A stretch of 64,000 nt of DNA from Marsupella aquatica (lineage: Eukaryota; Plantae; Marchantiophyta). The translations under genes were made by a program, and so were the position numbers. The stretch is from the NCBI GenBank assembly GCA_973895155.1, contig OZ316893.1:24541520-24605519 (forward strand), written 5' to 3'. The notes beneath the pieces were generated by a model. That model had not been told where the DNA came from, searched no databases, and was given only the letters and a program-made list of their open reading frames with translations. Positions 1-64,000 of the stretch are shown in pieces (the first letter of the stretch is position 1; each line of letters starts with the position of its first letter).

Positions 1-2043
1 GGGGGGGGATCGATTGAAGGCGATTGTGGATGAGCATTTTTCGGTTGCACAGTTGAGTCAAATTGATTTCACCAGTCCAGCAGGGCTGGCATCATTGAGT
101 GCCCTTCTGGGCCAAGCCTTGCAAGCAGGTCTCATTGCAGGGCAAGCAGCAGTGGAGGAGGATGCAAGGAAGGCAGCAGAGTAGGCGGCTGCTGAGAGGA
201 AGCGAAAGAGGGACGAGAGAGCTCAGGCTGGAGTGCTCTCGCCTCAAGCATTGGAAAAGAAGAGGAGGAAAGATGAGAGAGACCTGATCAGGAAACAGAG
301 GGAGGAGCAAAGAAAGAAGGAGGCAGCAAGGAGGAAGCTGCCTCTGATTACTTTAGAGGATGAGGGGATTCCCACCGAGCTTGCTTACAATGGGGCCAAG
401 AGCACAATCAGGCACATTGTATCCACAAATTTTGCAAGAGGAGTCGAGTGGGGCACTCGCTCAAAGGCAGAGCAGAAGCGAGTCATCAATCAGGTGAAAG
501 ATGCATTTCGAAATGGAGGAGAGATGGATTCACAGTGGCTTGCTGACAAAATTTCAAACTCCATGTCACAAGCTAGATACCATGATAGAATGAAGATCAG
601 GTCTCACCTTAGAGATTTGGAGGAGTATAGGAATTTGCAGAGGCCGCTGCAATTCTCATAAGATATCTGGCAGGCCTTCTACCAGACAGAGGTGAAGTTG
701 AAAGCAGCCAGGCTCCTCAATGATTTCACAGAGAAGCTGGCAAAGGCTCGAAGGGCAAAGGAGGCCGGGAAGTCTGATCGGGACCTGAAGGTGATGGAGC
801 AGAAGGTAGCCCAGCTCCAGCAGGTTGTAGCAGAAGTAGGCGATCCACCCAACAAGTTCCTGAAGGCAGCTGAGCGAGTCCGAGACAAGCCCAACATCAC
901 CCACAGGCTGGGTCAAGGTGGCCTCCCCGGCCTCAAAGCAGCATTCGTGAGTGCACCTCCCTCTCCTCCCTTGACTTCTTGCTACTCCAATTCCTATTCC
1001 AACACACCTGCAATGAGCCAACTCTTTCTTGCATTTCCACCAAGTAGTTACAATTAGACTTGTTGTGTCAAATTAGGTCACGTACAATTGCTTCCCTCTT
1101 GGGTTTTTGCCATGACAGAGTTTGCGATACATTTGCGATGCGGGTAGCTTCGCAAATCCTTCGCAAACCTTATTATGCCCTTTTTTTGCTTACGTTTGCG
1201 AAGGCGTTGCGAAGACGTTCGCATCGCAACCAGCTTCGCAAACGTAATTGTCCTTATGATTGCGAAGCTGGCGCCTTCGCAAAATTTCAAAAATTTGAAT
1301 TTTTAAATTTTCCGATCGTTTAAGTGTTCTTTGAGGGTCTTCCCCATATATGCCACCCTCCATAACCCCAAAACCTTGATGCACCACCCCACCAGCCCCA
1401 ACAAACCCCCTAATTTTTAGAAGCCATGTGAATCGGGTTATGGGTTGGTGTTAACCCAATTGTGCTGGTTTTGTTTTGGCTTAGTACAAGAGGTACAAGA
1501 GGAAGATTACGGCGGCTGAGATGGAGGTGGGCCAGAAACATGGGAAGGAGCATCTCTTTCAGCAAGTTGATGAATTATTGGTGAGAATTTTTAGGTTATT
1601 ACATTCATTGCAATTTTGAATGAATATCTCTTTTGTTCACACTTGTAAAGAATATGAGACTAACAGACACCCTGGTTTGCTAATGGAAGCAGGGAGGGGA
1701 GGATGGTGACTCCCATACCGAGGGTGGCATCGATAGTAGTGATGAGGATGTGGAGGGGACAGGGGAGGGGAGCACAGCTCCTGCTACTCAAGCCAGGCCA
1801 ACTAGCACTGGAGACCAGTCATTTGCATCAGCACGTTCCAGTGGTGCTGGGGGTGGTAGCGCGGCAAGCCAGGGCGGTGGAGGTGGGGATGAGGATGAGG
1901 ATGAGGATGAGGGTGACCCCAAGGGTGACCAAGAGGAGGAGGAAGTCCAGGTTGCACCCCCCCAAGAGCACACAAGGGCAAGGAGAAGGCCAAGGGGAAG
2001 AAGGCAAGGAGGGGCAGGAACACTCCTTTCTAGCTCGATGTAG
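1..2043 (+). pseudogene. CACTA TnpA-like (Ptta/En/Spm-type) protein, spliced, with premature stop
   Basis: ORFs 233-661 and 692-946 share a frame across one TAA. HRLGQGG motif precedes a GTGAGT donor at 947. A 96-nt exon (1485-1580, AG/GT bounded) and an acidic last exon (1693-2043) stay in frame. Confidence 0.6.
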
Positions 2044-2821
2044 ACAAGTTGTAGCTAGAGCACTTACATCGAGTTCACATGTATAGCGATCAGCATGCAT
2101 GGCCGTGGCACTTTACCTAAGGGTTTTTACCCTTCCATTTTGTAACTTTTGTACTTTTTCAGTAATGCCATTTTAATTGCGGCAGACTGGGTCAACATCA
2201 CTTTCCTCCCTCCTTCAAAACCCATGAATGGTCTCCCTCACCCTCACCCTAACCCAAATACACAAAAACCCATGAAATATACATTTTGCGAAGCTTTTGA
2301 GAACCAACCCCCATCTCAAAGAGCCACGGTGAACGTATCGCAACCATTCCGAGGAGAAACGCATCGCAACACTTGCAATGTTGTCTAAATCACAACCCTA
2401 GCGAAGACTTACTCTCCACACGTTTGCGAGTTAAATGCCTTCGCAACAAAGCGGTCATCCGCTTCTCACAATCTTACGAGTTTGTTTGCATCGCAAGTTA
2501 TAGAGAAATTTAACATCGGAAATTGCGATGTAAATGTTATCGCAACGCGAGCGATTCATTTGTTCTCGCAAAATAATGAAATTTGTCGTTTCTCAATATT
2601 TGCAAGGACAGTGCCGTCGCAACGTTGCGGAGATGTTGCGACGTATTTAGAATCGCAAGTTGCGAAGTAGTTGCGAAGGGCCGTTTGCGAAGAATTTGAG
2701 ATGGGAAGTAGCGAAGACATTGCGATGCGAGTAAGTTCGCAAATTGGGTATTTCGGATTTTGTTTCCTTTGTATGATGCGAAGGGTGGTGGTTCGCAAAA
2801 GAGGTGCATAGTGTTGTAGTG
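1..2821 (+). mobile_element. CACTA (En/Spm) DNA transposon, 3' part (runs off window start)
   Basis: Ends in ...GTGTTGTAGTG at 2821 (reverse complement CACTACAACAC). Dense TTCGCAA/TTGCGA subterminal repeats at ~2285-2800. Contains a spliced TnpA-like ORF. Confidence 0.8.
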
Positions 2822-4599
2822 CAGGTCAACATTTGTTACAACTAAGTTACATTTAGTTGAGATCAAATGATGATTAATGGCGATCATGGTGCAGACATTG
2901 AATTGACAGTACTTCAAGTTTTTTAGGTGTTTGTTTTGAGTTTTCATGGTTTTGTTTCTGTGCTATGTCCCCCATCCTATTGCATCAAGAGACTTAGTTT
3001 TTCAACCATAGCTTTGTCATCAAAAGTCTGTTTGGGCTTCGGAGTTGTTATAGTGCCCCCTAGCTGTATATAATGTTTGTTACTAACTCTAAAAATTCAT
3101 TGCTCCTGGTTGAACATGAGGTCCACAAACTAATTGAGCAGTAGATGTCGAGGTCCTCTGTTCGAAGCAAGGTGAAGACAAATATCAGTCTATTCATTAA
3201 AACTGGAAAATTATTTAATCTTTGGACATTTAGGCACCAAATATATATATTTGGTCACAAGAATTGTACATTTGGGTAGTGGTAGTTGTACATTTGGGCA
3301 CCAGATCATGTACATTTGGGGGATCAAGATTGTACAAAGGTGAAAATAAAATATTAATTTGGATTCTAAAGAAAAATATTTGGGTGATAATAATGTAAAA
3401 TATGTTGTTGGATAAGAAGTAGAACATTGATTCAATCTGACTAATAGAATATAACTAGTAAAGCTCAATATGATCTCTACCCATATAACTAGTAAAGCTT
3501 CAATATGATCTCTACCCTAGCTAAACCTTCTACTTACTAAATGAAAGCATTTATATTAAACTTGAATGATACCTATCCATTCAAGTAATTTGTTACATTC
3601 TAAACAACTCGAGTTGAAACTAAGGTTTAATTACTAGTAAGTCAGAGGCAGTCACATCCTATCTGAATGGATATTAAGACTTCATGTAATATATAGTATA
3701 GTATTATCATTGATGTAATAATTAATTAAAGCAATTATAAAGGTATCCAAGTTCAATTACCTCTACCTATTCAAACTAGTATCCCAAAATATTATAATAG
3801 TTTCTTAGATATACTAGTACTAACCAACACTAAGTACTAAAGACATGATTCCAAACTAATTGACATAGACTCCCTCACTCTGAGAGAGTGACTACTAAAA
3901 AACATTTGACTTACTCAACAATCCCTTCCATGTAGGTTTTGAGTGTTTTCAAAACATTCTTGGGAACCAGCTTTGGAATGGTCAAACCTTTATCAATTAT
4001 ATTTTCTTCTCTAGAGCGTGACTTGAATCCATACATAGCAGAATTAGCAAACTGCCAACGTTCAGTGGCACTGTCAAACCCAAGATTCACCTCCCAAGTC
4101 TTAGTGGTCTGAAAGCAACGTGAATATCGCACATGATCCGGTGCATCATGTTTACCATGTTTAGGCCTCCACCATTGCACTTGGAACATAGGAGCATACT
4201 AACCGTGTACTAGTAGGAGAATTCTCATTGCATTGCAAGTCTCCTGAAGAAAGTTCTTCATGGTTTGGGCCCACAACACCCAAAGCTCTCACCAACCAGA
4301 AATGTTCTTTCCCATTCTTCTTTTCTCATTCATCCTCTGGACGGAGAAATACAAAGTGATCCTCTTGAATGTCCTGGAGAGGAATCCAACGTGCAAGTTC
4401 TTGCTCGTGTCGAGCACCAACAAATGTTGCAGCTTGATCCTCCACCTCTTCCAGGTACTCATTTTGAAGCTCCACCATTTCTGGATTCTGTGTACTACTA
4501 CTAGGCTCCCCCAACGGTTCAGAGGTTCCTGTACTATTCACCTTGTAACCAGTTCCGTGATTGGGTTTTGGCCAGAACTCATATGTCAATGCCAATTGT

Positions 4600-4901
4600 C
4601 TCGGGGGTTTCACTTCCACAAAAATGGCATATCATGTGCGACGAAGGATAGGGTCATTTTATTGGTTGTAAGGGAAGACTTAAGAATTTTTGTAGAAGAA
4701 CAATACGGTCTTTTTAATTCAATTTTGAGACTTATAAGAACATTAGGGTCTTTTTAATCCAATTTTTAGAATATTCCAAGAATATTCTATTCTAACTTTA
4801 TAGGGGTTAAAAAATAATATTTTTTTCTTGCATTTTAGGGGGTCCGAGGCCTGAAAACGTCGCAGGTGATGGGGAGGTCCCCATATAGTGAGACCCCCGA
4901 G
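4600..4901 (+). mobile_element. MITE, CTCGGGGG-TIR family, copy 1
   Basis: TIRs CTCGGGGGTTTCACT / AGTGAGACCCCCGAG; 8-bp TSD CCAATTGT (4592-4599, 4902-4909). Confidence 0.93.
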
Positions 4902-5772
4902 CCAATTGTATTTCTGCCTCCCCTTCAATTGTAAGCTCCCCAAATAATACTTGCACCACCATCTCCCTATATTTCACCAAAGGAAACCGCTCACGATATG
5001 TTGTAGAGGTCTCATCCTTACAACTCTTCTTCAAAAACTCGATGTAATGATTAAGGAATGGGATGATTTCTTCAACCTTGCCTCATACATCCCCGGAGAT
5101 GGGTTTTGCAAACGGTTGACCTTCTGGTAAAATGAGAGCATTGGCGTTGGAATCAATTCTCCAAATGGACCTTCTAGTTGGAGGGTACCAAGGTTGTTTC
5201 ACATGTGCTTTGTATTGATATATTGGAACATTATCTCTCATAGAGAAAAGAAATGCCACTGGTTTTGAGTGACCCTCTATGTCTTTTACCTTGAAAGTTT
5301 TCAAAAACTTTTTGTAAGCTGCAACCTCTTGAATCAACCATGGGACAGGATGAATGCTTAATTTCACACTCCCAAACCTCAGCCATGAAGTGAACCCCAA
5401 GAGGGTAGAAACCTCATTGTACTTCACTTGGTTGGATACTTTTGAAAACAATGCATCGACATCCTCATGGGTGTGACCAACCATGAGAAATGACATCTGC
5501 ACTATTTCAAAAACCCCTCTACTAACAAGCCCCTCACTGCAAAATGCCATCACATACTGGTTTTTGTTATCTTTCCCTGAATTATCCATTTGCAAGGTCA
5601 GGTGCCTTGGCAATGGTTTGAAAGAGGTAGACATAGCCTTGGGATCAACACCAATGAAAGTTGTCATCCACCATATTTGATAACCCAATATCTTGGTCAT
5701 CTTTAGCTCCTTGAAATCTAGCAATTGAGACTTTTTTGGGTTCTAAGTAACCTACGAGAAATGCTTCAAAGT

Positions 5773-8700
5773 TGTGACACGGGTAACGTGTCACTTGACC
5801 GAACCCAGGTCGTAGATTAGGACTTATACGGTCATTAGGACCGTAGCCATAGCGTAGAATAGCACGTATAGCCGTCAAGTTGCCATTATGATTAGATTAG
5901 GAGTAGGTTAAGATAACCGAACAATTACGAGTTCAGGAAAGGGATTATTACGCACGACCGAGGTACGGTGGCGGCAGCGGAGTAAAAATCAGTTAGAAGA
6001 ATCACGCTTGGACCGAGACGCCGACTTCAGCTCGTTATCAATGACCAAACGGCCTGACCTTCTCACGCTCGGGCTCATCCGGGCACCTCCATAAGAGAGG
6101 AGCCGATGGCACTGCGGGCCATTCGCTCATGTTTACCTTTTTGGAATTCACGGACGCTGCCATCCGCTTGCCTTTTCGATTGAATCCAGTCGACCTTTAC
6201 GAGGAAATTATCGAGGGAGAAGAGCAGAATGTGGCGAGATTTAGTCAGGACGAGCGAGGCCTCCGCGAAAAAGGACCAGCCAGGTGGGAACGTGGACGCA
6301 ACGAACCGGACTACGAGGTTAGTATGACCCTCACAGCCTTGGGATTTTGGACCTTGTTTGGCGAGGTAGGTGCTAAGTTCTCCGAGACTTACTGGTACTC
6401 TTGCCCCGAGAAAGCCGCTTACGAACGAAGGTACGCGAAGCTGGTAACCAAGGTAGCACTGGTTAATTGCGAAAGGACAGCCATCACCAGGGATTCTAGC
6501 TATAACGAGCTGCGAGACTACATCACCAAACTATATCTCAGCGAGGAAGGGCTTAGATCGGTAGCAGAGGCGATTCTTGAGGTTCCAGCTAAGTTCTTTA
6601 AGCTGAAGGGCAACCAGCGGCTTACTCAAGCGGAGTTCGACAAGATTCCAGGGTACCTAGACCAGCAGATCGCAGCCGAAAAGCGCCAAGAAGACATCAG
6701 CAGACAACGGGAAGCGGCGCGTAATCTCACGTTCCTCGGGGAAAGCTCCAACGCCTTCAACTGGGATATGGCTACCCCAGCGCCTCAACCGATGACCACC
6801 GGAGTACCGCCAAACCAGTCCCAAGTCCGTCTAGTAATCAACGCGGAGTGTTCTTCGGGTTCCGAGCGAGCTAGTCCGCAACTCGAACAGTGTCCTCGTA
6901 AGCGGTCAAGGACTATGACGGCCCCCGAATCAACACGGACCGACACCGTGCCTGCACCTGCCCCGGCAAACCCCCCGGCCAACCAGACCCGACGGCCCCT
7001 GGATAACCCGAAGTCCAACTTATTACAGGTAATCCGCGTCCCCGAGGTAGTCTGGATCGCGATCAAGAAACTTGAACATGCGGACTATCTCAAGGAGCAT
7101 CAGTTGGAGCGGTTTGCCCACTTACTATGGAGGCCGTGCGCCGCCGGGCCGAAGGAGATTTGTGAGTTCATCTCCAATTTCGACACTGATGCGTCAACCA
7201 CCAAGGTTTTGGGGCAGACCTTATCACTCACGGAGCATCGGTTAATGCAAATTTTTGGCCTACCAACCGGGCCGGTGCCGGTGGAAATCCGAATTTGGGA
7301 TAAGGAGTATACGCCGCGGCACTTCAAACCCGAGGGTAAGACGGACAACGGATACAAGCAGGGGGCGTGCACCAACTTAACCTGTATGGAGCGGCTTAAC
7401 TTCATACGGACTACCCTACACATGATTGAGCCACGGTCCGAGATTTCCCTCTGCACGATAGTGCAAGTGGAACAGTACAAACGACGAAACTGGGCCCAAT
7501 TCTTCTACCGAAGATTCTCGGGGGAGCTGAAGCGGGCTTAGGGTGGTATGGCTATTGGAGGGAAGACTTACTTGGGGAGTCATATCGCCATTATCCTCAC
7601 CTGGTACAAGGCACGGCGGGAGGCCAGAGGAAAGAATACGGCCACCTCAGCCCCGGGTAATGACACCCCCGCCCCAGAGGAGGCAACCCCGACTACGCGG
7701 ACTACTGTCCCTCAGACAAACCCCGAGCCGGAAGCCCCGACTAATACTCCGCAACCGCACCCTGCGGAAATTCCACCGCCTCCTTCCGTTGAGCCTCCGC
7801 TACCTGCAATACAACCACCCCCAATCCCTCCACCACCTGAAGAAACCTTCCCCTCCCCAGCGCTGACTACGGAGGAGCTCATTGCCCCTGCCGAGGAACC
7901 ACCGGTACCCGAGAGGATGGAGGACTACCAAGTAGCCCCGGGGACCATGGCCTATGACCTGGTCCAGAAGTTTAGCCAGACTATGTCTGGGGAGTTGGCG
8001 ACATACATCGGACAACAAGTCTCGACGTACTTTCAGCCAGCCTTCTTCATGTTAGAGCACCAACCACGGATCGTCAGCCGCTTGGAAGAAGAACTCATGG
8101 CGAAGGGGAATGAGATCGGGCGTCTCCAGATGCTGGTAGAGCACCTCGAGGAGGAGGCAACGACCCGCCGCGAGGATTTAGTCCGCACTGTCGAACAGAG
8201 GGACGGACTAACCCAGGAGTTAAGCGGAGCGCAGGCCGAACTCAAGAAGCTGGACGACACCGTGCTTCAATTACGCTCAGAATCTTCGGCTCGGGTTACC
8301 AGCCTGACCGACCTCAACAACAATTCCTACAGGCAACACAGCAGGTGGCTAGTCTCTCCGCCGAACGAGATAAATTGCTAGCGCAGGACCAGGTCCATCG
8401 CGACACCATCGACCAGCTCAACTTGGAGGTGGCGCGGCTCCAGACTGAAGCCGACGAAGCCGCAAACGAGGCGGAGGAAGCATTACGGGACAACAAGGCT
8501 TTGCAGGATCGCATCACCCTGCTCGTCCTCCAGCGGGGAAACCTGGGCCCACCTCTGATCAAGGCGGCTCGAGGTCTCGCCCCGACAAGGGGACCAGCCC
8601 TGGTCCAACCACTGCACACACGTAAGGGGTAGTTAGCGAAGGATAGAAGCAGGCGCCGCGCGAGGTGGTTAAGTCAGCGGCATCTTTTAGTTAGGCGTAA

Positions 8701-9606
8701 CGACAGAATGACTGTCATTAGGCGCCGATTAGCGGCAGTAGGAAGAATTAGGGCCGGTCAGTTAGGATCAGCCAACGTAGGATTGAGTCCATCAACGGAC
8801 TAGAGGTTGTCAGTAGGCTTGGCCGCCGCCATTCCGGTTGGCACACTCGTAGTCGACGGTCAACCGGTCAGTACAGCGCGACCGGTAGTCAGCAGTTAGT
8901 TAGTTAGTAGGTAGTACCCGGAAGGTAGTATCCTCCGGTTCTCTCCGCTATGGTAGTATTTAGGCTTCCCCTTCCGCGATGGGAAGGGGGAGAAGGCTTA
9001 GTTATCTCAGCAGAAGAAAGGCGAGGCACGGGGAGTCCCGGCCTGAGTAGGGTCAGAGCGTACCAAGGAGTGAGAGCCAGAGTCGAGCTTGCTGGGCAAG
9101 TGCGAGGCAGGGCCTTGTAGAGACTGGGCATCGATTGCCGTTGGGCCTGCTGACCCCCTTTGAAGTCGAGTCAACCATGTAAACTGATGCTTCACTGAGT
9201 AAATGTAGTCTTTTCCCCTTAATGTTTCTGAGAGTAACTGGTGTTGTGTGTATGCTTTGTCCGGGCAAAGGCGCCATGTTAAGGGACGTACCGGGTGCGG
9301 ACTAATGGTAGGGATTGCCACTCATTGCATGTCACAAGGTCCTGTCACGTCGATGGCTTGAAAAGCCCCAAGTCGGGAGTTAGTCCGCGTCACTAACTGA
9401 GGGAAAATTCCAGCGGTGGAAAATAAATATACCTATGACAAGTACGAATTATGCGAGTGTTATACCAGTAAGTATAGCGGCTTAGCCCGACTTAGGGCTA
9501 TTGAAGGTCACTACACACCTCCTTGCCCGAACCCTCACCCCTACTGGTGGTTGAGGTCGCACCACGACACTAACCCGGATTTAAGGCCCAGGGTAGGGGT
9601 GCGACA
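5773..9606. mobile_element. 3.8-kb solo LTR or LTR-like insertion carrying an ORF
   Basis: TG...CA ends (TGTGACAC / GTGCGACA, imperfect inverted repeat) and 5-bp TSD AAAGT (5768-5772, 9607-9611). No internal terminal direct repeats seen. Splits the transposase. Confidence 0.85.
6129..8632 (+). pseudogene. ~830-aa retrotransposon accessory protein (globular domain, Pro-rich linker, coiled coil) inside the solo LTR
   Basis: ORFs 6129-7541 and 7548-8381 share a frame across one TAG. One frameshift near 8320-8345 leads into the coiled-coil ORF 8345-8632. No gag/pol motifs. Confidence 0.65.
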
Positions 9607-11481
9607 AAAGTCCCCTTTGTAATCCTCCAGATCTCTAAGGCACTTGGCCAATGATGTCACTATGAAGTTTGCATCTCCCGCCCAAAGCCCAGTGAAACTA
9701 AAGTGAGCATACACTCCGGGATCCCTTCCATGGGTCAACATCCCAGTGATCGCATGCAATGGGGAGCGGTTGACCACTACCAGACAATGATTTAGGAGTG
9801 GGGACCAACCTAGGGATCCATGTCTTGGCTTGGTCCATCTTGTCATGTATAATTATGCAAAGATAGTTCTCAGGATCCTTCTTTGCAAGAACCCTATGAG
9901 CATAGTAAACATATCTCCTAGACATTTTCTCATGAAGATGATGAGCTCTTCTATCCTCAATCTCTAAACGCTCTTTCTTTCTCTTCTCCCGCATCAACTG
10001 ATCTTTGAACTCAGTGCAAAGTGTACACTTTGCAAATGCACTTCCCTTGTGCAAGTCAAAATTCATGAAGGACTCACTCGAGAGTTTATACATAGTGTTT
10101 TCACTCACCTTCACGTAGCCATCTAATTCCATTTTGGAGTATACCTCCTTAGAAATCTCTTTCTTTGTGAAACAAGATGGAAGTTTGTACTCAACTATGT
10201 CAGTACCATGAGACCCTCCATAGGGAAGATGCAGCATGGGTTCCCTGTTTTGGGTTAGTAAGAATGGACTCCAACAAAGCATGAGCGTGCAAGATGCGTC
10301 CCCGTGTCTTGTGTGAACCCTTGTTTCCGTGGAGTCCAACCGTGCAACCTGCTTTGTATTGATTTTTGTAATCATAATACTTGGCAATGTTGAATATATC
10401 CATGCATTTTAATAAATGCACCCTTGCATACAAGTCTACTTCTTACAATAAAATATCCTTTTGTCTCCACTTTCTTCTCCCTACGACCAAAAAGAGTGAA
10501 AATGTGACTGGTTTTGTTGTCGCTTGACATCCCATGGTATTCCCTCCTTATCGCCTGTAGGTATTCTCTCGGCATGTTGAGGCAACACTTCAACTTACAA
10601 CAACCTTCTCTTTGGATGAAGTCAATTTCCTCCTCTGTGATTTTCAGTATCGCCTGAGACTCCAGGTGCTTCTTCCTTTTTTCATCTGGGTTAACCTTTG
10701 TTCTCTTGATATATAAAATTATACGGCCGCTTTGAAAACTCAGTGTCACCTTTCATATCTACCTCTAGATGATCTTGACCATCAAAAATTGGCTACAGAG
10801 AAACCTCTTTAATGAGATATAGAAGAAAAATACCCCTTGATATCAGCATAAGTGAACAAACGGCCCACCTAACAAGACCAGGCACTCCGGGGGAAATATT
10901 TGGGAAAAATAGAGGGTCAATTAATCACGTGTGTGACCGCAACCCCAACGTGATCTAGCCCAAGAACCTCATCATCAATTGCACCTGACTCGAAAGGAAC
11001 TGTGATGATTCCAACCCTAACCTTGGTCCAATTATCATGAGCATACAATTCCACTTCCTCGGTAATCCAGTTAGCACGCAAACTATAATCCTTGAAATTA
11101 TAATTTCCAAAAACATCCCGTGTGGATGGATCGTCTAGTACATCTTGGGAAGAACTCCTCCGAGTAGCATCCTTTAAATTCCAAAGTACAAAAGTGTCCT
11201 TGAATGCTTCCTGAACGGTATCAGCTCTAGCATGCGGAAAGGGTAACCTCTCCCTTCCTTGAACAACTTCACATATTTTCACACTAATCCTAGAAGCGCC
11301 AAGTCTTTCGTTGTGACAGGTCTCATCGGGATTGGTCTTGAATACAAATCCACGAGACACAATCTGATTGCCAATCCAGAGCTCCACTTCATTGCCACAT
11401 ATAATTGAGTCTCCCAAACTTCCCACCAAAGATTTGTCTGGTACGCAACCGGGCAATGTATCCTTTGTAGAACAAGAGGCA

Positions 11482-11730
11482 CTTGGGGGGGGTCACTTCC
11501 ATGGAAGTGGCATATCACGTGCGACGAAGTATAAGGTCATTTAAATGGTTTTGGTGGAAGACTTATTAAGTCTTCAATGGAAACATAGGGTTGTTTAATT
11601 GCAAAATGCATACGTGTCATCACATGATTGGTGTCGTACAACTTTATAGAAAGTGACTCAGGGGGGTTATAATAAATGACTCAAACTGTCGCACGTGATG
11701 TATGACCCTTCATATAGTGACCCCCCCGAG
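11482..11730 (+). mobile_element. MITE, CTCGGGGG-TIR family (subfamily B)
   Basis: TIRs CTTGGGGGGGGTCACT / AGTGACCCCCCCGAG; TSD AAGAGGCA on both sides. Confidence 0.92.
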
Positions 11731-12064
11731 AAGAGGCATCCATTTGTGTTGTCACTGGAGTTGACTGTGACCCCAAATAGTGCAAGAGTCGATAGCATTG
11801 AATAGGATCCTGATTGGCGGCAAAGGGTATGGAATTTCTCGTGATCCCTCATAGCACTTTTCAATGAGAACTCCAACACGATTACTTCCCAAATCAACAT
11901 TACGCACTGGGTCACCCGGGTCAACCTTGAGGACGGTCCCGGAGGCAACTTCCACTCCGTCGATCACGAGGCAAACCTCATCTCCTCAAAAGAAAATCCC
12001 CATTGAAAACGTGGTCCAAACCTTTGGATGTAGTTACCTCGAGATGATCTTGAGGTAAAGTGAC

Positions 12065-12338
12065 CTCGGGGGTCTCACTATATGGATGCCTCCCAATCCC
12101 CTGCGACATTTTTAGGCATTAGACCCCTAAAATGTAAGAAAAAAAATATTTTTAAACCCCTATAAATTTGGAAATTTTGGTTAGAAAGACCCTAATGTTC
12201 TTATAAGTCTCAAAATCAAATTAAAAAAACCCTATTGTTCTTCTGCAAAAATTCTTAAGTCTTCCCTTCAAACCAAAAAATTGACCCTATCCTTTGTCGC
12301 ACATGATGTGCCATTTTTATGGAAGTGAAACCCCCAAG
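12065..12338 (-). mobile_element. MITE, CTCGGGGG-TIR family
   Basis: Reverse-oriented relative of 4600-4901; TSD AAAGTGAC on both sides. Confidence 0.92.
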
Positions 12339-13684
12339 AAAGTGACTAGCAAAAATGAACCAAAAGAATCGAGTGTAGAAGTTTATCCCCAAAACCATGT
12401 GATACAACAAATAAGAAACTCTTCTACCTCAAGACGATCTTGAGGTAGAAGAGGGACCAAAAAACCAAGATGTAAAGATTCAGAAGTCTGTAGCTCAAGA
12501 CAATCTCGACATAGAATATAAAATCTCAATGAAGAGGGAATTCAGATTCTATACTTCCAACTATCTATAAACCCAATTAGAAGAAGGACAATGGAATGCA
12601 TCTACTATCACACGAAAAGGAGATTAGCTAGAAGGCAACAATTAATAATTTTGAGGATCAAAACTAACGCTTGAGATGATCTCGAGCCAAAAAGGACACT
12701 GTACCTGACAAAGATACTATTATGAATAATAAGCTACCCAACATGAGAAATATATAATTGGCTATAGATGATCTAGATAGAGGTAAGATTTGGTGTTTGA
12801 CAGTGCAATACAGAAAGTAGGCTCCCAGAAGACTTCCAAACACTGAGAAATAGCTTCTAAAGGCCTCCAAATAGAGGGAAAAGGCTTCCAAATGGATTTT
12901 GACTGACATTAGTATAAGCTAAAATGGTTTAGTATTCTAAAATTTATGGGCTCAATTGTTTTAGACCTACTTCAGAGCTTAAAATGATAATGTCTTGACA
13001 TATCCTAAACACAAACGCAGAGTCCACAACCCTAAAAAAAACTAAGACAGAAAGAGATCAGAGCACAAATCTAGAGCCAGAGAGGGAGAGGGAGAGGGAG
13101 TAGAGAGAGGCAGAGGGAGCAAGGAGCGAGCAGTGAAACAAAATCAGAAGAATGACCCTTTGGCATGGAGAGGAAAGAGAAGCAATATATAAAATCCTCA
13201 TTGACAAAAAGGCCAATCAGACGGCTTGGTTGAACTTGTGGCAGGGCTAAACTTGTAGTAGGGCTGAAGTACATATAACAATAATGATAGTACGTGTGAC
13301 CGTAATCATGACTGTACCCACCCAACGTCACCTCGACGATACGCGTGAGTTAGGGGCTGCCTGCATGGCAGCCTGCATGAGGCCGTGGTGCGCGCCTCAG
13401 GGCCGAGCCCCGAGGGGCTTATAGTGCCGTGAGGGGGTTTGAACTCCTCATTTGCACATTTGCCTCCTTGCCTCCTCGCCTCCTTTGCGTCCCTTGCCTC
13501 CTCGCCTCCTGCCTCTAGATATTGCGTCGCTCTTGCCTCGAGATCCTTGTAGTTGCCTCAAGATATTAGAGGGTCAAGATTCTATTTTAGCCTAGAGATT
13601 TTAGAGGGTCAAGATTTTGCTTTTTGCCTCAAGATTTGTTTTGTCAATTATCAGCTAGTAGCACATTCCTCTATTCAACAGCCA

Positions 13685-16600
13685 TGTCGACTGTTGTAGA
13701 TTTCTCCAAGGAGGACTTTGCCGAGTACAACCTAACAACCATTGCAGAGCAGCTTCAGACCCTTCTAGATTCAGCGCATCACATCCATCACACTATTAAA
13801 CATAATTTACCCTCTTTGTTGATTGTTCAGGTTTTGCTCGAGATCATCTCGAGCTTCAATTGGTCCACTTGTATTGGGGTTCCTTGGATGCAGTTGAGGC
13901 TCGAGATCATCTTGAACCGATTGATATTTTCTACATTACTTTGCTTCAAAAGGTTTTGATATAAATTGATTTTGCATTTGATGTAAGTACGTGGCATGAG
14001 GCTCGAGATCGTCTCGAGCCAAATATGCATTCCCATAATCAATTGTTTTTCTAACATGTTATCTTGTCAAATTTCTTCGAGCTGGAAACTCTTATCCTTC
14101 AAAAGCGAACATCATATATCCAAAATATCCCACATTTTCTTCCTCTAGGGACTTCTGTACTCTCCAACTTGTTTTTGATCATAGACATCCAACCGAGTTA
14201 AGGATATCAGAAGTCAGTGGAGAAAGTGAATTTGAATCATTGTTGAATATGATGTTTGGATTTGATGGTGATTCTGATACTTCAGAATCAATCCTTAAAA
14301 TGCCAATAGCAGATCCATAACTGTCCAAATTTGCTTCCTCCAACATCTTCCTTACTCTCTAACTCGTTTTGATACACGAGGACAAACCGAGTTGGAGGGT
14401 TTTGAATATTATGGAAAAGGCAACATTTGGATTGTTTTTGAATCTGATATTTGTATTTGATGAGGATTCACAGAGTCAATGTTTTCCAATGACAAAATCT
14501 TATAAGGGAGAAAGTTAGGGAACTGTGAAGAGAGTGAGGGTTGCAAAGATCATTTTTGAATATGTGATTTGAATATGTTTTTGAATCTGATGATTGGAAA
14601 GGTAAGAATTTGTTGATAAATGGCTACATCTGGAAATCTCTATTTTTAGAGATCTTAGGGTCGAGACCGTCTCGAGCCAAATATATTCATAACTCTCTTC
14701 CATTATATTCCTCCGTGTTCCCTTGTCCAATTTCTTCAAGTTGGAAGGACTTCATGTCATATGCTTCAATTACTAATAGCATATCCAATATGATCCAAGC
14801 TTGCCTTCTGGACCACTTTCTTAGCCCTCCAACTCGTTTGTGAAGATGTGACAAACCACCAAGTTAGAGGGTTTGAATATGGTCGAATAGATGACGTTGG
14901 ATCATTCTTGAAAATGTTGTTGGCATTTGACTGATTTATGATATTGTAGAATCACATCTTCCAATGAAGAATCTGGCATTGGAACACGTTAGAATGCAGT
15001 GGACAAAAACCTCGACTAAGATTTTCTTTGATTTATGTTGAATATTGTTTAATACAGAGGGTGGCTCTAGATCATCTCGAGCCTCTTGTGGTTCCTGACT
15101 ATTGCTCTATTCCACTATATTTGCATGTGTTCCCTTTACAAATTTCTTTGGGTTGAAAAGACTTCATGTTGCATCCCCCAAAAAAATCTGGGAATGGAAC
15201 ATGTGAGAATACAGTACACAAAACCGTTGACTTGATCCTCCTAAAGCTGAGGGAAGCTCAAGATCATCTCGAGCCTCCTATTTGTTTCTCGGTTTTGAGT
15301 TCCATGTTTCCGACTATTGCTCCATTTTGGTTGTTCCAGGTACGAAATTGGGATCGCCTAATTTGGTAGTCAAAGATGAACATGCCATTGAGGTTTCCTG
15401 CCCTGGAAAAGGTGATGTAGGATTCTGTTGGGCCATTGAGCTTGCTGAAACTGAAGACATGGAAGGATCTGTTATTTGTGTGAAGACGAGGTCTCCATCT
15501 GTCGAACCTCTAGTGTGCAGCCTACTTGGGCCTGTTGTTTCTATTGTAATAAGTAACGGTAAGGAAATTGTCTTGACGGTGGAGAACCATGAGACTGGGA
15601 AGTGGGCTCTAATCTCGGGGGTCTCACTACATGGGGACCTCCCCATCACCTGCGACGTTTTTAGGCCTTGGACCCCCTAAAATGTAAGAAAAAAATATTA
15701 TTTTTTAACCCCTATAAAGTTGGAATATTCTTGGAATATTCCAAAAATTGGATTAAAAAGGCCCTAATGTTCTTATAAGTCTCAAAATTGAATTTAAAAG
15801 ACCCTATTGTTCTTCTACAAAAATTCTTAAGTTTTCCCTTACAACCAATAAAATGACCCTATCCTTCGTCGCACGTGATATGCCATTTTTGTGGAAGTGA
15901 AACCCCCAAGGCTCTAATTAGGCTTCACGCCAAAGACTACTCTTGCGATCTTAACATTGAACGTGCAGCCAAGAAACAACTGAGCGTGATATCAATGGGG
16001 TTCTTCCTCGAGGGTTTTACTACCAGTAATCTGCTTGAAGAGACACTTATATCTGGAGCAGATATAATTTTTGGATTCCTGTATTGTTGGAAGTATGGGT
16101 TTGATTGTGATGATGCATTCACGATTCCTTTCAGACATGTGGAAGGTTTTGAGACTAATGTCAGAATCCAAATTGGGGGAGTTTCAATCCATATCCCCTG
16201 CTTTTGTGTTTGGAACCGGAAAATTTGACGAGGATGAATTTAAAAAGTGGGTATTGTCTCATCAGAGATAAACAGGTAAATTGAAATTTGCAGCTTCAGG
16301 AGAAAAGACGTCCGGCTCGGACAAAAAGGAGGCAAAGGTGTCTCAAAAGAGGAAAAGGGTTGACAAACCCGAAAGCAAAGTGAAGAAGGCTCCACCTCCG
16401 AAAAAGTCCATACCGGTCAAGGTAGATCTCATTCCGGCATTTTCCTCAGGTGCGATTGCACATACCGATGATGACCGCACTCCCGGAGATGCTCCGGGTG
16501 AAAAGAGCATTAAAGAAGGAGCCAAAGTTCTTAAGGAAATTTTAGAGGAGTATTACACATTTGGCATAAATGAAACTTTTGACATTCCTGTCACTAGTAT

Positions 16601-16706
16601 AGATTCACCTTCCGCAGTTTTGGTACATATAGGATGTTCAATAAGGACCATGCCATGGAGGTCGCAAAATCCATGGTTAAAAACCCTGGAATGGCACAAG
16701 TTATAG
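13685..16706 (+). pseudogene. Decayed second ORF of the large DNA transposon, divergent from the transposase
   Basis: ATG at 13685 (MSTVVDFSKEDF..) follows a CT-rich leader. Fragments 15282-15613 and 15919-16706 rejoin across a MITE. A Lys-rich NLS-like stretch precedes ..EYYTFGINETFDIPVTSIDSP.., then the ORF is truncated. Confidence 0.4.
15614..15910 (-). mobile_element. MITE, CTCGGGGG-TIR family
   Basis: TIRs CTCGGGGGTCTCACT / AGTGAAACCCCCAAG; TSD GCTCTAAT on both sides. Confidence 0.93.
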
Positions 16707-17729
16707 AATTTTTGGGGGTAAAACAATAAATTTGAAGGTCAATTTCTGGACTAGAGCTAGAAATTCCAGTTTTAATAAATAGGGTGATAAATTGATCATC
16801 CCAACTACTAAATTTTCTGTTGTTGTTGTGAACATGGCAAAAACTTAATTAAAGGACATGTCAAAGCTTAGATCTGAAAACCATCCTTCAGATATAGAGC
16901 ATCAGTTCATGTACAATCACTCCCATCTTGAGCTTTGCAATTGTTTCTTACTTGACTGGCTAAATTGGCAAATCATTGCTCAGGTCTTTATTCCATCAGC
17001 AAGCCCCGACCCACTGTCTTGCTGTCATGGCCCACACTACCACTTGAGGGTACAGCAATTATGACTTTCATGGAACCACTGTGGGCTTCTTCCTCACCCT
17101 ACCACCTTGACAGCAGAGGAGACGTATGATGGAAAATGTAGAACAAATGACGGTCCCTGTGGTGCGTCCCCTGCCTCCCCAAACCCAAGAAACCCCCTTG
17201 CTCAAGCTGATTCTCGCAGGTTTCGTCCTTGGCAAGGCCGTTTCCGCGGCTTAGCGGCATGGGACGCTGCTAATTCTCCTTCAACTACTTCTATTAACAT
17301 TTTACACACATATACTGGACAGATCCTGTCATCGGGTCATGAGATACTTAGCCGGCCTATTCTAGTCCCTCCCTTGTATTCCTCTCCTGGTCTTCCATTA
17401 GGTATGTTTGGATTCTGCCGCCGGAATGATCCCCAATTGGCTTGGTTAAGCCGCTAAGACCTCTCTCAGCTCGACACATCCAACTCTCACTCCCCTGCTT
17501 ACTTCTATTCCTCTATTAGTTGATGTGGGCACTCTTCACACAAGTTAATGCGACACACAAATAGCAAAATGACTCCTTCTGACTGAGTTATACCATGCAC
17601 TTGCCATACAAACAGTACATCTCATACACAAGCTCTGCGAACTAAGCCGTGAGGCCAACTCTATTCAGTTCTTAAGTATGAGGAAACATGAATATACACA
17701 AGGGTCACTATATAACTAACCGAAAGCTT

Positions 17730-18520
17730 CTCTTACTACTTGATCCCAGTAAATAACAAATGTGCACATTCCTGTTTGTGGCGAAAGCAACGTAATTTTG
17801 GGGGCGCCATGCTGTAAATATTAAACATAAAAAAAACCAAAATACAAAGGAAGAGATGTCATTTAGTAAAACAAAGTTACCATTTTGATGTTTGTCAAAG
17901 ATATATCAATGTTTTATATCAAAATGCTCGTATTTTTTAATTGTTTGCAAGTTTGAAAAAATCAATCAATAGAAACGTACATAATTAAAACCCATTTGGC
18001 TTCACATTGTAAAACTAAATAATAAATCTCCTTAGTACTTGATAAAATTTGCCAATGTTTGATTCATTGGAAAATTCAAGATCAAGATTTAGAAATTCGT
18101 GATCTCTTTAGTAATGTCTTGATAAAATCTCTCAATGTCACTCATTGAAAAGCTAGAGTAAAATTAAAAACTCATCATCTCTTTAGTACTTGACAAAATC
18201 TATCAATGTTAGGTTCATTGGAAAGCTAGAGAAATTTAGATACTCGTGATCTCTCTATTTCTTCACAAATAATCTCAATGTCACACATTAGAAAGCTAAA
18301 AAGATTGAAAACCTCTTCATCTCTTGAGTACCATGACAAAATCTGACATAAAATTTGTAAATGTCAGGCTCAATGTTAGAAAGCTAAAAGAATTCATGAA
18401 CTCATAATCAAAATTTCTTATACTAACAATCATTGGAAAGGCAAAGATATTCAAAAACCCATATGGAACTTGACAGATTTGTCAATTTGAGGCTCATTGG
18501 AAACCCTTTCTCGATTAAGA
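17730..18520 (+). mobile_element. Helitron-like element 5' part, inverted homologue of 31050-31482
   Basis: About 400 bp (from ~17750) is clearly similar to the reverse complement of ~31060-31470. Followed by degenerate repeats containing CATTGGAAAG. Confidence 0.5.
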
Positions 18521-20549
18521 GACATCATAATCTTGTCACCGTCACAAACTTAGCCGCTACAAATTGATTTCTTTGATTACGTCACCATTGCTTGTCCACA
18601 ATGCTTGCTTCCCGGCTCGAATTGTTTGCATCTCTTAGATAGTCTTCAACTAAAGCTCACTCTAAACACAGGTTGACGCCAAATGCAGCCTCTATGTCAA
18701 AGAAACAATTGTTGATCTTCCCCTCACACCATAGCTTTCTTAAATAAAAATAACTACAAATCCTTTGTTTGAAGTGATGGCTCGTTCATTTTGTGTGTTC
18801 TTCCCACCAAATTGAAAAGTGTTCTTTTGCCAACAGTTGAGTGTTGTGCTCTAGTCTGTCTTGTGGCGGTAATGCTCAATGTAACTCACAAACAATCAAG
18901 CAAGAATGGTTGAAAGATGATTTCTCTAATGTGTAAACAAAACCTATAAGAAAACTCAAATCCTCCACATTCAACCTTCCCTTTGATAAATCTCTATCTT
19001 TTGAGCATTTGTTTTTGTATGAGCACACACCAACACCATTGGGAGACTCAAAACCGTTGGTTACCGCCTTGATGAAAATTGATTTCACTTGATCACACAA
19101 ACATTCCTTGGATGAACATGGGGGTCCACGGATTAATTGAGGTAAGTGACGGTAATTAGGGTGTGTGACACTAATATAGTATGATACTAATTCTGGTCAC
19201 AAGTCAAATAGTGTCACATACACTTAAGTTAAAAAATAAAATGGACAGTTCTAGTCAATTTTCTTATAAATTTTTTAAAAAAATTTGCACAATATTTAAT
19301 TACAGTTTACAAAATTTACTACTCAAACATTGAGAAAACTTCAGAAACTTACACTCCTTCCATATTGTACTCAAACATTGAGCAAACTTCAAAAATTTAT
19401 AACTCCTTCTCACATAACACAAAATTGCAGTTGAATGGGGTATATATTCAACCACACTGAGAAAATAAGATTTGTTTGATTCACTTCTATGAACTACAAA
19501 TAACACCTGCTATCTCACATAAGCTACAAACTAACATACTTTCTACTCCCTTATAACCTGTCCCTTGTGTCTCATCCTTGCAAGACGGCGTACAGCCCCA
19601 AGAGAAGTGGGTTGAGTTGGCTCTTCACCTGGTTCACCAACATCAGGAGCCACTTCAACAATAGCATCAATGTCAAGGCCAACTTGACTCAGCTTCAAAA
19701 TTCACTCAATACTTTGCTATGCTATTTTGAAGCTCAGGTGTAAGTTGACTTTCAGACTATACACCATTGACATTTAGAGACAAACCGATGTTTATCATTG
19801 AATTTTGTGCATAAGACATGCCGTGTCTGTCAACAGATTTGTTCCCCTTAGCTACAGAGTCCCTTGCCAATGTCAAAAACAATGTTTGTGTGGATTTATC
19901 AATTTCCCAGATGTGCCCTATGTCCCAGTCCCCACATTTTTGGGTCTTCATTTTTCATTTTTTGAAGTGAAGCAAGGATAAGCCAAAGGAGATGCACATT
20001 AATTACCAGTGACATTTTGACATAGTCTTGATTCTTTTTGAATTCTCTTGCTCTAGCAAATCCAACTATGATGGCCAATCCATACCCGTCATGTTATCAA
20101 TCTGTCAACCTCCTTTCACAAAGACTGACAAGCTAAAACACAAAGAAGCTTTCTAAGAACATACACACAAAAAGATGTTGTTGGTGGTCTGGATAATTTT
20201 GGAGTGAGTCCAGTTTAGGTTTACCACCAATAACATAGTCACCTCTAATTATCAATATTTTTCAATGTGTTAATTTATTTTTCAAAATGGGGGTGGCGGT
20301 AAATAGTGTCACTTGGCTGAAAATCAAGGGCTACCCCTAATTAGTGTGTGTGATGTCCACTAATTGTTTCATGACACTAAATACTGTAAAGAGACACAGG
20401 ATACTTGACTGTGGTCAACTTGCTCCTATCTCAGTTGTTCCAATAAGCATCAACATGAAGAAAGCATAGTGGTGGCCCCTAGACCCAGCATGGCTCTGAT
20501 CTTCAGTCTGGGATCTTCCTTGTGGATTTTGGAGAGAGATGGGTAAAAC

Positions 20550-20821
20550 CACAAGGGTCTCTTGGTATGGAGAGCCCCCATCACCTGCAGTGTTTTTATG
20601 TCTCATAGACTCTTAAACTTAAGAAATAAAATTGGAATATCCTTTGGAACAATCTTAAATTGGTTTTTGAAGCTCAATCTCTTCTTGTAAGTCCCAAAAC
20701 TGGAATTAAACAGCCCTAATGTATCTAAATGTAAGTATTTCATTTCCCCCCTGAGCCAATAAAATAATAGTATGTTTCATGGCACCCAATGTGCCATGTT
20801 TGTGGAATTGAAACCTTCAAG
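20550..20821 (-). mobile_element. Old, diverged copy of the CTCGGGGG-TIR MITE
   Basis: Degenerate match along its length (CCCCCATCACCTGC..., GTGCCATGTTTGTGGAA..GAAACC..CAAG). TSD GGTAAAAC/GATAAAAC. Confidence 0.7.
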
Positions 20822-22461
20822 GATAAAACCCATTGACCGTACTTGAGGGCAAATGGAATATAGGTTTGCAATGTTGAAAAAATCGTTTACACAGTGTATA
20901 GCTTGAGGGTTGTGGCCGTTGCAGAACTTTACAAAGAGCCTGAACTGTTAGATGTTGTACCTTTCCTTCCAAGAAATGAGCTTAGGGTGGGGCACGTGAA
21001 GTAAGTTAGAAAAAAGATGGGGTGCCACATCCAATAACATTAACGTCCTGAATCCCAAACCTAAGTAAAAGAGGTTTTGAACTGCCAAACCTCACCAATA
21101 TGCCCTTAAACACCCTTAAACAGCCACCGTCCATGAGAACAAAATTGCTCACTATTTCCCCTTATTTTTTACTTGGCTAAGGACAATATTGATCAATTAT
21201 GGCGACCTGTGTCCACCAGGTTGTGAAAATGAACGATGGCGGTTTAGGATATCCGATCAAGGGATAGAGACTTAGCAACGTTTATACAAAGGCCTACAAG
21301 TTTACCTGAATCAGTAGCCTAACATGCAAATGGAGATCAGTGATTACCATTCTCAAAATGCCCCACAGAAGTCCACTCTCTTTACACACGAGGAGAGAAA
21401 TCGCAGTTTGAATATAATGCCTTGGAGAGGTTTCCATAGACTTTGATTGACAAAGCCAGAAGACAGGAAACAGCAATCTTAACTGCCAATGAGCACAGAA
21501 TGAACAATTCTAGGTCCAATAGAAGAGAGCAGATTTTGAGGACCCGATTCACAGAAATAGACACAATATATTCCTTTGCTTGGCCTGGCTCTTAATCTAA
21601 AGAGAAACTTGTATCTCTTCATCTACAAATCTAGCTACAAAAATTCAAACCAGCGCGAATTCCACATTTATTTCCGACCTACGAAAAACCTATCTATGTC
21701 CTAATTTCTCATTTTACTAATTACAAGCTCCGTGCTGAATATGCAAAACTCTGTCTCCATCAGGTCACCCTAAATCGAAGCTTTTTCTTCTAGCTGGATG
21801 ATTTAGTACCGCATGAGATCAATCCAACGAATGTGCATAAAGTGCGCAGGTTCTCTCCAGCTCTTTGGAACAACTATCCCATTTCCCTCAAATTCGGGAA
21901 TTGCGTTCCATTATATGTGCAGGGTGTAATCAGGGGGAACAAGTGGTCACTAACCTGAAATAATATGAGAATCACCCTATTGTCCAAGAGTCCTGTTTCT
22001 CAAGCTGAGTTACCTGCCGAAACTATATTCGAAAATCTGAGAAAACAGAAATGTCCCCGTCAACTTCTTTCACAAAACAGGTTGCATTTCATCACCCTGA
22101 TACCATCAAAATTCCTATTCCAAAGTAGTGAGAATCAGAATCGAGAAGTATACTAGGTATAATAACTCGAAACAAAGCAAGAGATAATGCAATCCTTTTC
22201 AAAAGGTACTTCAGAAACGAGAGAAAAACATGCATGCTAGCTGAAGTCAAGTAAATACAAGTACATATGGGAATGAAAGGTGAATATTTGAATTAGACGT
22301 GGATGAACATTATTGTTCACAGTTCGAAAATTAGGGTTGGCTTGAGACTGAAATGTAAGCAGAGAATCCTATTGGGTGCTACAATAATCCATTGAATGTG
22401 TCACCTCGACAATCGATTTTCAATCACAAGCCCTCCGAGAAATATCCGAGTCTTCCTTAGT

Positions 22462-25400
22462 TTACTGATCACCAATCACTGTGCCAGCCATCAGCTTCAC
22501 GTCCAACACCAAGTGCACTGTAGTACCCAAAATCTCTGCCAACTCCTTTCGTGCCTTGATGCCAATATCTCTGCAAGTGATCAAGAGAAATTTCTATCGA
22601 AGTCAAGTATGGATTGAAAAAAAATGGAACCTCCCTTGGCCAGAGCGTTTCATTAGGAGGGTTTAACGCGGACTAGGTCCGTCTTTCTTTGATATGTTTC
22701 AAGATGCCTAATGTGCTAGCGTTCCCTAATATTACTCGTTAATTGAACCAATCTTTTATAATTTGTCAGAGGAAACAGATTAAGGAATGCTCAATCAAAG
22801 AAACAGAGTTAGTCAGCAGTGGACAAGAAATGATATTGGGTGTACGGGGATGATCAGCATACCCAATGACAGCCCCATCCTTGCCCACTAATATTTTTTG
22901 GTGTTCTTTTTTGGCCACAAGTAGAAGCTGCTGAATACGGATTGAACCGTCTTTCAAAACCTTCCAGGACACAAGTTTCTGCCTTGTGGTATGTGGTAGC
23001 TCCTGAGATACCACCAAATGGCACATATCAGCTGAAATAGTTCCTTCCCGATACTGAAAACATGCCGTTAGACCCCAATCATTTTCCCTCTCCTAGGCCT
23101 ACCTGACAGTTCAGGCTGAAACCACAACAAGGCTCTAGGTTAGGCCCTAGTTTGCTTTCATGGCTAAGGGCTTAGAATAGATACAGATCTTTCCGAAGTT
23201 TCAACTTTTGCCTGTCCTGAAATTCGTTCGCAAATAAATCTAGACACTCTCAAAATTGAGTAACCTCAGTGCGACTGTACAAACATTACTCAGAATCATC
23301 ACGAAACTTCAAGCAAGTTATGCGACAACTTCTGTTAAACCAAATTCTTCCGGGAAATGCAGTAATCTTATTCAGTTCCTTGCCAATAAGATGGGAGGTA
23401 AGGTACGATCAGACTAAGTAAAGAGAACACAAACCTCATGTAAGTGCTCAAAAATCTGCTCGCGAACAACCTCAAGGGCAATGTCGCGATGATCTTTATT
23501 TTCTGGATCTTCGTCCCAGGGCCTGAGTACAGCCTGCACAAATCATAATTTCAGGACTGTTCATAAACGGATCTTATGGGTTCCCCTTAGTCATTTATTG
23601 TACATCCTTCAGAGAAAACGCTCACAAGAACATTCTTCCGTAGATCAATCTTCCTATGAAAAATCAGAACCGGAAGTCGGGCAATTTTTGCTTGTCCTCA
23701 ATTTCAACTCTGGATCCAAGAACTCCATTGACCAGGTGGACATCTTAGCTTTCCCAAGCATGTGGAATCTAGCTTCTTCAATACATTTCCCTTGGAAGTC
23801 TCAACGTCTGCTGTAAATAATTCTCTGGCAGACTTGACGCTGAGTGCAATTATTACATGCCCCGCTTGCTGATCAGTAAGATAATGATTCCCTCATTCAT
23901 TCATTACCTTTGATATTACGCTTTTCAATCGAGATATGTATGTTTCCATTAAAAGTAACGCAACAAGTTCTACTTGTGCGTATCCAGTCTCTATCATGAC
24001 TCATCTCCCCACCGGTTACAACTTCGTAAAAATTGTGAAACCAGCATCACTACGACTAGAGGTTACATTAGTAGTTGCTGAACAAGTAAATTGTCTGACC
24101 AATTGTAGGTATAACAAGGATATTACCTGGTTGACTAGGTAATCCGTGACATCGTTCACTCCACTACCAGTCAAGCCCGATATCATGAAAATCCTGTAAG
24201 GATCAAGGTCTCTCTTTGTCACGCTTCGAAAATTAAATCTCTTGCAAAAAAACACACACAAATAGCTGAAAGTGCTGGAGTACTGCCACAACAGGGACTA
24301 AGTCCAAAAGGATAAAGCTACCGTGTTTGCCAACAACCGTCTAAAATTACCTCAAGGTTTCCTGCAAGTGTAAACTTGATTCAAGGGACTGAAGGAAGAA
24401 TGTTAGTCCACGGGAACCAAAAGAATGTAATTGAGTTCGGACAAACCTGTCGTATCCATATAAGTCTTCGAACTGTTTTGCCAGAGGCAGGAGTGTCCTC
24501 TTATTCTTTATAAAGTCAACTTTATTCAAACAAAGTACCCGCTTCTGAGAAACTATCCTCTCTTTTCCTAGTTTCTCCACCAGCCGTTGGACTCTCTTAT
24601 CAGGCCTGAGAAAAGGTATCATTTTTTTACAGATGATTAGTTTAGTGTGAAACAACCTCCAAGGTAAGATTTCCCACAAGCCACTGCATTTCATAGATAT
24701 CTTAGGCTCTCTAACTTAGATTTGAATAATCAAGACTGATCGAAAGCTTTCAGGACACAATTAGTTTCTGAAAACCAACTGCAAAGTTCTCCCTGGCTTA
24801 GCTTACCTCCTGATTTGCCGTTCGGCGTCCACAAGAACCACCAAAGCTTCACAGAAATCAACTATCTCCCAGGCATTTCGAACCCTGTGTTGTGCATCTA
24901 CCCTCAAAGGAGATCCTTCAATATCCAGATGGAGTCCTGGAGTATCATAATACAACTGCAATCAGAACGAACTCTCTTTAGTCGCACCAAGAATGGGAAA
25001 AAGGATTGTTTTAGAAAGTTCTGAGCAAAGAAGAGCTATGAACACCGATTTATCCTAATATTGGGGAGAAGGAAAAGTGCAGATCTACATGATTCAGTAT
25101 GCATTCAAAACATACCTGATACGTCTACTTGCCCTGATGCTTGTCCAACGATCAAGGTTTGCCGTAAAAGACATTTTATGACGCAAACTACAGTAATTAT
25201 TTTTTCAATACAAACCATCAAACATTCATGGGATAGCGAGACTCTGACGAGATTAATATCTCAAGACGTAAAGTATGTCACTAGATCAACGACATACCAG
25301 CTGAGTATCGCCTTTGGTAAAGACACCAAGATGTTCCCGGTGAGTGGTGTTTGTTTTACGTGACACCGCAGACACTCTACTCCCAACCTGCACCAGACCA

Positions 25401-26996
25401 CCTGGTTATAGCTTACCACTGAACCAATGCCACAACTGAATTAATTCCAGCTCTACTTCAATGTTGATCGGAAAAATCCACTCCTCTCCACGCTCAACAG
25501 TTCCAAGCCAGATAGGAACATTACAATGCCACAACAAATGCTCAGCTCAATGTAAAATGGTTTTGTGACAAGGAAGATTAAACACCCTCCAAAGGACACG
25601 TTTCTGTGTAAGCCTTATATCCTTTCCGCCTGTGAGAACCTCACTGGATTTTGAGCACATAAAACTCGTAACGAGTCAAATGCCCAGATGAACGTACTGT
25701 CATGGAAAGATATCTTTCGTAGGAGCATTGAAAACTCCATACAGAAACAAAGAGTTGCGTTCTCAAAATATCCTAAAAATTTGACTACACATCTCAAAAG
25801 TGATCGGGCTAACCAGTAATCTTATCACCTCAGACACTATTTTAGAGGGTCGATTTATTATGGCATTTCGAAACGGATCACAGAGCACTCACAAGTTGAT
25901 TGGTGAGCAACGACTTGCCAGCATTTGGGGCTCCAACAATTCCGACCCTAAGTGATCGCTGAAATTCCACTTCCACTCTCCCCTCTTCGTCATCTGCCTC
26001 GTCAAGTGCTGCCCTTAACAATGCCATAGCCTGGGCAGATGCACGCCTGTTCATCTCTTCATTTTGTACGACTGTCACATGCTGGAAGTGGTTTATGCTC
26101 TCTGATGGCGTCTGTACAATTTGTCCTCTTGATCCAGAGCCTTCCTCCTGCGTTTCTTCGAGATCTTCATCCTCCAACTCACGGAACGCTTCTTGCCATT
26201 CTGTCCCAATTTTGTCATCTGTCCCAATTTCGTCTTCTGTGTCCGTTTGAGATTCAAGTGCCACCTCTGTGGTACTGGCAGGTACCAAATCCTCCACAAC
26301 AGAAACAGAATTTGGAACCTCCAAGTCAACTGTGGTCTTTAGAGGAGTACCTGTGAACACTACTCTTGCACCCATCCGTCTCCTCTTAATAGTTGAAGTC
26401 TTCGTTTTCACAGTAGATCTCAGTTTTCTAATAGTGGCAACCTCCTCGGGCCTTTCAACCACATGCTTCTCCCCTTTCATCTCTGTATGAAGACTCCTCA
26501 GTGGTCCCCTGAAACTTATGACCACAGGCTTGAAGCCCCCGCTTACATCCATCTTCCTGATATATTTTCCCAATATACTGTCAGAAAGGGTTCCGGAACT
26601 CACTAATCTTTTGGCACCAGGCCGAGGATCTCTTGAAAATTGATCCTCTTTGACGGAAAGGCATGAAATCGTATCACATGCTCTCTCCACCATTTTAGTT
26701 CCAGCAGGGTTGGTAAAGGTGATGCCCTCACTAAAGCCATGATGTGGGTTGGCAATCTCAATCCGCCTCAAACCAGTAACTTGTCGTTGAAGAGGCTCCG
26801 AAATCCAATTCACAAAACGCTGGGAGCTAATTCTGGGAGAGCAATCCTCGAATGATTTATCCACCTCCACGTTTTCATATGCCGGAGTGAAAAGGTGAGC
26901 AGATGCGGTAGGGCTTACAGATACACTGAAACTCCGAGCCAAGAGATTGAAAGTAAGTCCACTGGTTAGAGCTACCCTGCGTCTCGTAGGCTGCAT
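22462..26996 (-). CDS. ERG: ERA-like GTPase, probably organellar (mitochondrial ERG type), 638 aa, 8 exons
   Basis: Exons 26996-25893, 25387-25298, 24955-24807, 24605-24447, 24193-24127, 23533-23435, 23002-22863, 22570-22462; all GT-AG and in frame (1917 nt). Motifs G1 GAPNAGKS, G2 KTNTT, G3 DTPG, G4 NKVD, G5 ISG, and KH domain ILVGKDGAVIG. Confidence 0.93.
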
Positions 26997-27349
26997 TTTG
27001 AAACAAATTGGATAGAGGAGAGGAGAGGACAGGTCGTCAAGCCATGAACAACACCAGCACTACCGGTGTGACAGGGAAGCCAATTTCGAGGGGATCAGAA
27101 GGTCGACTGATGGAATTCGAGAGAGAAAAAATCGAGAGAGACAAAATCGAGTTACACAAGATGCATTACTATGTCGAGCTGTTGCTCCTTTCGAAACGTA
27201 TGCCGTTACTGGTGGCATCGTGCTCCTGCTTGCGTTCGCCAGGAGAGGCTATCGATCAATGAATCAATTTCAGCATGACAAGATTGGGAAGAAGGCCGTC
27301 GCTCGAGAACCCTCGCCCTAAACCCCTTCCCCTGTTCCAAAACCCATCA

Positions 27350-28079
27350 AACTACTCTACACCTTCTAAGTGCACACTCTCGGGACGAAGCCGGAGTCTT
27401 GCAGTTATAAAGGTATTCGTAACTTCCTTGAAAATGGGTATTTTTAACTTATATTTTAAGAGCGAAAATGGATGTACCCCCAAAACGAAAATTGTTACTT
27501 GAAGGAACCATGAGTGATCAACTTTGATAGACCATAAATCAATGTACCCAAAACCTAATGGAGTCCATCCAAAACAGTCTAATGCTCCTGTGCACACTCT
27601 CAGGACAAAGTCAGAGTCTTGCAGTTATAAAGGTACTTTTAACTTATGTTTTAAGAGCTAAAATGGAGAGATATACTTGATGCACCCCTAAATGAAAATT
27701 CTTACTTGATGGAACCATGAGTGATCCAGACAGTTTATAGAGCATATTCAATGTACCCAAAACCTAATGGGGTCCATCCAAACAGTCTACTTCTCCTAAG
27801 TGCACCACTCTCAGGATGAAACCAGAGTCTTGCACTTACATAGTGTATTGTTAACATATTTTAAGAGCGTAAATGGACAGATATACTTGATGCACCCCCA
27901 AAATGAAAAGTGTTACTTGATGTAACCATGAATGATAGACCATAAATGAATGTACCCAAAATCCGAAGGGTCCATCCAAAATAGTCTACTCTTCCTAAGT
28001 GCACACTCTCAGGATGAAACCAGAGTCTTGCACTTATATAGGGTATTCTTAACGTGCAAAACTAGAGGGATATACTTGA
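27350..28079. repeat. Tandem repeat of ~200-220-bp units (~3.5 copies) upstream of the ERG gene
   Basis: GTGCACACTCTC..GAGTCTTGCA recurs at ~27370, 27590, 27800 and 28000. The last unit is cut at GATATACTTGA|T by the Helitron end. Confidence 0.85.
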
Positions 28080-31000
28080 CTAGCTCAATGCCCGTGCGTT
28101 GCACAAAAGATGTCAAGGTGATAAAAGATGTCGAGGAGAGAAAAGATATGGAGGTGATGAAAAGATGTCGAGGAGAGAAAAACAATTGAGGAGAGAAAAG
28201 ATGTTGAGGTGAGAAAAGATGTCGAGGTGAGCAAAAGACGTCGAGATGATAAAAGAAGTCGAGGAGAGAAAAAGATGTTGAGGAGAGAAAAGATATTGAG
28301 GTGAGAAAAAGATGTCGAGGTGATAAAAGAAGTCGAGGAGAGAAAAATATGTTGAGGAGAGAAAAGATGTTGAGGTGAGAAAAAGATGTCGAGGTGATAA
28401 AAAAGTCAAGGAGATAAAATATGTTGAGGCTCATAGAAAAGATGTCGAGGTGAACAAAAGATGTTGAGGTGATAAAAGAAATCAAGGAGAGAAAAAGATA
28501 TTGAGAAGAGAAAAGATATCAAGAAGAGAAAAATGTAGAGCTAGGTGAGAAATATATGTCCAGGAGAGAAAAGATTTTGAGAGAAATAGATGTTGAGATG
28601 AGAAAAAAATTGAGGAGAGAAAATATGTCAAGGTGAACAAAAGATGTCAAAGGAGAACAAAAGGTGTTGAGCAAAAAAAAAATGTAAAGTAGAGCAAAAG
28701 ATTTTGAGGTGAGAAAATAAATTTGACAATTTTTCCACCCTTACGTACACGCTAATGGAAGGGGCAAGATGAAGCCTCTCCCTTCTCTTTTCCCATACAT
28801 ATCCCCCTTAGTTCCCCTTTCCCCTTGCCTCTTCCCCTCTTTATTTTGCTTCCCAGGCTTCTTTGGGATGATAAAAGTCCAATTTTGTAAGACGATTGCG
28901 GTGAAAAACCATAGGAATATTTGTCATAGTTTATGGGTGTGAAACTCTCATTATCTTGGCAAATTAGTTCGTGAACCCCTTGAACTCCTGAAAGTCCACC
29001 TTCCCATTACTGTCTGCGTCGACTCCCTTGATCATCTGCTGACACTTCTTATAACTTACTATGTCCTTCTTTCATGCCCAGGCTCTTCAAGACCATCTGC
29101 ACGTAGACGAGGCCCTTACTGAACCCTGCTAAGCCTGCTTCTCTTTCGTTCACTCGTGCCTCATGCGTTGGACAATCTAACAGTACCGAGAGGCATCTCC
29201 GAATTAGGAACTGCAATGATGACGCCATGGAAAGGAGTGTTGAGTGATCCAACATAAAATCATGTCCACCAGGTCGAAAAAATTGTCAGATTACTTTGTC
29301 ATCAGATCAACTTGCCAAGAGAGAGTTACTAAGTTATTATTCAATTGAAACACAATTCAGAATGCGGGTGGGCAGCAGTTACTCAGGGCAAAAAACACGG
29401 AAGGTGGGCCTCCTACTAATTGAACACTCTGATACCTAGGGTTAATAAAAGAGTTATTTTTCAAACATTTTTACATCAAGGTTTACGGCATGGCGTCCTC
29501 AATTTTACCAAATCCTGCCACAAACACGAACGGTGAAGTGATTTTATTTTGTAAACCAATCCATACCTATTTGGAGCGTGTCATGATGATGTGGCGTGCT
29601 ATCATGGAGTCTCGAATTTTGGAAGGGACCTCTAGTGGGGTCCGTAAATATACATAAAAATTTAAGTATTTGGGGGGATAAAAATCCTAAATTATCCCTC
29701 TTTCTCCCATTCTTCTCTTTCCCCCACCTTTTTAACATGTCTAATCTTTTAAACGGACAATCAGAATTGGATCCCACTTTTTTAATTTTCGTGAGCAGAC
29801 GAAACCCAATAATGGCGGGATAGCATATTACAGAGTTAGATCGGGAGTTAAATGGAAAGAACCTCACCATCACTCATGATTCATAACCTAAATGTCAAGG
29901 CAACTCATATTGCTGTAGTGTTGTAGCCCGATGCTTGTGTGTTGCACAAAAGATTCCAAGGCGGGAAAAGATGGCAAGGTGAGGAAAAGAAGTTGAGGTG
30001 AGAAAAAGATAATTATCAAGGAGAGAAAAGATGGCAAGGTGAGAACCCGGGTGAGAAAAAGATGGCAAGATGAGGAAAAGATGTCTTGGTGAGATAAAGA
30101 TCTCAAGTGAGAAAAAGATGGCGAGATGAGAAAAAGATAACATGTCAAGGTGAGAAAAGATCTTGAGGAGAGAAAAAGATGATGAAAAGGGGAAAGTTGT
30201 CAAGGGTGGGAAAGGTGAGATGAAGATGTCAATGTGAAAAAAGATGTCAATGCAAGGTAAAGACGTTAAGGAGAGATAAAAATAAAAAGGCAAGAAAAAT
30301 CGAGAGAAAAAGATGTCGAGGCAAAAACATAATTGTAAGCTTTGCGATGTAGTTGTTGAGACATTTTATGTGTGATCCCGACCATACAGATGTTGCACGG
30401 TCATGTTCAATACCCATGTGTTGCACTTAAGATGTTGTGTAAACGATATCATTGCATAAAAGATGTCCATGTCAAAAAGATGTTGTTGCAAAAGTAATAG
30501 AGGAGAGCGTGAGCTAAATAGATGATGGTAACCGAGGCACATGCATTTGCACAACGCTAGGTCGAAGGTGACATCCCCACTCCTCCTCATGGCCTCCTCG
30601 CCCCCTTTCTCTTGGGCTGCTGCTGCCCTCGGCCGCCCCCCCCGGGCCCCCCCCTCCTCTTCCACAACCCAATAAAAAGCAAGGTTGTCCCTTTTCTCTC
30701 CTTTTTCCCTCTTATTCCTTACTTATTTTCTTTATTGTATTTTCATCTCCACTTGCTCCACTTTGTCTCATCCCTTCTACCTACGTACTTATGTATGGGA
30801 TGGTAACACAATATGTATTTAGCCCCTCATCCATTGGTGCATCAATTAATTTCCCCTCCCTACTTTGAACTCTATGGCTTCTAGTCTTGTCCCCTCATAA
30901 TGGTGCCCCAAGTGCCCCTATCCCAATGACAACACATGGCACCCAAGTGCCCCCATCCCAATGACAACACATGGCACTCACATAGAGCCTATGCCATATC

Positions 31001-31482
31001 TCCCTCCTAGAGAATCTTTGTGATACTTCAAAAAGCAATCTCCCCTTCTAATTTTACTCTAACTTTCCAATGAGTGACATTGAGAGATTTTACCAAGATA
31101 ACTGTACTAAAGAGGTCACGAGTTTCTAAATCTTGATCTTGAGCTTTCCAATGAATCAAACGTTGACAGATTTCATCAAGTAGTAAGGAGATTGATTATT
31201 TAGTTTTACAATATATATGGAGCCAAAGGGGTTCTAACTATGTACATTTCTATTGATTGGCTTTCTCAAATTTGCAAACAATTAAAAAATACAAGCATTT
31301 TGATGTAAAACACTAATACATCATTGACAAACATCATAATGGTAACTTTATTTTACTAAATGACATCTCTTCCTTTGTATTCTGTTTTTTTTACGCTTAA
31401 TATTTACGGCGTGGTGCCCCAAAAATTACGTTGCTTTTGCCACAAACATGAATGTGTGATTTTGTTACTATCAAAAATATGA
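28080..31482 (-). mobile_element. Non-autonomous Helitron-like element(s), probably two nested or tandem 3' ends
   Basis: Minus strand reads TTGTGCAACGCACGGG hairpin + CATTGAG + CTAG|T, ending at 28080. A degenerate second 3' end lies at ~29925. Candidate A|TC 5' end at 31482. Confidence 0.6.
28105..28720. repeat. Minisatellite of ~18-20-bp units (GAGAAAAAGATGTCGAGG)
   Basis: Directly visible purine-rich repeat; a second array lies at ~29945-30325. Confidence 0.9.
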
Positions 31483-32865
31483 TCTTTCCTGTTTGTGGCT
31501 GGTTGTGCTTATGTGGCACAACCTTGAGGCAAGGAATTTGCAAGGGACCTCTCATGGGGTTTGTAACAAACATAAGAAACTGGGATAGTTACAAGTGGAA
31601 CTCATGTCCAAAACCCATAATAATTTTCAACAAAATCAAATAGTGATGGTAGTCAACAATACACAATTGAACACGCTAGATCTGATCACACATGTAACTA
31701 TGTCAAGTCCAATGCACCGTTCACTCAAGGAAACCTCGTTCATGTGCACACAACCTGGTCAGCCACACCATAGCCGCCGAGATAGCCGCCAAAGCTCATG
31801 CTTGAAGGCTCACCATTGAAAAATGAGGCCTCCAAGCCAACACAAGGAAAAATTATCCCTCATGCTATCCCTCCAAATGTAAATAATACCTAAAGTGCTC
31901 AAATAGCACACTATTGGGAAAAAGGTACTGTGGGGAAAAAGAAGAAACCTTGAGAAATTGCATTGGTACTTTGTAATAAGCGCATCATACATGTGCTTGA
32001 GTTGTCCATTTTCAAACCGGAGAATTCGGATGACCAATTAGTATGTCAATTCATTATATGTTATTCACAAAGTACAAAAAATGGGGGAAAAGGTTAGTGA
32101 TTGTTTGGTTCAATCAATAAAGGATCCAATGCTAACAAACATTTGAGCATGTTGAGATTGGAAACTACAAAACACAACGAGATTGGAAATAAATCACACA
32201 CCACTAGCATAATCATCTTGTAATTTATGTATGGAATACAGTTATTGGTGTTAACCATTTTTAGAGGTCCTTGCTATTCCCATAACAGGAAGGGATCATG
32301 ATAGCAACCTTTTTCTGGACAGTAATTACATACTATAAAGGAGTTTTGGAAAGGGGTTCCCTCCCAATTTAATGCTCAGAAAAACTTCCAGGCTTCTGCC
32401 TCTCAACTTTTAGTCACTTTCTGGTCACAAGGTTACAGGCTAGTAACCCCAGCCTAGACTGCATTACCCTATACTTCTAGCTTGTGCCAACCTGAAAAAT
32501 CAACCTACCTCACCATTACATATGCTACACTCACTCTTGTAGCCTCCAAACCCCTCAGCACTAAGGAAAATTGCACCTAAGACCTTTCAAACCCAGAGCT
32601 ACAGTTATCCCGTGACCACCTGATCTAGACCAATTTAGGGGGGCTTTACAAGATGGTGGGGGCTGTTCAATGTTTCTCCATCCAAAGCAAAGTTCACAGC
32701 CAGTTCCATACACTAAAGCTACAATGCCTGAGCAAAATGTGTCAGGTCTAGCACTAATAATGGAATATTCTAAAATTTGGTTAAGAAACCCTGAAAGAAA
32801 GAGCTTACTCCGTTCTCTTAGACCACCTCAAGAGCATGGTCTATATAATTTTTTTACCAAAAAGC

Positions 32866-33178
32866 CTCGGGGCCTAGCCTTCACTTCTTTTCTTCCAACC
32901 CATCACGCACAAATAAATATAATTAGGGTTTTTTTCGGGTTTAGTGAAAGACTTTTAAATTTTTGTTGAAGAACATTAGGGTTCTTTTTAACATTTTGAG
33001 AATTATAAGAATCATAGAATTTTTAAACCAAATTTAAGAATACTCCATTAAATTAAGGGTGAAAATTTCCTCAAAAAAGCTTTATTGACTTAAAATTTAG
33101 GGTGTTAAGTTTTAGGGTGTTTATTCCCCCAAAACTTGGCGTGTGATATGAGACACCCCTTGGATTGAGGCCCTTGAG
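32866..33178 (+). mobile_element. MITE related to the CTCGGGG-TIR family (divergent subfamily)
   Basis: TIRs CTCGGGGCCT / AGGCCCTTGAG; 8-bp TSD CAAAAAGC; similar internal GAAGAACATTAGGG motif. Confidence 0.75.
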
Positions 33179-36100
33179 CAAAAAGCATGTACACATGGGG
33201 AAAAAAGGGGACCCACTGAGAGATGACTAGGTTTTGGTAATGATTTGCCTATTTGTGCCCCCAAATTCATGTAAAGTGAAATGTGGCCTGATGACTAGGT
33301 TTGATAATGGTGTTGCCTAATTGTGCCCCCACATTCATGCCCCAAATTCATGTAAAGTGAAATGTGGCCTGTTCCCAAATGTTACTAATAAAGCCCAATG
33401 TAAAGCTACTTTCAAGTGCTACTATCTAGAGTGAAGCCTCTAGACCAAATCTCTCAATAGGACAAAACTGAAAAGTGAAGATGGACCCCCCAAAACGGGA
33501 TGGGAGCAAAGATTAATAACAATGATATTGACTCTAAATAAGGACAAAACTAATAATGATTCTCAATAAAGACAAAATAGAAGTGAGGGTGAAAATAAAG
33601 GGATGGAGGTAACATGAACAACATTATTTTTGTTTTGCAATATATTTTTTGGTTTCATCTCTATTTAAATCAGGCTAGAACGGGTAATCAGGCTAGTTTG
33701 AATAACTATAGCTTGAATAACTTGGATTGCATGTCACACATAGATGCAGTCCTGCCCCAGTTCTTGCATTGTAAAGCCACCATTACTAGTCTAACTCAAG
33801 TGGCTTGAGAGTTGTTTTCTTCCTCATTGCATGTTTGTACATTGTTGCCACTTCCCTTCCCCAGTCCAAATCGAGCATGTGCACTTTCTGCCAAAGAAGA
33901 TGCCGTCTCTTCTGCTCGTAAGTAGATTTTGTTTTTGTTTCACCATCCAATGAACGCACTGGCATGGCACTTGGATTCAAGCTATGGGATCGAAGGAAGT
34001 TTACATAATTAAACGATAGTTGTCTCTCGACAAATACAGAGGTCATCTTCGCATTGGGACCGTGACTATGGAAGACGATCTGCTCCATTTAGTAAGCACG
34101 AACTGTTGCATCATCCTCGCGATGACTTTCAATTGCTTCGAAGACAGTATGAAAAGTTGTCCATGGAAGCTCTGGAGTAATCTGGTTCACCGTATAGTCT
34201 TAGCTAGGATCCTGCATGGAAGCAATTGCCCATCAACTTGGAGTTCTCCCATCCCTTCCTTACGTCTAACTCAACTCACTTACAGTGCAAGTCTGGTGCT
34301 GGAATTGGGCTAATCTGAAGCCCGATCTGAAGTCCAGAATCCAGAAACAAGGAAAGCATGCTGGGAGTTTAGTAAAGCAATTTGTCAAGCACTGATTAAA
34401 ACTCTGTTACGTATTAAAATAAGCCCAAACCGCATGGCGTAGAATGCCATGAGTCTATCTCTCCGTATTCATTTGTTGCTTCCAAATTCTTTGTTCAAAT
34501 GTTCCTTTCTTCAGGCTCAAGATGGGAGTCTTTGATCTCCGCTCAGATTTGGTGGCAACTGAAGGCTTTGGGATGCAGATTGATGCATGTAAGCCAGATC
34601 TAGAAATTAACCAAGGCGGTAGAGTACACATTTATAATGGACTCATTTGTCCGGAGTCCCTTAAATATGTTCGACAGAAAACTTCTTGAACAACAGAGGC
34701 AGCCAGACATTACCGTTCAATCCTCACCACCGTCACCTGTCTCCAGAATTAGATTTGAACACTCAGTGTCACATCAGATGGGAAGGCTTTGGGATGGACA
34801 TAATCAGTTGAATGAGGATTCTGAGGAGTGGCTCCAATTTTATCAACTTGCCAGTGCAGTTGAACTGGTTGTTAAGCATTGAATAGTTTCACTGAGTACG
34901 TGGTCGAATCTTCCTATGAATGATTGACTCCCTAGTAACTCAGCATCATTCCTACTCGTTGATCTCTTGCTCGGCTCTTTGTGGGGGCACGATTCATTGG
35001 ATTGTCGGTAATTAATTTTACCTGTTGCCGTTTGGTATGTGTTGCTCATGCTCTCTAATCACCTCGAGTCTCCATGACTTTACGGTGGACCTTTGGTAAT
35101 CCCTAAAGGACGTCATATTTGAAACGGAGCAACGTGTAACCAGGAATATCCTTAGATGAAGGAAGGTTAATGCCTGAGCCGTATGAAGGACGGTACAAGC
35201 AGTTCAAGTTGAAGAGTAATAGGTGCTGAAACTGTGTTTCTGGCTAGGAATAGCCTCTCACAGTTAGGTTTCACGAACTCCAAAACAGTTGAGACACGCA
35301 ATGCAAACAACTGATTCTAGAAACCCAGTTTCAGCACCAATTACTACCTAGGGGTAGTCTAGGTTTAGTCAGCTAGTCTATCCCTGAATTAATTATCATC
35401 ATTATATTTAACATGAAAAAGTTGTAGTTAAAGATGAAGAAATGTAAAAGTCAATCTTTTGTCAGAATCCTTCCAAAGCACTGGGGATACGGAACTTAAT
35501 CGACTGCTGCTAGTTTAGCCTAGTTGACACGGAATTACTCTCATGACATATCATGTCTTAGTCCACGGAATTCTCAATCAATTACAGTAACTAAGTTAGT
35601 AACCAATTGGTATGAGATAGAAAGGCACTTGACGCTACCCATACATGCCAACGTCTATGGATTACCGCCAACAATCTTCCATTGGATTCATATTCCATTC
35701 TCAACAGACCGCAAGTCAACCGGTAACCTAGTACTTAGACGTATATATCGTGTCTCTCTTGTCAAGCCTTGGAAGGTTTACATGTGGACGACATTTCTAG
35801 GCAATCTAGATGGACAAACTGAAGAATATCTCAAAGGCCAGAATGCATCTGTAAGCGCACCGTGATGCATAGATCTTGACGTTAGGAGGCCTGCACTCCT
35901 GTGCGTTTAAATGTCTCAATGGCACAGTTCCAGGACTAGACCTGGGTTTCATCACCTAACTATTTCTGTTTGGACACATTCTAATCGTTAGCAGAAATAC
36001 ATCAGGAAGTGAGCGGTAGGTTGGTTAGTCATCTAGTTGAGAATACATATTTGATGTACAGGTCTTCGTTTCAGTTAGAGTTAATTGGTCTCCTGTTATG

Positions 36101-36879
36101 GCGGTCCGCGCTCTGTGATGCATGACTCCCGACTTCTCGTCAACTTTGTCCAAGCTTTATCTCTCCGGTCCACTCGGATCCCCATATATAGTTTACACGT
36201 CAAATTTGTCCATTTCAGGAGCTCGTCCAATTCCGTGCAGGCGAGAATTAACAACCATTTCGGGATTTCAGAAGTTACCCCAATTTCACATCATTCGCAG
36301 CAGGCAAAGCATTAACAACCATTGTTACGGTTTCAGAAGTTTAGTCGAATGTCAGATGTATTCTCTGCAGGCAAAGAACTAACAATCATTTTGAGGGTTT
36401 CAGAAGTCAGTGAAATTTCAGATCGCTGCAGGCAAGTATTGTCTACTGCAAAGAACATGCCATACACGAGGAGACAGTGAGTTTCCAATTAAAGCATGCG
36501 GATGCAATAGAATAATGGGGCGTGTCAAAATTGACACGGGCCTGCAGGACACCATCACCACGTCTTCAGTTGGTAATGAAGGCTCTCGTCCACAGAGCCC
36601 AAAAAAGACCTTTCGAGGTTTCAACAGGGACTCTGGGTTCATCGCCAAAGACCTACAGGAGATCCATGAGGGATCTAAGTTTGACCTGAATGCTATTTAA
36701 TGCTTGTTTCTAGTGTGGAGCCAAATCTTTTTACATAGTGTAAGTGCCTTGGCCAGCCCACACTCCCAGGTTCTAAACTGCCAGGAGTCTTTTGTACAAG
36801 GCACAACAGTTATATACCTCAGACACCCAATTAGTGCAATAGTCTGTTAGTACAGTGCCTTGCGTCTAAGTGTATCCTG

Positions 36880-37235
36880 CATAAGTGTAGGCCGACCATA
36901 ATTATAGTCCCTGAGTATTACAGCAATGTGTTTTGAAAATGTACCAAAAAAAATGCAGTCTGTGTATGTGTATGTGTATGTGCAGGTAGACCCTCACTAA
37001 ATGACAAATCCTGCATAAGTGCAGGTAGACCATGTAGTCCCCTAATATTGCAGCCATGTCCCTTTGTAAATGCACCAAAAAATGCAATGTGCATAAGTGC
37101 AAGTGAACCACCACTAAATGACAAAGCCAGCATAAGTGTAGGTAGACCATGTAGTCCCTTAATATTCCAGCAATGTCCCTTTGTAAATGCACCAGCAAAT
37201 GCAATCTGCATAAGTGCAGGTAGACCCTCACTAAG
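36880..37235. repeat. Degenerate tandem repeat (~80-125-bp units, CTGCATAAGTGCAGGTAGACC core)
   Basis: Core recurs at ~36877, 37011, 37130 and 37207. Confidence 0.75.
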
Positions 37236-37522
37236 TATACATGCATTTATCAATTACTGCAATGTACAAATGAAAAGCCCTACATAAAGGAGTTTCATCC
37301 ACTTATCCAGTTCACTTGAATCATGCAATAAGAGGGCTTGAGGTTTGGGAGTGTGACCTGGCAACACAATGGGAAAGTGCATAAGAGTTTTCTCATGCAC
37401 TTACTAGATAGTGGAGACCATGCACATATGGAGATTGAGGTGCATAAGTGATACCTTGTGCACTTATAGTGCATTATGTGGAAGGTGCAGGCTGGTGGTG
37501 ACTTCCCATAAAGCTGCACTTA

Positions 37523-38037
37523 GAGCATCCCCACCGGTCTCGGTGTACCGCCTTTTGGTGAGAAAAGTTGCGTGCGGGGCCTGACTGGTGCACAGCGACT
37601 GGTAGGGTACCCCACCCGTCTCAGTAATATACTGCGTCGAGTCTGCCATTGTTGCGACTGAGACACGAACCAAACGTGCGCGCTGTAGGGTCTCGATCGT
37701 GCACTTTCTGCAAAGGACGAGTACCTGTAGCAGCACACTCAGTCACATGTAGTATGTTGTGCAGTTCACCAAGAGGAATATGACACCACACCCATGAAGC
37801 CAGAGCTGTCAGTTTCTCCAAAGATGCACATCTGTAGGCCATTGGATTCGGATGGAGTGTTTGAGCAGGCAAGGCTAGCGTGCGGCAGAATGCCTTGCAG
37901 GAGGTCTCTCTTGATGAGCCGGGATTGCATTTTTCAAAATACCGTGTTCCGGTGGGGATACTAAATTCACCTGGGTGGGCTCCGTGGTGGTAAAACCTGC
38001 ACCATGCGCCTGTTTACCGCATCCGGTGGGGATGCTC
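37523..38037. mobile_element. PIF/Harbinger (Tourist-like) MITE
   Basis: Perfect 15-bp TIRs GAGCATCCCCACCGG / CCGGTGGGGATGCTC; TTA TSD on both sides. Confidence 0.9.
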
Positions 38038-38293
38038 TTAGACACTGTTCTCTCTATCAATAAGAGTGCCCATATAGGGCAGCATTCCATTGCCCGCAAC
38101 CCAGTTAGCCCTTTCATCTACTAGAATCTTGGAAAAAATGTAAGCCACTTGTTATTTCAGAGAACCCTCAACTTTCCAGTAGGAAGTGGATGGGCAACAA
38201 AGCCTTCCATCTCCTTGGAGTGTCCTCAATTCCTTAATTAAGGGCTCATTGAATAGTGCCCACAAGTAATCTAGCCCCTATAATGTACAATGA

Positions 38294-38660
38294 GAGCATC
38301 TCCACCAGCTAGTTGGGTTGGTCTACTGTAATGCTATGTTGATCAAACCCACTAAGGTTCAACAAAAGAAAGCAACCCATTGGGGTTACTGTAAAGCATT
38401 TCATTTTTGACCTTACTAACTCAATTTGCTTATGACCTTACTGGGTTTCTTGGTTACCCCATTTGTATAGCTATATAGGCGCATTGACTAATTCATTGCT
38501 AAGTTAATGATTAGCATCCAAAGGTGCATATGTTAGGAGATACTATTAGGTTAAATGACATATCACCCTTGCCTTACACAGTGTACTAAAAAAGACAACC
38601 TTTTTTTCTATATTTAATGTAAACAAAATAAACCAATAGCGTACACAGGTGGAGATGCAC
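38294..38660. mobile_element. PIF/Harbinger (Tourist-like) MITE
   Basis: TIRs GAGCATCTCCACC / GGTGGAGATGCAC; TGA/TTA TSD; an empty-site paralogue lies at ~38695-38805. Confidence 0.8.
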
Positions 38661-38889
38661 TTACCCCACCCAAAACGCAAGGTACGTTGGGCAGGGCAAC
38701 AAAGCTTCCATCTCCTTCGTGTGTCCTCAACTCCTTCATTAAGGGCTCATTGAATATCGCCCACCTGTACACTAGCCTCTATTTACACTTACCCCACACA
38801 CAAAAGTAGCTACATTCGCTCCTTTGCACAGTGAGGTAAATTGGTAGATGGAAGAGAGATTTTGGGTGACAGCTCAAACGATTGCTTCT

Positions 38890-40600
38890 TTACTAGTACT
38901 GTATACATAAAATGGAAACGAGTGCGCTAAGGTTCCCATCCCTTCGACTGGATTGGAAGATTAGAGCACTGGCAGCTCCCCCGAACTGTTGTATATATAG
39001 AGACTGTGTAGAGTGGGGCAGATTCCTGAAAATATTGTCAAGTCGTCGATACATCAGTCTCACGGTGCCAACTTTCCAGACTGGTGGGTATAACGGCTGC
39101 ATCCCGGCGAGGTATTCTATAATGCGAGCAAATAGGAGTTTTGTTAGCTAAGGGAGTATTGTTAGCGAGACCCTTGTGGTTTTAAATTTATTTTGCTTTT
39201 TGCTGCCTTTTCTATGTGTTTTTTATGACTCCAGATGGCTAGCGAGATCGCTAGCAAAAAGAGAAGTCCCCAAAATAGATGTTATCAAGCACTTTACTGT
39301 TAGCGAGCAGTTTACTGTTAGCGAGACAATTGCATATAAAAAAAATTAGGGGTCATGTGAGTAAACTTTTTGCTCATGCGGGCTATTTCCATGGGATGCG
39401 CTCGCAGTCACAGCTGGTCGTTTTTCTTCCAGGCCCAGTTCTGAACGGGAGCTCCAATTTCTTTTGAGCAGACAGCAAAAAGAATTGGCCCTGTGCACGG
39501 GCAGCATCCTGAGCGAGACACGGTTTACTAGCAAGGATCGACTTTATTCCCTTGCTTCGTTCAATTCAATCCAAGTGAATCAGTCAAAAGAAACACTGAA
39601 GCTGAGCTGAGCAGGAAAGGCACTGGCCAGCTTCCATGAACTCAAGCGGAATAAACTAATCGCCTCGTTGTCGTCGTGCTGGTCACGGAATTAAGGTGTT
39701 GTTCCTCTCCCCTCTCGAAGCTCGTGAGTCCAGAAGCGCCACGAAATAAGTCCCACGATTGCTTAACCTATTCACCTATTGAGCATCCTGAACTTATCAG
39801 AGGTCAGCAACATCCCAAGAGACTGCGGAAGTCAGAATCACTCCATATTTTATCTCATGCCAGCCAAGACGTCAGACAAATTTCTTCCAGGGGGATAAAG
39901 AACCCATTATCTAAAATCGCATTGGATTCCTTGACGACAAAAACGATTCCGCCTTACATTGCCAGGAAAAGTCAAGAAATGGGGTTCACACGAGTCTTTG
40001 CTTCAAAGTGAAGGGAAAGACACGTACGACGAATATTCTTGGATCATAGATAGTCACCCCAGCTGATCGAGTCGCAAACGAGGTCGCAAAGGACTTGTTC
40101 ACCTTGGATCCGAGAGCATATTTGGTTTTAGTTTTGTTTTGCCCGGAGGTACAATCCAGATGGTGTGTTTGACGTACTCCCAAGACGTGGCGCACGGTTG
40201 GAGTGCAAAGAATCGAACAAATGAAGCGAAATGAAACGAATCGATGATCGAAGCAGGTCCACACCATTCAGATTAGATGGAATTGTTCGAATCAGTTCCT
40301 CAATCCAGAACCTGAGAATACAAGTTTCTGCAAAGTAGAATCGTTCTGGTGGCGTGTTCGATAGACGGAGACGTGGCACCGAGTCCCAATTCACGGAACA
40401 AACTACCACAACGTTACGATTGTATCTATTGTGCAGGCTAGGGCCATTCAGAGTCTTGCAAACTTTGGCTGAACTGGACAAACTTTCAATGATCGTTAAC
40501 TTCTTTCAACGAAGGCCGTTGCGCGAATTGTCGTTGGCTTGGCTTAGCTCAAAAGTTGTAAAATTAAGCTAAATATCCGTATAGCATCTCAGCATTTCCG
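38890..40600 (-). mobile_element. Possible highly decayed pogo/Tigger-like (Tc1/mariner) element
   Basis: Weak motif echoes only: PPERFYFAETCILRFW resembles NxDETGLFW, and PR*TSPLRP..LDQLG resembles PPNTTSxLQPLDQG. Repeated TTAGCGAG motifs at 39160-39330. Confidence 0.3.
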
Positions 40601-41569
40601 ATTCTCGTGAAAGTCTCAATTAGTACGTAAGAAATAGAAGGAACGAAACAACCCAAGATAACCAGATAACGATTCAAGTGAGTTGTTCGACACCATCTCC
40701 GAAGATTTGATGTAAAACTCTCTGATTATTTCATTTACAATCTATCATCAACTTCTTTCCACCATAAACACCTTGGCATGTGTAGCCAATGATTTCCCTT
40801 CGCGATCTGAACTTACTCGATCACTCCCCCTTAACATGATGGGGAAAATGGTTGCACTTAGACTAGCTAGTGTGGTCGTCGCCAGAAAGGTGGGCCGTCT
40901 AGGAGACCGACAAAACTCAGAAAAAATGTGTGATGTTAATTACGAATTACGCTTCGTGAACATCTGTGTTCCTTGCGTCTGTATCGTACCATAGACGAGC
41001 TATGGGTCTCTACCTACCCTCTTTATAATCACGACTAGTAGTTCAATCTTGAGCTATGTGAATTGAATGTACGGCATAACTGTGTCCTACGATGATTTCA
41101 AGTGAACTGTGTCGTCAAATAATTTCAATCTCAATTGAAGTCGACACTGAGAAGGTGTGCATGGCGCGGAGACATTGGACACTCCGATACATCCGGGAAT
41201 CGGCTGCTGCTGCTGGCCTGGCAATGAAAGGGTGGCTGCCTTCGGAGTCACTCCATTCAGGAAAATAAACGAGAAATTTAACGGTTTCCTTGGTGCAATG
41301 CAGCCCGAACTGAAGTTCTATGGCATTCCAATAATCAAATCTATATTTGGGGTGTGTGCGAGCTCAGATACCAATTATCGTGCATCACAAGCCGTTTGTG
41401 ATGCATGATAATTGCCTTCAAGAAAAAATTCAGTAAGTTCCCCATGTCTACCCATCCTTATCTTTGGGTCTTCGATGTCAACCACGTATGCCCACAGTGG
41501 AAGCAAGAAAAATTCCTCTCCAGCCAACCACGTATGCCCACAGTGGAGGCAAGAGAAATTCCTCTCCAG

Positions 41570-43741
41570 CTAGCACGACCAAGCAGATGCAGTGAGAAGA
41601 AGGCGTTCTTGCCATCCCAGACAGATGGAGCCTTCTCTCTCGTGCAGTCTGTAGCCCTCGCATGGAGAAAATTGGAGCAGTAGTTTCGCCTGGCTGACAG
41701 CATGGGCACTGAGGGGAACTTGGTAAAATCCAGCCATCTCCATTCTCTGTTGCCAGAGATCAAACGTCTCGTGTCTTTCGACGCGTTCGTTTCCGTCGCT
41801 GACCACAATGTTCTTGATCTGCTGGGCGAAGAACAACTGCTCAACCTTCACGCGTTCCTCGTTCTGCTGAGGTAAAGATGCGTCCAGCGAGTCGAAGACA
41901 GCAGCATAGTAATGTAAAGCCTCCATGAATCGCCCCAGGAAAGACGGTGCGTTGTGGTTGGCCTCTTGCTCCACCAAAGTCACCACAACGGGCTTCAGTC
42001 TCCTACAAAGTAAATGCATGAACCGGTGAAGAGTCTCTCCGGAGGTGGGATTGAGTAATCGGTGTAGCTGTAGAACAGCATTCACTGCTAGGGCCTCTCC
42101 AAATCTGGGAGCAAGCACTTCCGGAGTGAGACTTTCAAGTTTCTCCTCAATCACGGACTGAAACTCGAACGGAACACCAAAACTCGCTGCAAAACTCGTC
42201 AACCTCCTTCCCGTCTCACGAACAACATTAGCGTGCTTCCCTACTCCCGTGATGCGGAGTTGCGGCGGGCCACCTTGCCGTGATGCCAACGCTTGTATCA
42301 AGGACGGCCACTGGAACCCTTGCATAATATCTAGATCTACGACATGTACAAACTTCTGCCCCTCGACCGCTTCCAGAATGGCCTGATTTGCCGTGAAATG
42401 TGCGAACTGGAAGTAAGGGGCCACCTTGTAAAGTGTTGTGAAGGCCGAGCAATATTGTTCTGTGGAAGGTTGAACCATGAGGTTAGAATACATGGAGGAA
42501 TCCTTGCTCACGATACGGGCAGCCAAACCTTCGGCGAAGTACGCTGCCACTCGCTGCATAGAATCTCCATAGAGAGACGCGCCTTGATATAGCTCTCCCA
42601 AAATCCGAGCCGCCGACTTTACGTTCAGTTGTGCTGTTGCGTCTGCACATTTTAGAAGTAGATGAACGAGCTGCAACCCGTGGGCTTCCAGGCCGGTGTC
42701 CAAGTCACGCAACAGCAAGCTTTGTTGATTCAGTGCCTCAGCATCCAGTCCTGTACATGTGAGAGGCTGAAACTTCGCTACTCTCTTAGCCTCCAGGATT
42801 TTGGCTGTCGGTTTGAGAGAGTCCAACTGCAGTGTGAGTTGAAACTCTGGCTCGTCCCCTCGATGTCTGACTGGACTGATACGCCCGCTGGAAGAATGTG
42901 TGCCAGCGTCTGCAGCACCACCATCAGCGCTATCAGCCCGACAAGGCAGTGAAGCAATCGTCACAGCATCTCGCATGTTAGACTGAGCACCGTCGTTCCC
43001 AGAGGCTGGATGAACCTTGGAGAATCTGAATGGAACGAACGTGCCAACGCGACCTAGCGTCGATGGTGATTGGACATCATGTTCCTGGGAAGCACTACAA
43101 CTTTCGGAATTCGTTGTCGACGAATTTGAGACTGGAAGACTCAAACTCAGCAAGTCCTTGTCAATCCCACCGGCAGCGAGGTTTTCCGTCCTTTGAATCT
43201 TCAGTGGATTTTGAGCAGCTTCAGCACTGGGCTGTGTGGACTCCGAGCTTGTGTGACTCCGTGACAACCTTAGTTCAGGGTTGAACAATTCGTCCGATTC
43301 CAGCATACTCGACGCAGACCTCTTTCTCGCTGAAACCTGGGAAGTATTATCATCGGCACGAGAAATCGGGACACTCAAAAGCATTCCCAATTGTTTCCTG
43401 TCATCGTCCCCACCCCGTCCAATTTTCCATTTCTTTTCGTCACGAGAATTTTCCACTTTGACCGTTGGTGTCTTGTTCCATAAAGTCATCTCAACCTTTC
43501 TTCGGTGAACCTGTGATCCCAGGTCATGAAGTCTCTGGGCAGTTTGAAGCAAGCCCACCATCTGTAATGGATTCGCTAGCTGTTGTTCCTGCTTCACTTC
43601 GTTTACCTTGAAGAAATTGGTGAGCCTGGGAGATTTGATCAATTCGGCGTGGTTTATGTTCCCGAGATCGGACTTCAGCCAAGGTTGTTCCTGGGCCTCC
43701 CCAGTGAACGAACCAATTATCCCGTGTACCAAAGACGGCAT
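41570..43741 (-). CDS. GRAS-family transcription factor (SCR/RAM1/SCLA-like clade), 723 aa, single coding exon
   Basis: LVHLLLKCA, GDSMQRVAAYF, PYFQFAHFTANQAILEA, VHVVD (VHIID), LRITG, EQEANHN, RFMEALHYY (PFYRE) and C-terminal SAW. Confidence 0.95.
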   Translation of the reverse strand: MPSLVHGIIGSFTGEAQEQPWLKSDLGNINHAELIKSPRLTNFFKVNEVKQEQQLANPLQMVGLLQTAQRLHDLGSQVHRRKVEMTLWNKTPTVKVENSRDEKKWKIGRGGDDDRKQLGMLLSVPISRADDNTSQVSARKRSASSMLESDELFNPELRLSRSHTSSESTQPSAEAAQNPLKIQRTENLAAGGIDKDLLSLSLPVSNSSTTNSESCSASQEHDVQSPSTLGRVGTFVPFRFSKVHPASGNDGAQSNMRDAVTIASLPCRADSADGGAADAGTHSSSGRISPVRHRGDEPEFQLTLQLDSLKPTAKILEAKRVAKFQPLTCTGLDAEALNQQSLLLRDLDTGLEAHGLQLVHLLLKCADATAQLNVKSAARILGELYQGASLYGDSMQRVAAYFAEGLAARIVSKDSSMYSNLMVQPSTEQYCSAFTTLYKVAPYFQFAHFTANQAILEAVEGQKFVHVVDLDIMQGFQWPSLIQALASRQGGPPQLRITGVGKHANVVRETGRRLTSFAASFGVPFEFQSVIEEKLESLTPEVLAPRFGEALAVNAVLQLHRLLNPTSGETLHRFMHLLCRRLKPVVVTLVEQEANHNAPSFLGRFMEALHYYAAVFDSLDASLPQQNEERVKVEQLFFAQQIKNIVVSDGNERVERHETFDLWQQRMEMAGFYQVPLSAHAVSQAKLLLQFSPCEGYRLHEREGSICLGWQERLLLTASAWSC

Positions 43742-44833
43742 CGGCGGCTCCCCGTCCTGCTCTCCAGGTGAGTCGGTGCAGGCAGCGAGGGAGTGTTTAC
43801 GAACGGGACTAACGGGTAAAAGGGATGCACCCTAGCTATAAATCGTTCAGCAACAGAACCTGAAGATCCGTTGAAGCAATACACCTGATTGTTCACCTTG
43901 AAATCTGGACAAATTGCCTTGCCTTGCCTTGCCTGGTCTACTCTAGCTTTGTCCTCAGAATGATACTACCACTGTGAAAAAAAGTGAGATCGAGATCATG
44001 AATAATTAAGTCCACCGAGCAGTGCCACGCTCGCAGCACTGTCCACCTGAGCGGCTGTACAAAGGTCTCTGCAGGGCCGGCAACATTGAGGAACGACAGC
44101 CGATAGCAGTCCAAAGGCAACGTCGACGTACAGGTTTTAATTGTCTGCAAACCTCCGTGGTTCCCACCTTCACATGGTCAACACACAAGCTGTGATAGAC
44201 GTGCAGTAGGTACTCCTCCGACCAAATTGTTCAAACGTCTCCCTCCTTCAATATCTTCTCCGTGCTCCGAGAATACAAAATCTAAGGGAAGCGAACTAAA
44301 TACGCGAGGAGCAAAGATTCCCAACGCTCAAGTCATCGTCACCTCAGGACATACGGATCCTATGCTTGTGGGATAGAGTGATCGAGAGAGGAGGCATCAT
44401 TCTGTCTAGCGGGAGGACCACGGAAGGTGAAGACACCTACATAGCTGGCCGTATGCTCCTGCAACAACAACGTGTGATTCACTGCTACTACTACTAAGTC
44501 AGTCAGCAAGTCAGCAGAAGCACGTCGAGCATGAATTCGCAGCAGCCACAGAACGATTCAGAGCTCGTCAACGAGCAATCTCCACGCACGAGAGAACAAC
44601 TCCAGCCTCTCTCAACACCTCGTCTCTCGCGATGCTCCAATTGGGTATTCCTTCAATTCCTTCATTCATTCATCCAAGCATCCATCCATCCCTCCCTCCC
44701 TCCCTCCAAATGAATAAAATGCACTTCACCAACTCAATTCAATCAATCCACCCAAAGCACCACTCCACGAGTCACGAGTCACGAGTCACGAGTCGGGCTT
44801 CAGCGAAAGAGAACAGCAATTGCGAACGTGCGG

Positions 44834-44841
44834 TATATATA
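44834..44841 (-). promoter_or_regulatory. Candidate TATA box of the GRAS gene
   Basis: TATATATA ~1.1 kb upstream of the ATG, next to GAGTCAC repeats and a GC-rich GGCCC-containing block. Confidence 0.35.
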
Positions 44842-45649
44842 ACGGCCGTTGTCCACCCCACCTCATCACGGGACGTAGCGCGATAACTGATGCGGTTAAC
44901 TCCCAGTCCAACGTCTCAACCGCAGCCAGTCACCAGCCACCCGGCCCACCCGGCCAAGGCCCACCAGGCCCCCGGCTTTCCCGGCCCAGGCCCCCCGCCC
45001 AGCCTAGCCCTACGCAGCCCCTAGATACCTCAGACAAATAATCTGGCGTCTTGTCGGACGAAAAAAGCAGTTACTGTAGAGAGGAGATTAACGGCTTTTC
45101 CGGCATTCAGCTGTAAATCAACCACACTAACCTCCAAAATGATCCGCGACTATTATATTGTGGGGGAGATGCGAGATGCTTATCCATTATTGCCATTGCG
45201 TTATTTGCGTCGTTAAGGGACGGTACGGCCCCACCTAGATTAGCACCTAGGGAAATAAAGTGGTCATAGCTTTCCTATAATTATGACACCTTGTTCTCTC
45301 CTTTTTGTTTTTGGATAGATGCTTTCTATTCTCTGAGAATTTGATGCTTCGACCCACACCGCGTACATTTGACCCGAGTACTCTCATTGACCAGTTATAA
45401 TATTACTGAATGGACACCTATTTACTGGCAGAACGACTACTCTACTTGATGGAGCAGGAATCATTATCCCTTTTTCTCGTTTGGATGAATTTTTGGTGGT
45501 GCACAACATGTGATGTGAGAGCTCATGAAGATATCCTCCATTGCCAGTGGGGCTTTCCTGAATCGCAGCGCATCTGGCTTTGGATTCAGTTTGTGATTTG
45601 TAGGGTATTTTAGACACAGGGTCAGGTCTTTTCATTTTGGGGTTGCGCA

Positions 45650-45985
45650 GGCTCTGTTGGGTGCACCAATTCCCAATTTGGGGCTCTGTTGGGTGCACCA
45701 ATTCTCAATTTGGGGACGTGGTTTACCTCTTAAACTCTGGTATTTGGCTAGAGGAATCATTCTCAATTTGGGACATGCTTTCCCTCTTAAACTCTGGTAT
45801 TTGGCTAGAGGAATCATTCTCAATTTGGGACATGCTTTCCCTCTTAAACTCTGGATTTGGCTAGAGGAATCATTTTCAATTTGGGAGGTGCTTTCCCTCT
45901 TAAACTCTGGAATTTGGCTAGAGGAATCGTTTTCAATTTGGGAGATGGTTTCCCTCTTAAACCCTGGAATTTGGCTAGAGGAATT
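45650..45985. repeat. 58-bp tandem repeat (~5 units) plus two shorter units
   Basis: TTCCCTCTTAAACTCTGG.ATTTGGCTAGAGGAATCATT.TCAATTTGGGA repeated head-to-tail. Confidence 0.92.
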
Positions 45986-47440
45986 ACCAACTGGCAATAG
46001 TGGAAATCCAGATGCTCACTGGAGAAAGAGAAAGTATGTATTTCACATGTGGGGATTCGGCATAAGATATGGCACCAGCTCTGACTTTGTATTAGAATTG
46101 CTTGGAAACATGGACTGGTGCTAGAGAAGAACGGTGGGCGCTGCAGATTGGAGCTGGTTAGTAGGATGATTCGGGACTGTGGTTGGCTTGAAGCATTATA
46201 TAGCCTGCAGGATGTTTTGCTTGCGATTACCTCTGATCCATAGTGGTTTTTTGATCCACCTTGATCTGTTAGTTTTCTTGTACTCATGCTCATTTTTTAT
46301 TTTGCTGTGAGCAGAGTATGGTAGTTAGTGGTATGTACTTAGCAGTCTTTGCGAATGGATTATCCTCCTGTGGATTTTTGTCAGAGTGCAGTAGTTCACA
46401 TCTTGGTTTTATGGCTTGATTTCTCCCTGCACTCTGGTTGAGTTGGCCCTCAGATTTGTTGGTCTCTTTTTAGTGTGTATTTGGTGTGTGACGGTGGTTT
46501 ATCACTGTTCCTTCCTTTGCTTTTTCCCTCTCTTTGGTAGATGTTGGCCTTGGCCCTTGTCTGGTCGGGCCTGTTACTCCCGGATTTATTGGGAATTTAC
46601 TTTTCTCATGAGTGAAATGTTTGGTTCAAGAAAAAAAAAATGGACACCTAAACAATCAGGGTACATAGGAAGGAAAGTTGCTGTGACAATAGGTCTGTGA
46701 CACATGTCACACGCGTCCCTCTCCACCAGCCCCCCACCACCGGCTCCTTCCCCTGCTACCCACCCCAGGCTAGCCTACTAGAATATGGCTTGGGTTTTTT
46801 ATTAGCTTACATTACTTGACTTTCCTCCTGCGCGTGACATGGTGCAGTCAACCATTTGATGCTGGTACATGCAAGTTTACACGTCCATCCAAGCATCTTT
46901 GATTTACCAGGCCCGTGACCAAAAAGGTTTGGTCACAAAAGTTGAACAGTTGCAAATGCCCACTCTTTAATATTGTACACTATATTTTGCAGAATAGTGC
47001 GTAAAAATTCACATGCGCAGAAAAAAGATCTGGAGGCATTTTCGAGCCCCCACCACAAAGCTGAAATATTTTTACATTTGTGATGGAACCCTATGGATGA
47101 ACCTTGGAATAATTTTCACATTTGTGATAAGTTACACAGAAACCCCATGGATGAAGGGGGCGAAAGGCACAACTCTCACAGAGGAGGGGGGTTGATTTTT
47201 GACCGATTGTGCTAATGCTAATATTTGGAGTATCTTTTGGTAGTTCAAATTCATTTTGTACTAGAGTCTCACACGTTGTGTATATTGCTATATTCTCTAA
47301 CCCCAGGATCTTCCCATTGTGGAAATTTTAGACCGCACCCTTGATCAAGGCTTTTCAACTCAAACAAAGGAAGCAAAATTTCCAAATACCTCCTTGTTGA
47401 GTCAAAGAGTAGGTTGACAGGTCACTTGAGTGGGGCCTGG

Positions 47441-47690
47441 TGGTCCAGCTCGAGTGGCCAGGGGATTAGGATTGGGACCACCAGGTCTTAGGGTCAAGTC
47501 CTCGTCTCTCACTAGGTGTGTTAGAGGGGTGGGTTAGGCCATGACCTTGCAGATCACAAAGAGTTGGGTTCTTCAAAGATCTCAGTTGGAAAGGAGAAAA
47601 CAAAGAGTACTCTCTCAGATGGAATGGCTGTGAGCAACACGAGGGGATCCTCTGGTTCAGATTTAGTGCTCAGATGAGAAGTGAAAAAAC
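47441..47690 (+). mobile_element. Possible tRNA-derived SINE
   Basis: A-box-like CAGCTCGAGTGG and B-box-like GGGTCAAGTCC ~35 nt apart; short A-rich end. Confidence 0.35.
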
Positions 47691-48971
47691 TCCCTCCTCT
47701 AACAGAACATTTGGGGGATGGAATCATAATTTCATTGTTCTAAAAAATTGTTTGATTGTTATTACTGGCGCTTACTTCAAGAGAGAGACATGGGATGCTA
47801 TACATTTTGCGTTTCAAAACAAAGATACTCATTCAGACGTGTACTGTAGTTGACTTCTGTGTAATGTTTTTGGACGTAGTTTTTGTTTGGTGGTTGATTG
47901 ATGGACTCTCGATGTAGATCTCTAGAACTGGGGTTCCATCACCTTGTCTTTCTCTTAGGCGAAGTTGGTGAGGTGATTCACTAGAGTGAAGGCAACCAGA
48001 ATCAATCATGTAAACTATTCGTTCCCACTATTGTATTCAGTTCTCATACGTTCCTTCTATTCCCAACCGACATGCGCATCATTTTTGTTTGGTGCTTAGT
48101 TTACTCCTCCGTCTTTCTTGAAGCAGTCTTGTCATACAATCAAAGTTTTCTTGACACGCCCCAAAAATCCTGCAAGAGAAGCTGTCGGACGTCCTTTCCA
48201 GGACGATCAATTCATCCGGTCGTCCTACGTGATATCAAATTTCAACTGCAAATGCCAGCGTGGTATATTTCTAATTTCAATGCGAGGACAAAGGGTTTGA
48301 GCACCCTGACATCCACAGCACAGCAGAAATTTGCCAGACTCAGCTACTGTAGTTTGGGGCAGCAATTGCCACTTGGTGATCGTTCTGCCGCCATGAATCA
48401 GTGGCAACGGTCTCCCTCCCACTTCTCTTACGCCAAACTGACGCCAAACTGTTTTGAATTGTTAATGGAATTGTTGTGATCTTCGTTCAAGGCAAAAAAG
48501 CAAACTCCTTAACTCACGCCAAACCGTTTTCACGAATTCTCAATGGATGGAGTCCGTGGCAATACTTCCAACTCTAAAAACAAACGCAGGCCAAACTTGG
48601 CAAACTCCTTCACCCCAACCTCACGCCAAATTCTGGGCAATTGTCGTGACTCATGCAGCTCCGGAGTGCCAAGTGTGGTCTGGCCCGTCTTCTGTAGAGG
48701 CAAACTCGGCCTCTGACAGAACTCAAAGGTCTAATGCTCCGTTTAGCAGCTACAAACCAACGAACAAACGACTGCATCTTAGACAAGGTCAAAAATTGAA
48801 TCAATCAACAATCCCTTGTCGTTGTTTCCGGAGCAAAGCTCCAGGTGTAGTTTAAAGCTCGGGAATCACGGGGCCGCAGCGATGATCTTGCTGCTCCACG
48901 GTGGATTGTCACTGGGGTCATGCAGTCTCCACCGTTTTTCTCATGTGTATCACTCACCCACCTCGCATAGA

Positions 48972-48995
48972 CCTAAACCCTAAACCCTAAACCCT
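48972..48995 (-). repeat. Short interstitial plant telomeric repeat (TTTAGGG)x3 / telo-box
   Basis: CCTAAACCCTAAACCCTAAACCCT. Confidence 0.7.
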
Positions 48996-49909
48996 CTTTG
49001 AGATGATTCACCAACCTTCGTTGCTTGCTCTCTGGATTTTCCAGGGGCCCGGCAATACAGTATTCGTCTCTTTAATGTTTGCCTCGAAAAAGCCATTCAA
49101 GTGAATTCCATTCAAATACACAGCATACTGCTTGTCTCAAGGCAGAACGATCAACCTGGAGCCCACTTCTGTAGTATTAGATACTGCTGCTCAGGGAAGC
49201 TTGATGGGTCCGTTGACGAGGTCGCCTGGCTATGGCGGTCGCATGGGATCTCAGTCATGCAGAATCGGCAGCCGTCGTCACAGACAAAAAACAGAGAAGG
49301 GCCAGTAGTAGTAGTACAGAAGTGCAACGGGTAGTCCCGTGCGTTCGTTGCATTATTCCCTTCACGGTGAGAGCAAGACGAACGATTCCCGCCCGTTCTT
49401 TCGATCCACGGGCGGCTTCCTTCGCTCGGTATTCTCGCTGGTTCGGAGCGCGGAAGCTCGCAGCCTCGTCCAAGACGACACGAAGCCCGAACCTCGTGCA
49501 CATCACTACGCAGTTAGTGATGTCCGACTGACCCAGCAAAGCAACACGTCAGATCCGCGCAGTCTCGATGACGATCGACGACGGAAATCGCGCGAGCGCC
49601 TCGGACAGGCCGTCCTGATCCGTAGATCCCGTACGCGGCTAACTGCAGCGGCTGACTAGATCTGTGCGGAGATTCCAGGGCTGCTTGTCCGGTTTCATTG
49701 CCGCTCTCTGCCACCGGCCCAGTGCCCCAACTGGGACCTGTACTGGTCCAAACTCTCCGGATCTCGATGTGGGTTCCATGCTGGGACTCGCCCCCGTGGA
49801 CTCTAGCTGTCTTTGCATTTGCAACGAGCTGTTTTCTATGGTACTGTTGTACAAGTAACAAGGTCGACGGTGAAACTCGGTTCTGAAAGAGATTCTTCAC
49901 ACTTTTTCT

Positions 49910-50182
49910 GCCTTGAAAGCAGAAGAGGGAGAATACTCTTGTAGAGGTGCTGGAATACTCTTGTAGAGGTGCTGCTCCGGAGCACGCCGATGCTCTAGGG
50001 TATAAGGGGATGATACCCAGGGAGAGAATATTAAACCAGAGTTCCAAAGGGGCTGAAGAGAAATGTGTACTTCCACCTCTACACCCACATACCCTCCACA
50101 CCCCATTTGTGTGGAGTGGAGATTGAACCTGGGACCTCTGGGTTCTAGGGTAAGGCCCTGACCAACTGAAGATTCTCCACAT
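49910..50182 (-). mobile_element. tRNA-derived SINE-like element
   Basis: Minus strand has A-box-like CTTCAGTTGGT and B-box GGTTCAATCTCC at tRNA-like spacing, followed by a non-tRNA body. Confidence 0.5.
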
Positions 50183-50189
50183 TTCACTT

Positions 50190-53100
50190 AATTTTGTGTT
50201 TTGTCTTCGATGTCTTGGACATGGAAGACAAAACAGACCAACATAAATGACCAGTTTGGTGCTAAGGATTGGAAGTGGGCCCTAGACTGCCATGGGGCCT
50301 TGCATGAAGGTGGCAACCTCTCCACTAGGTGCGGGACACTATAATCATCATTGTCCAACCACTAGTTGTCCCATGAACACTTTGGAGCCATCTTTTTGCG
50401 TTTACTTAAAGCATGATAGAACCTTGGGGAAATCACTCCCAAGTCATACAGATTTGGAGTGATTTGCCAAAAGTGTCACCGTGGTTGAATACCATCATTA
50501 TCAATGGCAAATTGAGCCTTTTGTTTTGTCTCTCCAAGAAGTAAAGCAATGTCACCAATCAATGGAAGGTTGTTGTCCTTCTATGTAAGTGTGTGATTTT
50601 TGTGTTGATGTTTTGATGGGGATACTCCATTTTGCATATGAATAGTGTCGGGGCATTGTGAGTAGGTGTTGTAATCTTCATTGGGTTATTTTGGAGTAAT
50701 GTTGTGTCATTAGTGCCAATGACTACACTAAGGGTCATTTTGGGAGTCATTTTGGATGTCATTTGTACAAAATGACTGCATATGAGGTCATTAGACAGGT
50801 CCCTCATGATGTCATTATGTACCAGTAGAAATGACCCTTTTAGGTCTAGGAACTTTGGGTGAGCCCCAATGTGCCATGAGGCCCGCCATGGGGCCCTACA
50901 TGAAGGTGGTAACCCCTCCACTAGGTGCGGGACACTATACTCATCATTGTCCAACCACTAGTTGTTAGTTACATGAACATTTTGGACACATGTTTTCATG
51001 TTTACTTAAGGCATGATGCAACCTTGGGGAAATCATTCCCAAGTCGTACAACTTTGAGGTGATTTGCCAAAAGTGTCACCAAGGATTAATACCATCATTT
51101 GCAAAGGCAAATCGAGCCATTTGTTTTCTCTCTCCAAGAGGTAGCGCAACACCAATGGAAGGTTGTGGTCCTTCTATTTAACTATGTCATGTTTGTGATG
51201 GTGTTTGGATGGGGGATATGATATTTTGGGGATATTTTGCAAATAAATTGTGACGGGGCACTCTGGGAGGTAGTGTAATCTTTATTAGGTCATTTTGGAA
51301 CAAAGTTGTGTCATAAATGCCAATGACTACAAATAGGGTCATTGAAACTGTCATATAGGATGTCATATAGGTCAAATGACCAGACTTGTGGTCATTACAT
51401 TGGTCCCTTGTGGAGTCATTTAATTAGAAAAAGCTCAAATGACAAGGTTTGAGCTAGGGGCTGGAGGCGGGCCCCTAGAGTCATAAATGTGGTACTACAT
51501 AGAGCTGGGAACCTGCCTCCGGGTGCAGTACACTCTACTGTATACTATTCTCCATCCATTAGTTGTGGCATAAACCTGCACTTTGGGATATGGGGGTTCT
51601 CTTTTTGGAGGTACTTGTGCTTCATTGGGCCATTTGTGAACAATTCTACGTCAGAAATGTCAAATAATGACCTCCTATAATGTCATTGTGATTATGATAT
51701 GGGAGTACCAAATCACGCAAAATGGGGTCATTAGAGGAGTCCCTCATGCTGTCATTGAGGAAATAGGTTAAAATGACCCAACTGGCCAGGGCTAGGGGTA
51801 GAGGTGTTTAGAGTTTAGAGTGTAAACCTAAACCCTAAACAATGGAAAGGCTCTGTTTGGAGGGATGCAGTTCCTCATTGGCTCATTTGTGTGTTGTGTC
51901 ATAAATTCCATACAATGACAGAAAATGGGGTCATTGATGCTGAATACCCAACTATTTCATGCATTAACAATACCTAATGGCTATTTTGGTCCCAATTTTA
52001 GTCTTCCTTTGGCCCCCTCTTCTCCATGGTCCCATTCACCACAATATGGGTGAAATATGGATTAACTAGGGCGGTGAATGAGGACAATAGTCAGCAATAT
52101 TAATACTCCAAACAAACAAAGCAAAGGCCACAAATCAACTGCCTTACACCTGGGTTATTGCAAAATGAACATAGTGTAGGGAGTTTTTATCAAGTTCTTA
52201 ACGTACCAGGACGTACTAATAAATAAGCAAAAACAAAGCAAAAACATCATTAACTTGTTAAGGCAAGCTTAATACTAAATTTGCGAGTGTTAAACTTTAG
52301 TGTCTCCTTTGCTAACCTTTGCCACAAAGTTTCAATAATAATGAGGAACAAGAGGGAAATTTAATTGTTTGTGACTCAGTTGGTAGATGGACAAAATGTT
52401 TCTCTACAAATAAAGCTTTGTTTGGAGATATTCCACTTTACACAACATCTCTACTATCTGAAATGCTTGCACTTATGTAGAGAACCCATTCCCTGGGCCC
52501 CAACAAAGATACTGAAGCCCCCCTGCACGCATGAAGGTAATTTATATTTTATTGGCCTGTAATAATCATAATGCATTTTTTTTGAATGAAGGGATTATAT
52601 TAACCTTGGATTAGTATATTACAATACAAAAGCCTTATTATATCCATTCAAAATTTTATTTTTATTTCTAAGGAAAGGTGTGACATAGTCAACAAAAACA
52701 TGTGTCATTTTTATATTGGTCCACATGTCATTGCATAAAAGTAGGGGTTATGTAACTCAAAATATAAAATTAAATATTTTTGTAAGCTATTGAATCTACA
52801 CTCTGGGCATAGTGGAGGTTCACGGGCCGTCTGGGGTAGGTTTCACGGGTGGGGTGGGGCGTGGGCACGTTCTTGGTGAGAGGGATTTGAATCCTCCCAC
52901 GTGACCTCGCTTCCCTCCTGCACATTGTCCCTCATGCCCATCTTTAGCAGCCCCTGACCGCCATAGCTTTCCGTTGGAGAGTTGTGAGAGCGTGGGGAGG
53001 GATTGATGGTGGTTTGCGATGCTCTCGATCTAGATTTGTGGAAGGTCTGAAAAGAACAAGCAGATGTAGCTGTACGTGAACATTGCGCACAGTGGATTGG

Positions 53101-56100
53101 GAGTATTGCTTCAGTGTGACTAGTCTTTGTATAATCCTATTGTTGGTGCTGAGTGGATGGATCGGACAGTTCAGAAAGTTCAGGCTTGAATGCCTTCGTC
53201 ACTCATTGTGTTGTAGCGTTTTAACACATCATTCTTGTTTTGGACAAATTGATGGAATGGTAGGGCCCTGGGGGTAGGGCGCAGGGCAATACACTGTGTT
53301 AGTGTTGTTGAGTTCACGGTTTGATTCAAACCTTGCTGATTGAAATTTTCTAATTGATCAGTAGGATTATGAACGAGGGTGGTAATCAACTGGAGGACCC
53401 ACTCAAGGACTACTATTGGACTGGAGAATGTCTGGCCAAGACAAACGATGGCTCCAAGAAGAGTGGCGCACTCAACTTCAATACTGTGGCATTGCTGACA
53501 ACCTGATTGGCACAAACGGTCGGAGCTAAATCACAAGAATGCCTTTGTGATTGCTTTGCTTTCGATGGTAGTTGTGATTGAGAGCCTTTGAGTGGGGAGG
53601 AAGGGGCTACAAGGTCGACAAGGCATATACAATTTTGGGCAAGAGCAAGATTTGCAATTGTAGAGACAAAGGACGGATGCAACAATTTTAGTCACAGGCC
53701 TTTTGGTTTCATTTTAGCAGCCGAGGATGCAGCACTTCCAATCGCAAGCCTTCCAGGCTCACTTTGGCTGCAAAGGACGTAGCACTTGCAATTATTGCAG
53801 GCCTTCCGGGTCTACTTTTTGGCAACAGATCAAGCTAGGACACAGCTTGCAGCGGCACTTCCAGCCCTTTTGTAGACGGTATGTTAGCTTTTTTCGCTAA
53901 TTAAAAGAATTTTAGGAAAGAAGAATTGGCACATGAATCATATATTGAAAAGCAATCCGTCATTTTGTATGTCTTCACAAGAAGCAGTGCCATACACGTC
54001 CATCACTAACTAAAATCCAATAGCCCAGTTGAATAGATTTTGTTGCATTTCAGAGGTAGCCGCATTTATGGAGCAACGTTTCTAACCGTGTATTGATTCC
54101 AAGGCTATTCAAGAACTTATAGTGCCTCTCGGATTTTGATTGTTTATTGCTTAATTTGCTAGTTGGCCAGTCATATATCTGAACGTCAGCATTTAGCGTG
54201 AGATTGTACAGATCAATTCTATGGTATCTGGAGCTATTCCTCACTAAATCCCATCTAGTCAAGTAATTACGTACTATTGGTCTATTGTTCGGCGCCTCAC
54301 TCAATTCAGCCAACAAGCCAAAAACGGTTCCGACAGATGGCTACGAAAACACATTGGAAACTACTATAAGTTCCAATTATGAGAGATATGATTGATTTTA
54401 ATGTCTGAGAATTTGAAGGCAAGAAATCTGGCTTTATACTCTTTTCGGGGTCAGTGTTGGTAGAATCGGATCATATTTCTATGTGAGCAGATTAGTTTAG
54501 TCAGTGTTTTATGATATTACAAAACCGAGAAGGATCAAAGCTCCGCGTTGTATTCTCAATCTGGATTATTTTCCCCTCAAGATCTTTGAAACCTTTTTGG
54601 CTTCGTACTACTACTGCCGTGGAATGTTTTGGGAATAATGATTCTACATGTAGACTAGCCAGGTTAAGCATGGAAAATGCAATTGTCACCGCCCTATACT
54701 TGGGAATAATTAAGTTTACCTGACTTAAAAATTGTTCTTTACAAATGTCAGAGTTCGGTCCCACAGATTGCAATATATGACCTTTTAATAGAAACCTTTC
54801 AGCATTGGAACTTGGAAGCTCTTGGCCTGCTGCTGCTGCTGTGCCTGCATGACATAGTAAGTATTAGCGGACCCACTTGGTCTAGCATTTCATTCCTCCT
54901 GCATGACATAGTAGGTACTAGCGGACCCACTTGGTCTGGCATGGATTGTGTCGTGGACTTCTACCTAAGTGCTAGAGGAATCATTCAAGCTATGTGATAT
55001 GATAGCTATGTGACAAGAATCCTGTGATAATTTTGGTTCCAATATAGTAGATGTTTTTGACTTTTGATTACAAGAATGTACAGTACTACTCACATCTTTT
55101 AGAAACGCCCTTCTTCGGGATGGGAACATTTTTGTAATCTCAAATAGTTATTCAATCTCAAAAGCTTACATCACTGCAGCTCTACGTTTGATTATAGAAC
55201 TATACAATACTCCCATCTTTTAGAAAAGCACTTTTTGATGATGCAAAGATTTTTTAATCTGAAAAGCTTACATCGTTGCAGCTCCGCTCACACTTTTTGG
55301 AAAAGTCCAGCGAAGAATAAATCTTGAACAGTTTTCAATCTCAGAAGTTTTATTATATGTTTTGCAGCTCTCACCCAGGACTTGCAGCCTACGTAAATTT
55401 GTGTGGTGACTTCTTCAATAACAATATGTGTGGTAATGATTGAAGCAGTGCCCTATTGGTGCAAGCGGTTGTGCCTGGAGAATAATTGTAGTAATCTTAT
55501 TTTGGTTTTATGGTGGAGACCGTTGTGCGTGAAGAATAATTGTTTTTCTTGGTAATGTTTGGAAGTGGTTGCTGTGGAGCTTTAAACAAAGGTGGAGGCC
55601 CTGTAGAAAAAATTGACACCCTGTCCCAACACGAGTGGCCAGAAATCCATAATAGGTAGGCCACATAGTGATGTAGCGCCCGCATATCTCATCTTGAATT
55701 GTTTGGTTTGGCTTTCCTCATTTCTTAAATTCTAGTTTGTTATTCTCACTATTTTCAAAGGCGACCAATACATCACGAGCATAGGTCATTTTCAAAGAAA
55801 CTGGGCCACTTTTGGTTATCATCAAGAATCTTGTATTTTGAAGAAGTGTTGAGAACGGTCTGCAGCAGCTGTGTGTATTACCTTATGCTAGGAATCTCCT
55901 ATCTTGTTTGGCATGCACATGGTGATGATCATCTCTGAATAGTTTTGTGTGCACAATCCCATGCAAAACTTGGGCCTGTATCATATTTTGTAATTATGTC
56001 ATAGAAGATACGTCATTCAAACTAAGCCAGCAATGAGATGTGCAAAATATTCAAATTTATTCCAGCTAAAGTCAGAGAGTTACTACTTAATTTTCTCTTA

Positions 56101-58085
56101 GCTGGACTTGACAGATTGGTCTTCTAAGGTATGCACTTGTGCTCTATGGATCATTGGGGGTACTACCTATCTTTGTCAGAAGTGGAGGGTGGAATTTTGA
56201 CCATTAACAATCACTTGGCGAGCTTCCATTTTTCACAGTTGCTAAGGAAGGGGACTCGACTGAACAAGCAAGTTGTAAGAGCTCTACCACCCAGGGCTCT
56301 GCCCAACTATGTTATAAGTTGGTATGTTTTAATCTTAGCAGTAAATGGTTATCACAAAATCAATAGTTCTACAGTTATCTAATATCATGCTTTCTTATTT
56401 GGTTGTTGTCCTTGGAGGTGGCTGTCACTACTTCAATTCAAGATGTAACTGGGTTTTTGAATCACATCGTAGCTACATCCACCAGCATGAAGTGTCTGAC
56501 CCCTCTGTAAGTCTCTGATCCCGCTTCCTCATGTGGTATATTTTGTGGCACCTAGTTTTTATGGTTTATGGTGACTGCAAAGAAAAATTCATGATCAGCT
56601 ACGAACTTACAAGTTCTGTGTGTGACATATAGGATTGCCTTTGCTTCAATACACATCTTGCTGTGATCAAATTCTTGTTAGTTTGACAGTGAGAATGTTG
56701 TGTTGGCTTGTGAGTCATTTACAGACCCCACATTCAAAAGAAGAGATCAGTGCCATTGGGGTTGTGAAATTGGATGTTGATGAGTTGAAAGGCACTATGA
56801 AGGAGTTGGCAAGCATGATGACTACATGGATGGTCCTTTCTTCTGAGTGCGTGTGATTGAAGTGTTTGTAGATGTGGCATTGTCATTTGCTAATGCTGGG
56901 GAGAACCAGTCTAAGTTATCTCATGTGAAGGGGATGAATGCCCTGTGGAACTCTAGATTGCTCAAGAAGCAGTAGAAGCAGCCATGGGCCAAGAAACACT
57001 AGACATGATAGAAGTAGGTTTTGTAGAATGAGAATGACAACTTTGTTTTTCTACACACATTCAGAGTTGTTAGGTATTTCAGATTGCAGCACTTGATATA
57101 CATCTAATAATATTGTGTATGCTTTTTCTCAATGTCTGTTTTCTTCATAAATTTGCATTGAGTTGAATAACTATTGTGTTCAATAACTATTGTGGGACTT
57201 AAGAATGTATCTTGTATGAATATCAATTGGATTCGTTAGGTATAGAATGTCTCTTTAGTGTTTCATTCAGCAAATCTATTGAATGACTTTGTAGTGTATG
57301 ATTCTTGAATGACATGAATTTTTGTCCAATATGACCATTTAAATTTGTATAACTCCAAGTCATTGAATACATGACTTGAATGACATATAAAATGACTGAT
57401 CTAATGGTCATCATGAACTTCTGTAATTGCATCCAATATATGACCCACCTCAAGTCATTAAAGACATAGCCTTACTGACATATAAAATGACTGATCTTAT
57501 GGTCATTATAGACGTATATAAATGTGTCCAATATGACTCTTTTCAAGTCATTCCAGACATGTCATTAATGACCAGTGTGTATCTCTACGCGTTTCTTCCC
57601 AATTTAACCATGTGTCTATATATGACTTGTCTATAATGTAGTCATTTTGGACACGTCCAAAATGACCCAAATTTATTGCCACATGGTTAAAATCCTTTGA
57701 GCCACATGTCACTCCTTGATTTGTTACATATTGTGCGTCATTTTGGACAAGTCCAAAATGACAAATGATCTTTGTTTTTTAATTGCCACGTGGCATTATA
57801 TAATTGGGTACGGATACAATCGACGGTGAACGGTGATTGACCGTTGACGGTGGTTTTTTGGTCATTTCAGACCGTTCACCATTTATGACCAAATCATAAA
57901 TTAAGTCATTTCAGACGGTATAAAATGACCACATGTTTTTTGCGTCATTTGTCCGAAAGGATCGTGACCAAAATGTCCGTTGTGACGCGTCTGGAAAGAC
58001 GAGAATGACTGCGTCATTGTTTTGTTGAAAAGACCATATAAATAGTCATTATTGCGGTCATAAAGAACCTTGTTTTGTACTAGTG
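50190..58085 (+). mobile_element. Non-autonomous CACTA element; right end intact, left TIR not found
   Basis: Ends ...TTTTGTACTAGTG at 58085. GTCAT/ATGAC subterminal repeats at ~57300-58070 and ~50700-51950. ~590-bp internal duplication (~50275 vs ~50860). Left boundary approximate. Confidence 0.65.
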
Positions 58086-60060
58086 TACTGTGGTAACCCC
58101 AATCACAAGGCTAATGAATGTGATATTGTTGCTGAGGACCTATCTTGTGATTTTTGCGGGAAAGTGGGCCACTTGGAGGCAGTTTGTTTTGCCAAATTCC
58201 CAGAGAGGAAGCAGCTATGACAACAGGCCACTCATCCTACTCCTGTTTCCACTCCCCCACCAGCTAGGAGGGCTCCTACTGCATCAGTTGCTCCTCCTTC
58301 CAGTGGCAAAGCACCCAATGCCAAAAAATTGCCCAAGCAGCAACAGAAGCAACCAGCTCAGAAGGAGGCTCACAACGCACAGGCAACTCAACTCCAGTCT
58401 CTGACTCATGAGGTTGAGTCCCTACGTGCCCAACTTGCCAACATCAAAGGCAAGTCAACTGCCTCTACTGGTCCTTCTCAATCGGCTGGTCACGTGCAAC
58501 CCATTCCTGGCCCAGGCACCACTGACAGTTCAGCATCTCTACCCCGCTCTTTCTATGGCTTGCCATTTGATGCTCATATGGGTGAGTGTGTGCTGTCCAC
58601 TGCTACACAGCCTGGCCTTACAGCAGAATTTTCAGATTCATTCTGCCCTTCCTATTTTGCTTACCAGCAGGCTAGTGCAGCCTCCCGTATTGCTCCCACA
58701 CGCCGCATTGTACAGGCTGATGGTCTTGCTGCCGGTCCTATGACTAGAGCCAGGGGAGCTCGGGCTGTCTTGCCCCAATCTTTTCAGCCACTCACACTTG
58801 CAGAAGAGCACACCTTGTTGGCGAGGGGGGAGGGAGCTGCAGCTACATCCATTCCACCACCAGGTGCTGCTAACATTTCACAGGGAGTTGTTTCTCCTGA
58901 GCTGCTTGAGCATTTCACCTCCGGTATGGCACAAAGGATTCTTACAACTCCACTTTTCAGTTGCCATGATTTACAACTGGATGCTAGAGCTGTCATCAGA
59001 GCGCTAGAGGGCTCACTGCATTCTTCATCGGCCCCTGTGACACCGGTTTTGGAGGTCCAATCTCATGTACATACTGGACCTTCTTCTTCTCCATTACATA
59101 TTTCCACTGGTTTGGCTATCCTAGTACCAATTTCCAGTGGTAGAGATGACAGTATTGTTGCAAATTGTGTGACCAGAGTTACATTTGATTCTGGTCATGC
59201 TGCCCCATCTTTCCTGACTATGTTGTTGAATGGAAAGACCGTGGACACTAACTCCCTTCACAAAGTACCTCATCTTTTTTTCCAAAAGTGGTGCCTAGCG
59301 ACAGGACTTCAGTTTCCACCACCATTGCCATTGTTGACAACAGGAATTCAGCGGTCAAGTTGGAGGGTCACACTCCTCAGGTGGTCATGCTAGACACAGG
59401 TGCTCAACCAGTGATATTGGGCATTCAGTTTGCCAAGATGATGGGGGATTGCTAACTGATCATTTACAGCAATCCAAGTGGCACATTCGGACTGCTAGTG
59501 GCACTGTGGAGGATGTGCTGGGTGAGAGTTCTACTTTACTCACTCTCACTTTTAATGGAGGTACAGATCAGGAACTGCATTTCCTAGTTAGATGTTTGGT
59601 TACCAATGCCACTACGTATGATGTGCTCATTGGCCAGGAGGCTTTGTTCCCACCAGGTTTTACCATTGACAACTGGCATGAGCATGCATACTACAGAGTT
59701 GATTGGCATACGGATGGCTCACACTTGGGCTACATTCCACTTGATTTGCATGGTGCTCATACACCTATGGCTCACCATTGTGTTTTGAAAGCAGTGCACA
59801 CGGCTACCTATGTCAACCACCCATTGCAGGATTGGATTGAGGAGAATGATGATGAGGTGGCTGCTGCACATGCTGCTGCATGTATAGCAGCACTTTCCAT
59901 CAATGTGGATCATCAACCAGAGGTGGTACAATGGCTCCAAGCACCCCATGGACCTTTGGTGGCTGCATTGCGCAAATTTGAGGACCTTGGGCAGCACAAT
60001 GGACAACCAATAGCCCCAATCTTGAGCGCACCAGTTACATGGACTCCTCCTCCGGATGGC

Positions 60061-61340
60061 CTTACATTGCTTGAGCTTTTTGGAGGCCTGGAAGCTCTCC
60101 TACAGTCTGGCATGGTGGTGAAGCAGTACATCTACGTGGACATTGATCCAGGTGCAAGGCAAGTGGCTGAATCCCATCTGCTGGAATTTTTAGAGTGATT
60201 TCCCCAGCAGTTTCCACACAGTGTATGGAAGTCTGCATTTTCTTTCTTCCCTCCAGATATCCAGATTGTCCAGCACCGACACTTAACCCTTCTTGGCTCC
60301 CTTGATTTGATCATAGCTGGTTGGGAATGCCAAGGGTTTTCAGCTGCTGGTCACGGTGTTGGACTGCATGATTCTCGTTCTGGCCTTTTCACAGCATTGG
60401 TTCAGATTCTCACTTGGGCTCAATCCCTTTATCATGTTGTTGGCTATATACCCGGCTATATATCATTGAGAATACTCCATCTCAGTTTGACCAGCGTCCA
60501 CAGGTCAAAGAGGATTTCAGTGTGGTCCAGCATTACTTGGGACCACCCCTTCTCATTGATGCAGTGCACTGTGGTTCTTATGCACATCGTCTTCGTAACT
60601 TTTGGACTAACCTTGCACCACCTTCCTTGTTGGAGTTAGCTCTTCACCACACATCCAGGGACACTAACCTCACGGTGGACCAGATTTTGGATCCTGATAG
60701 TTCTTGCCAACCAGTTACACGGCAAGAGCCAGCACCTTGGTATCCAGCCAATACCATTGGACAGCCCCATGTTGTTTGGCCTACATTTGTGTCCTTTCCA
60801 GGTGCACATGCTTTTTAGGGTGATGGTCCTGGCCTGTTTTACCGACATCTCGGGGGGGTCACTTCCACGGAAGTGACACATCACGTGCGACGAAGTATAG
60901 GCCCATTTAAATGGGTGTGGCGGAAGACTTCCAAAGTTTGGTGGAAGAACACATAGGGCATGTTTTATTGATTGGTCGACTTTAAAGAACACATAGGCCT
61001 ATTTAATTGCAAAAAATACTTTCTATAAAGTTTTTAGGGGTTTTTTAATAAAAAATGACAAAATTTTAAGAAAGAAAGGGCTTTGCAAAAAAAAAATTTC
61101 ACTTTAAAGTTAGGGGGGTCAAACCCTAAAACGTCGCACGCGATGTATGGCCCTCCATATAGTGACCCCCCCGAGACCGACATTCTACCAGTACATGGGA
61201 TGAACCTAGTCCTGAGGAGAGAGAACGGGCTATGGGCTTCCAACCCGGTACTACATGCCACACCAAAATCACCAAGCTGGCCAAAAATGCTTTACTTGGC
61301 AGGGTAATGGATCTTAATGCTCTCACTTGGCTTCTGGTCA
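60061..61340 (+). pseudogene. C5 cytosine DNA methyltransferase domain within the retrotransposon polyprotein
   Basis: Motifs in canonical order: I LELFGG (60070), II VDID, IV DLIIAGWECQGFS (60304-60342), V DSRSGLF, VI IIENT (60468), VIII HRLRNFW (60585), IX ERERAMGF (61217), X LLGRVMD (61292). A MITE is inserted between VIII and IX. Confidence 0.88.
60849..61175 (+). mobile_element. MITE, CTCGGGGG-TIR family (subfamily B), inside the MTase domain
   Basis: TIRs CTCGGGGGGGTCACT / AGTGACCCCCCCGAG; TSD ACCGACAT. Confidence 0.93.
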
Positions 61341-61679
61341 CTTGCATCCTTTTTCAGATGTACATTCATCCAGCATCAGGAGTTCCAACCTACCACTCCA
61401 TGGTGCTGCTACATGGCATCCAGACCAAGTGCACTTACCTCTATTCAACACTCACCGCTTCAGTCCAAGTGTTGGGGGGGAGGAGGTCCCTTGTAACGTG
61501 GCTGATATTATTTCTGAGTTTCATGGTGTGGATCAGACCAGAGCAACAGATACAACAGGCCTTGGAGAGGCCTCATCACCTTATCAGCAGCATGCTAGCA
61601 GCTTGGATAGTGGAGAGGCTAGCACTTCTGGCTCTTCAAGCACGAGTACATCAGGTCCTATTCCTAGTGTTGCCAACTA

Positions 61680-63301
61680 CACATTCATCATGGGAAACCA
61701 CCTGAGTAAAAGACAGAAGGACCAGCTGCTGAATTTGCTCCTCAAGCATGAGAAAGTGTTTGCTTTCTCTATGAAGGACTTGGGTAAGTGCAAGACCATG
61801 CAGTTCTCCATTGAGTTGGCTGATAAAACACCTATCTTCAGGCGGAGACATCGTTTGAGTAAGCATGAGTGGCAGCTGGTGGATGAGAGTTGCCAAGAGT
61901 TATATGAAGCTGGTCTTATTCAGCCATCTACATCAAATTTTGCAGCAGCTACAGTGATGCCAGCAAAGAAGGATTCTAGTGGATTGTGGACAGAGAAGCG
62001 CATGTGTGGGGACTACAGGCCACTGAACCTGGTCACACCCCAGGACAGGTACCCCATGCCACGGCCAGAGGAGCTATTTGACAGCATTGGAGACTCAGAC
62101 ATCTTCACTCTTGTGGATCTAAGGCAAGGCTTTAACCAGATTTTGCTGCTTGCAAAGGACCGCAAGAAAACAGCTTTCCATGGTAGTAACCAACTATGGG
62201 AGTGGTTGGTGATGCCATTTGGCTTGAAGAATGCGCCCATATTCTTTCAAAGAGTCATGGACCAGGTTCTTCAAGGTGCTGAGTTTCTGAAATGCTACAT
62301 TGATGATGTGTTGGTCCACAGCAAAGGATTTGACCAGCATCTACTTGACCTCGAGGAGCTATTCATGAGGCTTAAGAAGGTGAACCTAAAGATACACCCC
62401 AAGAAGTGTGAATTTGTTGTCAGATCAGTAGTATACCTTGGGCACCGCATTCTTCCAAATGGAACCATGGCTCACTGGGCCAAGGTGGTATCCATCAGAT
62501 TGGAAATGCCCACTCCTACCGATGTTCACACTTTGAGGAGTTTTATTGGGTTGTGCAATTACTATCGGATCTACATCAAATATTTCAGTACCATTGCACA
62601 CCCATTGTATGCTTTGTTGAAAAAGAATGTGACTTGGACATGGAGTACAGATGCTGAGGCAGCATTTGCCACTTTGAAGGAGAAGCTCTCAGAATACCCG
62701 GTGCTGAGAAGACCTGATTTCAGCAAGGTCTTTGTGTTACACACAGATTGGAGTGCCCTTGGGATTGGTGCCATGCATTCTGGGCCAGCATGATGAGGAA
62801 GGTAAAGAGTACGTCATTGCCTATGCATCCAGGAGCAACAATCAGGCAGAGAGTCATTATTCTTCTTATGAGGGTGAATGCCTTGTTGTTGTGTGGGCTG
62901 TCATACATTACAGGCCCTACCTCTATGGGACCAGGTTTGTTCTCTACACCGACCACCAGCCCTTGAAGTGGTTGATGACCAACGACAAGCTTACTGGCAA
63001 GCTTGCTCGTTGGGCGCTCATACTCCAGGAGTATGATTTTGAGGTAATTCATAGGCCTGGTGTGACACATCAAAATGCTGACACTATGTCCCGCAGCCCT
63101 TTGATAGCCTCTGATGATTCCTCAGATGCACGGCAGGATTTTGACCAGGTTTCCATCCTGCCTACATTTCATGTATCTTCCTATCTTGCTTTGCTGCCAT
63201 GCTACATTGTTGACCAACCTGTGGTGGACATATGGGAGGACAGCGACACTCTGAGATTTTTGCAGCATGGGGAGTACCCCATACATGTTACTGCAACCTA
63301 G
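61680..63301 (+). pseudogene. pol: Reverse transcriptase and RNase H of the Gypsy pol
   Basis: ORFs 61327-62793 and 62732-63301 are joined by a frameshift at ~62773; YIDD active site. Confidence 0.93.
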
Positions 63302-63368
63302 AGAGACCGAATTCAGCAAAGGTCCAAGCGTTACTTGTGGAAGGGAGATCATCTCGTGCGTTGCATGC

Positions 63369-63664
63369 CTCGGGGGTCTCACTTCCACAAAAATGGCATA
63401 TCACGTGCGACGAAGGATAGGGTCATTTTATTGGTTCTAAGGGAAGACTTAAGAATTTTTGTAGAAGAACAATAGGGTCTTTTAAATTCAATTTTGAGAC
63501 TTATAAGAATATAAAGGTCTTTTTAATCCAAATTTTAGAATATTCCAAGAATATTCCAACTTTATAGGGGTTAAAAAATAATTTTTTTTCTTACATTTTA
63601 GGGGGTCCGAGGCCTAAAAACGTCGCAGGCGATGGGGAGGTCCCCATATAGTGAGACCCCCGAG
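63369..63664 (+). mobile_element. MITE, CTCGGGGG-TIR family, between RNase H and integrase
   Basis: TIRs CTCGGGGGTCTCACT / AGTGAGACCCCCGAG; TSD TTGCATGC; near-identical to 4600-4901. Confidence 0.94.
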
Positions 63665-64000
63665 TTGCATGCCAGACAGGGAAGTGGTGGTTCCACCCAT
63701 TCATGAGAGGGTTGGCCTTATCCGTAAGGTACATTCTGAGCTTGGTCATTTTGGCGTTAAGAGACTTACAGCCTCTTGGTCCCTCATTATCATTGGAGAG
63801 GCATGCATGGCCAGGTTCGAGATGTTATTGCCCGGTGTGAATAGTGTGATAGAGTGAGGACTTCTTTGACATCTCGGCAACCCACACTTCATCCACTCCC
63901 TATTCAGGGCATGTTTTTATCGCTGGTCATGTGATTTGGCTGGAGAATTACCCCTCACATCTCGGGGTAATCTCTACATCATGATCATGATAGAGCATTT

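Follow-up and report, generated by a model that had tools for sequence, protein, structure and literature searches.

Why would a Gypsy retrotransposon carry a cytosine DNA methyltransferase (DNMT) between its protease and its reverse transcriptase (RT), and does the domain belong to the element at all? These questions are raised by a copy at the end of a 64,000-nucleotide stretch of the Marsupella aquatica genome (contig OZ316893.1), hereafter the window. When scanning the window for motifs, a C5-methyltransferase series was found on the + strand between protease and RT. The ten motifs of the DNMT lie in linear, unpermuted order; among them are motifs I (60070-60087), II (60133-60147), IV (GWECQ, 60319-60333), VI (ENTP, 60465-60479), VIII (HRLRNFWTN, 60582-60611), IX (ERERAMGF, 61217-61240) and X (LLGRVMD, 61292-61312), and the catalytic Cys, the motif VI Glu and the motif VIII Arg are all present. 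The domain is broken into pieces on the + strand: motifs I-V (60055..60450), with a damaged motif I and a stop at 60196-60198; motifs VI and VIII with the target-recognition region (60459..60848; 76-77% identity to the relatives P0001/P0005), preceded by a frameshift near 60445 and containing a stop at 60816-60818; and motifs IX-X (61184..61340; 76-80% identity to P0005/P0141), which align with the C-terminal motifs of DNMT3A in profile alignments. The frame 59338-60198, read with X at the stop, matched PF00145 (26.2 bits with a cut-off of 22, E 6.7e-6), for which the relatives scored 28-58 bits. The pieces with motifs VI-VIII and IX-X alone matched no Pfam family.

A sequence-only reading of this DNA had described the motif series as collinear and on one strand from protease to RT, had placed motif I in the ORF of the protease C-terminus, and had proposed searches with PF00145 and RVT_1. 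Order and strand were reproduced, motif I was found in one frame (59338-60198) with the C-terminal half of the protease, and both Pfam families were matched. Its motif list needs amending in two places: motif IV is non-canonical, reading W-E-C within G-W-E-C-Q instead of the usual P-C (the Pro-Cys dipeptide is absent), and motif I lacks four residues of the relatives through a 12-base loss.

The rest of the copy lies on the same strand. A gag remnant (58086..59279; 47% identity to P0001 292-696) consists of zinc knuckles and a long low-complexity spacer, with two knuckles at 58089-58187 (weak zf-CCHC match, E 0.009) and a single stop at 58218-58220. It is followed by an aspartic protease (59270..59720, end approximate) with the motif LDTGA at 59390-59404, frameshifted near 59276 and 59443; the Pfam match on this fragment is weak (E 0.02), and the protease of intact relatives matches gag-asp_proteas/Asp_protease_2. 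Downstream of the DNMT and a frameshift near 61387 are a linker and a Ty3/Gypsy RT (61405..62775; RVT_1, E 4.3e-29; 85% identity to the P0141 RT) with YIDD at 62296-62307, then RNase H and a linker to the integrase (62725..63367; RT_RNaseH, E 4.5e-31), carrying a frameshift near 62772 and a stop at 63299-63301. The integrase zinc-binding region (63665..64000, H2C2 from about 63665) is cut by the window end; it matched Integrase_H2C2 weakly (E 0.03), the P0148 integrase by tblastn (E 1.6e-11) and the integrase region of locus L004 with 78% DNA identity.

Two MITEs of one family interrupt the copy. MITE 1 (60849..61175) lies in the DNMT, has perfect terminal inverted repeats of ~15 bp and is flanked by an 8-bp target duplication (60841-60848 / 61176-61183); sister copies in the public runs X1, X2, X3, X4 and X5 join 60840 to 61176. 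MITE 2 (63369..63664) has 15-bp perfect terminal inverted repeats and an 8-bp target duplication, and copies 93-95% identical to it occur elsewhere in the window (4597-4901, 15614-15912). The 5′ part of the retroelement is severed at 58085 by the end of a DNA transposon (57340..58085) with dense short subterminal repeats, which we take to be CACTA-like from its terminal motif (...CTAGTG) alone. No second end of it was found in the window, and the first 291 aa of P0001, the 5′ part of gag, had no match anywhere in the window; contigs of sister copies continue with unlike sequence before 58086-58089 as loose ends. Stops, frameshifts, the motif I deletion, two MITEs and the lost 5′ end all bear out the earlier description of the copy as decayed. 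Judged from these lesions, the window copy is dead and cannot make the enzyme. Sister copies in public runs are without its lesions inside protease-DNMT-RT.

The question whether the DNMT belongs to pol was answered by the relatives. In P0005, gag, protease, DNMT and the start of RT share one frame of 1315 aa; P0141 joins DNMT, RT and RNase H in one frame, and P0293 holds the whole domain set in one. Among non-redundant related loci with room, 41 of 43 have the protease upstream of the DNMT and 46 of 47 have RT downstream of it, so that the claim of an integral pol domain, with no neighbouring insertion, was upheld. The order protease-RT-RNase H-integrase is present, the integrase of the relatives is of the rve type, and a PHD finger is found at its end in 22/24 non-redundant loci with room. 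The fragmented window frame could be explained by a methyltransferase fragment that was captured as a single event, or lodged by nested insertion, in this copy; nothing else speaks for such an origin. Against it stand the single-frame fusions in other organisms, DNMT spacing that is fixed across 80 related loci, and the grouping of the same elements in the DNMT and RT trees; in addition, no joint skipping the DNMT was seen among the best-supported 15 of 71 in sister copies. We therefore give this explanation practically no credence, and a one-off insertion is ruled out by P0005 and P0141. All related loci were collected via the DNMT, so sisters that lack it are invisible among them. Named kin of the family come from Calypogeia, Sphagnum, Closterium and Klebsormidium, and in a large further group that includes Scenedesmus the DNMT lies between RNase H and integrase. 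An Atlas search with the GRAS gene gave nothing narrower than Streptophyta. The family looks high-copy. IMG/VR contained no relative of P0005, and no unrelated RT usable as an outgroup was found in the window or flanking the 80 loci.

The sequence-only reading had also expected paired LTRs. Instead of two identical flanking LTRs, full-length relatives end in split repeats of the form A-coding-B-A-B: both repeat pairs were found in 8/20 self-compared related loci, and B-A-B downstream in 13/59 non-redundant related loci, most others being too short to show it. No LTR is visible in the window copy because it is cut at 58085 and by the window end, and because its relatives carry split repeats. 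The relatives have TG...CA ends and a purine run ahead of the 3′ repeats. Among 11 two-ended related loci, five had an exact 4-bp target duplication, one had a duplication with one mismatch and five were unresolved or unmatched; in three further related loci an exact 4-bp duplication was recognised by eye. Such 4-bp target duplications show insertion by a predicted DDE integrase. A DIRS element, with tyrosine recombinase and no target duplication, was rejected on the rve-type integrase and the 4-bp duplications of the relatives.

Rankings of profiles and structures put the domain nearest to DNMT3, ahead of DRM, DNMT2 and bacterial enzymes. DNMT3A/B were the top profile and fold matches; the family profile placed DNMT3A first (E 1.4e-24), followed by DRM (4e-15) and, lower, HhaI (4e-9). 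For the intact domain of P0005, the structural model (pLDDT 96.8) matched DNMT3A in Foldseek (E 9e-19) and superposed on it with Z 29.8 and an rmsd of 2.5 Å over 270 residues, compared to Z 24.9 for HhaI. Since the 80 loci were scanned with motif IV and VIII patterns, which biases their motif counts, conservation was taken from 88 close homologues and a 65-sequence alignment (A5). In the latter the catalytic Cys, the motif VI Glu and the first motif VIII Arg are present in 65/65 relatives and the second motif VIII Arg in 63/65; the SAM-binding glycines are near-invariant across deeply diverged members. The residue before the catalytic Cys is Glu in 81/88 close homologues, none of which has P-C, and in the 65 aligned, deeply diverged relatives it is Glu in 39 and Pro in 24. 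We rejected W-E-C as a bryophyte novelty because distant members often have it as well. In comparisons of the window with the loci, dN was 0.25 for the DNMT, 0.20 for the protease, 0.17 for RNase H, 0.12 for RT and 0.44 for the linker, with dS saturated in 47/59 comparisons. From these alignments the DNMT is under purifying selection.

What does the domain do? We consider it probable that the window holds a decayed Ty3/Gypsy copy from a family whose single gag-pol carries a DNMT3-like domain between protease and RT, and that this domain methylates CG in the element's own new cDNA. The domain would be made with Pol and packaged alongside RT and integrase, which would make the cDNA its most available substrate; CG sites would be methylated before or at integration, and the PHD finger at the C-terminus of the integrase may recognise host chromatin where the element inserts. 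An insert that arrives already methylated might resemble the DNA of the host, or be silent from the outset. Self-methylation at CG is our inference. In its favour, third-position C before G is depleted in the window copy (17/247), in contrast to CHG (45/91) and CHH (269/545), but this CG-only depletion is non-specific because it also occurs in an Era-like exon of the host within the window (14/64 CG compared to 11/21 CHG). In peat-moss-type loci both CG and CHG are depleted, the pattern expected from silencing by the host. The Pro missing before the catalytic Cys and the yeast result on the Klebsormidium enzyme (below) likewise count against self-methylation.

Chromatin is a de novo substrate of DNMT3s, and together with the PHD finger at the integrase end this would fit an active enzyme guided by that finger mainly to host DNA, at insertion flanks or in competing elements, and not to cDNA; we think this quite unlikely, since a Pol-embedded domain would be expected to share the particle with the cDNA. 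Unlikely, too, is that the domain is kept for another role, namely DNA binding or shielding, modification of element RNA, or that of a decoy or poorly active DNMT3. W-E-C in place of P-C across the bryophyte clade would fit such a role, as would two points in de Mendoza 2018 (PMC5890265): in yeast no methylation was obtained with the Klebsormidium enzyme, a result that the authors call inconclusive, and RNA methylation is raised for one retro-DNMT class. However, the catalytic residues described above are near-invariant with either Pro or Glu before the Cys, and the modelled fold is predicted to be a complete DNMT3 catalytic domain. Beyond self-methylation, we tentatively propose a wider picture, which is possible but doubtful as a whole: DNMT3-bearing Gypsy elements may form an old green-plant superfamily (chlorophytes, Klebsormidium, Zygnematophyceae, liverworts, peat mosses) with the DNMT in two Pol positions, Glu tolerated for Pro at the active site, DDE integration starting from split repeats in which an internal end junction reads CA-nn-TG, and CG methylation of own cDNA that left the CG-only erosion of the window copy.

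The role of a captured DNMT for a retrotransposon has been a standing question since 2018. With an abundant family in land plants whose domains are intact in nature, and with hundreds of diverged algal relatives, there is material for testing self-methylation and for asking whether bryophyte genomes receive de novo CG methylation from such elements. Some of the DNMT3 genes counted in annotations of bryophytes and algae may be transposon copies, and with split repeats at their ends these elements would escape LTR finders.

The suspected link to algal DNMT-retrotransposons was supported: as far as alignment and trees can tell, the window element is a probable land-plant relative of KnitGypsy-Dnmt3 of Klebsormidium nitens. 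In the K. nitens protein GAQ93235.1 (P0302), zinc knuckle, protease and DNMT follow one another as in the window, to which the protein aligns with 25% identity over 352 aa (E 2e-23) and 34% over 122 aa. In midpoint-rooted trees of element DNMTs without a cellular outgroup, a branch placed the window DNMT together with P0302 and Closterium P0295, with a FastTree support of 99 but a lower, unstarred IQ-TREE support of 89/78. According to PMC5890265, KnitGypsy-Dnmt3 is a low-copy element with an intronless, unpermuted Dnmt3-type domain in a Gypsy Pol, DIRS-like split repeats and purifying selection. The window family shares the domain in the Gypsy Pol frame, the split repeats and the purifying selection, with domain order compared via P0302; it differs in its land-plant host and apparent high copy number, and motif IV is W-E-C here and F-P-C in P0302. 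SymbioDIRS-Dnmt3 of Symbiodinium, in the same paper a tyrosine-recombinase DIRS element and an independent capture, likewise has a DNMT3-type domain in a retroelement Pol and A-coding-B-A-B repeats, whereas here we find a Gypsy RT, a DDE integrase and 4-bp target duplications. SymbioDIRS-Dnmt3 was shown there to methylate CG de novo, and related dinoflagellate retro-DNMT3s do so in yeast (PMC5890265), a point in favour of self-methylation. The domain resembles cellular DNMT3A/B in its best profile and structure matches and linear motif order, DRM being permuted, but it shares only 19-25% identity with DNMT3A/B and plant DNMT3/DRM, has no PWWP/ADD or plant accessory domains and sits inside a polyprotein. 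Gag-protease-RT-RNase H-integrase, TG...CA ends, the purine run before the 3′ repeats and a short target duplication are those of canonical Ty3/Gypsy elements, from which the family departs by the added DNMT and PHD domains and by split repeats in place of two full LTRs. Our literature search returned no report of such elements in land plants. The DNMT-bearing Gypsy element as a kind has been in print since 2018, and its occurrence in land plants is added here.

The retroelement copy at 58086-64000 was read in three frames, all on the forward strand, as gag, protease, methyltransferase, RT, RNase H and the start of an integrase. The gag zinc knuckles, the aspartic protease (LDTGA, 59390-59404) and the integrase start matched Pfam weakly, while RT and RNase H gave strong matches. 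Frame reading recovered methyltransferase motifs I, II, IV, VI, VIII, IX and X. When ten pieces of the copy were scanned against Pfam, the frame with the protease C-terminus and motifs I-V, its stop read as X, matched PF00145 at 26.2 bits (cut-off 22); the two later methyltransferase pieces, scanned alone, matched no Pfam family. The C5-methyltransferase motif series that the sequence-only reading had placed between protease and RT on a single strand is thus borne out. The copy had also been described as decayed, and it is indeed dead: it carries four stops (58218, 60196, 60816 and 63299), five frameshifts (near 59276, 59443, 60445, 61387 and 62772) and two MITEs (60849-61175 and 63369-63664) whose inverted ends are perfect and which are flanked by 8-bp target duplications, four residues of motif I are missing, and a CACTA-like end at 58085 truncates its 5' part. 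Sister copies, seen as public-run contigs aligned to the window, lack the 60849-61175 MITE and the 60196 stop, retain the residues lost from motif I and are free of the frameshifting indels, so these lesions are specific to the window copy.

To judge from its relatives, the DNMT3-like methyltransferase (DNMT) domain is an integral part of Pol, as had been proposed, and no neighbouring insertion. In the related proteins P0001 and P0006 (1214 aa) a single frame spans gag, protease and methyltransferase; that of P0005 (1315 aa) extends further, into RT, and P0141 joins DNMT, RT and RNase H. A metagenome scan returned at least 600 stretches, of which 385 were confirmed and 80 loci kept; these show Gag, zinc knuckle, protease, DNMT, RT, RNase H, integrase and PHD at near-constant spacing. 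Near-identical loci were merged to 59, and L057, a locus in two fragments, was left out of positional counts. In these counts, where DNMT-less sisters are invisible because loci were selected via the DNMT, protease lay upstream in 41 of 43 loci with room, and RT and PHD lay downstream in 46 of 47 and 22 of 24, respectively. No joint skipping the DNMT domain was found in the best-supported 15 of 71 in the sister-copy contigs.

A 65-sequence profile of the domain ranked DNMT3A, DNMT3C and DNMT3B at the top (E 1e-24 to 9e-18), with DRM second (4e-15 to 5e-11), then HhaI (4e-9) and, in last place, DNMT2. For the intact P0005 domain, the AlphaFold model (pLDDT 96.8, pTM 0.93) matched DNMT3A-DNA with a Foldseek E of 8.8e-19 and a Z of 29.8 (270 residues superposed at rmsd 2.5 A); CpG methylase 4dkj and HhaI scored Z 26.2 and 24.9. 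The catalytic Cys, the motif VI Glu and the first motif VIII Arg are present in all 65 alignment rows. The residue before this Cys is Glu in 81 of 88 close homologues and the canonical Pro in none, while motif IV reads GWPCQ in 10, GWECQ in 9 and otherwise in 2 of 21 distant homologues; we identify the Glu-Cys pair, from these alignments, as a new active-site variant. Between window and loci, dN of the DNMT (0.25) resembles that of protease (0.20) and RNase H (0.17), exceeds that of RT (0.12) and is far under that of the linker (0.44). Synonymous divergence was saturated in 47 of 59 window-versus-locus comparisons, and dN/dS was about 0.09 in the remainder, the comparisons being non-independent since all share the window branch.

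We consider it most likely, with moderate confidence, that the DNMT domain accompanies Pol and would methylate CG in new cDNA, because of the conserved chemistry, the selection, the CG-only erosion and the CG methylation activity of dinoflagellate retro-DNMT3s in yeast, given in PMC5890265. According to the same paper, the Klebsormidium enzyme showed no activity in yeast, which speaks against cDNA methylation. Third-position C in the window copy stands before G in 17 of 247 cases, as compared to 45 of 91 for CHG and 269 of 545 for CHH. Two adjacent transposase-like frames have lost both CG and CHG (small counts). In the 59 related loci both are also reduced (CG 769/4576, CHG 311/1539), and host silencing explains this double loss. 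Since a host exon within the window shares the CG-only pattern and the 59 loci lose CHG too, base composition is a hint only.

This exon (25878-27059, reverse strand) has an MMR_HSR1 P-loop start and belongs to a GTPase that we take to be Era-like; its CG-only depletion suggests that the host methylates CG in gene bodies. A long open frame at 41570-43831 (reverse; PF03514, E 9e-134) belongs to a host gene for a GRAS transcription factor. Transposase-like fragments depleted in CG and CHG lie on the reverse strand at 5083-5742 (DUF7869, E 6e-35) and 9698-11492 (no Pfam match). Two long GC-rich forward frames at 6045-8632 (498 and 279 aa) are undepleted (CpG o/e 0.90), had no convincing Pfam family and are probably a young mobile element. 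The MITEs belong to a presumably hAT-like family with inverted ends CTCGGGGG..., 8-bp target duplications and at least six copies or fragments in the window (4597-4901, 11486-11604, 12065-12338, 15614-15912, 60849-61175 and 63369-63664). A 57-bp tandem array (5 copies) lies at 45685-46024, and a duplicated unit of about 600 bp at 50289-51940 is rich in short repeats that also occur in the CACTA-like end (57340-58085).

A profile search gave 647 matches among 8000 scored candidates; among the 120 matches listed, four carry a species name, two being from Calypogeia fissa and one each from Sphagnum magellanicum and S. compactum. A tree of 39 rows placed the window copy inside an 18-row clade with Calypogeia and Sphagnum proteins (support 100/100), outside the Sphagnum group and with its shortest path to a Calypogeia protein. 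Taken with the GRAS gene, this indicates a land plant as host, probably a bryophyte. A wider HMMER search yielded 554 representatives (E up to 1e-30). Among 173 proteins the DNMT lay after protease or before RT in 16 and after RT/RNase H or before integrase in 108, and 49 were DNMT-only fragments. The ten relatives checked included Klebsormidium nitens and Closterium sp. (protease-DNMT) and a Scenedesmus sp. (RT-RNase H-DNMT-integrase-PHD). DNMT trees, like all the trees here midpoint-rooted without outgroup, separated window, Klebsormidium and Closterium from the Scenedesmus-type group, with FastTree support of 99 (122 rows) and IQ-TREE support of only 89/78 (32 rows). In the RT tree, the three protease-DNMT-RT elements with RT clustered together (support 99). 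The far larger Gypsy group P0147-P0312, which includes the Scenedesmus pol, has a related DNMT3-like domain placed after RNase H and before integrase, often accompanied by a PHD finger and occasionally by a G-patch; we found no paper on such elements. One protein, P0146 (protease, DNMT and RT start, with about 670 unassigned residues between protease and DNMT), clusters by its DNMT with this group despite its pre-RT position, possibly reflecting a separate relocation within Pol.

Self-comparison of 20 long loci showed, in eight, a repeat A (about 300 bp) before gag and a B-A-B arrangement (B about 180 bp) after pol. The elements start with TG and end with CA, and the first B is preceded by a run of G. 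An exact 4-bp target duplication was present at 5 of 11 two-ended loci and one with a mismatch at another, five being unresolved or unmatched; we read this as new evidence for 4-bp duplications on insertion of split-repeat elements. The internal B-A joint is CA-nn-TG in 12 of 13 cases, resembles joined integrase ends (3' ends of L004, L024, L029, L040, L049, L067, L076 and L078) and would template both integrase ends. By eye, the sequence after the first A in those eight loci has no TGG start; TGG usually begins the tRNA primer site.

For earlier links between DNMT and RT, PMC5890265 (2018) cites Iyer et al. 2011. Retrotransposon DNMT3s 'in streptophytes and dinoflagellates' are mentioned in PMC12344493, with reference to PMC5890265. 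No report of land-plant or chlorophyte elements of this type was found in the literature searched, outside which most subscription papers lie. The range indicated by our sequences is new: it takes in liverworts, peat mosses and Zygnematophyceae, together with a large second architecture to which Scenedesmus belongs. The Klebsormidium nitens element KnitGypsy-Dnmt3 combines DIRS-like repeats with Gypsy domains (Fig. 4 legend, PMC5890265), a layout as in the related loci. We identify the window element as a real, integral land-plant member of this known type.
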